64,000 nt of DNA from NCBI RefSeq assembly GCF_001194135.2, contig NC_068988.1, positions 15,000,369 through 15,064,368 on the forward strand. The letters are read 5' to 3'. This stretch comes from Octopus bimaculoides. Its lineage: Eukaryota. The position numbers were made by a program, and so were the translations under genes. The notes under the pieces were generated by a model. The model was not told where the DNA came from, searched no databases, and saw only the letters and a program-made list of their open reading frames with translations. Positions 1 to 64,000 of this stretch are shown in pieces; position 1 is the first letter of the stretch, and each line of letters opens with the position of its first letter.

Positions 1-353
1 CATAAAAAGAAAACTTAAGAAAAGAAGATAAACATTATTTGCTTTGAAACTCCAATGACCTAAATCTGCCTAAACAACCCTTCAGCTTATCAGCTCCTGT
101 CAAACTGTCCAACCCATGCCAGCAAGGAAAACAGACGTTAAATGATGATGATGATGACAACTGTTTAAAGATGAGATACAGAAAGAGAGAGACTGACAGT
201 GATTACATAGCAATTATTTTCAAACACTTATTCAAATGACACAGTATCATCATCATCGTTTAACGTCCGCTTTCCATGCTAGCATGGGTTGGACGATTTG
301 ACTAAAAAAGTATGTAGTATGAATAAGTATTCATAAAAGCATTTAATACACAC

Positions 354-413
354 CTGGTCATATGAACACAAGTACTGAGGAGATAGCTTGAACATTGCAG
401 CAACTACAATCAG
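354..413 (-). CDS. EIF2B2: EIF2B2 exon 11 (60 nt)
   Basis: [20 protein letters not shown]. Confidence 0.9.
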
Positions 414-1922
414 CTAAAACAAAAAAAAAAAATAAATAAATAATTAAATGAAAATCAACAAATGTATTTAGACATTGAGTGAAAGTATTTTAAGAAATCT
501 GACACTAAGAAAAGAAAAGATATAATTCATTAAGTCCAAACAGCAAGACATTAGTAAACACCAAACTGGTTGAAGTTTCTATATCAAAGAAAATATGAAG
601 CGTTCCAAAGACAAAAACAGGTTAACTCTTCTACAGCAAGACACCTTATTTACATTATTTACATTCAACGGATATTTGTCCTCGTCTTGTTTGTTGTTAA
701 CACAATGTTTCGGCTGATATACACTCCAGCCTTCTTCAGGTGTCTTGGGGAAATTTCGAACCTGGGTTCTCATTCCTAAGGTATTTTTCAATGTTATTAT
801 TATCATTACTGTTCAGGTCACTGTTTGGAATTGAACTTGGAATCTTGGGGTTAGTAGCCTGTGCTCTTAACCACTATGCCATATGCCCATAAGTTACTTA
901 GTGACCTTGACAGTGCTGGTGCCACATAAAAAGCATCCAGTCCACACTGTAAAGTGGTTGGAGTTTGGAAGGGCATCCACTTGTAAAAAAATAAAAAAAG
1001 CCACGCCAAAACTGACCTCACCTGTGCTGGTGCCATTTAAAAAGTACTCAGTCCACTGTGGAGCGGAGTGGTTGGTGCTAGGAAGGGCATCCAGCCGTAA
1101 AAACCATGCCAAAACAAACAGCAAAGCACAGTGCAGTCTTCTGCCTAGGGAATTCCTTTCAAACCATCCAACCATGGAGGGTGGACATTGAATGATGGTG
1201 ATGATTTACAGGTGATTGTGATGTGAAAGCAGCTACTTTCATCATCATTATCATCATCGTTTAATGTTCGCTTTCCATGCTGGCATGGGTTGGATGGTTT
1301 GACTGAGGACGGGCAAGCCAGTAGGCTGTACCAGGCTCCAATCTGATTGTACATGCATATTTTATTTATATATATATATATATATGCTTGTAAGGTAGTG
1401 AAGCTGTTTATAACTACCTGATGATGAGAAGAAAAGGAGCCCACACGCACTAACACCCATATATATATGGGTGTGCGTGGACTCATCGTCACATCATGAG
1501 ATAATTATAGACAACCCTTACTGCCATACAAGCATATATACATATACAAACATACATACAAAAAAATAGGTATAGACAGATAGATAGGAAGATATTTAAT
1601 AAATCTAGCTCATCAATAAAATTGTGGAGGCGCAATGGCCCAGTGGTTAGGGCAGCGGACTCGCGGTCGGAGGATTGCGGTTTCGATTCCCAGACCAGGT
1701 GTTGTGAGTGTTTATTGAGTGAAAACACCTAAAGCTCCATGAGGCTCCGGCAGGGGGTGGTGACGACCCCTGTTGTACTCTTTCGCCCCAACTTTCTTTC
1801 ACTCTTTCTCCCTGTTTCTTGAGTAACACTGCGATGGACTGGTGTCCTTTCCAGCAGCGGGGGAACACATACACTATAGAAACCGGGCCCATGAGCCTGG
1901 CTAGGCTTTAAAAGGGCATGAG

Positions 1923-1954
<32 letters not shown>

Positions 1955-2548
1955 AAATTAATAAAATTGGTTATCTCTTTTGTTCCCTATTTCTGTTGAA
2001 ATACACTGCCTTTGTTTCAATTAAGTTTGAAAATAACACACAAAATTTACTAAAATAACTTTGTCACAGGCAGTGTTAATTTAGATCACTTTAAAACCGG
2101 AAGTATTTATCAAAGCACCGGGGACAGTCTCATATAGATTGATATCAAAAGGGCTAATTTATATACCATACGACATGAACATAGTTTTGTTATTCAGTAT
2201 CTCAACAAACTTGTAGAGTGTCATCTTCATGTTTCAATCTAAATTTAAGGTAAGAATAAATATATCACTCACTGGTACAGAATGATACTTGGCAGCTAGA
2301 GCAATACTGTGACTTCCTTGAACTGCTTTCAGCCTACAATAGAAATAGCACAATGTTATGACTCACTATCTGAGATAAATCGTTGCTATTAAAATTCAAA
2401 ATTTCAGGATTGTTAATAGGTGCTGGCATGGCTGTGTGGTAAAGGTTCAGTACCACTACTTGGTACCGTCATCAAGAGTCTTCTACTATAGCCCTAGATC
2501 AACCAGGGCTTTGTGAGTGGATTTGGTAGAAGTCTGCTATATACATAC

Positions 2549-2589
<41 letters not shown>

Positions 2590-2811
2590 NNNNNNNNNNN
2601 NNNNNNNNNNNNNNNNNNNNNNNNNNNNNNNNNNNNNNNNNNNNNNNNNNNNNNNNNNNNNNNNNNNNNNNNNNNNNNNNNNNNNNNNNNNNNNNNNNNN
2701 NNNNNNNNNNNNNNNNNNNNNNNNNNNNNNNNNNNNNNNNNNNNNNNNNNNNNNNNNNNNNNNNNNNNNNNNNNNNNNNNNNNNNNNNNNNNNNNNNNNN
2801 NNNNNNNNNNN

Positions 2812-2843
<32 letters not shown>

Positions 2844-5038
2844 ATGGTCTCTTTCTCCAAGTGAAGGGAAGATTGTATTATGCATGTGCACAAACTTCGA
2901 TGCTACATGGTAGTGAAACATGGGCCCTGAATGCAGAGGACATGCCAAGGCTAGAGAGGAACGAAGCTGGTATGCTCCACTGGATGTGCAATATCAGTGC
3001 GCATGTGTGATAGAGCACTGGTGTATTGAGAGAGAAGTTGGCCATAAGGGGAGTTATATGCAGTGTGCAAGAGAGGAGATTGCACTGGTTTGGTCATGTG
3101 ATGCAGATGGATGAGGAGAGGTATATAAAGAAATGCTGATCACTTAAAGTGGAGGGAAGTTGTGGAAGAGGGAAACCCAGGAAGACATGGGACAAAGTAC
3201 TGAAGGACGATCTCAAAATGCTGAACCTTACAAAGGAGATGATGGAGGAACAAGATATGTGGAGTATTGTAACCACTTTTTTGGTTCCCTTCTCAGCTGA
3301 GAGTCCTTTGTCTTGCAACCTACTTGGTCACTCTGCTGATGTACATTAAAAGTTCCCATGCTGGTACCACATAAAAAGCACTCAGTAAACTCTGTAAAGT
3401 GGTTGGCATTAAGAAGGGCATCCAGTTGTAGAAACCACACCTAAACAGACAATTGGGGCCTGGTGCAGCCCTCCAGCTGGCCAGCTCCAGTCAAACCATC
3501 CAACCCATGCCAGCATGGAAAGCAGACATTAAATGATGATGATGATGATGTTTCTGCACAGTTTCCATTTACTGAATTTAAGTCACAAGGCATTGGTCAA
3601 CCCAACGTTATATTAGAACATACCTAAAGCGTCACACGGTGGGATTGAACCTAGAAGCACATGGTTTCAAAGCAAATGTCTTAACCACACAACCAAGTCT
3701 TTTATGTCTATTCAGCATAAACTGTTTCTGGCTCAAGATTTGAATCACTTATTATAGCCATCAATGTTGTTGTTGTCACTATTGTAAAAGTTACTAGCTA
3801 ACTTAATGTTAGACATGTGACCATTACTGCCCAACCACTAAGGAAATTGTTAAATATGATGGATAAATAATCTGAAGTGTTTATCTAATTATATGTTAAG
3901 CACTTATAATTTATTGCTTACACACTCATTTTTTTTTTTTTTTCATACACTATTACACTGAGGACATCACAAATGCATATCTAAATAGTATTTGTATAAC
4001 AAATTTAAGACTTTCTAAATATTATACAAAAGCAACACTTCAGATGTTAGAAACTTCCAGAGATATGAAGTTAATGGTGGAACTTGAAATAAATAAAGCT
4101 GTAAGTAATACCGTGATGCTACTATTTAGAGATTTATTTCAGGTTCTATCTGAAAATGATTTACAAAGAGTAATCTATACTTAATTTGTGTTCATAATCA
4201 TTGTGTATAATCCACACTTTATGTTAATAATAACGAAGGCATGCGGCTTAGTGGTTAGGGGTATTCAGATTACAATCATAAAGTCGTGAGTTCAATCCTT
4301 GGCGGTGTGTTGTGTTTTTGAGTGAGACACTTTATTTCATGTTGCTCCAGGCCCATCAGTTATCAAAATTACACAACACTCTCACCTATATGTGAAACAT
4401 CATCATTTTAGATCCACTTTCCACACCAGCATGGATTGTTCTGGTCTGAGTCGGATTTTATTCAGAGTTACTGCTTTCCCAGATAAGTCAGAAGACCACA
4501 TCGCATTCACACATTTCCTTTCCTTTTTAATTTGGTTCCTATGGCTGAATACCTTTCCAAACATCAACCACTTTACAATATCCACTGGCTACACTTTTTT
4601 CATGGCACTAGTACAAGAGAGGTACTGTCATGTCACTGGAAACTACTAAAGGGTTTCTCAATCCTACACTTTACAGAGTGTACAGGGTACATTTTACCGC
4701 AGCACCAGGAAAAAACATACACACATACAGATACCAGTGTAAAAATGTCCAGCGTTCATTGTATATATATGTATATACATATATATATGTATATACATAT
4801 ATATATGTATATACATATATATATGTATATATATATTTATATAAGGGCATTACTATATAATAACGCCTCATGCCATGAGGGACTCTAAGGTCAGACTACT
4901 ATAAAAAAACACATTTTTACCAAATGCGAGGAAATGCAACTTTCGGGAATAAATGATGAATTTTTCCCTTATGAGGTTTTTTTCACGCTAGCTACTTGAT
5001 AAATTCTTGTAAAAGAATTCGTCCTATTATTGAATTTA

Positions 5039-5131
<93 letters not shown>

Positions 5132-8100
5132 TGGTTATATGGTTAAGAGGTTTGCTCCAAGCTACTTGTTTCAAGTTCAGTCTCACTGTGTGGCACCTTG
5201 GCCAAATGACCCCTACTATAGGCACAAGCCAACTGAAGCCTTGCCAGTGGATTTCGTAGATGAAAAGAAAGAAGCTTGTCGTGTGTGTGTGTGTGTGTGC
5301 ATGTTTGTGTCTCCTTGTCTTGGTATCACCCAATAGTTGTAAATGAGTGTCACTGTTATGAAAGCAGTGTCATTCATTTCCAATATTCTGACCATAAGGA
5401 AATATTCCCTTGCTTGGAAACAGATGAGGAATGTCAACATGAGCATCTGGCCATAGAAAATCTATCTCTATAAATTCTATCTGTAAGCATGAAAAAGGAG
5501 CAGGAGTGGCGGTGTGGTAAGTAGCTTGCTTACCAACCACATGGTTCCGGGTTCATTCCCACTGCGTGGCATCTTGGGCAAGTGTCTTCTACTATAGCCT
5601 CGGTCTGACCAAAGCCTTGTGAGTGGATTTGGTAGACAGAAACTGAAAGAAGCCTGTCGTATATATGTATATATATATGTATGTATGTGTGTGTGTGTGT
5701 GTGTATATGTTTGTGTGTCTGTGTTTGTCCCCCCAACATCGCTTGACAGCTGATGCTGGTGTGTTTACGTGCCCGTAACTTAGCGGTTCGGCAAAAGGGA
5801 CCGATAGAATAAGTACTAGGCTTACAAAGAATAAGTCCTGGGATCGATTTGCTCGACTAAAGGCGGTGCTCCAGCATGGCCGCAGTCAAATGACTGAAAC
5901 AAGTAAAAGAGTATAAAAGAGTATTAAAATAATGATGATCATCATCATTATTTTACTATGGCCAGGTACCAACCCAGGCCACAGCAACAAAGTCTACCCG
6001 CTACACTTCTCAGTCCATCATCACTGTCTCAAGGTCCAGGATACACTCCAGGCCAGCGTCTGCAATCAAGTTGTTGATGTAAGTGTAACAACATCTTCCT
6101 CATCTTACATCACCATGAACTGGGTTCCACAAGACTAATTTGGATGCTTCCAGTTCAGGGAGGCATATGAAGTGACCAGACAGTTGCAGTCATCTTTGCC
6201 TGATCTTCTCACTAACTTTCAGCAGGTCTCCATAAAGGCATTCATTTGTCATATGTTGCTGCCATTTCACATTTAGGGCCATTTGTAGCATCCTTGTGTA
6301 GCATCCATTTAGCACATTTGATCATTTCTTTGTCAGTGAACTGCCATATAATAGCACTGATTTGACAGTTCATCATCATGACAGATGATCATCATCATCA
6401 TGACTCCACTATAAACACTATGAAAGAAAAAGTAAGACAGAAGGAAAGGACAGTATATACTAACCCTCCGTTTGCTAGTACTGTATGAGTTCCAATAATT
6501 ACTTTGTTCACCCGAGACATCATAGCAAACACAGCAGAATCAGTGATCAACGTAGTTTCTATGTTGCTGGCAGCCAAACTCTTGGCCATTTTCTGACCCT
6601 GTTGAAAATTTAAAAGAAAAAAAAACATTTTTTTAAATATCAAATTTCATTAGGAAATCTTCAGAAAATAAAAATGACAATCTTACCAGAAGTATTTTAT
6701 AGAAAGTTCACGAAAGACTATACTGTTATACTGATAATGATTTCAATGTCAGAGTGTAATTTAGTTATGATACAGCATATGACTGAATAATTAAACACTA
6801 ATGCTAGAAATTATAAACAACTTACATGGAAAAACGGTGCTCCTTCAGTTACCATGACCTGGAATTTTCGTTTCCGAGCTGCACTCTAGTGGAAAAAAAC
6901 ACAAAAAAACAAATACAAGTATATCAGATGGTAAAGGACTGTAAAAAATAGTCAGATACTATACTAGAAGAGACACGTCTATTCCATGTCAGTATGTAAG
7001 AATGAATATAAATGAAGAGTATGGCACATAAAAGACACCATTTTCGAGTGTGGCCGTTGCCAGTACCGCCTGACTGGCCTTCGTGCGGGTGACACGTAAA
7101 AGCACCCACTACACTCTCTGAGTGGTTGGCGTTAGGAAGGGCATCCAGCTGTAGAAACTCTGCCAAATTAGATTGGAGCCTGGTGTTGCCATCCGGTTTC
7201 ACCAGTCCTCAGTCAAATCGTCCAACCCATGCTAGCATGGAAAGCGGACGTTAAACGATGATGATGATGACTTCTATGGTGATAGTAAATAAGTAAACAA
7301 AACATTCCGGAAGGTAATTATATAAATACCATTATCATAGGCAGAGGTGTGACTGTGTAGTAAAATGCTTGCTTCCCAACCACATGGTTCTGGGTTCAGT
7401 CCCACTATATGGCACCTTGGGCAAGTGTGTTCTAATTATAGCCTCAGGTCAACCAAAGCCTTGTGAATGGATTTGGTAGACAGAAACTGAAAGAAGCCCA
7501 TCGTATGTATATACACATGCATGTGTATTCTTTGTCTGTTCCCCACCACTGCTTGACAACTAGTGTTGGTGTGTCTATGTCCCCATAACTTAGCAATTTG
7601 GCAAAGAGATCAATAGAATAAGTACCAAGCTTAAAAAAAATAATAAAAAGTATTGGTGTCGATTGATTCGATTAAAAATTCTTCACAGTGGTACCCCAGC
7701 ATGGTTGCAGTCAAATGACTGAAACAAGTAAAAGAGAAAAATATTGGAACAAAACAACCTTGCTTCCATTATGATGTCCCTCATTTACGACTATCATGGA
7801 ATATCTAGATAAAGTTACAAACAAATACATACATATATATAGGCTGAGTTCCTTTCGAGTGTTGGGCCTGACAGAGGCAATGACCAAGACACCTTTGGCA
7901 TTATGTTGTGCTTGAAAAGAAGACCCATCAAGCTGAGTAAAATTGCAGTCGTGGCAGATACTGGTGTCATGGAAATTGGCACCTGTGCTGTAAATCAAAT
8001 CCACACTCATGAGCCTCTAGTTGGCTTGGGGCTAAAGTAAAAGACAAGTGCTCCAGGTTCCATGTAGTGGAACTGAACCCAAGACCACGAGTTTCTTAAC

Positions 8101-10476
8101 CACATAGCTATACTTACATTATTATAAATACCTTTATCTTGTATCTCTTATTTTTTTATCTTTAATTGTTTCAGTCATTAGACAGCGGCCATGCTGGGGC
8201 ACCGCTTTGGAGAATATTAGCTGAACAAATCAACCCATGTACTTATTTTTTTTGTAATTCCACCTTGGTAATTATTCTATTGGTTACTTTTGCTGAACCA
8301 CTAAGTTACAGGAATGCAAACACCCCACTAGTTGCCAAGCGATGGTGGGGGACAGACACACTCATAGATAGAGATATATATATGATGATGATATAGGATA
8401 GGCTTCTTTCAGTTTCTGTCTACCAAATCCACTCACAGGGTTTTGGTCAGCCCAAGGCTCTAGCAGAAAACACTTGCCCAAGACACCATACAGTGGGACT
8501 GAACCTAGAACCATGTGGTTGGGAAGCAAACTTCTTACTACTCAGCTACACATGCAATGATAAATATTGTTATTTTTTGTCTTAAGACTGAAGCGTCATT
8601 GTGGCAATGATTTTAACACACACACACACACACACACACACAACAACTTTGAAGTCTTTTTCATTATTCATCCACAACCTGGCTGAAGACTCTTGCTTTT
8701 TGTCTGCATATGAGGACTTTATTCTCAAAAATAATCACATCCGTTCCAATATACAGATTATTAAGTTTCTATCATCGTATCTCTGGTAAAATATATGACT
8801 GAATTTTCTCACTACAGTTAAACAATGAAGCTTAAAGTATCTAGACACAGATGAAAGCATCAAGAGTTGTAGTCTCTACATGTTTTTAGAAGTGCATTGA
8901 CAATACAAATGAAATGAGACAACTACTTAATATGTAAACTAAGTCATAAGCTTCACTCAACAAGAGCTCACTTTTAAGTATACAGCACTCACTAATAATG
9001 ATTCAGAAAATATTTTGGGTCAATTACTGAGATCAGTTTCAATGGGATTAGTTAAAAAAAAAGTTTATGAAGAACACCAGGCACTTATTGAAAACAATGT
9101 AGGTTACCTGCAATATCAGTATCATTGTGGGTGTTTGTGTGGTAAGTAGCTTGCTTACCAACCACATGGTTCCGGGTTCAGTCCCACTGCGTGGCACCTT
9201 GGGCAAGTGTCTTCTACTATAGCCTCGGGCCGACCAAAGCCTTGTGAGTGGATTTGGTAGACGGAAACTGAAGGAAGTCCGTCGTATATATGTATTTATA
9301 TATATATATATATATATAGTTAAAAAAAAACAAAAAAACAACAAAGTGAGGACGTGATATGGTTAGTATTATTGGACGCTCAGGAAAGGAAAGAGAGAGT
9401 GTATGACGTTTCGGGCGTAGCCCTTCGTCGGAAAGATGGAAAGTTCGGAGAATGGAAGAACGGAGAAAGAGGAAAATGGTACCGATGCCCACAAGGTTAC
9501 ATTATATATATATATGTGTGTGTGTGTTTTTGTTTGTCCCTCCACCATTGCTTGACATCCGATGCTGGTGTATTTACGTCCCCGTAACTTTGCGGTTCGG
9601 CAAAAGGGACCGATAGAATAAGTACTAGGCTTACAAAGAATAAGTCCTGGGGTCGATTTGCTCAACTAAAGGCGGTGCTCCAGCATGGCCGCAGCCAAAT
9701 GATTGAAACAAGTAATAGAGTAAAAGAGTACAGAAGCCCTTAAAATGATATCATTTATCTTTATCTTTTACTTGTTTCAGTCATTAGAGTGCGGCCATGC
9801 TGGGGCACCACATTGGAGGGTTTAGTTGACCAAATCAACCCTAAGTACTTTTTGTTAAGTGTAGTACTTATTCTACCATGTCCTTTTGTCAAACTGCTAA
9901 GTTACGGGGACGTAAACAAACCAACACCAATTGTCAGTGGTCGGGGACAAACACCAAGACGCACATGCACACACACCACAGACTTCTTTCAGTTTTTATC
10001 TTCCAAATTCACTCACAAGGCGTTGGTTGGCCTGGGGCTATAGTAGAAAAATGCGGTGCCCCAGCATGGCCGCAGTCAAACGACTGAAAAGAGTAAAAGA
10101 ATAAAAGAATATATATTCTGGGCAGGGGGACAGCTACAATAACTTGCTTTTATTCTTTTGCTGGTTTCAGTCTTTGGATTGCGACCATTCTGGGGCATCA
10201 GCTTTGATTACACCAGATCAGTACTTAATTTATTGGTTTTGAAAGGATGACGTGAAAAGACATTCGAGCGAGATCGTTGCCAGTGCCGATGGACTGGCTC
10301 CTGTGCAGGTGGCATGTAAAAGCACCCACTACAATCTCGAAGTGGTTGGCATTAGGAAGGGCATCCAGCTGTAGAAACTCTGCCAAATCAGATTGGAGCC
10401 TGGTGTAGCCACCTGGTTTCACCAGTCCTCAGTCAAATCGTCCAACCCATGCTAGCATGGAAAGCGGACGTTAAAC

Positions 10477-10510
<34 letters not shown>

Positions 10511-13500
10511 TATATGATGAGCTTCTTTTAGTTTCTGTCTACCAAATCAACTCAAAAGCTGTGGTTGGTCTGGGGCTATAGTAGAAAACACTTACTCAAG
10601 GTGCCACATGGTGGGACTGAGCCCAAAACGACATGGCTAGGAGGCAAGCTTCTTAACCACACAGCCATGACTGTACCTCACAGCCACACTAAACTGAAAT
10701 GTGCTGAAGAGGATTCATTGAATGTACCATATTAATTTTTGTAAAAGACAAGGCACAAGGCACCTTTATAAGAGAGGTGAGAACACATTAACCACTTAAC
10801 CATTGAAACTTTCTTTACAAGTTTTAGGGAGAAAGAAAACAAAGATAGATAACAAAGAAAAAGGGTGATGATGACGATGATAACGATGATGAGGAGAATG
10901 GTGATGAAAGAATAAAAGTGAACTAATTTCAAAATTCACCTTAAGAAATGCTTCGACAGATTTGGACCAGCCTGATGTCATGATTATTTCTTTGGCATGA
11001 ATATGCTCTAGTGCTTGTGATTCGATGTTTGGTATGCTGAAATTATACAAAATCATTTAGCATCATTATTATTTTCATGGTCTACATTGTTATGCTTGCA
11101 TGGGATCAGATGGACTTTGTTAAGGCAGATTTTCTACAACCAGATGCTTTTCCTGTCACCAACCTTCATCTGTTTCCAAGCAAAGAAATATTCCCCACGG
11201 TCAGACATGCTTCATGGAAGACTGGAAACAAAGGATACCATTTATCTGACAGTGTTACTCATTTACATCTATCAGGCAGTATCAAAATAAGGAGACAGTA
11301 AGACACACACACACACTGAGCTCCATTCAGTTTCCATTTACCAAAAACCATTTGCCTATAGTTCCACACAGAGGAGCTGAAACCATGTTGATTGGGCTGG
11401 CACACTAGAAGGCTGCGCCAGGCTCCAGTCTGGTTTTGCATGGTTCTCTATGGCAGGATGCCCTTTCTAATGCCAACTACTCTGATATTTTGGTATAGGT
11501 GAGTGAGCATTCAGCTTGTTCAGGTGACAACAGATTTTGGCACAGGAAGTAAACACAAACATACACACAGGTCCACTTGGAAATATATATACATATACAG
11601 AGGGAATGAAAGAAAGAGATGGTAAGAGGGGGAGAGATACATAACACATACATACAAACATAACTAGGTGCTCACAGAGTAAGAAAAACAACAAAGTCAG
11701 CAATAAATCAACCAAATAGGTGGCGCCAAAATAGCTGGGACCAAAATATCTCACACCCCAAATATCATTACTTAATAGATGGAAATGTGGGAAGAATCAC
11801 AAAAAAATATTATCTGAAAGCAAACTGACTTACCATGTCTCCAATTCAGATTTTATTTCAGAAATGGCTTCAATGATAATTGCCTGTATTATACAAATAT
11901 TTCAAATAATAAGAATATAGAGATTGTGAAAAGAAAAAAGGAAGAAGCTTCATTGAACTATCAAATATTAAGCAAAGAAGGTGGAAAATGAACAATAGAC
12001 TCAAGGGTACAATAGACTAACATTTGAAGTGTCACATGTAATAGAAAGTACAGAAAAACTGTTGAGTTTCCTTATCTATTTAAAAGATATAGATTTTAAT
12101 ATAATCAGCTTCTAAGGTCAAGGTGCCTGGCCTTGTGGTTAGGTTTTTGGACTCATGATAAGATCATAGGTTCATTTCCTGGATTGTTGCATCCCTGGAC
12201 ACGTTACATTATTTCACAATGCTTCAGTCCACTCAAATAAAAATGAGTTGCATCAACGACAGAGCAGCACTTCATAGACTTGTAAATGCAAGATGTCACC
12301 AGCCCTTGATGGCTCCAGCACACTGGACAACGATAGTACTATTGCAAATATGAATACCAGTAGAGACAACACAGAGTTCTAATTCTGCTGTTAAGATTGA
12401 TTTTGCTTTTGAGATTGACTGATTTTATTGATCAGTTCCCCTTCTCAGAGGAGAGAAGCTGAGAAATAAATGACAATGAAATAAAACAAACAAAATGCAC
12501 TCCTCCAATTCATCTTGGTGAGCAGCACTCTCAAATATGTGCTGACTCCAGCTGTGGCAGTCCATTCAGCTTGTTGCTTACTTGCTAATGTATATATGCT
12601 TTTATTCTTTTGCTGGTTTCAGTCTTTGGACTGCGGCCATGCTGGGTCACTAGCTTTGATTACACCAACCTGGTACTTAATTTAATGATTTTGAAAGGAT
12701 AAAAGGCAAATTGAAACAAGGCCAGTACAAATCTGTCAAAGCATTTCTTAAGGTAAATTTTGAAATTATTTCACTTTTCCTCTTCAATCCCCTTAACCCC
12801 TCCTCTTCATCGCCATCATCCTCCTCCTTTCTTCTTTGTTATCTATGTTTTGTTTCTCACTAAAATGTTAAACAATGATGATGATGAGGATGAATATACC
12901 TAAAAGATCAAGTAAACAACATTCCTATCCATTAAGAAACTGGTTATGTCCTTAAAGACGAAACTAATATTTCAGATGTTACAAATAACAGGGACTTCAC
13001 TCTTGAAGTGTACTAATAGTGGAGCACTGCTAAAGTGGCTTCTACCACTATAAAAATGCATTCAGTACATTCTGTGTAATTGTTGGCAAATGAGTGGAGA
13101 TAAAATATAGCTGAGTGTTCTTTTGTCTTGCCAAACACACAACAACCTCTTTAGAGTTAGCTACAATAAAATGAACCTGGTACACTCTGTAAGATGGTTA
13201 GTGATAAGATGGTATCAGCAGTAGAAACCATGTCAAAAATGGAATATATTAGGTTGTCAGAAAAATTCTTCATTTATCTTGGGGGTTTTTTTTCAATTAT
13301 TTTAAGAAATTAGTCAATAATATATTCTCCTTTATTGTTCCCAACTTCTAACCAACATTCCACTTGTTTGTCAAAGCCATCACTGATATTTTTTTAATTG
13401 TTGAAGAAAAATAGATTAAAATAAATACAAAAAAATCAAAGGCAGGTTAACTAGCAAGTTAGTTTTTGTTTGTGGCAGATGTTCAGGTGCAATAAAGACT

Positions 13501-16500
13501 GCAAACAAACAGGAAACAACTTCTATCTTATTCCAGGGTGAAAAACTAGAGGTAGTCGATAGCTTCCGCTATCTGGGCGACCAAGTTAGTAGTGGGGGTG
13601 GGTGCGCTGAAAGTGTAGCTGCTAGAATAAGAATAGCCTGGGCAAAGTTTAGAGAGCTCTTACCCCTGCTGGCGACAAAGGGACTCTCACTCAGAGTAAA
13701 AGGCAGACTGTATNNNNNNNNNNNNNNNNNNNNNNNNNNNNNNNNNNNNNNNNNNNNNNNNNNNNNNNNNNNNNNNNNNNNNNNNNNNNNNNNNNNNNNN
13801 NNNNNNNNNNNNNNNNNNNNNNNNNNNNNNNNNNNNNNNNNNNNNNNNNNNNNNNNNNNNNNNNNNNNNNNNNNNNNNNNNNNNNNNNNNNNNNNNNNNN
13901 NNNNNNNNNNNNNNNNNNNNNNNNNNNNNNNNNNNNNNNNNNNNNNNNNNNNNNNNNNNNNNNNNNNNNNNNNNNNNNNNNNNNNNNNNNNNNNNNNNNN
14001 NNNNNNNNNNNNNNNNNNNNNNNNNNNNNNNNNNNNNNNNNNNNNNNNNNNNNNNNNNNNNNNNNNNNNNNNNNNNNNNNNNNNNNNNNNNNNNNNNNNN
14101 NNNNNNNNNNNNNNNNNNNNNNNNNNNNNNNNNNNNNNNNNNNNNNNNNNNNNNNNNNNNNNNNNNNNNNNNNNNNNNNNNNNNNNNNNNNNNNNNNNNN
14201 NNNNNNNNNNNNNNNNNNNNNNNNNNNNNNNNNNNNNNNNNNNNNNNNNNNNNNNNNNNNNNNNNNNNNNNNNNNNNNNNNNNNNNNNNNNNNNNNNNNN
14301 NNNNNNNNNNNNNNNNNNNNNNNNNNNNNNNNNNACATAAAAGACACCATTTCGAGCGTGGCCGTTTTCGTGCGGGTGACACGTAAAAGCACCCACTACA
14401 CTCTCTGAGTGGTTGGCGTTAGGAAGGGCATCCAGCTGTAGAAACTCTGCCAAATCAGACTGGAGCCTGGTGTTGCCATCCGGTTTCACCAGTCCTCAGT
14501 CAAATCGTCCAACCCATGCTAGCATGGAAAGTGGACGTTAAACGATGATGATGATGATGATGATGACAAAAAGAAAACAAATTTATTTGACATCCCAATA
14601 CAAGGGAGATGGTACTCAAGAGTTCATCTCCAAGGGTAGTAACTCTGAATAATCACGGACTCAGACCGTGATGACTCAGCTAGCTAATGCATGTCAGCAG
14701 GAAAAGCAGGCGTAATATGATGTTGATGATGAAATAAATGATTAAAAAAGCATAAGAATTGATAGCAAATACTTTAAAAAATTGATATTTTACAACTTAC
14801 TTGGAAGTCAGGCACTTGTAGTGTGTAATCATCAGACACTCCTTCACTGACAAAACGTTTCTAGGAGAAATAACACAAAATAGTCAATAAATAAAGGGTT
14901 GAAAATTTTATGATTCGCTATTCACTAATATCTATTTTTTGTCAGTCGCTCCCATTAAATGGTATAGTTGTTCATACATATTATAATTCTGTTTCATCAA
15001 TTTCTCATAACAGTTTGGAAGTATACATTAGTTACTCAAGTCAACCAGGAAATTATTAAGAGCAGCCAAAATTTCCTTCATATCACACAATGCCATCTCA
15101 AAAGACAAAAGGAAAATGACAGATTGCGCAATATAGTTCTAGATACACTACAGCAAGAGAGAGAGAGAGAGAGAGATGCTTAGTGCTGGAACACTTCTGA
15201 TCACAAAGTCTGACTAATCAAAGTAGACCAGAGCTTAAACAACGTTAACATCAGATCAGCACGACTACTGGAGTACAGTAGACTGGTTAAATTCTGTTAC
15301 AAACACACATTAGGAAGCATCACTAATTATTACTTTCAATTACACCATGAATTTAGGAGCTAGATGTTAAGAAGTAAATAATTAAAAAAAAAAATGTAAT
15401 AAATAGTTTAAAAAGGAACATATATATAACAAACTAATAACAATAACTTTTACCTTCTACTTGTTTCAGTTATCAGACTGCAGTCATGCTGGAGCATTGC
15501 CTTGAAGAATTTTAGTCGAACGAATCGATTCCAGTACTTTTTTTTTAAAGACTGATATTTATTGTCGGTTTCTTTAGAAACTGCTAAATTACCAGGACAT
15601 AGAGACACCAACACCTATTATTACATGATAGTAGGCAACAAACACAAAGACACACAGTTATATATATATATATAAAATATAAGATGGGTTTCTTTCAGTT
15701 TCCATCAACCAAATCAACTCACAAGGCTTTGGCCAGCCCAAGGCTGTAGTAGAAGACACTTACCCAAGGTGCCAGGCAGTGGGACTGAACCCAGAACCAA
15801 GTGGTTGGGAAACAAGCTTCTTACCACGCAGCTATGCCAGCACCTATATGTAACTGAACATTCAATATAGCATACACCAAGTCTCTTTATGAACACTCAT
15901 CAACTTGCAGATCTCTCTATTAATGGTCCCAATCACATTTTGGAAGAGGTGTTCATTCTTATTTCGTATTTTGGTATTTTTCAAACACCTTCATATAAGG
16001 AATCTTGCTTTATTATCCATCTAGCAAATGCCTTTCTATTTAATGATATTATCAACTGTCAGATGTACAAACCTGTAAAGCTTCTTGTGGATCATCACCC
16101 AAGGTCTTGCCTTCGGCACTAATAACAAAAAAAAAAAAAAAAGATTGAAAGAACATTAATACCTTCATTGGAAAACATTCATAATGGAGAAAGTGAAAAT
16201 ATAAAGTGAAGGATGAACATTAATAACAATTTTAACTGGAAATTATGCATCACAGTTTTGATAAATACTGTCAGTGATATGTTAAATCCAATATAAGTAA
16301 AGAGCAAAATCTGACACCGTTAGTATTAAACATGACAATAATAAGTCAAAATTGTTTGACTTACAAGTGATGGGGTGATGAAATATGTTTTGTAGGATCT
16401 GATCTTATCATTGCTAATAAACTGAATAGTCATAAGTAAAACAGAAGCCATTTTTAAGAAAAGCAAATTTTAAAATTTAGTGTTGGAATTTTTCTCTATT

Positions 16501-17638
16501 TTCTTGTAATACAAAACTAAGTAAATTTATTTGTACATCAACTATAACACATATGGCACTTTATCTGAAAGAAACTACGGAATTTAGACAACTACAATTC
16601 ATACTCAGTGGACTAATACTTTTAGGAAATATGACTATTCAAATTATTAGCAATGATATAAAGATCCAAAAGAGAAGTTTCTTGCTTACAAATTTAAGAT
16701 AATATTTGATTAAATAGTCATGAGTTAACATTTGCATTACTAGATAATTCTTGCCTAAAAATGGATTCTGCCTCTGAAAAGATGTCACAGAGAAATTGTT
16801 GTTAATGCAATCATCATCATGAACCAAACCTTACAAAACAGACATCTAGAAGCAGCTGGAATAGATGGTCCGAATGTTCCAACAAGCTCTGCTTTCTTTA
16901 CAACAAGAAAATATTCTCAAATTGTTTGTAACATTAATAACTAAAAGACTGTATAAGAAACTTCGGTTCACCTGGCATATTCTTCTCGGATCACTTTTAA
17001 TACTCTTCGCACCATATTACCAATAACTGATTCTGAAGGCTGAACAGACATCATACGCTTGCCTTCTCGGCGAATCACATCCATCAACTCCCTGAAAATT
17101 TTAATAGATTTATAATTAACCAGACAAATCACAAAGAGTGAGTTCTTCAATCTTAGATAGTTTTCTCCATTTTCATTTGTTATAACAATAAACTAAATGG
17201 CTGAAGTAAAAATAATGTCTAAAATTCAAATTAAAATCAATCAAGTCAACCAACACTAGAAGTGGTTAATGATGAAAGTGAATTGAATGGAAACCATTCA
17301 TTTGAATGGCAACATTCAACACCAGCTGCTAAATCACATTACCCTATTGTCAGTCCGAAATGTCCATACTTGTTTTCAGACTTTTACTTAACCCTCGTTT
17401 CATGTTTTAAGCAATAAAAAGCTTTCCTTTCGTAAGTCTCAAGTTTACTCTGTTGGTTGAAAAAAATTGGGTATAAGCACAGGAGTGGCTGTGTGGTAAG
17501 TAGGTTGCTTACTAACAACATGGTTCCGGGTTCAGTCCCACTGCGTGGCACCTTGGGCAGGTGTCTTCTACTATAGCCTTGGGCCGACCAAAGCCTTGTG
17601 AGTGGATTTGGTAGACGGAAACTGAAAGAAGCCTGTCA

Positions 17639-17703
<65 letters not shown>

Positions 17704-20234
17704 TTGCGTTTGTTCCCCCAACATTGCTTGACAACTGATGTTGGTATGTTTACGTCCTTGTAACTTAGCAGTTCAGCAAAAGAGACCGATAGAATAAGTA
17801 CTAGGCTTACAAAGAATAAGTCCTGAGGTCGATTTGCTCGACTAAAGGTGGTTCTCCAGTATGGCCGCAGTCAAATGACTGAAACAAGTAAAAGAGTAAA
17901 AAGAGTATATACACAAACACACACATAATCGGCAGAGAATTACTTACTTGGCATTATTCCATTCATATTCAGAGATGATTTGTACAAGGAGATCAAGTAC
18001 ATGATGAGCAAGATAGTGAGAACTAAAGAAGACTCTGAAATGAAACGAATTATATAAAAAATTTTATCATTATCATCAAATTTGTTTATTAAGTAATTGT
18101 TGAAAAAAACATAGAACTTATTGTTGGAGGAAGTCCCTCACTTTTCCTAAAGGTTCCCCAGCTTTAAGGATATTGCAAAAGGCCTGGTCGGAAGCACAAC
18201 CTTCCAAGATCTTTTACAGGGCTTAGAAAAACTGAAGGACCACTGCAATAAGTGTGTGAATCTGAGAGGGGAATATGGTAGATGAAGTCATAATTATCTG
18301 AGCCCCTCGTGTGTGTCATCAGTAAGAAAAGGACATCCCATATTTAAGGCAGAAATAGAAAATTTTCAAACTATGAAGTAAACGATCTGAATCGCTGGTT
18401 TTACACACGAGTTAAAGTGTATGCTGTAATATTTGATTTAATAAGGCAGGGGTTCAGTTAGTGGTTAGGATTTACAGTTAAGGTTTAGGGTTGGGTTTAG
18501 GATAAGAGTGAAGATTAGAGTCGAGTTATAGTTGGGTCTAGGTTAGGAATGGAATATTTTAATGTATTTTAATGGGCGTTAAAAAAAATTTGAAGTGGTA
18601 AGAAAAGAATAACGGAGGAACATAAGGATCACAAACATATTTCTATCTTATTACATGACAAGATAAAAGATAGATGCTCTTATCTTTGTAACGATAATAC
18701 CGGCGGATGTCTGGAACAGCTGTCCTTCGAAGTTCGGCACTATCATGCTATTAGCTAGGCAGACAGACAGATACTTCACTAGCAGTGAGCACTTTCACTT
18801 CTGACAGCTAATAGCATGATAGTGCCTCTCTACCTTATAGTAAAAACTCCGGCGAAATGCCTACACGTGTATGAGAGAAATTTAATAATAAAAAAAGGGG
18901 AGACAGGGTCAAAATTCGGTGGAAATAAAAATAAGAGAATATATTATAGATATTTTGGTACAAAATGTGGCGTCGAATGAAATCGCATTTTATCGAGTAA
19001 ATATGTCCAATGGATCTCCGTCGGTTCCAACAATGAGTGTTGTGTATTCAAGTGTTCCACCTGTTAAATTATTTTGTTCAGGATAAATACACTTTTTGGT
19101 ATTTTTTCGTTACTACCATCATTTACGTCAACGAAGCATTGATACATTCTAAACTAATTCGACTATTAAAACCATCGGGAAACATTTGTTCTTTAAGGTA
19201 AATCTTACCTTCAAAGTGAGAAGGGTATAAAATTAAGAATTTACCAAAATACCATACAAATAAAATTTAGTAGTGGGCAGGATTTCCGCAGAAGTTTTAT
19301 ATTTTTTTGCTATGGTTACGTTTTGTTTTCATTATATAGAATCGTTTGAGCGTCGGACAAAATGCCGAGTTCTAATTCCGCCGTGGTCCAACTTCGCCTT
19401 GAATACCTCTGAGGTCGATAAAATAAAATATAACAAAAGTACTGGGGTAGATTATATCGAATTAACCCCTTACCTCAAGTGCTGGCCTTGTATCTAAATC
19501 ACAAACCATTATATTTAAACCACAGCTGTCACTAGGAAACCAGGACGACTTGCTCGTATATACCATGATTTCGCTAATTGTCTCAGATGGTCATTAGCCC
19601 CATTTAGTCACAAGCAAACACACACACCTCTAATATATCTGTGTGCGAGTATGTTAAAGGAGAAGTTTTCAAACTGTGGTTCGCGGACCACAGGGGGTCC
19701 GCAAGGACAAGACAGGGGGTCCGTGGACAGCAAATACTTTTTATGGGCAATTTGATTTTATATATGTTTTTTAATCGAAATCTTTTAATTGACAATAAAC
19801 CTATATGTTAAATAAATAAATGTAAAAATATATGTTATTTTAAGCAAATATTTATGTATAAATTTCATAAGTGTTTATAAGGGGGTCCCTAAGGTAAAGG
19901 CTGAAATATAAAGGGGGTCCGCAAGTCAAAAAGTTTGAAAACCCCTGCGTTAAAGCATAATTTCATCATCCACATTCGATTCAATTATTCATTGTGCGAA
20001 GAACAAAATGATTTTAAACAGTTTCGCAAAAAGTGATTAATGTCTATAAAAACGAAATATTACAATATGTATACACATCAAGCTTTCAAATATCAAGTAT
20101 ATAAAATATATATATATATATACATATGCATTCTAGTTGAATATAAACGTAGTTACTAACTGCGCTTTTAATTCCGACAGAAAACTTTCGATCCGTTCAT
20201 TAACATCCCTTTTATCGACATTTCCAGACGGCAT
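354..20234 (-). CDS. EIF2B2: Translation initiation factor eIF-2B subunit beta, spliced and 3'-incomplete. join(20234-20161,18034-17948,17091-16972,16118-16073,14860-14801,11883-11834,11036-10940,6885-6826,6598-6465,2333-2273,413-354)
   Basis: Exons join in frame with GT-AG ends (849 nt, 283 codons). [23 protein letters not shown]...[21 protein letters not shown]...QALEHIH...AARKRKF...[21 protein letters not shown]...FKLSPQY matches eIF2B-beta motifs. The last ~65-70 aa lie left of the window. Confidence 0.96.
645..889 (-). mobile_element. tRNA-headed SINE-like element carrying a Penelope-type hammerhead motif (copy 1; degenerate core at 699-744)
   Basis: A box TGGCATAGTGG, B box GTTCAATTC, (AAT)n linker, GACAC-CTGAAGA-A-GGCTG..CAGCC-GAAACATT-GTGTT, tail (AATGTAAAT)n. 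Confidence 0.75.
1625..1918 (+). mobile_element. SINE family B head with a different 3' end and poly(A)
   Basis: GGAGGCGCAATGGCCCAGTGGTTAGGGCAGCGG..GGTTTCGATTCCC head shared with 23440-23795; diverges after ~1815. Confidence 0.75.
2273..2333 (-). CDS. EIF2B2: EIF2B2 exon 10
   Basis: [20 protein letters not shown]; GTGAGT donor. Confidence 0.93.
2845..3552 (+). mobile_element. Degenerate RTE LINE 3' end
   Basis: [37 protein letters not shown] with stops; 3' UTR ends in (GAT)n. Confidence 0.85.
5037..5127. repeat. (TA)n microsatellite
   Basis: ~45 TA units. Confidence 0.95.
5500..5923 (+). mobile_element. SINE family A (tRNA-like head, central (TA)n(TG)n, AAAAGAGT tail)
   Basis: Near-identical to 17479-17907, 36323-36778, 9128-9732; A/B-box-like head. 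Confidence 0.85.
5960..6340 (-). mobile_element. Old RTE/RTEX-clade LINE ORF remnant
   Basis: [50 protein letters not shown] with stops. Confidence 0.75.
6465..6598 (-). CDS. EIF2B2: EIF2B2 exon 9
   Basis: [44 protein letters not shown]; GTTAGT donor. Confidence 0.95.
6826..6885 (-). CDS. EIF2B2: EIF2B2 exon 8 (60 nt)
   Basis: [20 protein letters not shown]; GTAAGT donor. Confidence 0.93.
7003..7272 (+). mobile_element. RTE 3'-UTR-only copy
   Basis: Nearly identical to 14335-14566; (GAT)n tail. Confidence 0.85.
7341..7740 (+). mobile_element. SINE family A, diverged copy
   Basis: Collinear with 5500-5923. Confidence 0.75.
8160..8535 (-). mobile_element. SINE family A, diverged copy
   Basis: Reverse complement of family A head, body and tail. 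Confidence 0.7.
9128..9732 (+). mobile_element. SINE family A interrupted by a Penelope-like fragment
   Basis: 5' half 9128-9320 and 3' half 9515-9732 match 5500-5923. Confidence 0.8.
9345..9500 (-). mobile_element. Penelope-like terminal-repeat fragment with hammerhead-like motif (9405-9431), inserted in the (TA)n tract of a SINE
   Basis: Minus strand reads CCGACGA-A-GGGC[UAC]GCCC-GAAACGUC; splits the SINE at 9128-9732. Confidence 0.55.
10251..10512 (+). mobile_element. RTE 3'-UTR-only copy
   Basis: Same 3' UTR, long (GAT)n tail. Confidence 0.85.
10940..11036 (-). CDS. EIF2B2: EIF2B2 exon 7
   Basis: [32 protein letters not shown]. Confidence 0.93.
11834..11883 (-). CDS. EIF2B2: EIF2B2 exon 6 (50 nt)
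   Basis: [16 protein letters not shown]; GTAAGT donor; phase 0 to 2. Confidence 0.88.
12725..12872 (+). repeat. Inverted copy of the EIF2B2 exon 7 3' end, donor and intron start (10813-10967)
   Basis: GTACAAATCTGTCAAAGCATTTCTTAAGGTAAATTTTGAAATTATTTCACTTTT vs exon/donor GTCCAAATCTGTCGAAGCATTTCTTAAGGTGAATTTTGAAATTAGTTCACTTTT (4 mismatches in ~54 nt), then weaker similarity. Confidence 0.85.
13531..14566 (+). mobile_element. 5'-truncated RTE LINE (gap inside)
   Basis: [61 protein letters not shown], then gap, then 3' UTR + (GAT)n. Confidence 0.9.
13714..14334. other. Assembly gap (others: 2590-2811, 21436-22069, 23002-23439, 42916-43400, 50058-50123)
   Basis: N runs. Confidence 0.99.
14801..14860 (-). 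CDS. EIF2B2: EIF2B2 exon 5 (60 nt)
   Basis: [20 protein letters not shown]; ctag acceptor, GTAAGT donor. Confidence 0.82.
15450..15840 (-). mobile_element. SINE family A, diverged copy
   Basis: Reverse complement similarity to family A. Confidence 0.7.
16073..16118 (-). CDS. EIF2B2: EIF2B2 exon 4 (46 nt)
   Basis: [15 protein letters not shown]; poly-T/tag acceptor; phase 2 to 0 fits neighbours. Confidence 0.85.
16972..17091 (-). CDS. EIF2B2: EIF2B2 exon 3
   Basis: [39 protein letters not shown]. Confidence 0.95.
17479..17907 (+). mobile_element. SINE family A
   Basis: Full length, collinear with 5500-5923. Confidence 0.85.
17948..18034 (-). CDS. EIF2B2: EIF2B2 exon 2
   Basis: [28 protein letters not shown]; tttcag acceptor, GTAAGT donor. 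Confidence 0.88.
18736..18826. repeat. Perfect 21-bp inverted repeat (hairpin)
   Basis: GGCACTATCATGCTATTAGCT (18736-18756) / AGCTAATAGCATGATAGTGCC (18806-18826). Confidence 0.9.
19660..19947. mobile_element. hAT-type MITE
   Basis: TIRs ~CAGGGGTTTTCAAAC / GTTTGAAAACCCCTG; 8-bp TSD TGTTAAAG/CGTTAAAG. Confidence 0.8.
20161..20234 (-). CDS. EIF2B2: EIF2B2 coding exon 1
   Basis: CTCACC-ATG; [24 protein letters not shown]; donor GTTAGT, phase 2. Confidence 0.88.
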
Positions 20235-21013
20235 GGTGAGAAATTGGTGTGTGTCAGTGTGTCACAATCTCCGACTTAAATAGTAACAGTTGCTGCGCAT
20301 GTGCGACAGTTTCCTCATTAACCGGTGTAAATAGACTTGAAGAGAAAATAAACAAATTTCAGAAAATAAGTATTTTTTAATCACATTCAGTTTTTATTTG
20401 AAGTAATAAGTTTCAAAAGGTTTATCTTAAGTGTCCCATCCAACAAACCCTAAGATATAGAAGCCTAAGGAAAGAGCACGACAGTTCCTTATAGAAACTT
20501 GTTGCTGTTTAGCCATGGGTCAGCTCCTATAACCAAGGTGTTCCCTTCGTAACCATCCCGTCTTTTGTTGTTGTTTTTCTTTCTTTTTAGATACAATGAA
20601 ACTAGGACATTTTCCAACGCCTGTCCTTTTTTCTAAGACGGTGTAGGGTGTGATCTGAGCGAGATTTATACTGCTATTTCTAGCAGATCCAGCGACTAGT
20701 TACAGCTCTTTTCTCATAGGCTTAAAAATGTGCTGCACCTGCAGAGCTACTTTATCTCGCTGTCTTTTCTGAACTGCTAATGTAAGAGCCTCCTCAAAGA
20801 ACTTCTTCTTGTATACAGTTATGAGGGGGTTATATGGTGTGCTTCGATCAAAACTCCACCCAATTTGTTTTCAGCCACTACACAATAAATAACAAAACCC
20901 TACACAAGCGAATGACATTTCTCTCAAGGGCAGGTAACAATGAAAACGGTAAGTGTACGAAAGGAATCGAAAATGCAGCGGAAATATATTTAGAATATTT
21001 GTAATTCATAAAA
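20235..21013. promoter_or_regulatory. Putative bidirectional promoter region EIF2B2/SETD9
   Basis: Divergent start codons ~780 bp apart; NRF1-like TGCGCATGTGCG near 20294-20305; CpGs retained locally. Confidence 0.6.
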
Positions 21014-21099
21014 ATGACCCTCAGGAGTTCTTGGATAAAGAGATGGCGACAGTACAGGCATCGATTCACACCATGGTTAGCTTTCAACTGGACTAATAG
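21014..21099 (+). CDS. SETD9: SETD9 exon 1
   Basis: MTLRSSWIKRWRQYRHRFTPWLAFNWTN. Confidence 0.88.
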
Positions 21100-24000
21100 G
21101 TAACTTTTTTTTTTTTTTTTGAAAACTTTTCTTATACTAGCAATAATAAATCTCTGAGCTACTACTTTTTTCCGAAATTCTCAGTCCTGTCTTTCGTAGT
21201 TCCTCTTATAAACATAAAAGTCATAAGCGCTTCTTCGATTCATAGGCCCCATTTACTTTGAAAGTGTTTTCCACGGAAACGAAACTTAAAAGAGAATATT
21301 AAAATTATGAAAGATGTTTCTGTTAATGAATTTTCATTTACGACTTTTAAAATATGTAAATCTGGAGAAATAAATTTTCTTTAAAAAAAAAATGAATATG
21401 TGCAGGCTTGGCTACGCAGTAAGAAGCTTGCTTCCNNNNNNNNNNNNNNNNNNNNNNNNNNNNNNNNNNNNNNNNNNNNNNNNNNNNNNNNNNNNNNNNN
21501 NNNNNNNNNNNNNNNNNNNNNNNNNNNNNNNNNNNNNNNNNNNNNNNNNNNNNNNNNNNNNNNNNNNNNNNNNNNNNNNNNNNNNNNNNNNNNNNNNNNN
21601 NNNNNNNNNNNNNNNNNNNNNNNNNNNNNNNNNNNNNNNNNNNNNNNNNNNNNNNNNNNNNNNNNNNNNNNNNNNNNNNNNNNNNNNNNNNNNNNNNNNN
21701 NNNNNNNNNNNNNNNNNNNNNNNNNNNNNNNNNNNNNNNNNNNNNNNNNNNNNNNNNNNNNNNNNNNNNNNNNNNNNNNNNNNNNNNNNNNNNNNNNNNN
21801 NNNNNNNNNNNNNNNNNNNNNNNNNNNNNNNNNNNNNNNNNNNNNNNNNNNNNNNNNNNNNNNNNNNNNNNNNNNNNNNNNNNNNNNNNNNNNNNNNNNN
21901 NNNNNNNNNNNNNNNNNNNNNNNNNNNNNNNNNNNNNNNNNNNNNNNNNNNNNNNNNNNNNNNNNNNNNNNNNNNNNNNNNNNNNNNNNNNNNNNNNNNN
22001 NNNNNNNNNNNNNNNNNNNNNNNNNNNNNNNNNNNNNNNNNNNNNNNNNNNNNNNNNNNNNNNNNNNNNGGGGGGGGGAGGACAAAAGTTTTTTTTATCT
22101 CTGTGCCCAAACAATAGCAGATCGCCTGCTATTGTTGAATCAATGATGCTACAGCATGTCGAGACAGAAAGTATAACAAAACTAGCTGATGACTCGCCTG
22201 CTTTTGAAAACTTGGATAGTCATGGGTTTGTGCACATGAGGAGTAATTCTTCAATGTCGCATATGAATTTCAATACAGGTTTTTATACGGATCCTGTAGA
22301 CGGAGGGTGAAGCGAGGCCAAACGTGAATACTAACTAACTGCTGGTACTTCAACGGACTTGTTCGCTTCATATTTCATTGAGTTTATGTGGCGGGAAAAG
22401 TGTGCGGACGGACACTTTAAACATTTGCTGGCTATCTTTCGATTTGATGTGAAGAAACGTCAAGTAAAAGCACATAGGTTTTGTTTACATCTAATCGGCC
22501 TGTTAGGGTTAGGGTTAGGGTTAGCCGATTATATTTTCCCTAGAAAAACACCACAAAATAATCGATCGATTGCACCTACATTGTTTTCTTAAACATACAC
22601 CTGAGGTATTGAACAAGGTATAGTTATGCACTTGCTCGGGCGGCCTGGTGCGTGCGGCATCGGTGACGGCAATGACTTCAGCCACGTGACGGTTCTGTTT
22701 ACATGTTAACCTACGATGTAGACCATAACGTGAGGAATATTTGTGAATGAATTCTGAATTACGCTATCATGACACCACGTGGTCTCCCGCTGACTTTTTG
22801 TGTGTGTATGTGTGTTTTTACATGTTCAACGGGTGAGGATAAACAAAGTCGCTAAAATTGTCGAATATGTACATAAAGTAACACTTTCCTGGGGGAGGTA
22901 AAGGACATGGACCACACCAGCTTCAGGTTTTTTTGTTATAGTTTTTTTCAACAGAAACCCACCTTTTCGACTACGGAGATTCTGAATCTGCAAAAAGAAT
23001 CNNNNNNNNNNNNNNNNNNNNNNNNNNNNNNNNNNNNNNNNNNNNNNNNNNNNNNNNNNNNNNNNNNNNNNNNNNNNNNNNNNNNNNNNNNNNNNNNNNN
23101 NNNNNNNNNNNNNNNNNNNNNNNNNNNNNNNNNNNNNNNNNNNNNNNNNNNNNNNNNNNNNNNNNNNNNNNNNNNNNNNNNNNNNNNNNNNNNNNNNNNN
23201 NNNNNNNNNNNNNNNNNNNNNNNNNNNNNNNNNNNNNNNNNNNNNNNNNNNNNNNNNNNNNNNNNNNNNNNNNNNNNNNNNNNNNNNNNNNNNNNNNNNN
23301 NNNNNNNNNNNNNNNNNNNNNNNNNNNNNNNNNNNNNNNNNNNNNNNNNNNNNNNNNNNNNNNNNNNNNNNNNNNNNNNNNNNNNNNNNNNNNNNNNNNN
23401 NNNNNNNNNNNNNNNNNNNNNNNNNNNNNNNNNNNNNNNGTCTCGCTTACGACGTTGAGGGTTCCAGTTGATCCGATCAACGGAACAGCCTGCTCGTGAA
23501 ATTAACGTGCAAGTGGCTGAGCACTCCACAGACACGTGTACCCTTAACGTAGTTCTCGGGGATATTCAGCGTGAGACAGTGTGACAAGGCTGACCCTTTG
23601 AATTACAGGCACAACAGAAACAGGAAGTAAGAGTGAGAGAAAGTTGTAGTGAAAGAGTACAGCAGGGTTCGCCACCATCCCCTGCCGGAGTCTCGTGGAG
23701 CTTTAGGTGTTTTCGCTCAATAAACACCCACAACGCCCGGTCTGGGAATCAAAACCGCGAGTCTGCTGCCCTAACCACTGGGCCATTGCGCCTCCACCCA
23801 TGCCAGTGTAGAAAGCAGATGTTAAACGATGATGATAATGTGTGTGTGTGAATTTCCATAATCTAAAATCAACATGTGATATGTTTGGTCTACAATTCTT
23901 TTTCTTATTTTCCCCCTTTTTTTCCTTTACTTTTGAATACAAACTATAAAATTATGTAAAAATGTATTTCTCAACAAATTTCAAACAAAAACTTGTAATT

Positions 24001-27000
24001 TCACTGCTACTCCAGCCATTGAAAAACCTCTCACTACAGCTCAATGTTATTCATTCATTTTCCCTCACCTACATTAAATGTTTTGGACTGCCACTCATCC
24101 CCTCTCCTGTCATGGCTGTCTTTCTCAACCAGTTTGGCTGCAAACAAAAATACATTACTTATTATACATTATTATTTCTTACTTAGGCACAAATTTATAG
24201 ACTACTGTCTATAAATGAGATTTTATAGCATCAGTGATGTTTTTATTATACGTGGAGTTGGCTTCAACTCGATGCAAAAACAGGTTAAGTTGCCAACAAC
24301 AATAAAATCCATATAATTTGTATTTTTTCTCAAGAATAATGTTAATGTTTCATACACATTGTTAATACAAACATATATATGCTTAACTAACTAGACTTTA
24401 TATAACTGTGTCTATTATACCTGCATGCATATGTCCAGAGAGAGAGAGAGAGAGAGAGAGAAACTAATTAGGCATAATATAAATGTGTCTATTATACATC
24501 TGTGTGTGTAGAGAGAGAAAGAGAGAGATTCACTAGACATCATATAAATATGTACAGGCATCTTCAAAAATTTTGTGACACTTGCAAGTTTGGTAGTGAT
24601 TATACCTTGCCACTCTTGTCCAATCAGCTCCTGATTTTGTCCATCCATTGCACTATTTGCTTGCCTCTTGATCTACTAACCCCTACTCTTTTTTTTTTCC
24701 ATGAAAATGTTTTCCAGACCTCTGCTTCTTTGAATATGGCCATAATAGATGAGCTTTTGTTTTTACACAATGTTTAAGAGTTGTCTTTCACCTACATGTT
24801 GTAAATCCGCCCCCCCCCACTTCCATTCATTTGTCCAATGGTCTTTGCAAGAGACTTGTAACATTCTCCTATACACCCACATTTCAAACACATTGTCTTC
24901 TCTTCAAATTTGTCAGAGTTCATGCTTTGTGACCATAAATATCCTATTGGCCAAATGAACACTTGCACTAACCTTGTTTTTAACTCATTTGGGACACTTT
25001 TGCTGCTCCAGATGCTAGTCAAGACTAGCCATGACCTAATCCCTTTCTTAAATAATTAATTTTTTTTAATTGCTTATTTCTGAGAATGAAACTTTTTGCC
25101 TGAAAAATATAAAGGCTATTAAACTCTTTTCTTTTTGCATTGTAAGAAGCTCTTTATCTTCCTCCTCCTCCTCCTCCTCATCATCATCACTTAAAGCCTG
25201 TTTTCTATGCTGTCATAGGTTGGATGACTTGACAGCAACTGGCAAGGTCAAGGGTCACACCAGGTTCCATAGTCTGCTTTGGCTTGGCTTCTAGATAGAC
25301 CCCCTTCCTTATGCCAACCACTTCACAGAGTATATTGTGTGCTTTTTATGTAGCACTTTGGTTTTAGGATATCAATTCTTTTGTGGTGGGTGGCTCCTCT
25401 TGAGTAAGGGCAGTCCATCTTCACTATTTTATTATTTTCATTGTGGATTAAATCACTCTCTCATAGACACAATTTGTTAATTTGCTTTTTAAATTTTTTT
25501 TTTTTTTTTTTGCAGAACTAAGCGACATGTAGAAAGTCCTCAATCCGATAAACTCATTCCAGATTCCTTTATACGTGAAGATCTGTTACGTTTTTGTGAA
25601 TCTTTATACAGATATGAAACAGCTAAAGAGACAACATTTAGAAATGGTGAAGATTTTTGTAAAACCACAAGCTTTCTAAGCAGAAATCCATTCTCAACAA
25701 ATGCAGATATTCATTTGGATAGCTTAGCACTCAGCCATGAAATTCTAGGCTTTACCCTTGAGAGAAAATCCAGTAGTTTATCTGAAGCTGGTGGTGGCAT
25801 ATTTGTCACAAAAGGTTCAATACCAGCCAACACGTTTGTTTGTCTTTATCCTGGTAAGTTTAATTAAAACTGTTGTGTCTGGGGAGAGTCATTTTCTTAT
25901 TGTGCCTTAAAATTTAACACACTCACTGGTAAAATTTCCACTTATTTTTCTTTTTATTTTTCTAAAATTTTCATTGCGTCTTGCAACCTTATCAATCTTA
26001 CCGGTGAGTGTGTTAAATTTTAAGGCACAATAAGAAAATGACTCTCCCCAGACACAACAGAATATGCTTCAACACATGAAATCACATAAAAAAATCTTGA
26101 AAACCAAATCCAAAAACGAAATTTAATTAAAACATTTTAGAAAAATCATCATCATCGTCGTCTTAATGTCCTCTTTTCCATGCTTGCATGGATCAAAGAG
26201 AATTTGTTGTGACAGATTTTCTACAGCTAGAAGTTCTTCCTGTCACCAGCTCCCACCTGTTTCCAAATAAGGTAATATTTTCTCATAGCTAAACCTCCTT
26301 TTCATGGATGACTGCAATGGGATTGAACCCAGAACCATGTGGTTGGGAAGCAAGTTTGTTACCACACAGCCACGCCTGCACCTATTTTCTCAGGATAAAT
26401 ACCACAGGAACTGACCTATCAACAGTGTACAAATATTAAGTATCATGCATAGATGGCTGTTTAACTTCAATACTACCTCAGTTATGTTTGCCAAATTTTT
26501 ACTGAATCTTAATTTATTTTAAACACAGGCACAATTTATAGAGTTCACGATCCACTCTTCTTTCAAAGTCTTAAAAACCAATTCATTTTCCGCTGCGCTG
26601 ACCAAATACACATTGATGGTAATGACAGAGGATTATCAAAACTAATATTCAAGTAAGTGTTGTCTACAGCCCTTACTTGTTTACTGGACATTTCATTTCT
26701 TATCAGGATTGTTATGTTATAAAAACAGTTAAGCTATACATGTGTATCATTATTTTTCTTATAATTTTATATCACTGTATGCTTTAACCCTTTCACTACC
26801 AACCTTTCTGACACCTGATGAAGGCTGGAGGGTATATCAGCCGAAACGTTGTGCTAACAACAAACAAGATGGGGACAGATATCCGTCGAATGTAAATAAT
26901 GATCATCATCATAGTTGTATAAAATAAAAACATACCGAATATGACAGAAGTGTGACTGTGTGGTTAAAAAGTTTGTTTTGAAGCCCAGTGGTTTAGAGTT

Positions 27001-29903
27001 CACTCCCAGCTGATGTCATCTACTATGTCTACTTTCTAATCAAAGCCTTGTGACGAGAAGTGTAAGAATCTCATGGGTGTATGTGTCTCCTCTTTGTCTT
27101 GAGATTTGAATGCTGATTGAAAACTAAGTCACTGTTCACACAAACAGTGCCAGTTTAGTCTTCCACAAAAATATGTCTGGCCATTGAGCTGGTCATTGTT
27201 TAAAGGACTTAGGGAAATATTACCTTAGTCAGGAAACAGGTAAGAGTTGATGACAGGAATAGCATCCAGCAGTAAAAAATCTGTTTCAACAAATGTCTAA
27301 CCCATATCAGCTTGGAAAACAAATGAATGTTAAAACAACTACGATTTGAAGAACAAATTAGACTCTAGGAGTATGGGAAAATAAAATCATTAACTGATGT
27401 GGATAGAGATGGAGATTGTCTTGTTAGTTAATAATTAAAATTGCTAATGAACTAATTTCATTGGTTTGTTGTAGGTCTTGCACTCACCGTGATCGTCGGT
27501 TTCCTTACTGGACAGCAGATGCAACCTGGATGTCAACATGGCCAGTAAATCCACTAGCCGTTGGTCAATATGTGAATAACCAAACTCCAGGTAAATACTG
27601 TCAGCTAACCTTTTATTTATTTATTTATTGTTTCAATCATTGAAGTGCAGCCACACTGGAGTAAAGTATTAAGGTGTTTTTGTTAATAATATCACACACA
27701 GCTCCCCACCATTTATTTTTAAGTTGATTATCTTACTGATCTCTATTTTAAGTTATGAAGAATTGAAATAGAACGCTGTTTTTCAAGAGGTGTCAATGTA
27801 AAGAAAAACATGGAGACTAACACATATATATTCCCATTCCTTTTTTGTCCACGTTTTTTGATGTCCTGTATACGGATATGCATCTATATATACATGTAGA
27901 TGTAGGTATGTACATATATGTATGTATATATGCATATGCTCATATACCATTTGTATTATATATACACACACATACATATCCATTTAGCATCCATATTTTA
28001 TCCTGGCATGAGTTTGAAGGCACTTCACAGGATCTGACAGATTTGAGGACTGTTGGGTTCCCATGTCTGCTCTGGTGTAATGTACACACACATCCACACA
28101 AGCTTATTTCAGTTTCCATCTTCCAAATCCACTCACAAGACTTTGGTCGGTTCGAGGCTATAGTAGAAGACATGTGCCCAAGGTGCCATGCAGTGGGACT
28201 GAACCCAGAACCATGTGGTTGGGAAGCAAGCTTCTTATCGCACTCAAAGCCAGGACCCTTTCAGTATCCCTCATGTTATTGATAGTTTTTTTGGTTTATT
28301 TTACTATTGCGTGGTAAGAAGCTTGCTTCCCAACCACATGGTTCCAGGTTCAGTTCCACTGCATGGTACCTTGGGCAAGTGTCTTCTACTATAGCCTCGG
28401 GCCAACCAAAGCCTTGTGAGTGGATTTGGTAGACGAAATCTTAAAGTCCGTCGTATGTATATATTTTGTGTGTGCCTGTGCTTGTCCCCCAACCATCACT
28501 TGACAACCGATGGTGGTGTGTTTACATCCCCATAACTTAGCAGTCGATTTGTTTGATAAAGGCAGTGCTCCAGCATGGCTGCTGTCAAATAACTGAAACA
28601 AGTAAAAGAATTAAAGAATATTGATAGAAAGGCAGCAAGCTGGCAGAATCATTAACGCACCAAACAAAATGTTTAGCAGCATTTCTTCCGGCTTTTTAAA
28701 GTTCTGAATGCAAATTGCACTCAGATTGTCTTTGTGTTTCATCCTTCCAGGGGTCAATAAAATAAAGTACCAGGTGAGGCACTGCAATTGATATAATCAA
28801 AAAAATTACTGGTGTTCTGCCAAAATTTGAAATCATTATTGATAGTTAATGTTCAATCTGCATTGCTAAATTCTTCAATAACACTAATGTTTTACATACA
28901 AGGAGTTGCTGAAAAGTTCTTGACTTTAAGAGTGTCACAAAAAGGTATGGTTGGAGGCCCAACCTTCCGAGTTCTTTTACAGGGATTAGAAAAACTTAAG
29001 GACCGCTGCAATAAGTGCGTGAAACTGGGTAGGGAATATGTTGAATAAAATCATAATTGACTGATCCTCCTGTATTTTCTTTTACCTTAAACCAGGAACT
29101 TTTCAGCACTCCCTCATATATACGGTGTCTTTGTGTACAAAAATAATTCTTCTCTTTTTATTCCAGAATTTCCAGCCAATGTAGCTTATCAAGAATTTGA
29201 CATCTCATCAGATTTTCCAATACATCTCAGTAGATATCTTCCTTATGTAGAATACAGTGGAGGCCTTAATTTATATAATTCAGTCAACAGGTATGTATAG
29301 TTTTATTTTTCTATTCAGTTGCTGAGAAACATCAACTTGTATATACAAGGTTGGCCAAAAGTCACCTGACAGTAAATTAAAACCCTTGCCACTGTCTGAT
29401 GATCAGTGCTGGTGTGTTTATATCCCCATAACTTAGTGGTTAGGTAAGGGAGACCAACAGAATAAATACCAGGCTTTAAGGAAAAAAGTACAGTGGTCGA
29501 TTCATTTGACTAAAATCCTTCAAGGTGGTGCTCCAGCATGGCCACAAGTAACTGAAACCAGTAAAAGTGATATATTACACATCTACACCAGTTGGTTGTC
29601 TCAGTAAACATTCAAATAGTTTGAAAATTATTAACATGTAAATAAATAAATAGAACAAAAAAAAGAAGGCTTTTTTATTATTTTATGTTTTGAAACAGAA
29701 TTAAAAATTTGACTCTCATGGAGGTTTGTTCATTTATTTTAAAAATTTGTTCAGAAAAACTGGTCTCCTTATTAAGGATGTCTTTTATTTATTTTTTGTG
29801 CAGGTTATTAAGAGGTGTGGCACTTGTTTCACTCCGCTCGATCCATGCAGGAGAAGAATTGTTTTCAACATACTTTACAGTTATAGAAGCCCCCCAACAG
29901 TAA
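21014..29903 (+). CDS. SETD9: SET domain-containing protein 9, 295 aa. join(21014-21099,25516-25853,26529-26652,27475-27590,29167-29290,29804-29903)
   Basis: 888 nt in frame, GT-AG. Motifs RWRQYRHRFTPWLAFN, AGGGIFVTKG, LYPGTIY, IDGNDRGLSK, NPLAVGQYVNN, ANVAYQEFD, GEELFSTYFT match SETD9. Confidence 0.95.
22503..22524 (+). repeat. Interstitial (TTAGGG)3TTAG tract
   Basis: Directly visible; probably internal to a Helitron/Helentron-like non-autonomous element. Confidence 0.8.
23440..23795 (-). mobile_element. SINE family B (tRNA-derived)
   Basis: Near-identical to 33722-34091 and 42267-42633. Confidence 0.85.
25516..25853 (+). CDS. SETD9: SETD9 exon 2
   Basis: TKRHVESPQSDKLIPD...GFTLERKSSSLSEAGGGIFVTKGSIPANTFVCLYP. 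Confidence 0.93.
25870..26060. repeat. 63-bp inverted repeat, 1 mismatch
   Basis: 25870-25932 vs 25998-26060; 65-nt spacer. Confidence 0.92.
26529..26652 (+). CDS. SETD9: SETD9 exon 3
   Basis: TIYRVHDPLFFQSLKNQFIFRCADQIHIDGNDRGLSKLIF. Confidence 0.93.
26810..26855 (+). ncRNA. Minimal type I hammerhead ribozyme motif, intact core (5'-truncated element copy to ~26900), SETD9 intron 3
   Basis: GACAC-CUGAUGA-A-GGCUG[GAGGGUAUAU]CAGCC-GAAA-CGUU-GUGCU. Confidence 0.7.
27475..27590 (+). CDS. SETD9: SETD9 exon 4
   Basis: SCTHRDRRFPYWTADATWMSTWPVNPLAVGQYVNNQTP. Confidence 0.94.
28308..28620 (+). mobile_element. SINE family A with internal deletion
   Basis: Head, body and tail match family A. Confidence 0.75.
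28897..29118 (+). mobile_element. Mariner-derived MITE
   Basis: TA-flanked TIRs (GCTGAAAAGTTC(C/T)TG); interior GLEKLKDRCNKCVKLGREYVE* is a transposase C-terminus. Related: 18130-18330, 49498-50205 (split). Confidence 0.8.
29167..29290 (+). CDS. SETD9: SETD9 exon 5
   Basis: FPANVAYQEFDISSDFPIHLSRYLPYVEYSGGLNLYNSVN. Confidence 0.93.
29804..29903 (+). CDS. SETD9: SETD9 exon 6 (last coding exon)
   Basis: LLRGVALVSLRSIHAGEELFSTYFTVIEAPQQ*. Confidence 0.93.
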
Positions 29904-30922
29904 TTGTGTACCTTTGAACTGCTTGTTATCAAAAGGAAAACTAATTTAAGTAATTAAGATGGTGAAAGAGATCTTTAAAGAAGTTTTTTATCAGTAAAAG
30001 TTGTTTTGCCTCTTTTTTTTAATTTGGTGATCAAGTCTTAATAATTGATTTAACTGTAATAACTAGGAGGACATGATGTTTTTCTTTCTTCCCATGCAAT
30101 CATTCAATAACTTTAATGCTTCAGTATTCAAACTGGCCATATCTGGTCCAAATATCCTACTTCTTTTATGTTCAGACTAATCAGATCCAGCCTCTCTCAC
30201 CTACCCTACAATGTCTTTCTTAAAACAAACATTCACATCATTGAAATCTCAAAGCTATGAGATAATCCATAATTAATTCAAAATGAATGTGAATAAATAA
30301 GCTTTATATTTGACAGAGTAATCTGAATACAAAAGGGTTAAATATTTAATTTAATCCTCTTAATCAGAATGAAGCTAATGACGTTTCTTAATTGAGATCC
30401 AAGTACAACATAAATAATTTTTCATCAGTGATATGTCTTTTGAAATATTTACAAACTTCTTGCAGTTCTATTTGTTAAATTAACTACATAAGACATCTTG
30501 ATCAAGAGATTAGTTTAACAAATATAAAACTTTGTTTTACTACACATCAAAATATAATGTTTAAATTGACAAATGTTTTGTATTTTTCCTTTCCACCCAG
30601 TTAGCTTATGTATAAGTATCTGATCATTGTGACCCAAAATTCAAATAAATATATCCATATCCATATAAAAAAAAACCCCAGTTTGGTTAGTACTGTACCC
30701 AAAATATGCTAAATGTTACTGATTATGACTCCCAGTGATAAAACAAAAAAAGTAAAGGTGATATTAATTAAAGAATTATGAAAAAATGTAAATAAAACCA
30801 AATTCTTATTTACAGTGATGTTTCAAATGGGAGTGTATACAAAAACAATGCACAATTTCTAGAGTGATTCCTCAGGCTGTGCAGAACATTTCTAGAATCT
30901 TGCTTCTTCAAAATGTCCATGC

Positions 30923-30987
30923 CTAAAGTTCTTCACCTTGAGCTTTGTTTTTGATGGCCTTCAGAACATTTTTCATACTTGTTAGTA
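30923..30987 (-). CDS. TXNDC12: TXNDC12 exon 7 (last coding exon)
   Basis: LTSMKNVLKAIKNKAQGEEL*. Confidence 0.88.
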
Positions 30988-33229
30988 CTAAAACGGAAAA
31001 TGAACACATTTTAAAAATTTACATGAAACACATTTTGAAATATATTTTACAATTAATTATTAATGCAAGATATACTGAAGGTATAACTAGGTGAAGTTTT
31101 CATTACTCTCCTACACACTCTCGTTATTTTTTAAAATCAGCCAACAAAAGTATTTGAAATAGTAGTCAAATCTCCCATACTATATGATGCTATTTTTAAG
31201 AAAAGAATGGAATAGTCATATTTGGAATTCCTTTGACTTTCAAAGACTGACCTGGGGCTAAACAGTAATAGCCGTTACAAATACATGTCACTTGTATCAA
31301 TGAAGGGTAGCAGGTAACAAAATTGGATATCTGGAGTAATGTTACTTGATGCATAACTAAAGCTCAGAGATCAGGTAATCTCTCCAGATTGAACCACTAC
31401 TTCTCATTGAGCAGTCACAGCTCCAGTGTTACAGACATGTAGTTAGAAAGCTGCAGGAAAGAATTAAAAGACAGATTCTTCAAGCCAAGTGAACCAGCTG
31501 GAGACCTAGAGGTAGGCCACAAGTGAGAATGGCTGAATAATATCCATAGTCTCAGATGGTCATGTTTGGGAATCCAGAAAAAGTCCAATGATTGTTGCTT
31601 CTGACAGTAAGAGCCTTATGGAGGTGCCTTGAGACCATCCCAGAAATAGCAGGTAGCAAGGACTAATAAAGAATTTATTAAATTAACCCTCTTGGGACAC
31701 TCAGGATCAATTGATCAGCCCAAGTGATACAAGCTGCTAAGACTTTGAGGCTGATCTATCGGCCTGATGAGACAAACGTTTTGAAGTGTAATAGCCAATC
31801 AGAGATCGTCTTTCAGTAGATATAATATAAAACTATATAATACCTAAATTTTTACATACTAATAAAGTAGTTTTAAGCACTTTATCCTTTGTTTTCTACA
31901 TGCACCTGTCAATTTCAATCTCAACAGGAAAAACATTTTGGTATTTTTGGCTACACATAGCAAAATGCTGTCTCAAAAAGGTTAAGTTCATGTTTAGAAT
32001 ATAATAGGAAATTTTAATGCAAGGTACTCATTCATATCTCTTAAAAACAAGTAGTTTGTATTATAGAGCCAAGTGCAGTCTCAGACAAGTTGGTGTCAAA
32101 AGGGTTAAATGCACATGACTATACAACATCACCTAATTATTAATAATAGTTACAATCATCATATATGGAACAGATCACTAAATTAGGGATTTCTTTCATT
32201 CAGTCTGTTTTATCATTCCCTTGTTACAGGTTCTTCAAAAACTGAAATGGCAAAGCAAATAAAAGTTATTTCTTGCCCTGCTCTACCTCAATTGTTTTGT
32301 TCTCTTTGAGTAAGGAAGATAACTCTTCTTGCTTCTTACATTTTCAGTTAAGCCTTTACTCCAGGTCTGTAGAATACCACGATCTAATCAAACATTTATT
32401 ACAAGCTCAAAAGTCTAGCAACCTCAATTCACCACGCTTCATTCAGGCCTGAGATCATGAAACATGTTAATCTGAAGTATTTGGAATATAATTTATATGG
32501 CTGGAAGATAAGTAATAAATCTTTCTAGAATATTGTATGTGATAGACTGGCATTATATCTATAAGGAGATATAAATCTACTTACTGCTATAGAGGAATGG
32601 TTTCCCATACATTATCATGAGATATACTTAGACACATCATCAGTGAGTTTTCTTGGGATCATTATGTGTTTCAAGTTTTTCAACATCAGACACCCTAATC
32701 CATGTAAGCTAGCTCCAGACAGCACTTCTAGTAGCATTGATCCTTTCAGGGTTCATACCTTGTGGAGCACAGACCTTGAAGCAACCTCTACTACCTCCAC
32801 AGTCAACTTGATAGCTTTCAACCTACCGGCCCCTTCGATGCCCTGCATGTTATAAACTCTGCAAAAGGATTTGCCTGCAAGCTCTTTGAATCCCACATGG
32901 ATAGGATTACCCCTTGCTTGTCAACCATTGCTTTGGCATAGCTCCACTAGCTCAGCATATTTCTTCCTCTTATTATCATTAAAACGATCTTGCAAAAATA
33001 ATAATAATCCTCTCCACTATAGGCACAAGGCCTGAAATTTGGGGGAGGGGGAGGGTCAATTACCTCAACTCCAATGCTCCACTGGTATCAATATTTATTT
33101 TTATCAAACCCAAAAGGATGAAGGGCAAAGTCAACCTCGGCAGAATTTGAACTCAGAACACGAAGACAGACAAAATGCCGCAATGCATTTTGCCCAGCAT
33201 GCTTATGATTCTGCCAACTCAACACCTTT

Positions 33230-33265
<36 letters not shown>

Positions 33266-36200
33266 TTCACTTTAACAAGAGATTCAGATTTCAAAACTTT
33301 CAACCTCCATTTAAAAAAAGAAAACCAGATGTAAAAAAAAAAAAAAATCAAAAATATTCAGAAAGGAAACAAACAAAAAGAAATTACTCTCACCTTGTGA
33401 TATTGCTGGATAATAATATTTATAGTTAGGATTTCCTTCTTCATTAAAGAAATCAAGCATTACATCACCATTACTATCTGAAAATAATTAAATTGAAATC
33501 TTTAAATGATTTACTGAGAATAATAAGTCTAAGAAATGCAGTAGTTTTTCTATGCTAGCAAGGGTTGGGCAAATACACTTTGAGAATTTGTTTTGACAAC
33601 AAGCAGTTTAATAAAAAAGGTTCATGAAATAAGAATTGGAGTCGGCTTGATCTGAATCCTTCAAAATGGTGCCCCAACATGGCTGCAGTCCAATGACTAA
33701 AGTAAAGAAATGTTGGCACTCCGTCGCTTACGACGTCGAAGGTTCCAGTTGATCCAATCAACGGAACAGCCTGCTCGTGAAATTAACATGCAAGTGGCTG
33801 AGCACTCCACAGACACGTGTACCCTTAGCGTAGTTCTCGGGGATATTCAGCGTGACACAGTGTGACAAGGCTGACCCTTTGAATTACAGGCACAACAGAA
33901 ACAGGAAGTAAGAGTGAGAGAAAGTTGTGGTGAAAGAGTACAGCAGGGTTCGCCACCATCCCCTGCCAGAGCCTTGTGGAACTTTATGGTGTTTTCGCTC
34001 AATAAACACTCACAACACCCAGTGTGGGAATCGAAACCGCGATCCTATGACCGCGCGTCCGCTGCCCTAACCACTGGGCCATTGCGCCTCCACCAATGTA
34101 AAGAAATACTAAAAAAGTTTACCACATTACATTTTATACAAAAGCAACATAATTTTCATTTAGCAATAATATTATATATCTTTGAACACCTTGTGGAATC
34201 AATAATTATTTAGAAATATAAGAAAACTTAAAGATGGGATCTTACCAAGAAATAATATCCTTGGTATATATCCTCCATCTGGTGAATATTTGGAGTCTTG
34301 ATCATCCTAGAATGGATTAACAAACATGAATTAGTTTCGACAGGGTTTTATGCAAGGATCCATTTTAACCCTTTAGCATTCAGATAATTCTGTCTAATGT
34401 AATGCTTATTTACCCACAGTGTTTTGAATCACACATACATTAGCTTTTTGTGCTGAGATTTCAATGATGCGCTTGTTTATTTTTAGTATGGTATTGTAGG
34501 GTAGGTGTGAGAGGCTGAATATGGCCAGTTTGAACATAAAACAGGTAGAATATTTGAGCCAGATACAGCAGGTTTAAATGCAAAAGGGTTAACCCTTTAG
34601 CATTTAGATTACTCTGTCAAATGTAATGTAATTCATATTGTTTTCAATTGATCATGCATTATCTTGTAGCTTTGAGATTTTGATGATGTGATTGTTAATT
34701 TTTAGAATGAAATTATAGGGTAGATGGCAGAAGCCAGATCTGGCCAGTTTGAACACAAAATAGGCAGAATATTTTGGCCAGATACGGCCAGTTTGAATGC
34801 TAAAGAGTTAAAGGTAAGATCATTTATACCAATTACATGGATGTCAACACAAAGAGGTCCAAGCATTCGACCACTAAAACACACACATGTACATACCTAT
34901 AAATACATATATGACAGGCTTCTTTCATTTACTATCTATCAAATCCAATCACAAGGCCTTGGTCAGCCCAGGGCTATATAGTAAAAGACACTTGCTCAAG
35001 TTTCCACACAGTGGAACTAAATCTGAAACCATGTAGTTTAGAAGCAAACTTCGTAGATACACAGCCACACTTGGCTTTAAAATGCTGTCTCACGTAAGTT
35101 CCCATCAGGTATGGCTGTGTGGTAAGAAGCTTGCTTCCCAACCACATGGTTCCAGATTCGTCCCACTGCATGGTACCTTGGGCAAGTGTCTTCAACTATA
35201 ACTTTAGGCCGACCAAAGCCTTGAGTGGATTTGGTAGACAGAAACTGAAAGAAGCCCGTTGTATGCATGTGTGTGTGTGTGTGTGCATGCCTTTGTGTCT
35301 GTGTTTGTCCCCCCACCCCACCAACACTTGACAACCAATATTGGTGTGTTTATGTCCCCGTAACCTGGCAGTTCAGCAAAAGAGACTGATAGAATAAGTA
35401 CTAGGCTTACAAAGAATAAGTCCTGGGGTCAATTTCTTTGACTAAAACTCCTTAAAGCAGTGCTCCAGCATGGCTGCAGTCAAATGACTGAAACAAGTAA
35501 AAGAATAAAAGAAATCCAACCCATACCAGCATGAAAAAAGGACATTAAACAAATGAAAAGATAGAGATGTGTCTCTTAACAACCCGAATCTTCTGAAAAC
35601 CGAAACAAGTTCCATCATACAGCAACACCTTCCAGCAATAATGGTCAAAACAAAATATAAGAAAAATAATACCAACGTACAGGAGAATTCACCATTATAA
35701 ATTCTTTACTAAGTTCACCAATTTCTTCAGAGTCAGCAAATTTTGGTTTCAAAGCTAAAACAAAACAAGAAAATAATTTTTAGCAATAATTAAATTTTGA
35801 AAGCCAAGTTTTCAATGGAACTAGCAAATTTCAAAAATTCCTCATAACTGATGAAAAGCCAACCAAAAGAACACAACCAGTCGTCCTAATACTCAGATGA
35901 GCGCTTACTGAGAAGACATACAGTCAGAAGTGTTCCAATTTCAGTTCAAATTCCACCCAGATCAACTGCCTTTCATCCTTTCAGGGTCAATGAAGTGAGT
36001 ACCAGTCAAGCACTGGAGTCAATGTAATCAACTGGCCCCTTCCCCCAAAATTTCAGGCCTTGTGCCTACAGCAGAAAGGATTATTAGGATTATGAGTTGC
36101 AGAATTAAAAACCATTAAATGAAGAAACCATTTGACGACCAAAGGTGTTTTTTTTTATATATATATTGGCCTGTGACAAATTGCAAACTAATATTCACCA

Positions 36201-36480
36201 ATTACCACCAAAAATTCATTCCCAAACAATTAGGCAAGTCTTGAAGTTTAAAATAAGTTTGTTTTCTGGCAAAACAAAAAAAGCAAGGGGTGTAAACAGT
36301 CACAACCAAAAAATACATGTAACAGGAGTGGCTGTGTGGTAAGTAGCTTGCTTACCAACCACATGGTTCCGGGTTCAGTCCCACTGTGTGGCACCTTGGG
36401 CAAGTGTCTTCTACTATAGCCTTGGGCTGACCAAAGCCTTGTAAGTGGATTTGGTAGACGGAAACTGAAAGAAGCCCGTC

Positions 36481-36525
<45 letters not shown>

Positions 36526-39500
36526 GTATGTATATATACATATATATGTATATGTATGTATGTGTGTTTGTGTGTCTGTGTTTGTCCCCCCCACCATCGC
36601 TTGACAACCGATGCTGGTGTGTTTACATCCCCTTAACTTAGCGGTTCGGCAAAAAGAGACCCATAGAATAAGTACTAGGCTTACAAAGAATAATTCCTGG
36701 GGTTGATTTGCTCGACTAAAGGCGGTGCTCCAGCATGGCCGCAGTCAAATGACTGAAACAAGTAAAAGAGTAAAAGAAAACAATCATCATCATTCATCAT
36801 TTAACGTCCATTTTCCATGCTGGCATGGGTTGGACAGTTTGACAGGAGCTGGCAAGCCAGAAGACTGCACCAGGCTTCACTGCTTTGCCATGGTTTTTAC
36901 AGCTGTATGCCCTTCCTAATAGTAAAAACATAAACAGTAACATTTCAAATTTATTTCAGGAATTAATGGAATTTATGATAATGTTTATTTTACCTTTACA
37001 GGCTCCACACCATGATTTATGAAGGATAAACATCAAAGATTTATTCCTGAAATTTAAAAAGAAAATAAGGATAATTAGCTGGCAGAAGGTGAAAAAATTA
37101 AATGAATCAAATCTTGATACATCATCATTGTTTAATATCTGTTTTCCATGCTGTCATGAGTTGGATGGTTTAACATGGAGCTAGTCAGAATCCAACTGTC
37201 TGTTGTGGCAGTGTTTCTACAGCTGGATGTCCTTCCTAATGCCAAATACTTAACAGAGTGTGCTGGGAACATTTTACGTGACACAGGTATGGGTGCATTC
37301 TCATGCAGCATCAGTACAGGTGTGTTTACACAACATCAGCACAGGTGCTTTTTATGTGGCACCGGCACCTGAAAGGACAAGCCTGTATGTATGGAAGACT
37401 GATTTTATTTAGCTTGAAGCATCTTTTCAAGTACAGCAAATCGTCACAAAAGCCATCAACTATTCAATGACTTGCAAATACATTGAAAAATTTTTAGTCT
37501 CAGTCTGAGACACACAGAGAACATCTGTCTTCTTGTGGTTCATGGCCCTTCATCAAATAATGATATGGTCCCAAGTACACCATGCATGAATAAGAGACAC
37601 GAAGGACATTAATGAAACATCTTGAACAGAGGTTTCTTCAATCAAGACTGAATGGATTTAAATCACAGCATAATATAGTTCAAGTTGAACTCACGATCTA
37701 CAGACTGGTGATCCAATATTTAGGTGTATGTGTGGACACGAATGAGGTTGTGACTGGTTGACAGGACACTGAATAACTGAAAAGAAGACAGTTGGTACCA
37801 TGTCACCAATGCTGCATCTGAGCATATAAAATTTATCTCTCAACTGCAAGAGAAATTAACTCCAATTGTGTGGTCTCTGTTGGCGTTTAGTACCAAATCA
37901 GCTCTTATCAAACTTATGATCAAAGGTGTTCTCATAATGACCAGGCCATCCAGCTCGTTACCTCAGACAATGCCTCTTGTGATTCCACTAATCTTCAAAC
38001 GTATAGAGTAACTAGTCATGCTGTAAACCCTTTTGATATCAACCCATCTGAGACCACCCTTAATTCTAAGATATAAACTTTCTGTTTTAACCCATTACCT
38101 ACCAGTGATCTCATTTGAGATCACTTAAAAATTACAAATTTCGTAATTATCTGTCAATATTTACACATATCTAACCTTTTTGCTATATCTACTAGGTATA
38201 TTTCTCTGATATTCAAATAAGGTTTGCTAATTTTTCACCCAATATCTCACTTATTTCTATTTAAAATGTTATTTTGATCATTCCAGCGTGTTTCTAAGGC
38301 TGTTTTATGCTAGAAATCAAAGTTTCATAAAAAAATTCCAGTTAATAGAATTATGGGAGGTAATGGGTTAAAGTCATCTGTATTAAAACCGTCCATCAAA
38401 ATTTCATGTTATGTTCCAAACATCAGCTTAATAATAATGACAAAGTTATTTTACTAAATTCTTCATTATTTTCAACACTAATTGAAACAAATGGAGTGTA
38501 TATCAACAGAAATAAGGTAACAAAGAGGTTAACAGGGTATGTAACCATCATAACCCTATTTCACTCAAGCAGTGACAAGTGAAGATGCTTAATGTCAACA
38601 TACATACAAACACCCACACATACATCATATTGTTTAAAATTCATCTTCCATGCTGGCGAGTATTGAACAGCTCAACAGGATTTGAAGACCGTGTTGAGTT
38701 TCGATGAATGTTTTGGCAGGGTTTTTGCAGCTGGATACCATTCCTAATGCCAATTACACACATATACATTTATATAGGCTCTATACAGTTTCCATCTACT
38801 CACAAGGCTTTGATTGGCTCAGGACTATAGCAGAAGACACTTGACTAAGGTGCCATGCAGTGGGACTGAACATGAAACTACATGGTTGCAAAATAAATTT
38901 AGTAACTACTCTGTCACATTCACACCGATAAGTATTGAAATAAATAGGGAAAATTCAAATTATAAATTTTGATAAGTGATAGTGTCTAACAGATTGAGGT
39001 CACATATTAGATGTCTGTGTATAAAAATTTATTAAATAATAGGGAAAATGAAAAATAATCATAAATTTTAAGAATCAAATACACTCACTGATTTTTAGAT
39101 TTCTTTAATCCATCTTGAAGATTATGCCAAGCTATATGGTCACCCCATCCTGGAAGAATTAATAATAATGATAGTTTGTTATATTTTAATTATTGTCTTC
39201 ATACTAATTAATATAAAATGTCAGTTACCAAAGACAAAAAAAAATATGACATATAAACTGATATGGTTAACAGTAAAAAAGAAAATATAATTAAAGAGGT
39301 TGAAAAGATCTCCAAAATGTAAAGGTTTCGAGCAGTTGATGGTTTCAAACTTTTTCAGTCTCATCAGCCAAATACAATCTAAACTGAACACTATTAGATA
39401 AATGATATTACCTCTCTTTAGTCTCTTTAGCTAATGGCAGCTTCAGGATAGTCTTAAAACTTACTTCTAATGTGTATATGCATACATGTGTATTCATGTA

Positions 39501-40754
39501 CAGACAAATACTAACTTGCTGATATGCCTACAGATGTGCAAGTACACACTTCTGAACAAGTACAATCATAAACATTGAATGTTGTGCTGGAAAACACAGT
39601 GGATGTCAAATGACAATGATGTTCGTCTAAGCTGAAAATATGATGACATCCTTTTGAATATAGCTATGTCAATACGGTTTGACAAAGTAGAGAAGAAAAA
39701 TCATTCTATGTAGACTCAAAATTCAATACTGATATTGACACAGCTGAGAAAGAGAGCCACAGAAATCGCAATGGAAGCCATCGTTTTTATTTGAACAGCC
39801 ATGCAGTTTATTGAAATTATATCAAATGGCCTCACCCTAATGACGAGACTAAAATTACTGATATATCAGAAAATAGGTCAGCCTTCAATGAATTCTCTCT
39901 CAACTCAAACTGTTGTTCTACATTCTTTGTTTACAATAATAAAATATCAATCTGAAAATTAGACATGGTTGGATATTGATAAGTTTTGAGAGAAAAGACA
40001 GAACTTATAAGGATTACACATAGAGTCAGAGTCTTAAAGCAGTTTTACATATAATTTATACAAAACTATATGTGATGTGTAAGAGCTGGCAAGCTGAAGA
40101 GTTGCACTAGGCTCCTGTCTGAGATACATACATATACATATATATGTATATATATCACAGCCATGGCTAATGCTGGTGGCACATAAAAAGCACCTTTCAA
40201 GTATTGAGTCTGATGGTTGAGCTCCTTTCAAATGTTGGGCCTCACAGAGGCAATGACCGAGACCTTTCACATTACGTTGTGCTTGAGAAGAAAACCCATC
40301 AAGCCAAGTAAAATCACAGTCGTGGCAAATGCAAGTTCCACACAAATAATACCTGTGCTGGTGGCACGTAAAAACACCTTTTGAGCATTGGGTCTCACAA
40401 AGGCAATGACCAAGACCATTTGGCATTATGCTTGTCTTCAAGCATTGGGCCTCGCAGAGGCAATGACCAAGTCCATTTGGTATTATGCCATGCTTGACAA
40501 GAAGACCCATCAAGCCAAATAAAACCACAGTTGTGGCAGATACCGGTGTCACGCAAATGGCACCCATGCTGGTGGCATGTAAAAGCACCCATTACACTCT
40601 CGGAGTGGTGAGTGGTTGGTGTTAGGAAAGGTATCCAGTTGTAGAAACCATACCTAAACAGACTGAAGTCTAGTGTAGCCTTCCAGTTTGCCAGCCCTGG
40701 TCAAACTATCTAACCCATGCCAGCATGGACAACAGATGTTAAGTCAAATGATGA

Positions 40755-40789
<35 letters not shown>

Positions 40790-41554
40790 AAAGTTTCTGA
40801 CTATCAAATTCACCCACAAGGCATTGGTCAGCCTGGAGCTAAATAGAAAACGCTTGTCCAATGTGACACACAGTGGAACTGAAACCAGAACCACATAGTT
40901 GCAAACCAAGCTTAACCACACAGCAATAATACATACACAGGTATGTGTGTGTGTACACAAACACACACAACATGCACACATGTATGTATATAATTGTATA
41001 TATCTGTACACACACACATATACAGGGCGGTAATATTTCCCCATGAGCAGACAAAATTTTTATTTAAATACTGCAAAAACAGAAAGAAAAAAAGAAAAAT
41101 AAACGAAAGAATATGTTTTTCTCCTGAAACTTAGAAAAAAAAAGAAAAATGTTTTCCCCCTAATTGGATCATGAATGTTGCAAGACCAGAAGTTTAAGTT
41201 GAAGGTGAAATCAGTACACCTAATTACCTAGGTGGTACCATTTCATTGCAATATTACATATATATATAGATATATATATATATATAAAAGTTTAACAAGA
41301 ATTTGAGGCTAGTCCAAGACAAAATATTCAAGGCCACAAGAGAAAGAGAATGTGTAACAATACACCCATTAATCTGTCAGTTTTAGTGTCACTTAACTAC
41401 CACAATGGTATGACAATATAATGCTGTTTTATATAACACAGTTCTAAATCCAATAGTGAAAGGCAAGCTTAATGGGAGCTATTTATTATCAAATTATTTT
41501 GCACTTGAATGGCCAAATAATTACTAACAGGTGAGAAATTGCTCAGCCACAAAG

Positions 41555-41597
<43 letters not shown>

Positions 41598-42864
41598 AAT
41601 CAAAAGTAGTGTCTGTCTCTAGGAACAGCAATTTTATAATTAGTATTATTCTGCCAAAGACTTTACAAGAAAGAAGAAAATGGTGATAGAACTCATTCTT
41701 CATCTCTAAACTACATCATTAATTGTCTTTGAAGTACACTTACAACAGAATTTTTACAACACAGTCCAAAGTTGGATTCGTCATCATAGTTCTTTAACGT
41801 CCGCTTTCCATGTGGGTATGGGTTGGATGGTTTGACCAGAGCTGGCAAGCTGAAGAGCTGCAACAGTTTCCAGTCTGATTTCACTTGGTTTCTTTGATTG
41901 GATGCCCTTCCTAGCTCCAACCACTTTGAAGTGTGTGCTGGATGTTTTTAATGTGGCACCAGCACAAATATAACGTTTTTGCAAGCTCTTTCAGTTTCTG
42001 CCTACCAAATCCACTCACAAAGCTTTGGCCTGAGGCTGCATTAGAAGACAGCTGGCCAAGGTGTCATGCTGTGGGACTGAACCCAGAAAATTGTGGTTGG
42101 GAAGCAAATTTCTTATCACAGCCCTGCCTGCACTATCCACACAATTTCAAAAAAAAAATTTTGTTGGTATGTGAATATGTATAAGACATAGTGTTATCAG
42201 TGAGCAGGTACATAATGATTGTGACACAAATCCAATAAATTTGTCTAAGAGCTGGCCTTCTTTAGTTGTCGCTTACGTTGAGGGTTCCAGTTGATCCGAT
42301 CAACGGAACAGCCTGCTCGTGAAATTAACGTGCAAGTGGCTGAGCACTCTACAGACACGTGTACTCTTAACATAGCTCTCGGGGATATTCAGCGTGACAC
42401 AGTGTGACAAGGCTGACCCTTTGAATTACAGGCACAACAGAAACAGGAAGTAAGAGTGAGAGAAAGATGTGGTGGAAGAGTACAGCAGGGTTCGCCACCA
42501 TCCCCTGCCGGAGCCTCGTGGGGCCTTAGGCGTTTTCGCTCAATAAACACTCACAACGCCTGGTCTAGGAATCGAGACCGCGATCCTATGACTGCGAGTC
42601 CGCTGCCCTAACCACTGGGCTATTGTGCCTCCACCTTCTTTAGTAATACCCATACAAATTAAACATAGGAAGCAGTAGAGCATGCAAACATCTAAAAAAG
42701 AGGTTTATGCTGAATGGGACTGTATATCTGCATAGCTTGATAAAATAGTTTGCAAAAGGCCGTTTGAATTGCTTTTGTAGCTTTGTACCAATTAAGGATG
42801 CATAATATAAGTATATGTACTCATGTGTTGAGTGCTACTTCTGTTTGTTCTGCCAAACCTATAT

Positions 42865-42899
<35 letters not shown>

Positions 42900-44896
42900 C
42901 ATGCATGCATACATANNNNNNNNNNNNNNNNNNNNNNNNNNNNNNNNNNNNNNNNNNNNNNNNNNNNNNNNNNNNNNNNNNNNNNNNNNNNNNNNNNNNN
43001 NNNNNNNNNNNNNNNNNNNNNNNNNNNNNNNNNNNNNNNNNNNNNNNNNNNNNNNNNNNNNNNNNNNNNNNNNNNNNNNNNNNNNNNNNNNNNNNNNNNN
43101 NNNNNNNNNNNNNNNNNNNNNNNNNNNNNNNNNNNNNNNNNNNNNNNNNNNNNNNNNNNNNNNNNNNNNNNNNNNNNNNNNNNNNNNNNNNNNNNNNNNN
43201 NNNNNNNNNNNNNNNNNNNNNNNNNNNNNNNNNNNNNNNNNNNNNNNNNNNNNNNNNNNNNNNNNNNNNNNNNNNNNNNNNNNNNNNNNNNNNNNNNNNN
43301 NNNNNNNNNNNNNNNNNNNNNNNNNNNNNNNNNNNNNNNNNNNNNNNNNNNNNNNNNNNNNNNNNNNNNNNNNNNNNNNNNNNNNNNNNNNNNNNNNNNN
43401 CCATGCGAGTAAACGTTAACCAAGCTAACGTTTCTTATTTCTTTATTGCCCACAAGGGGCTAAACATAGAGGGAACAAATAAGGACTGACAAAGGGATTA
43501 AGCCGATTACATTTATCGACCCCGAAAGGATGAAAGGCAAAGTCGACCTCGGCAGAATTTGAACTCAGAACATAAAGACAGACGAAATACCGCTAAGCAT
43601 TTCGCCCGGCGTGCTAACGTTTCTGCCAGCTTTCCCCTCTATGTTGGCCCGCATGGGTAATAAAAAAACAGATCGCTATCTGACAACGAAATTAACACAA
43701 AAACAAAGCACCTTAATTAGTTAAGACAACTACAAAACCAATAAATATTACACATTGTGTGGGTATTAATAGTAGTGTGATTTTAACTGTCAAATAACCC
43801 TAATTCCACTGTATGCAAAGACCGCCACGTAATCTCAGTAATCTTGTTTATTCTATGCCTCTATTTCAGCCCCTGCTCATTTTTGACCTTTTCTTTGTAT
43901 TCTTCTGAAACAAGAAAGCCTACGTCTTCCACCACTTACTCAGGTACCTCGAATTAACCATTTTACTGCTTAACGGTATCAGCCGGCCTTCAGGCTGGGA
44001 CCAAAGCATGTGACCCAGCCATGACTATCTGCTCAACATTCTCCCTTCATCTATATATGCTACTCTCATTATGTCTCCAACTAGTTTCCTTTCTCGCAAA
44101 TCTAGCCATTAGATTCCCGAATATTCTTCAATTTGTCAAACATAACGAATAAATAAATTCTATGGGGACATATATTAAGGGTGTGCTGGGTGAGCACCGC
44201 ACCGATAACCAGAGACGGATATATTTTCCTTCTTGATAATTTCCTGTTGTTGCAATATAATACAATGTGAGTATTATTTCGAAAGAAGCGAAAGTAAAAA
44301 ATACGCTCAGCCGGTGGTTTGGGTTAGGGTTTTTGTTACGCCGAAAACGGGTGGTGTGCGTATTCTTTACCTCCGCCTCCAAGGAATGACTATAATCTTA
44401 TCACAGTTTGCTTTTAAATCTAATAATACTCACATTGAAGTTGCATTATGTATTAAATATAAACTGCTTTTAAATCTAATAATAGTCACATTGAAGTTGC
44501 TTAATGAATTAAATATAGACTGTAGCTTAGATTCATGCCGGAGTAGTAAATTCGGCAGGGAAGCACTCCGTTACAAGAACTGACAATGCAAGTGGTAAAT
44601 TCTGTATTGCTACTCAGAATTAAATAATTATAGCCTACAACATATATTTAGTGCTTTTTCTCTGGTTTGAGGAAAAAAATAAGCGTGATGCGAGTGTATG
44701 TTTGTATGTATATATATATATTGAGAGAAAAAGAGAAAAAAATTACATGGATAATTACAATCTCAATTAGACAGGAAAATGCCAAAAATAAAAGCTAGTA
44801 AATTATAAAATTACCGTTTGCTAAATCATTTTCATTACATAAACAAAGAGTCAGCTGCACCGAAAAAATAAACAAAATTACAGTGTATGCCGCCAT
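30923..44896 (-). CDS. TXNDC12: Thioredoxin domain-containing protein 12 (ERp18), 159 aa. join(44896-44815,39149-39089,37046-36994,35754-35681,34306-34246,33477-33394,30987-30923)
   Basis: 480 nt in frame. Signal peptide, GWGDHIAW, HKSWCGACKALKPKF (CGAC active site), YSPDGGYIPRILFLD, GNPNYKYYY, C-terminal GEEL. Confidence 0.95.
31340..31620 (+). mobile_element. Rex3/Expander-like RTE ORF remnant
   Basis: Homologous to 61330-61510 (-), which reads LQVEPLLLHVEWLQLQYYGLVTRM..RRPKGRSR. Confidence 0.6.
32650..32990 (-). mobile_element. Hero/NeSL-like (RLE endonuclease) LINE C-terminal remnant
   Basis: KRKKYAELVELCQSNG*QARGNPIHVGFKELAGKSFCRVY..GIEGAGRLKAIK..EVASR. Confidence 0.65.
33020..33215 (-). 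mobile_element. SINE family E (LF-SINE/Deu-like GCCTTTCATCCTTTCGGGGTCGATAAA-type motif)
   Basis: Related copies at ~19350-19510, 28632-28860, 35890-36085, 43490-43632, 57890-58110, 60520-60630; domain assignment from memory. Confidence 0.6.
33394..33477 (-). CDS. TXNDC12: TXNDC12 exon 6
   Basis: SNGDVMLDFFNEEGNPNYKYYYPAISQ. Confidence 0.93.
33722..34091 (-). mobile_element. SINE family B
   Basis: tRNA-like head with A/B boxes; near-identical to 42267-42633. Confidence 0.85.
34246..34306 (-). CDS. TXNDC12: TXNDC12 exon 5
   Basis: DDQDSKYSPDGGYIPRILFL. Confidence 0.95.
34365..34811. mobile_element. Two tandem piggyBac-like MITEs sharing a TTAA
   Basis: TTAA-CCCTTTAGCATT...GCAAAAGGG-TTAA-CCCTTTAGCATT...GCTAAAGAG-TTAA. 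Confidence 0.8.
35108..35512 (+). mobile_element. SINE family A
   Basis: Collinear with family A. Confidence 0.8.
35681..35754 (-). CDS. TXNDC12: TXNDC12 exon 4
   Basis: LKPKFADSEEIGELSKEFIMVNSP. Confidence 0.93.
36323..36778 (+). mobile_element. SINE family A
   Basis: Full length, high identity to 5500-5923. Confidence 0.85.
36994..37046 (-). CDS. TXNDC12: TXNDC12 exon 3
   Basis: NKSLMFILHKSWCGACK. Confidence 0.95.
39089..39149 (-). CDS. TXNDC12: TXNDC12 exon 2
   Basis: WGDHIAWHNLQDGLKKSKN. Confidence 0.92.
40090..40760 (+). mobile_element. RTE-family 3' UTR with internally repeated subunit
   Basis: TGGG(C/T)CTC(A/G)CA..GGCAATGACC block occurs three times; ends in (GAT)n. Confidence 0.7.
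42267..42633 (-). mobile_element. SINE family B with 11-bp TSD
   Basis: TSD CCTTCTTTAGT at 42256-42266 and 42634-42644. Confidence 0.88.
44815..44896 (-). CDS. TXNDC12: TXNDC12 exon 1
   Basis: MAAYTVILFIFSVQLTLCLCNENDLAN (hydrophobic signal peptide); phase 1 fits exon 2. Confidence 0.85.
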
Positions 44897-47519
44897 ATTA
44901 ATAACAACCCACACTAAAGGTTCCCTGCCTCAACAATGTCTTATAGAGACTGTGAACCATGTAGGAAATGTAGACCAGGTCTGAAATTATCGTCTGCAGT
45001 GAATATTAAATTAGATTTTTCTCCACCTTTTATTAATCAAGATATTTATTTCTCATATGTTTTCCATAATTTCAAAATTTGTAACTGATCTAAATATACT
45101 GTGTGGTTTCTCGTTCATTTACACTCACTTTGCTTTCCATTCTTCCTTCTTAATCAAAAAAAAAAAAAAAAAAGCTATGATCATTAACTGGTGATGAATC
45201 TCCGTCGTTCGACGATGAGGATTCCGTTGCTTGTTCAACTGAATAACCTACCTTTTAATTAACGTTTAAATGGTTGAGAGTTTTACAGCCACATGTACCT
45301 TTAACATGAGTCAGCACGACAAGGCTGTACTTTTTGAATCATAAGTGCAATCCACCCGAAGGTGTCTGTACAGTTCCCATGCACTTATAATGGGAGCCAA
45401 GGTTCTGGATATCGGTTGAATATCGCCTTTCTTCCATTAATTTCTTATTCTTCGTGTTGCTTAAGGCTTCAGCAGTCGAGTAAAGAAGCATTAAGCAAAA
45501 CGCAGGTTTTCCATTAGTTTTATTTACAATATATACAAAGGTACAAAGGTGTGGTATGTTGCTCTTTTGCAGCCATCTCAGGCGGTGTGAATTCATTGTT
45601 CTCCATTATGCGGGCCATTGCCTTAGGAGAATGTAACAAGCGGAATAGCCTAGAGGTTCAGCCAGTGAAGTGTGCTCTGCGAGCAGTCACGGGTAAAAGA
45701 GGAAAAGAGATCGAACCTCGAGGTTTCTTTCTTTTTATAGTTTTGCCATCGCGAGCCTCGTTGTGAGCTCGTGCATGGCAAATGGATGCAGGTGAGGTCT
45801 TGCCCCAGTCTTGGAGATGGCAATGGCTGCCACGAGATCTCATTTGATATGGCGCTGACTGCTTGTGCCACTACACACTCAATTACACCCAAGTATGAGT
45901 CAGTCCATGACTTTAGAAAATGTCATTTACCCATGTTTCCCTGACAGTGGGATCAAACCCTGGGCCTAGGGGTACCAAACAAACTTCCATTATAATCCCA
46001 TTTCACCTTTATAAATCAGAGGGCATGTACATTTATATAATAAAAATCACTATTTATATGCAGTTTATTAGTATTTATAGACTTATATGTGAGTGTTTGT
46101 TTATTTGTTCACTTAGTATCATTTTTTCGAAGTTAGCAATGGTTTAGAAGAATACATATTGAAGCATTTATGGCTGGATGCCCTTCCTGTTGCTCACCCT
46201 TCTCGAGTAATGGATTTTAATTCTATTTCTCAGTTCCCTTCCTTCCTTGCTGCCACACCTGCCCATTACTTTCTAACAGCACCACCTATGCTGAACCCGG
46301 CCACTGCACCTTCCATTTTAGGGATCTTTTCTGCTGCACCTTTAGTAACCTAATCTATATGCTCCAATGCTCCCTCTGCAATTTTATCTGTGTTGGACAA
46401 ACTGGTTGCAGAGGATAACAAGGTTGTGGAGTGCCTCAGAGACATCGGATTTGGCAATGAACGGCTGGTCTCTAAATATTTCCACTTCACCAACCATTCT
46501 ACCCAACATGTCTTAGTCTTCAGCATGGCTACCTCTCTTGGATTCTCTACCACTTGCCTCCAGAGGGAAAAGAAGCTCATTGTCTCTTTCCAAAATCACT
46601 TGCCTTTCAGTTAGAATTCTCCTTTTCAATTATTCTGTAGCAAGCATGTTCACAGTTTGACTCCTTACCTCTTGGCTCATCACTTGATGGTCGAGTCCCT
46701 CTAGCTTCATGCAGGTTGTCCACCCCATCCCATGACAGACCAGCCAAGCGCACTACCCTCAGCTATATAAGGAAACTTTTTCTGCTATTTCTTCAGTAAG
46801 GTGAGTTGCACGATGGTGTTCAAATCTTCGGCAGAGAGCAGTTATTTTGCCAGCAGCCTCAGCTATTCCTTCACCACATTGCGTTGAACGATGTCATTAA
46901 AAAGTACCTTGAGACAACCCTTTACCTATCCAGGAAATAAGACATTGTGGCACTGCTTGAATCGACATCAGACTTTTTACTGCTTCATTTGTTCTCTCCC
47001 TTCCTCCCTCTCTCTGTGAATCTATTTCTCTTTATGGGTATGAGGAGAGGGAAAGTGCTCATGCCAATCATGTTCAGTTAATAAACTGTGATGTCTCTAT
47101 CTCACTCACTTTATCTGTAAGTGTATATTTCTGTATGCACTTGCATGTGTGCGTCACCTCCTGGTGCCAAAAAATACTCTCGCCAAAACCAGGCTGAATA
47201 CCCAGTAAACCATGCCAAATCACCAGCATCCTAACAGCTGTGCATGACTGTCTCGTTCCGACCTATTTGAATGTGGTAGGAGGAAGTCACTTGTCCAGGA
47301 CATCTTGTGACGTTCTCCAGTCCCAACCTTATAGTTCTGGACATAAAGCTGGGAGCTTCTACCTGACATACTGAGGAATGGAAGATGACAGTACAGATTC
47401 CTTTCCATGATGCTTATTGTTGAGTCGGTTGGAATATTCCCTCAGTATCTGGATTACAGCTTATATCTTTTAAATTAGGACAAAGGCATGAGACCTGAGA
47501 AAGAGTCTCGGGAGGTAGA

Positions 47520-48160
47520 ATATCTCATACAGGTATACTGGTGGGTACTCTTCAAGACAGTGCTTTTACGATCTTGTAAGTAGAGGAGATATGTTATTCA
47601 ACAAAGGGTGTGGAGTTTGTTTTGACGTCGTGTGCAAGACAGAAAACTGCACTGGTATGACTATGTGATGCGTATGAATGAAGACAATTGCATCAAGAGG
47701 TACCATCTCTCATTGTAGAGGAAGCATGTGGAAGGGGTAGGCCCAGGAGGAAGTGGGATAAAATGGTGAAAAGGATCTACAGACATTGGGACTCACAGTG
47801 GGGATGACAGGGAACCAAAACTCCTGGCGGTTGGCTGTGGTTGAAAAGACATGTCAAGCTAAATAAAAGCATGGTCGCCCTTGCATACAGGCTCATCCCC
47901 TGCAACCCTCTCCAGCTGAACATTCCTAATCTTGTGGGCTTGTAGGTGCTGAGGCTATGTAAAAAGCACCCGTACCAGTGCTGCATAAAAGCACCCAGTA
48001 CACTTTGTGAAGTGGTTGGCATTAGGAAGGGCATCCAGCTGTGGAAACCATGCTAAAACAGACATGGAGCCTGAACAGCCTTTCAGCTGGTCAGCTCCTG
48101 TCAAACCGTCCAACCTAAGCCAGCATGGAAAACAGCTGTTACATGATGATGATGATGACA
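47520..48160 (+). mobile_element. Degenerate RTE LINE 3' end
   Basis: LHWYDYVMRMNED..GRGRPRRKW-like peptide, 3' UTR and (GAT)n. Confidence 0.75.
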
Positions 48161-49385
48161 TGTATTTGAGAGAAATATATGTGACTCATACACAAAATAA
48201 CAAGACAGTTTATATAATGGCATGACATGTATACAAAAAATGAAAAAAAAAAAAAGATTTGATTCAAAATCTTAAAACAATGAAATAAAACAAAAAATAG
48301 AAAAGTATTTTTAAAAATTTTCAGGGAGATGTTTTTTTTCATCTGACACAAAAACTTTTCACTTAACTGTTTGATATTCACATTATTTCGTCGAACATAA
48401 TGCTTATTTATTCATTTTGTTTTGACTTAATCAGGCACTGTCTTGTAGTTTTGAGATTTTCATAATTTAACTGTTTATTTAAGAATGACATTGTAGGGTT
48501 GGTGTGAGAGGCCAGATCTGGATAGTTTGAGCATAAAATAGGTAGAACATTTGGGCCAGATATGGCCAAAATGCTAAAGAGTTAAAAGAAAAAGAACAAT
48601 AAGACAAGGTGATAATTAATCCCTCAAGTTATATGAGGAAAATTTATTTTACATATCACTAAAACATACATCTTTAAAAAACTTCTTCCATGTTTAATCT
48701 ATGTGTAAAATTTAAAGTTTATCTTCAAAAGTAAATAATAAAAATATTCAAATAAATGCGTATTGGTAGAATAAAAAAGAAAAGGCATAAAGAACTAAAA
48801 AAAAGAAAACCTAAAGCAGTCTGTTCGTGTAAAAAATTACAGACTTGTACTACTGTTTAGCCATTATCATTCTTTGGTTAAGGTGATGAATTAGTTAGTT
48901 TCTTTCAGCTAAATTTAACTTAGCACATTATTATACCCATTGGTAAAATAAATTACAATCATGTAACAGATAGTTGTTCTTTTCTCTTTTTAAAACTGAA
49001 TATTTGATGTCAAAACTGGCAGAAAACTCTATGCCAAAAAATTGCAAGTCCAAATTAGCATAACCATCTAATCCCTACAGTAAGCAAAAGAAGAAAAAAA
49101 ACCTTATTATTTAGCAAAATGGTCTGATAATTTTGAGATAAATCTAATTCAACAACAATTGATGTTGAAGATATACAGTTTCACTATAAAGATCTAAAGA
49201 AGTAAAAAAAAAAAATGAGATTTAATAGATGGAGAGCTATTATTTGAAATTAAAATGAATTTTTATGTTGGCTTGATTGTGAATACAGAAAAAAATATGC
49301 AGAGATATAATCTTTATAATCACTGGTCATCACAACCAAAATATGGCATCAGATATTTCCATGTAGAAACCAGACAGAAGCAGGA

Positions 49386-49457
49386 CTACTGGCAGGTATT
49401 GTAAGAACCACAGTCAGGACACTTCAGTCCTAAAAAGTGAAGGTCAACAACATTTTG
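49386..49457 (-). CDS. RCHY1: RCHY1 exon 8 (last coding exon)
   Basis: QNVVDLHFLGLKCPDCGSYNTCQ*. Confidence 0.92.
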   Translation of the reverse strand, partial: QNVVDLHFLGLKCPDCGSYNTCQ

Positions 49458-50011
49458 CTGAAAGAAAGAAAAATAAATTATTAAAATGTGCCTATATATA
49501 ATGGGGTGCTGAAAAGTTTCTGGCTTTAAGGATATTGCAAAAGGCCCTAGTTGGAAGCTAAACCTTCAGATTTCTTTTACAGGGCTTAGGAAAACTGAAG
49601 GGCCGTTGCCATAAATGTGTGAATCTGAGAGGGGAATATCTTCCTTCCATGTTGGCATGGTTTGGACAGTTTGACAAGAGCTGGCCAGGTAGAAGACTGC
49701 ACCATACTTCTGTGTCAGTTTTGGCATGGATTTTATGGCTGGATGCTCTTCCTGACACCAGCTACTCGACAGAGTGGACTGAGGGCTTTTTACATGGCAC
49801 CAGCACAAGTGAGGTCAGTTTTGGCATGGTTTTCACAGCTGGATGCCCTTCCAAATGCCAACAACTTTACAGTGTGGACTGGATGGTTTTTACATAGCAC
49901 CAAGTAACTTGCAAGACAAGGAATCTTTGAGAGGGGAGGGGGCATTGGAGGAAGTGATCTTGTGTCAGATGATGAAAAGTTAGAGTGTAACAGACAGACA
50001 GAAACATAAGT

Positions 50012-50057
<46 letters not shown>

Positions 50058-50123
50058 NNNNNNNNNNNNNNNNNNNNNNNNNNNNNNNNNNNNNNNNNNN
50101 NNNNNNNNNNNNNNNNNNNNNNN

Positions 50124-50160
<37 letters not shown>

Positions 50161-53100
50161 GATCCTCCTGTATTTTCTATTATCAAAAGCCAGGAACTTT
50201 TCAGTATATAATATCAATATACATACAGATTATTAAGTTGTATTTCAAGAGGCTCATTTGCCAATTATAAACACAAGATACAACAGTATCTGTTGCAAAC
50301 AAATGAGTTTACATCAAGAATCTTGCAAACCAAATACAAAAATGAAACGTATAGATTATAGATAAATGCAAAAGAGAAAACCAGAGAAATAAAGATCTTT
50401 GGAGTATAATAGTTGTTTAGTCACTGGCAAGGCCTGATCATGAATGCCGATTATCAAAAGTATTCCAACACATGGCCATCTTGTCATTTTGAATATCAGG
50501 AACTCTATTGTCTAATATGTCCTTCCTTTCCTTTAAAAAACTGTAGAATTTAATTTGAGGTAGACTCAGCTGCTACTTTCATGCCTGGCTCTCTGTTGGT
50601 TATGACAAGTGTTCCAGTTGATACAATCAACCGAATAGCCTGTGCATGAAATTAATGTGCAAGTGGCTGAGTACTCCACAGGCATGTGCACCCTTAACAT
50701 AGTTCTTAGGGAGATTCAGTGCGACACAGAATGCAACAACAAGGCTGGCCCTTTGAATTACAGGTACAACTCATTTTTGCCAGCTGAGGAGACTGAAGCA
50801 ACGTGAAATAAAGTGTCTTGCTCAAGAACACAGTGCACCAGTAGGAATCAAACTCACAACCTTACAGTTGTGAGCTGAATACCCTAACCACTAAGCCACA
50901 TGCCTTCAATGCTACCTTCAACAGATTAAGTGACTGCATAAAGGAACTAGGGTTGTTAGGCTCTGTCTGTTTGTCTGCCTTAGAGATAAGTGAGCACTTA
51001 GGGCTGATGAGGATGTTTCTGATCAAGTGACCAGTTCACTGTGTGCAGTCCATAAAAAGTGCATTTGATCATAAGGGTTACACGAGAAACTTCCAGAAAG
51101 CTTTGCCCATACTATTTGCAATACCTCACTGAAGTGCTTTTAGTAATACAGTTGGCCAGCAGGTAGTAGATAAATATGACAACAGCATCATCATAAAGAA
51201 AAAGACAATTGAATAATGATTATGTTCCGTTAATGTCAGAAAATTTTATCTTAATGGCAAAATCAAATGAAGGAGGGTCGCATATATGACCTTATTCCGC
51301 GGAAGATCTGAGACCGAGAGAACATAGTTAATTTCGAACTGGGGATCTAGCTTGAATGTTGCAATTGTGTAGACTCTGCTAAAGGCACTTAAGGGCCAGG
51401 TGGTCATGGTAAACCAGATAATTGATTAGGTTTACTGATTGAAGGTGCAAAGTGACATGGCAGAAGTTAGCAGAGATTGGTTGAGCAATGGCAGGTTTAT
51501 GATTCTACTTATGTACTTGATGATCTCCCTAGTGCTGGTGCCATGTACAAAGCACCTGGTACACTTTGTGAAATCATTGGTGTTAGGAAGGGCATCCAAA
51601 TGTAGAAAACAAACCAAAGTAGACATTGGAACTTCATGTAGCCCTCTGGCTTGTCAGTTTCTGTTAAACTGTCCAAACCAAGACTGAAATTTTTCAAGGA
51701 GGTGCCCCAGCATGGCCACAATCTAATGACTGAAACACACAAACGATAAAAGATAACAAACAAATGACTGCAGTATTACCTTATGACAATCACGGCAAAG
51801 AATATTTGTTTTGATCTCTTTATAATCCTGAGGCATTTCAGTATGTTTGACTTCTTCATCTTTCATTTTCCAGATTTGAGACATGTTCGTCATTGATGTA
51901 CCACAGATAGGGCATGCAAAATGGCTGGAAAAAAAAAAAGAAAAAGAAGTTTCACAAAACGTTTGAGCATCATTATTGTTTTAATCTCTACTTTTCCATG
52001 CTTGCAGGAGTCAGACAGAGTTTACTGAGGCATATTTTCTATGGTCGGATACTCTGCCTGTTGTCAACACACATTGGTTTCCAAACAGGGTAATATTTTC
52101 CCATAACCAGACACACCTTTCACAGAAGACTGGAAACAAACAACATCACTAGTTTGAGGGTGACACTTCTCTCTCTCTCTCTATCATCATCATCTTCATC
52201 ATCGTTTATATATATATATATATATATATATAAAGACATAGCAAGAAGTAAAAACTAACTTTAACTCTCCCTGCCATGAAGCATCTTTGCTCCTGTCTAT
52301 TGCTCTTTTTTCTCTTCATTACTGAAACCAACTCCCTCTTTTATCACTGTCATAACTTCTACCACCCATTGATATCCATCACACACTCCTATCTCCTTCT
52401 CTCTTCTCCATCACACTCTCTCACCTGTCACTCTGTCTCTCTACCATTACCCTCTGATTCTCTTACCCCACCTCCCACTCCTTGACTATTTGGATTCAGT
52501 GGACATTGAGTTATTAGCCTGGACTCCAAAATGTTAAGTTCACCCATACTCACTTTACCTAAACGTCCTACCTGGTGCTATGGAGATGGCACCAACCTGG
52601 ACACCAGTTTGCCATTACATCTTCAACAAGAACTGAAGCAATATAGAAGTGACATCCATGACCCTAGTGGACAGCTCCTTGAGCAATTACCTGGTCATTT
52701 ACTACTTCACTTCAGCATGAACTCTACCTTGCATAGATTTGAACCAGTAGTGTAATAGCATATTCACTCAGTCATTCTATCCTGACATCACATTGAAGCA
52801 TACACATTATAGACTACATTCAGGGAAATGTTGCCGTTAAGCAATCAATCTGGCTGTGATTTACTTGTGATAGCCTTTACTTTGAACTTCACAAATGGCC
52901 ATCCTCTCTGCTAGAAGTAGCAGCCAAATTCCCCTCAAACTTACCTTTATCATTTAAAAAAATGCAAGGACACATTGAATGATGTAGCCCTGAATACACA
53001 TTGTCCAACATCAAGAAGAGCATCCAGGCATAAGCCTTAAGCTGATAGTGGAGTGCTCAACCACATGCAGAGTGTTCCACTGATCGCATCAACTGGAACA

Positions 53101-54753
53101 CTCATTGTTGTAGCAAAAGGAGTGCCCAGCTTTTGATGCATACTGAGCAAAGCCAACTTCTCAGATGGCAGAGTTCTGTCTTCTTTTTTTACAAATTAAT
53201 ATTTTGCTAGCTTTAATTTGAGGCCTCTTACATCCACGTTATATTTCCAAGCTCAAAATTTCTTCTTTCATAGATTTAGTTATGAAAACTAGATCATAAG
53301 TATTCAAGACCTCCACACATACACAGGCTATCAGTTTAAAAGCAAAATACAAATAAAACACATACATACCCATATTGAAAAAGTTTTTTAAAACACTCCC
53401 TATGAAAGAAAAAAAAGAAAGATTATATAGATAAATTGTTTATGAAGTAGTGAATAAATGTATTTTTCAATATTTTGTTAACATATAGAATTTATAAACA
53501 TTTTATAATAGTTGCAGCATGGAAGGTGTTTAAAAACACACAAGCCATTTAAAAACACACAAAACCTGTTAGATTTACTTCAACATTTAAATTTAATTTC
53601 TCAAAATATTTTCGTCACTTTGAGACTGTGACCTGTTCACTGACTAAATTCCATGCAGTATGGAATTTTATCAGTGAACAGGTCGCGGTCTCAAAGCGAC
53701 AAAAATATTTGGACAAATGAAATTTAAATGTTGAAGTGAATCTAATGGTTTTTGTGTGTTTTTAAATGGCTTTATAAACATCTTCCACGCTGCAATTTTT
53801 TTTGTTTCAGCACACGCTCTCAGATCAGGTCACTTGCTATGCAAGTTCATCTCCATAATTATAATAGTTGGTTGTAGGAATACAAACCTATGATGCTAAG
53901 GAATTAAAAGATAGTGAAAAGATGCACTGTCATCGGCCACTTCAGCGATTTTGATTTTGATTTCACTTGCATCAATAGGTCTTTGCAAGCAAAGTTCATT
54001 GTCCAATGAATGAGGGATATGAATGAGGGGTCAGAAATGTCAGAAGCAAAAGTTTTCTCCAACTTACTCGTGAATCATATGCCGACACTTAGGGATCCTT
54101 GAAGGTTTTCTGGAAGTATGCAGATTCTGAAGACAAACTGGGCATTCATTGTGAGATATTTTTTCTAAACACTAAAAAAAAAAAGAAAGAAAGAAAAAAA
54201 GATGAACTATTTAAGATTTTCTTCACATAAAGAAATAGAAACTTTATTTCACTTTCATTTTTATTTTGTCATCATTCTATTCTGCAATTTGAAGAAGTTA
54301 ACAATAAGCTATATCGAAGCGAAGTTCTTTTATGACAATGATGTACAGAAAGCGAGAAGGAAATATAAATTATCTAATATATGAAATAGACATGTGTGTG
54401 TGTATTCACTTTCCACGTAAAAACGGCTTCACCAATTACTTCCATACTTGTGATGCATGAATAATTTGACCTTGGACATATAATAGGGTCTTTATATTTA
54501 TGATTCACTTCTTTAAAAAGGTTTCCTCAATGTCAACTTCCAGTATTGACGTAAAAATGGCAAAGTCTCTCACTCTCTATTTTAATGTTTGATATTTGTA
54601 AACAACTACAATTAATTACTGAAAGAAATATTTACGAAGTTCACAAACTTAAATATTCGGTACAAGATAATTTTTAACGTGCTTTTATTTATACGATTTT
54701 TTTTTCATTTGATGTTTATCTCATTCATTATTTGCAATGTTCTCTCTCTCTCA

Positions 54754-54808
<55 letters not shown>

Positions 54809-55522
54809 GGTTTGATTTTGTTCTGAACTCACACATTGCATTAATTTCCATAAAAAACTTTTATCTATTTTCTTTTCACACGTCGTGTTCAGCTCTATGT
54901 ATTTGTAGTCAGTCACACACGCACACGTGTGTGTTTCTATGTACATTTGTATACATTTATGTGTGTGTATGTGTTCTTCTCAAGAAATGATTAAATCTTT
55001 TTTTTAGTACAGAGAAATCAATAAACTTAGCCTCCAAAGACTTAAATGTTAGAAAAGCAAGTAATTTCAAGAAAAACTACCAAGTAAAAATTGCAGAGAA
55101 AATTAATTTTTAACAAAAGATTATTCACCTCGTGCGTGTCTTTCATAGACAACAAAAGGCACACATCACATTTTTCACAATGAAAATAGTTTTCTCGTCC
55201 ACCAACCCTATAACACAAAAATAGAAAAATAAATTAAATAAATAATTTTTATGCAAATTTAATAACACATTTTATTCTTGTTTCTTAAAAAAGTGATTAA
55301 ATTTTTTTTAGTGCAGAAAAATCAATAAACTTAGGTTCCAAAAAGTTAAGGCACTGGCATGGCTATGAGGTAAGAAGTTTGCTTCTCAACCATATGATTC
55401 TGGGTTCAGTCTCACTATGTGGCATCTTGGGCTTGAGGAAGTGTTGTCTACTATAGCATCAGGTTGATCAAAGCCTTGTGAGTGGATTTGGTTGATGGAA
55501 ACTGAAAAAAGCCCATCATATA

Positions 55523-55560
<38 letters not shown>

Positions 55561-58500
55561 CATATATATATATTTATTTATTGGGTTGGCAACTAAGTTC
55601 CCAACGTTTTTTTTAATTTTGGAATTTATTTTTTTTGAGAATTCTATTTTTGAATCATTTTGGAATCTATTTTGTATTTTTCTAGTTAATTTTAGTTAAT
55701 GTTTATTTATTTTCAGATCATTAAAATGGAATGTCAAGTTAAGAAAAATGAGCATTTTCGACACCTCCTTCTTTTTGTTTTTAATCAAGGTTCTAAGGCC
55801 GCAAAAGCTGCTCGTGGCATTTATGCTGTGTATGGAGACGGTGCCATAGCTGAAAGAACTGCTCGTGATTGGTATGCCAAGTTCAAAAGTGGAAATTTTG
55901 ACCCCAAAGTCGCACCTCGTACTGGCCGTCCAGTTAAGTTCGATGAAGAGCGATTAAACCAACTTTTACACGAAAATTCTCGTCAAACATCAAAGGAACT
56001 GACAGAGAAAATGGAATGCTCCCACGCTGCTATAGAGAAGCATCTTCACTCGATGGGAAAGGTTCAGAAGTATGGAACTTGGATTCCGCATGCTTTAAGT
56101 GACAACAACAAAAATCAACGAGCCACAATCTCCGCTGGTTTGCTTGCTCCTCACCACTCAACTCATGGACACAAGCAACGATATCTTTACTGAATCGTTA
56201 CTGGTGACGAAAAATGGTGCCTGTGCATCAATATGAAGCAGCGTAAGGAATGGCTTAGCCCCAGTAAACAAGAGGCACCACGCGTGAAACAAGATCTTCA
56301 TCCATGTAAAATGATGTGAGTGTGGTGGGACTGGGAAAGGATTATCCATTATGTATTGCTTGAACGAAACCAAACGGTCAACGCGGAACTCTATGTTCAA
56401 CAGATGGAATGACTCAACATGGCTATTCAAGAGAAAAGACCTAATCGGCAACATGGAGTTCTTCTGCTGCACAACAACGCCCGCCCTCATATAGCCAATA
56501 TGACCATCTGCTTTAACATTGTTTCTATGGCAGAATGCCCTTCCTGATATCAATGACTAATATCATAATCAGTTTTTTTAATTGGTGTAAGAGACAACTC
56601 CAAATATGTTTTGGTTAAATAATTATTGTAACCTCATCAACAGAGCAAACACTTCACTATAGGTGCAGGCACGGCTGTGTGGTAAGACGCTTGCTTCATA
56701 ACCACATGATTCTGGGTTTAGTCTCATTGTGTGGCACCTTGGGCCAACCAAAGATTTGTGAGTGAATTTGGTAGGTGGAAACTAGAGGAAGCCTGTCATA
56801 TATATATCTGTGTGTTTTTGCATCTGTTCCCCACCACTGATTGACAGCTGGTGTTGATGTTTACATCCTCATAACTTAGTGATTCGACAGAAAGGACCAA
56901 TAGAAAAAAAATGAAGAATTGGTGTTGATTCAGAATGGCCACAATCTAATGACTGAAGTAAGTCAAAGATAAAAGATACTTTCCAAAGTAGTGGAAGAGA
57001 CTCAGTAAAGACTGAACACTAATTGGCATAGCAATACAGAATTGTACAAAACAATTCTAGGAAAATTTCAACAATGAGGTTTCATATACAGGACCACCAA
57101 AAGTCAATTTCAACTAAATGATTTAACTTAACTTAGATAATTGGGCAAGAAAGACAAAGAGAAATGATTTTATGACACAGTTCTATATTTAAGAGATGAG
57201 GAATTATGTACATTATTTACATTATTTACATTTGAAGGATATTTGTCCTCATCTTGTTTGTTGTTAACACAACATTTCGGCTGATATACCCTCTAGCCTT
57301 CATCAGATGTCTTGGGAAAATTTCGAACCTGGGTTCTCATTCCTAAGGTATTTTTCATCGTCGTCGTCATCGTCGTTATTGTTATTATTATTATTATCAT
57401 TATTCAGGTCACTGCCTGGAATCGAACTCGGAATCTTGGGGTTAGTAGGCCACGCTCTTAACTACTATGCCATATGCCCATGACCTGAATAATAACAACA
57501 ACAACATCAAAAAATACCTTAGGAATGAGAAGCCAGGTTTGAAATTTCCTCCAAGACACCTGATGAAGGCTGGAGGGTATATCAGCCGAAACGTTGTGTT
57601 AGCAACAAACAAGATGAGGACAAATATCAGTCAAATGTAAACAATGTAAATAATGATTTTATGACTTTCTAAAAAAAAAATTTTCATCTCACCGACAGAG
57701 TCTGCAACCATCACAGTGAAATTGTTTTAGGTCATTGCTATCATAAAGTCGACACTTGGCACAGAAGTACTGTGCAAACTTGATGTCACAATTTGAACAA
57801 CGGTCACTGACCTGAGAGAAATGGTGCAAAAAGAAAAAAAAATATTAAAAATAACAAAGTAATGTGTGTATTTATGTGTGTAATGTAATACTTTCTAATA
57901 TAAGTGCAAAGCCTGAAATTTTTGTGAGGATGATGGGACTAGTCAATTACACTGACCCCAGTGTTCAACTGGTACTTAATTAATCAACCCTTGAAAGGGA
58001 TGAAAGGCAAAGTCAGCCTCAGCAGAGTTTGAACTCAGAACATAAAGAAAACCAGAAGAAATACCACTGAGCATTTTGTCCATGGTGCTCATAATTCTCC
58101 AGCTCACCACCTCAAGTGCGTATTAAATAATGCATGCATACATACACATACATATAACACACACACACACAATATATATACATCATCATTATCATCATCA
58201 TCGTTTAACGTCCGCTTTCCATGCTAGCATGGGTTGGACGATTTGACTGAGGACTGGTGAACCAGATGGCTACACCAGGCTCCAGTTTGATTTGGCAGAA
58301 TTTCTACAGCTGGATGTCCTTCCTAATGCCAACCACTCCGAGAGTGTAGTGGGTGCTTTTACGTGCCACTGGTATGAAGGCCAGTCAGGCGGTACTGGCA
58401 ACGGCCACACTCAAAATGGTGTATTTTACGTGCCACCTGCACAGGAGCCAGTCCTGTGGCACTGGCAACGATCTCGCTCGAATGTCTTTACACGTGCCAA

Positions 58501-60470
58501 GAAGGCGACGCTGGGCCCAGGTGACATCACAATTTCGCTTTCGCTTGCCCCAATAGGTCTTCGCAAGCTGAGTTTCATGTCCAATGAAGGAGACGACGTT
58601 TGTATGGGTGCCAGTCGTCGAATTTAGTTCAATTTCAATTTCACTTGCCTCAATAGGTCTTCACAAGCGGAGTTTAGTGTCATACACATGTATAATTTGA
58701 GAAATCCAATTAAAGGAGCTTTCCAGTTGCTGTCACAGATTTGGAAATTTTAAGAATTAAATGAAATTTTAGAATTTGTTCTCTTGATGTAACTTTTCAA
58801 GCCAAATCCGAATTTGGTATTCATTCATTCTCAGAAAAATTTAGGTAAAAATGTTCAAAGTTTGATAACTTTTAATTCAATTAGAAAATAAGAATCAGAA
58901 ACTGCTCATTTTCTGTGTGATAACTGTCTATCACAAAATGACAGGGAGAAAAAAACAACAGGTACAAAATTATATTGCTCAACAAAATATGTGATGGTGG
59001 TGGTGGTTGCTGTGGTAAAAGCGTCACCATTGTGCTAAGTAAAACACATTCTTATAACAATGAAAACGGGGAAGATTACAGCATTGCTTGTTACTTGTGT
59101 ATAAAGGTGGCTTTTGATAAGTTAAAAATCATCCAAAATTTACAAACTATAAAAAACTACTAATTTATTATTAATTAATGGCAAAGATGAATTTCATGTT
59201 CATAATTAGCATACAAAACTAAATCAGTATAACCAAATTTTAAAACAACAGCAACAAAATCGAAAAAATACAAAATCTGTGACAGCAATCAAACAAATCT
59301 AATTTAAAATACCTGGGTCAAAATTGGAATAAAAGAAAAAAAATTTTAAACCTTCCAATAATATAACCTGTGAAACACTAAATGATCATTTCCATCCCTT
59401 AACCCTTTAGCATTTAAACCAGCTATGTCCGGCCCTTATATTCTAATTGTTTCATGCTTAAATCAACCAGATTTGGCCTCTCACACCTACCCTACAATGT
59501 CATTCTAAAAATAAACAATCACTTCATCGAAATCTTGAAGCTATGAGATAATGCATGATTAATTCAAACCAATGTGAATAAATAAGCATTAGATGTGAAT
59601 GCTAAAGGGTTAAAGAACACACAGAAGGCAGATAGAAATACAAATGAGAAGATACAGATGTTAAAGTAGGGGGGTATCTGTAGTGCAAACCATTTTAAAA
59701 CTGAACATAGGCTGTCAATTAGCCATCATTAGATCAGTGGTTCTCAACCAGAGTCCATATGGCCCCGATGGGGTTCCCTATAAGATTCTGTTGATAAAAT
59801 TTATCTGTACTAAACTTGTTATACTTCTACAATTCATAAAATATAGGAATCAAAGGAATCCATAGGTAAAAAATGGTTGAGAACACTGCATTCATCATCA
59901 TCATCGTTTAACGTCCGCTTTCCATGCTAGCATGGGTTGGACGATTTGACTAAGGACTGGCAAGCCAGAAGGCTGCACCAGGCTCCAATCTGATTTGGCA
60001 GAGTTTCTACAGCTGGATGCCCTTCCTAACGATAACCACTCCGAGAGTGTAGTGGGTGCTTTTATGTGCCACACTGCATTAGACCATTGTACAAAATTTT
60101 TTGAATGCGATTAATGCGTACAGGACATGTGGGAGTATTGGTTAGAGAAACTGATATGTTTTCTATTAAAAATAATTCAATATGGAAAGGCAAACACATT
60201 ATAAGAATTCTCATTGATGATAATGTGTGTTAAGAGTGACAGTCAAAACAGTCTAGGACTCTGCTACACAAAATGCATTGTTTCACTCATATTTCTTAAG
60301 AGTCAGTTTTCATCTCTCAGTGATTAATAAAATAATTGTCAGTTATATATTAGGGTAGATTCAGTTGATTATAGTTGTCTACACAAATCAGCCTTGTCCC
60401 CAGTTTAAAAGAATCTACAGTAATCATTTTAGTTTTGTTGGAACTATAACAAAGTGCAAGGGACATAATT

Positions 60471-60506
<36 letters not shown>

Positions 60507-61727
60507 TTTCTACTCTAGGAAACAATGCCCGAAATTTTTGGGGAGGGGGTCAGGCAATTAGATCGATCCCAGTACACAACTGGTACTTCATTTACCGACC
60601 TAAACGGATGAAAGGCAAAGTCCATCCTAGGATTATTGTTATTATTATATACAGGGTGCGATGGGTAAATTGTCGCCATTTTATATTTTTAATTTCACGC
60701 ATGCACATGGTTTGTTTTTGATTTTGTCGACTACACAGTATAGTAGGGTCAGTTGGGCATAGTCTGAGAAAAACAGCACCATGACGCAATTCACTCTGCC
60801 AGAAATTTGGAAACGACATGCTGTACTGCTTGCCATTCGCACTGTAAGCTCCAATATGAACATTTACCAATTGTGATAAAGATCAAACATCCAGTCAACA
60901 TCATGGTTAAGTCAATTGGTGCAAGAAGAAATGATTTGCTACACAAATATATTAATGTAAAAACCCAAATTAATTTTTAAAGTATCAGAGTTACATATTC
61001 TCACTGAATAAAACAAAGTGTATTTAACCTTTCTCATAAAAACCTACCTCAGACTGACTCTGATTCTATGCTACAGAATTACTATTTTAACCTTTTCGTT
61101 ACCATATTTCTGTCGAGATGCTCTGTGTTTCTTTCAATTAATTTTAAATATAACAAAGAATTTAATAAAATAACTTAGTTATCATTTAGCTAGTGTTAGG
61201 AACATAAATTGTGACTAAGGTTTGGTGGAAGATTTTAATTCAGAACTTTTGAAAACAAGACATTTGTACCATGGAGTCAGAGGCAGTTTAAGGCGGGTTG
61301 GTATCAAAAGGGTTAAAGTAACGTCCTAGCAGAGGCATTTGTCATAATACTGGATTCTTGATCTACCCTTAGGTCTCCTGCTGGTTGCTTGTCTAGAAGA
61401 ATCTGTCGTGAGTTTTTCCTGCAACATTCTAGTCACGAGTCCATAGTACTGGAGCTGTAACCACTCAACGTGGAGAAGTAGTGGCTCAACCTGGAGACAC
61501 CTTGATTGCCAAGCTACACACCTTGTAACACTTTAAAGGTTGTAATACTAAGTAACTGAGCAAATAGCTGACATAAAAACGAGAAAATTAAAAACAACTA
61601 AACTTACGGGCTGTTTTGTTGAGCATTTGTTACACACTATTTTCTCAACTGTGGTCCGATCTAAAGTGTGATCTTCGACATCATCATGGCATACCCGGCA
61701 TACATACACCTTGTTGCAGCAAGGTGC
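49386..61727 (-). CDS. RCHY1: RING finger and CHY zinc finger protein 1 (Pirh2), 5'-incomplete. join(61727-61608,57811-57693,55207-55129,54171-54068,53399-53370,51924-51780,49457-49386)
   Basis: In-frame GT-AG exons: CHY (APCCNKVYVCRVCHD), CTCHY, RING-H2 (CPVC..CRHMIHEEC..CPIC) and C-terminal zinc ribbon (ILCRDC..LKCPDCGSYNT). Exon 1 not found; it is presumably right of the window. Confidence 0.95.
50015..50158. repeat. (GA)n microsatellite spanning an assembly gap
   Basis: GA runs on both sides of N run 50058-50123. Confidence 0.9.
50590..50908 (-). mobile_element. SINE sharing the family B 3' body, different head
   Basis: GAAATTAATGTGCAAGTGGCTGAG..CCCTTTGAATTACAGG block shared with family B. 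Confidence 0.65.
51780..51924 (-). CDS. RCHY1: RCHY1 exon 7
   Basis: HFACPICGTSMTNMSQIWKMKDEEVKHTEMPQDYKEIKTNILCRDCHK. Confidence 0.94.
53370..53399 (-). CDS. RCHY1: RCHY1 exon 6 (30-nt microexon)
   Basis: ECFKKLFQY; long pyrimidine tract + tag acceptor, GTATGT donor; phase 2/2; supplies a RING Cys. Confidence 0.85.
53512..53795. repeat. Foldback palindrome, ~140-bp arms
   Basis: Arms pair along their length around a ~5-nt loop near 53655; differences are mostly transitions plus one indel. Confidence 0.88.
54068..54171 (-). CDS. RCHY1: RCHY1 exon 5
   Basis: CLEKISHNECPVCLQNLHTSRKPSRIPKCRHMIH. Confidence 0.93.
55129..55207 (-). CDS. RCHY1: RCHY1 exon 4
   Basis: VGGRENYFHCEKCDVCLLLSMKDTHE. 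Confidence 0.93.
55579..56505 (+). pseudogene. Mariner transposon (mellifera-subfamily-like), 3'-truncated, defective transposase
   Basis: TA+TTGGGTTGGCAACTAAGT TIR; ATG 55726 MECQVKKNEHFRHLLLF..WIPHAL..*IVTGDEKW..HNNARPH; in-frame stops; second catalytic Asp reads Asn. Confidence 0.92.
57204..57480 (-). mobile_element. tRNA-headed hammerhead-bearing element (full copy; core variant GAAAUGUU at 57266-57311)
   Basis: Same organisation as 645-889; B box GTTCGATTC. Confidence 0.75.
57481..57655 (+). mobile_element. Headless inverted copy of the hammerhead-bearing element
   Basis: Starts at TGACCTGAAT (just after the B box); reverse complement of 57204-57411. Confidence 0.75.
57555..57600 (+). 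ncRNA. Minimal type I hammerhead ribozyme motif, intact core
   Basis: GACAC-CUGAUGA-A-GGCUG[GAGGGUAUAU]CAGCC-GAAA-CGUU-GUGUU; 5-bp stem I, 5-bp stem II, palindromic AACGUU stem III. Confidence 0.75.
57693..57811 (-). CDS. RCHY1: RCHY1 exon 3
   Basis: VSDRCSNCDIKFAQYFCAKCRLYDSNDLKQFHCDGCRLC. Confidence 0.94.
58185..58680 (-). mobile_element. RTE 3' UTR copy (long)
   Basis: Reverse complement of the 7003-7272 family with extra upstream UTR. Confidence 0.8.
59399..59613. mobile_element. piggyBac-like MITE (same family as 34365-34811, opposite orientation)
   Basis: TTAA-CCCTTTAGC...GCTAAAGGG-TTAA. Confidence 0.8.
59735..59888. mobile_element. hAT-type MITE
   Basis: TIRs CAGTGGTTCTCAACC / GGTTGAGAACACTG; 8-bp TSD CATTAGAT/CATTAGAC (right copy displaced by the RTE insertion). 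Confidence 0.8.
59893..60070 (-). mobile_element. 5'-truncated RTE tail with 10-bp TSD
   Basis: TSD ACACTGCATT at 59883-59892 and 60071-60080. Confidence 0.85.
60650..60870 (+). mobile_element. Tc1/mariner 5' end fragment
   Basis: TA+CAGGGTGCGATGGGTAAATTG TIR-like start; MTQFTLPEIWKRHAVLLAIR ORF start at 60781. Confidence 0.6.
61087..61316. mobile_element. piggyBac-like MITE, second family
   Basis: TTAA-CCTTTT...AAAAGGG-TTAA; related copies near 1960-2150 and 38030-38532. Confidence 0.7.
61330..61510 (-). mobile_element. Rex3/Expander-like RTE ORF remnant
   Basis: LQVEPLLLHVEWLQLQYYGLVTRMLQEKL..RRPKGRSRIQY. Confidence 0.65.
61608..61727 (-). CDS. RCHY1: RCHY1 exon 2 (presumed numbering)
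   Basis: APCCNKVYVCRVCHDDVEDHTLDRTTVEKIVCNKCSTKQP. Confidence 0.94.
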
Positions 61728-62337
61728 CTGCATTAGAAAAAGAAAAAAAAACAACAATGAGAGAGAGAAGTAATTGAAATATATATTAATTTCATCATCT
61801 GACACAAGATCACCGCTGCCAATGCCCCCTCCCCTCTCAATATTCCTTGTTTTGCAAGTTACTTTGTGACCCTGCTGGTGATGGTGCTACATATAATGCA
61901 TCCAGTCCACTGTCAAGTGGTTGGCATTTTGAAGGGCATCCAGCTGTAAAAACCATGCCAAAACTGACCTCACCTGAGCTGGTGTGACGTAAAAACCACT
62001 CAGTCCACTCTGCAGGGTGGTTGGTGTTAGAAGGTTATCCAGTCATAAAAACCATGCAAAAACAGACACAGTAACCTGGTATAGTCTTCTACTTGGCCAG
62101 CTCCTGTCAAACCGTCTAACCCATGCCAGCATAGAAGATGGACAGTAAATGCTGGTGATGGTGAATTATTATTATTATTATTATCATGGTGATGGTGGTG
62201 GTGGTGTGTGTGTGTGTGTGTGTGTTTACTTGTGCTTCTACTGCCACTGAGCTACCAGCAGTGCTGAAGTTGTCAGCTAATCATTTGCAAGCTGTGGGCC
62301 TTCAAACACTTGTGAAATATGCAAGCATGCATGTGTT

Positions 62338-62385
<48 letters not shown>

Positions 62386-64000
62386 TTACACAGGAAATGG
62401 TTAGCAACAACAAGAGCATCCAGCTATAAAATAGGGCTGCAACAATATATTTGTCTAACCCATGATGGCATGGAAAAATGAGAAAGGAGAGAAGAAATAA
62501 CAAAGCATGTGAATGAGAATAATAAAAGAAAGCAAGGGAACAAGAAGTGAATTTCCTTCGACTAGATTTACTCAACAGACTACAAAAATACTGAGGCACA
62601 ACTTCAAGGCCTTAGTTAATCATATTGATCCCAGTATATTTCAATCTGGCACTTACTCTATTGATCTGTATTCATCAAACCCCTAAATTAGAGGGTACAA
62701 CAAAGCTGGTTTTAAACAGTGCAAATGCATACACACACACACAACAACAACAACAACTGTTTCTGTCTATCAAACTTCATTCACAAGCAACTGGTTAACG
62801 TGAGTTTATAGTAGAAGATAGACTTGCACAAAGTGTGCATGCAGTGTGACTGAACCTGGAAATTATGTGATGGTGAAGCAAACTTCTTAACATTACAGCC
62901 ATGTCTAGCCTCCAGTTCAAATACGTAAATGGTAAGTTAAACAGACCAAGTTCTCAATCAGAGAAACTGCTTGACTTTGAGCTGCAGAAACACAAGAAAA
63001 CAGAGCAAGGCTTCAAGCAGTAAGACTAAGAATTACTTAAAAGAAGATGGCAGTAAACCTTACCATTTTTGAGAGAGAGAGAGAATAATAGACAGTGTGT
63101 GAAATAATAAGGTGAAGAAGCAATGAATCTAATAGGATGCTTTGTAAAGGAGACTGAATAAGGGAGGTGGGGAGTGAGACAGGCAGCAAGATAGATATGC
63201 ATTGACTCCAAGTGATACAATCTTACCATTCTGACTGAAAAACAGATAATTTCCAGTTATTCTGCCACTTGCAATGATGACAAACGAATCGCAAGGCCAC
63301 ACTTTTAGTAAAGTAGGATTGTTCCTGCTGCAACCTGTGTTCAGACATGGCCAACTGCATCTAGCTCAGAGTAGAACAAGGACCAGGAAGGCTAACTTGA
63401 AATTACAGACTGAAGATTACAGAGGTCAAGAAAAAAAGAGAAAGAAAAAAGGGAATCAAATATCTTTACAAAAAATGTTGTAATTGAGAAATTCCTTACA
63501 TTAACCCTTTAGAATTCACATTGTTGTATCAAAAGTAAGGCTTATCTATTCACAGTGTTTTGAATTAATCATGCATTATTTTGTAGTTTTGAGATCTGTA
63601 CTTCTAATGTGGTTTTGTATTACACACGTACCATTTACATATTTGTTATATTCCAATTAATCAATAAAGATAGTTTTTCTGTGGGTTTCAAAAAATACTC
63701 CAATTGTTTCGGGGTACCTCAAAAAATTCTTTTCAGCAAATACTAGTTTTTCTTTGGTGTGAATATTATGAAAAATAATTTCTTCTTTTATTCGTTTCAG
63801 TAATTTGACAATGGCCATGCTGGAGCACCGCTTTTAGTCAAACAAATCGACCCCAGAACTTATTCTTTGTAAGCCTAGTACTTATTCTATTGGTCTCTTT
63901 TGCCAAACCACTAAGTTAAGGGATGTAAGCACACCAACATCGGTTATCAAGCAACGGGAGGATAAACATACACACAAATATATATATATATATATATATA

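Follow-up and report, generated by a model that had tools for sequence, protein, structure and literature searches.

Inverted copy of the exon 7/intron 7 junction within EIF2B2

EIF2B2, a housekeeping gene, lies on the minus strand of the 64,000-nt stretch of Octopus bimaculoides DNA analysed here (the window) and encodes eIF2B beta, as identified by a match to human eIF2B beta in the PDB (E = 3.5e-12). The part of the gene that concerns us includes exon 5 (14801-14860), which sets the start of intron 5 (14800-11884), exon 6 (11834-11883, 50 nt) and exon 7 (10940-11036, 97 nt, residues 146/147-178), which ends in AAG/GUGAAU with the donor GU at 10938-10939. The spliced translation is identical to residues 110-178 of the O. 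bimaculoides protein XP_014769484, and the exon numbering adopted in a preliminary description of this DNA is correct.

The junction between exon 7 and intron 7 (10811-10973) has an inverted copy at 12719-12865, in the upstream intron 5. The source on the minus strand, which we call arm A, takes in the final 34 nt of exon 7 (10973-10940) together with the donor and runs about 128 nt into intron 7, as delimited by its alignment to the copy. The copy, arm B, carries the sense sequence of the junction on the plus strand and is therefore antisense inside intron 5 of the minus-strand transcript. Arm identity is 77% overall and reaches 54 of 60 columns in the core, in which 10914-10973 of arm A is partnered with 12719-12778 and which covers Lys171, Glu174, Lys178 and the 5' splice site. 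Smith-Waterman alignment placed 10973..10811 against 12719..12875 over 170 columns at 77%, with 54 matches in the first 60 columns; blastn within the window matched 10822-10973 to the reverse complement of 12865-12719 (77.6% over 156 columns, E = 2e-30); and an inverted-repeat search returned arms at 10900-10980 and 12712-12792 (81 nt, 83%). The preliminary description had reported an inverted duplicate here, with 54 nt containing four mismatches and a loop of about 1.75 kb. The blastn and Smith-Waterman alignments bear out the duplicate and place its arms at 10811-10973 and 12719-12865, the mismatch count is exact for 10967-10914 in the Smith-Waterman alignment, and the arms are separated by a loop of 1746 nt that contains exon 6.

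Repeats make up 32% of the window. Each arm has a self-BLAST depth of 1, so the two form a unique local pair, and we reject the possibility that they belong to a repeat family; no other such inverted pair is present in the whole window. The pair was found in three independent assemblies and is therefore not an assembly artefact. A multi-copy, terminal-inverted-repeat-like fragment on the plus strand (12589-12700) adjoins arm B proximally and lies outside the duplex.

Predicted pairing of the two arms

The preliminary description proposed that the arms pair in the pre-mRNA over the end of exon 7 and its donor, and folding predicts such pairing to be very stable. In the minus-strand pre-mRNA the duplex has a predicted energy of -163.4 kcal/mol, as compared with -68 +/- 5 kcal/mol for shuffled sequences. 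When 2.5 kb were folded, 129 of 170 arm-A nucleotides were predicted to pair with arm B, with a pair probability of about 1 across the donor. The core is computed to form a 58-bp helix with two internal mismatches within a helix of about 150 bp, and the donor GU, together with everything from -34 to +128, falls inside the predicted helix. The predicted core energy is almost unchanged in three Octopus species (-82, -83 and -81 kcal/mol) despite five differences.

A study of octopus and 21 other species defined a potential intramolecular dsRNA editing substrate as a reverse-complement match of at least 80% over at least 50 nt within +/-2 kb (PMC9989829). The O. bimaculoides arms fall within this definition, with a core of 54/60 and a separation of 1746 nt; the spacing of about 2.7 kb in O. 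sinensis and about 4.2 kb in O. vulgaris exceeds its distance limit.

Origin of the intronic copy

The distal end of arm B is fused to a SINE-like 3'-terminal motif, GTTAAAC(GAT)n, on the plus strand (12867-12893), which lacks a SINE body. The motif belongs to an uncharacterised octopus repeat, a SINE-like family of about 190 nt; searches of the window for known RNA families and tRNA-derived heads returned none. Within the window, the SINE body stands before 12 of the 13 such tails, and the EIF2B2 copy takes its place before the remaining one. In all, the analysis covered about 160 kb of octopus sequence. A survey of these 13 tails together with 10 from O. sinensis and 10 from O. vulgaris, in which the O. 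vulgaris orthologue of the arm-B tail was not matched, showed that the body is missing only from the arm-B tail and from its O. sinensis orthologue, the sole orphan among the O. sinensis tails found. The SINE family is absent from the EIF2B2 locus of Argonauta. The fusion between copy and tail is exact to within 1-2 nt, with both parts in the same orientation and a GT(T)AAA microhomology where they meet. Arm B includes intron sequence, and its template was therefore either unspliced RNA or DNA.

Template-switch chimeras join a 5' copy of a cellular RNA to the 3' end of a retroelement (PMC4476161, PMC2104539), and arm B has this layout, with both parts in the same orientation. It resembles the U6/L1 (PMC4476161) and tripartite (PMC2104539) chimeras made by LINE template switching in that a 5' cellular fragment lies head-to-tail with a retroelement 3' terminus and a simple-repeat tail, in a common orientation and with microhomology at the joint. 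It is unlike them in that its cellular part is an unspliced piece of the recipient gene itself, its retroelement part amounts to about 27 nt plus the tail, and no target-site duplication is detectable. The best flank alignment around the insertion was equalled by 40% of shuffles in O. bimaculoides and 72% in O. sinensis, and is thus not significant; the candidate duplication TAAAAG...AAACA was rejected because it is no better than shuffles. Target-site duplications may have been present and have decayed since.

Judging by this architecture, arm B was probably pasted in by a retroelement reverse transcriptase. At a nick in intron 5 of an Octopus ancestor, after the split from Argonauta, the enzyme would have begun with the 3' terminus of a SINE-like RNA, copied some 30 nt of it and then switched to EIF2B2 pre-mRNA, adding roughly 160 nt that span the boundary between exon 7 and intron 7; the inserted copy would have become fixed opposite to the orientation of the gene. 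We regard as unlikely the alternative of a templated inverted duplication at the DNA level, produced by fork stalling or as filler DNA, beside a severely 5'-truncated SINE. Such an origin would agree with the lack of a significant target-site duplication and with a source just 1.75 kb away, a distance typical of templated insertions, and it would explain the intron content as well as copying of pre-mRNA does. It is disfavoured by the SINE body that precedes every tail found at the three loci other than that of arm B in O. bimaculoides and O. sinensis, and by a junction that is exact to 1-2 nt, in the orientation of a template switch and with microhomology.

Divergence of the arms among Octopus species

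The preliminary description had named the presence of the copy in other Octopus species as a check, and O. sinensis and O. vulgaris indeed carry orthologues of both arms. Neither BLAST nor a duplex scan of +/-11 kb found a counterpart of arm B in Argonauta, where the best pairing partner in the scan reached only -37 kcal/mol. Loop length has drifted from 1.75 kb in O. bimaculoides to about 4.2 kb in O. vulgaris, and the latter species has lost 21 nt in the middle of arm B and gained an 82-nt insertion at its edge.

Divergence of the arms between species keeps pace with that of neutral intron sequence. In the comparison of O. bimaculoides with O. sinensis, arm B shows 11 mismatches where 10.0 are expected, and its identity is 92.5% as compared with 93.2% for the intron; conservation of arm B above background is accordingly rejected. 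A fully conserved run of 56 nt ranks only fifth in length among the 507 runs of the exon 5-exon 8 alignment, in which three purely intronic runs match or exceed it. Among the 58 core pairs there were no double-sided compensatory changes. Transversions (about 15) and indels on the arms show no visible depletion.

The type of change is a different matter. Transitions on the arms retain G.U pairing in the sense RNA in 18 cases and give A.C in 3-4, a bias that was spotted post hoc and in which 3-4 events sit in a low-complexity stretch of uncertain alignment; among older transitions the ratio of G.U-keeping to pair-breaking changes is 14:1. Control ratios within the EIF2B2 transcription unit are 1:1 (137:136 and 73:73), and the bias on the arms differs from them (Fisher p = 0.004). 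The same controls reject a strand bias linked to transcription or replication as its cause. Mutagenesis by R-loops or by ADAR acting on hybrids was set aside, because A>G and C>U changes are about equally frequent and the arms share them about equally. Such a surplus of G.U-keeping changes suggests that the RNA helix is weakly constrained. Decay at the neutral rate, together with a lack of any editing or splicing change, had been put forward in the preliminary description as grounds for dismissing a function of the duplex; the rate is indeed neutral (11 vs 10.0), and the kind of change is nevertheless biased toward retaining the RNA pairs.

These observations bear on two opposite views of the locus. 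According to the first, arm B is an inert relic, a neutral by-product whose partner never meets it since intron 5 is removed or helicases separate the arms, and the G.U excess is due to chance. Neutral divergence, the modest rank of the 56-nt run, the absence of compensatory changes in the core, the drift in loop length and the tolerance by O. vulgaris of the 21-nt deletion and the 82-nt edge insertion are all in its favour, as are annotated isoforms that never touch exons 6-7. On the other side stand the 18:4 bias against 1:1 controls (p ~0.004) and the predicted 58-bp helix (-82 kcal/mol, probability about 1), which would be hard to avoid because arm A is transcribed just ~900 nt after exon 6. 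We consider this a serious possibility, if on balance a somewhat unlikely one. According to the second view, an antisense copy of the junction written by reverse transcriptase has since been kept by selection, has decayed almost only through G.U changes, and represents a newborn duplex controlling the editing or splicing of eIF2B beta; this appears quite unlikely. If true, it would provide a dated, mechanistically explicit case of the birth of an ECS-like element, in one subunit of the complex at the centre of the integrated stress response.

Possible effect on splicing

The location of the donor GU and of -34 to +128 inside the predicted helix raises the possibility of a splice-masking switch that hides the donor, loops out exons 6-7 and thereby tunes eIF2B beta output, through regulated in-frame skipping, intron 7 retention or slower splicing. 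Exons 6 and 7 together measure 147 nt and their joint skipping would therefore keep the frame, at a cost of 49 amino acids. The exon 7 donor could also have responded to occlusion: it reads GUAAAU in arm B, GUAAAC in Argonauta, GUGAAU in O. bimaculoides and GUGAGU in O. sinensis and O. vulgaris, a series indicating that it has moved toward consensus since the insertion, which could compensate for masking. The pair-preserving substitution bias would likewise fit such a switch. Against it, the segment that would be lost is highly conserved core sequence, so that the skipped product is probably dead; the helix lacks covariation, evolves at the neutral rate and is missing in Argonauta; and, a limited argument drawn from annotation, no exon 6-7 isoforms are listed, the RefSeq forms X1 and X2 of O. 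bimaculoides and O. sinensis differing at the 5' end alone. No exon-skipping isoforms were present in the protein cluster either. Splice masking is therefore, in our estimation, improbable.

Splicing is regulated elsewhere by RNA structures that occlude splice sites, such as the MAPT exon 10 stem and SMN2 TSL2, and by pairing over long distances in introns. These stems are short and local, or come with covariation and a known alternative isoform. The EIF2B2 helix is similar in that a 5' splice site is predicted to lie within it, and dissimilar in showing neither covariation nor an annotated exon 6-7 isoform.

The geometry of the locus, with arm B ahead of exon 6 and arm A spanning the exon 7 end, would also suit a circular RNA formed by back-splicing of exons 6-7, or a hairpin diced to small RNAs against EIF2B2. 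In plants, hairpin small-RNA genes are known to arise when a target gene undergoes inverted duplication (PMC3237417), which offers a precedent for the latter. The downstream arm, however, covers the very donor that back-splicing requires, and retention of self-targeting in an essential gene appears unlikely; both outcomes seem barely plausible.

Possible effect on RNA editing

Intronic complements of exons that direct editing are exemplified by the GluA2 Q/R and R/G sites and by Drosophila Syt1 (reviewed in PMC5705066). The preliminary description took extensive recoding through exon-intron duplexes as known for coleoids. This is overstated, as it was in mammals and Drosophila that the exon-intron ECS paradigm was established. 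For cephalopods, PMC5705066 and PMC9068888 describe conservation around edited coding sites, and a neural, coding pattern of editing as opposed to a ubiquitous one in repeats. The EIF2B2 arms resemble an ECS in several respects: an intronic complement of an exon end is predicted to give a pre-mRNA duplex, which is required before splicing, the duplex spans coding adenosines beside a splice site, and the predicted complementarity is ample (-163 kcal/mol overall, -82 in the core, pair probability about 1). Known ECSs, in contrast, are short, imperfect, conserved above the intron background and associated with a documented edited site, whereas the EIF2B2 helix is 58-150 bp long, near-perfect, evolving at the neutral rate, restricted to Octopus and formed with a partner 1.75-4.2 kb upstream.

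The original proposal was a site-specific ECS that directs recoding of Lys171 (AAA, 10963-10961) to Arg, the residue at human R172. The correspondence of the two positions is borne out by alignment to human eIF2B beta, and all three adenosines of the codon lie opposite uridines of arm B in the predicted fold. Arg is also the commonest residue here in other animals, occurring in 61 of 109 homologues as compared with 31 of 109 for Lys. Little weight can be attached to the K171-to-R change, since the two residues swap freely among the 109 homologues and Lys is the usual one in molluscs. ADAR edits long near-perfect helices promiscuously rather than site-selectively, and its usual neighbour preferences do not favour the middle adenosine of AAA. 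The helix here is long and nearly perfect, which favours promiscuous editing; an A.C mismatch or bulge at 10962 is absent, as is conservation above the intronic background. A weak further argument is that no EIF2B2 editing site was found in those published editing-site supplements that are searchable as text, which are partial tables. We view a site-specific ECS, with the duplex tuned to K171R editing, as very improbable.

A closer parallel may be found in inverted pairs of retroelements such as inverted Alus, which form long intramolecular dsRNA that is hyper-edited. The EIF2B2 duplex is likewise long, near-perfect, intramolecular and probably a product of retroelement activity; unlike in inverted Alus, its arms are a constitutive coding exon end with its 5' splice site, and the copy of these. 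We therefore favour, at a probability of roughly 0.5, an accidental self-antisense insertion that created a generic, promiscuous ADAR substrate, mostly tolerated and possibly weakly constrained. Every EIF2B2 pre-mRNA since the insertion would carry, 1.75 kb (O. bimaculoides) to ~4.2 kb (O. vulgaris) upstream, a sequence almost perfectly complementary to the end of exon 7 and its 5' splice site. The resulting duplex would behave as other long intramolecular dsRNAs do in coleoid nuclei, with many adenosines edited in both arms, among them up to nine exonic ones (10973, 10963-61, 10953-52, 10949 and 10942-41), and the donor would be transiently occluded until the duplex is unwound or edited. On this reading the helix is mostly tolerated and not designed.

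As a counterpoint, intron 5 could leave by splicing before arm A is transcribed. If the helix does form and is edited, it would illustrate one way in which coleoids gain exon-targeting dsRNA, by a retroelement enzyme switching templates to nascent RNA of the host, a route that contrasts with the slow assembly of an ECS by point mutation, and promiscuous recoding or donor occlusion would affect a conserved part of eIF2B beta. Should the helix be inert, the locus represents a clean natural test of how much perfect dsRNA is tolerated over a constitutive 5' splice site in an essential gene.

Structure of the inverted pair within EIF2B2

The gene for eIF2B beta (EIF2B2) is encoded on the minus strand in 13 coding exons, and the peptide of exons 6 and 7 matches human eIF2B beta (PDB) with E = 3.5e-12. 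Exons 5 (14860-14801, 60 nt), 6 (11883-11834, 50 nt) and 7 (11036-10940, 97 nt), all on the minus strand, were checked by spliced translation, which reproduces residues 110-178 of the O. bimaculoides protein and confirms the gene identity and exon coordinates of the preliminary description. The start codon is at 20234, and exons 12-13 lie past the window start. A divergent neighbor on the plus strand (~21014 onward; L002 1-2221) begins ~780 nt upstream of this start codon and encodes a product of ~295 amino acids with no Pfam hit on record.

A blastn comparison inside the window aligned 10822-10973 with the reverse complement of 12865-12719 (77.6% identity over 156 columns, E = 2e-30). A separate repeat search of the window also recovered these arms, and local alignment lengthens the match to 10973..10811 against 12719..12875 (77% over 170 columns), with 54 of the first 60 columns identical. 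The proposed inverted copy of the exon 7 end and donor is thus borne out. Arm A, on the minus strand, comprises the final 34 nt of exon 7, the donor AAG/GUGAAU and ~128 nt of intron 7; the coordinates of exons 5 and 6 place its inverted copy, arm B (12719-12865), within intron 5. Self-similar repeats make up 32% of the window; BLAST depth is 1 for each arm, and among the low-copy inverted pairs within 5 kb this is the sole one to reach an exon. Exons 6 and 7 together measure 147 nt, and therefore skipping of both would keep the reading frame. The 3' end of intron 6 (11039-11316), which abuts the exon 7 acceptor, is itself a low-copy repeat, related to 51946-52140 (71% identity) and to 5287-5483 (68%) in inverted orientation.

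Co-folding of the arms gave -163.4 kcal/mol for the sense (minus-strand) transcript, -143.5 kcal/mol for the opposite strand and -68 +/- 5.4 kcal/mol for dinucleotide shuffles. When 2.5 kb (13100-10600) were folded, 129 of 170 arm-A nucleotides paired with arm B, and between 10972 and ~10915, a stretch that takes in the donor, pair probabilities were mostly 0.94-1.0, with one pair at 0.67. These values are equilibrium predictions, and as predicted the sense-RNA helix is very stable, in agreement with the earlier suggestion that the arms can pair in the pre-mRNA.

Distribution among octopods

A protein search recovered the O. sinensis orthologue, whose cluster further contains the proteins of O. 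bimaculoides, O. vulgaris and Argonauta hians. We compared these four loci, of which that of O. bimaculoides is identical to the window. The copy had been proposed for a search in other Octopus species, and BLAST found both arms in O. sinensis and O. vulgaris. Lineage-specific insertions make the inter-arm loop differ in length: it measures ~1.75 kb in O. bimaculoides, against ~2.7 kb in O. sinensis and ~4.2 kb in O. vulgaris. In O. vulgaris, 21 nt are lost from the low-complexity middle of arm B and 82 nt have been added at the proximal edge, while the core is kept. In Argonauta exon 7 is conserved and BLAST detected no arm B; within +/-11 kb no partner of the exon 7 end does better than -37 kcal/mol, a background level, against -82 to -83 kcal/mol in the three Octopus species in the same duplex scan. 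We conclude that the arm-pair structure is real and lineage-specific.

Other indels were noted at the locus. A ~1.1-kb insertion in intron 5 (13433-14573), including a 621-nt N run and one SINE copy, is found in O. bimaculoides only and is missing from O. sinensis and O. vulgaris. The latter two carry ~2.7-2.9 kb extra at 10764/10765, 46 nt past the distal end of arm A, and O. vulgaris has a further ~1.6-1.8 kb in intron 6 at 11462/11463, which lengthens its inter-arm loop.

Origin of arm B

The distal end of arm B (12865) adjoins GTTAAACAATGATGATG..., which begins at 12867. The window holds 13 copies of this motif (0 expected by chance), which forms the 3' end of a SINE-like repeat of ~190 nt. 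In 12 of the 13 cases the repeat body ...CCAACCCATGCTAGCATGGAAAGCGGAC stands before it; at 12867 alone the EIF2B2 copy takes that place, on the same strand as the tail. The O. sinensis locus has 10 tails, and its sole orphan is the orthologue of the arm-B tail. The O. vulgaris locus also has 10, none of them orphaned, because the orthologous tail is too altered for a match. The family ends in GTTAAAC(GAT)n, with its 13 sites spread over 137-59912 (e.g. 7250, 10470, 14537 and 58209); it has no copies in the Argonauta EIF2B2 locus and no match in Rfam or to tRNA.

Template switching by a reverse transcriptase characteristically leaves a 5' fragment of cellular RNA joined to a retroelement 3' end (PMC4476161, PMC2104539). 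The architecture of arm B plus tail matches that of such chimeric retrocopies, and the joint has short microhomology (arm A continuation TTGTAAAGAA, SINE tail CGTTAAACGA). Since the EIF2B2 fragment runs from exon into intron, its template would be unspliced EIF2B2 RNA, which is present at the insertion site. The insertion differs from these retrocopies in having no detectable target-site duplication: flank comparison gave none that was significant. A DNA-level templated duplication next to a truncated SINE may therefore be the source instead. Overall, the origin of the structure is reasonably well explained.

Divergence and substitution pattern of the arms

Between O. bimaculoides and O. sinensis, well-aligned intron is 93.2% identical (3474/3728), arm B 92.5% (11 mismatches observed, 10.0 expected) and the intronic part of arm A 93.8% (8 observed, 8.8 expected); the element decays at the neutral rate, one of the outcomes that the preliminary description had named as speaking against its proposal. 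The arm B core holds a 56-nt run invariant across the three Octopus species, the fifth longest of 507 invariant runs from exons 5 to 8; three purely intronic runs are as long or longer.

The core helix (arm A 10914-10973 with arm B 12719-12778) has 58 pairs, of which 53 are invariant, four carry one-sided changes that all remain paired via G.U, and the last has been lost from O. vulgaris; none is changed on both sides in the three species. Both arms of the three species, six sequences in all, were compared per column, and transitions were classed by their effect on the sense RNA. Over all events, 18 keep a G.U pair and 3-4 create an A.C mismatch; the counts are 14 and 1 for older events (between arms or on deep species branches), and 4 and 3 for those private to O. 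sinensis or O. vulgaris. The G.U excess is significant against controls (Fisher p = 0.004) and by binomial test (p = 0.002 for 18:4; p = 0.011 for 9:1 in unambiguous blocks), in a test devised post hoc on data already seen and with part of the events in a microsatellite-like stretch. Strand-biased mutation would mimic such an excess, and therefore strand bias was measured twice in the EIF2B2 transcription unit. It was rejected: repeat copies against their consensus are balanced (137 vs 136), as are substitutions over the whole gene that were polarized to the branch of O. sinensis or O. vulgaris (73 vs 73, ts/tv 1.85).

The kind of change in the arms is not neutral-looking. Transversions (~15) and several indels, always pair-breaking, show no obvious depletion; together with the neutral total rate, this is not expected from simple purifying selection on pairing. 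The pair belongs to known kinds, an intragenic inverted repeat with predicted pre-mRNA dsRNA and a putative chimeric retro-insertion; unusually, one of its arms is the end of a constitutive EIF2B2 exon together with the 5' splice site. As a predicted duplex it works like an editing complementary sequence or an inverted-repeat dsRNA; from the former, arm B differs in that its conservation does not exceed the intronic background. The duplex would most likely be an ADAR substrate that is tolerated, with some hint of constraint.

Donor and coding changes in exon 7

The exon 7 donor, with variation noted at 10935-10937, reads GUAAAU in the fossil copy in arm B and GUAAAC in Argonauta; O. sinensis and O. 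vulgaris share GUGAGU, and O. bimaculoides has GUGAAU. The two changes are A>G in arm A inside the predicted helix, each leaving a G.U pair, and the +5 change brings the donor closer to consensus. This drift may have come about by chance, under pressure on a donor that is occluded in part, or because an edited A became hard-wired.

The preliminary description had proposed editing of Lys171 (AAA, 10963-10961) to Arg. The lysine of octopus GWSKS does align with human R172 of the PDB sequence, as stated there. Of 109 homologues, 61 have R here, 31 K and 8 E; molluscs typically have K, and therefore Arg would restore nothing special. K is encoded in all four octopod genomes. The predicted helix has no mismatch or bulge marking 10962. 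ADAR usually prefers a 5' U or A and a 3' G, by which the exonic adenosines at 10942, 10941 and 10952 are better placed. There is thus little support for the Lys171 proposal; for a helix this long and nearly perfect, editing dispersed over many adenosines is predicted, not a single tuned site. In the same motif, Trp169 (codon 10967-10969) is an octopod-specific replacement within a conserved stretch of eIF2B beta, GWSKS in octopods and G(K/R/F)S(K/R)T in almost all other animals. Opposite this codon, O. bimaculoides arm B has changed CA to UG, giving two neighboring wobble pairs.

Further inverted repeats

Four low-copy palindromic stretches (1373-1546, 25870-26060, 53512-53795 and 57211-57655) span 170-470 bp at 73-83% self-complementarity and are possible remnants of hairpin-forming transposons. 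Two further inverted arms of ~51 nt at 10056-10248 (spacing 39 nt, 84% complementary) share a repeat family with a fragment flanking arm B and resemble an internally deleted MITE.
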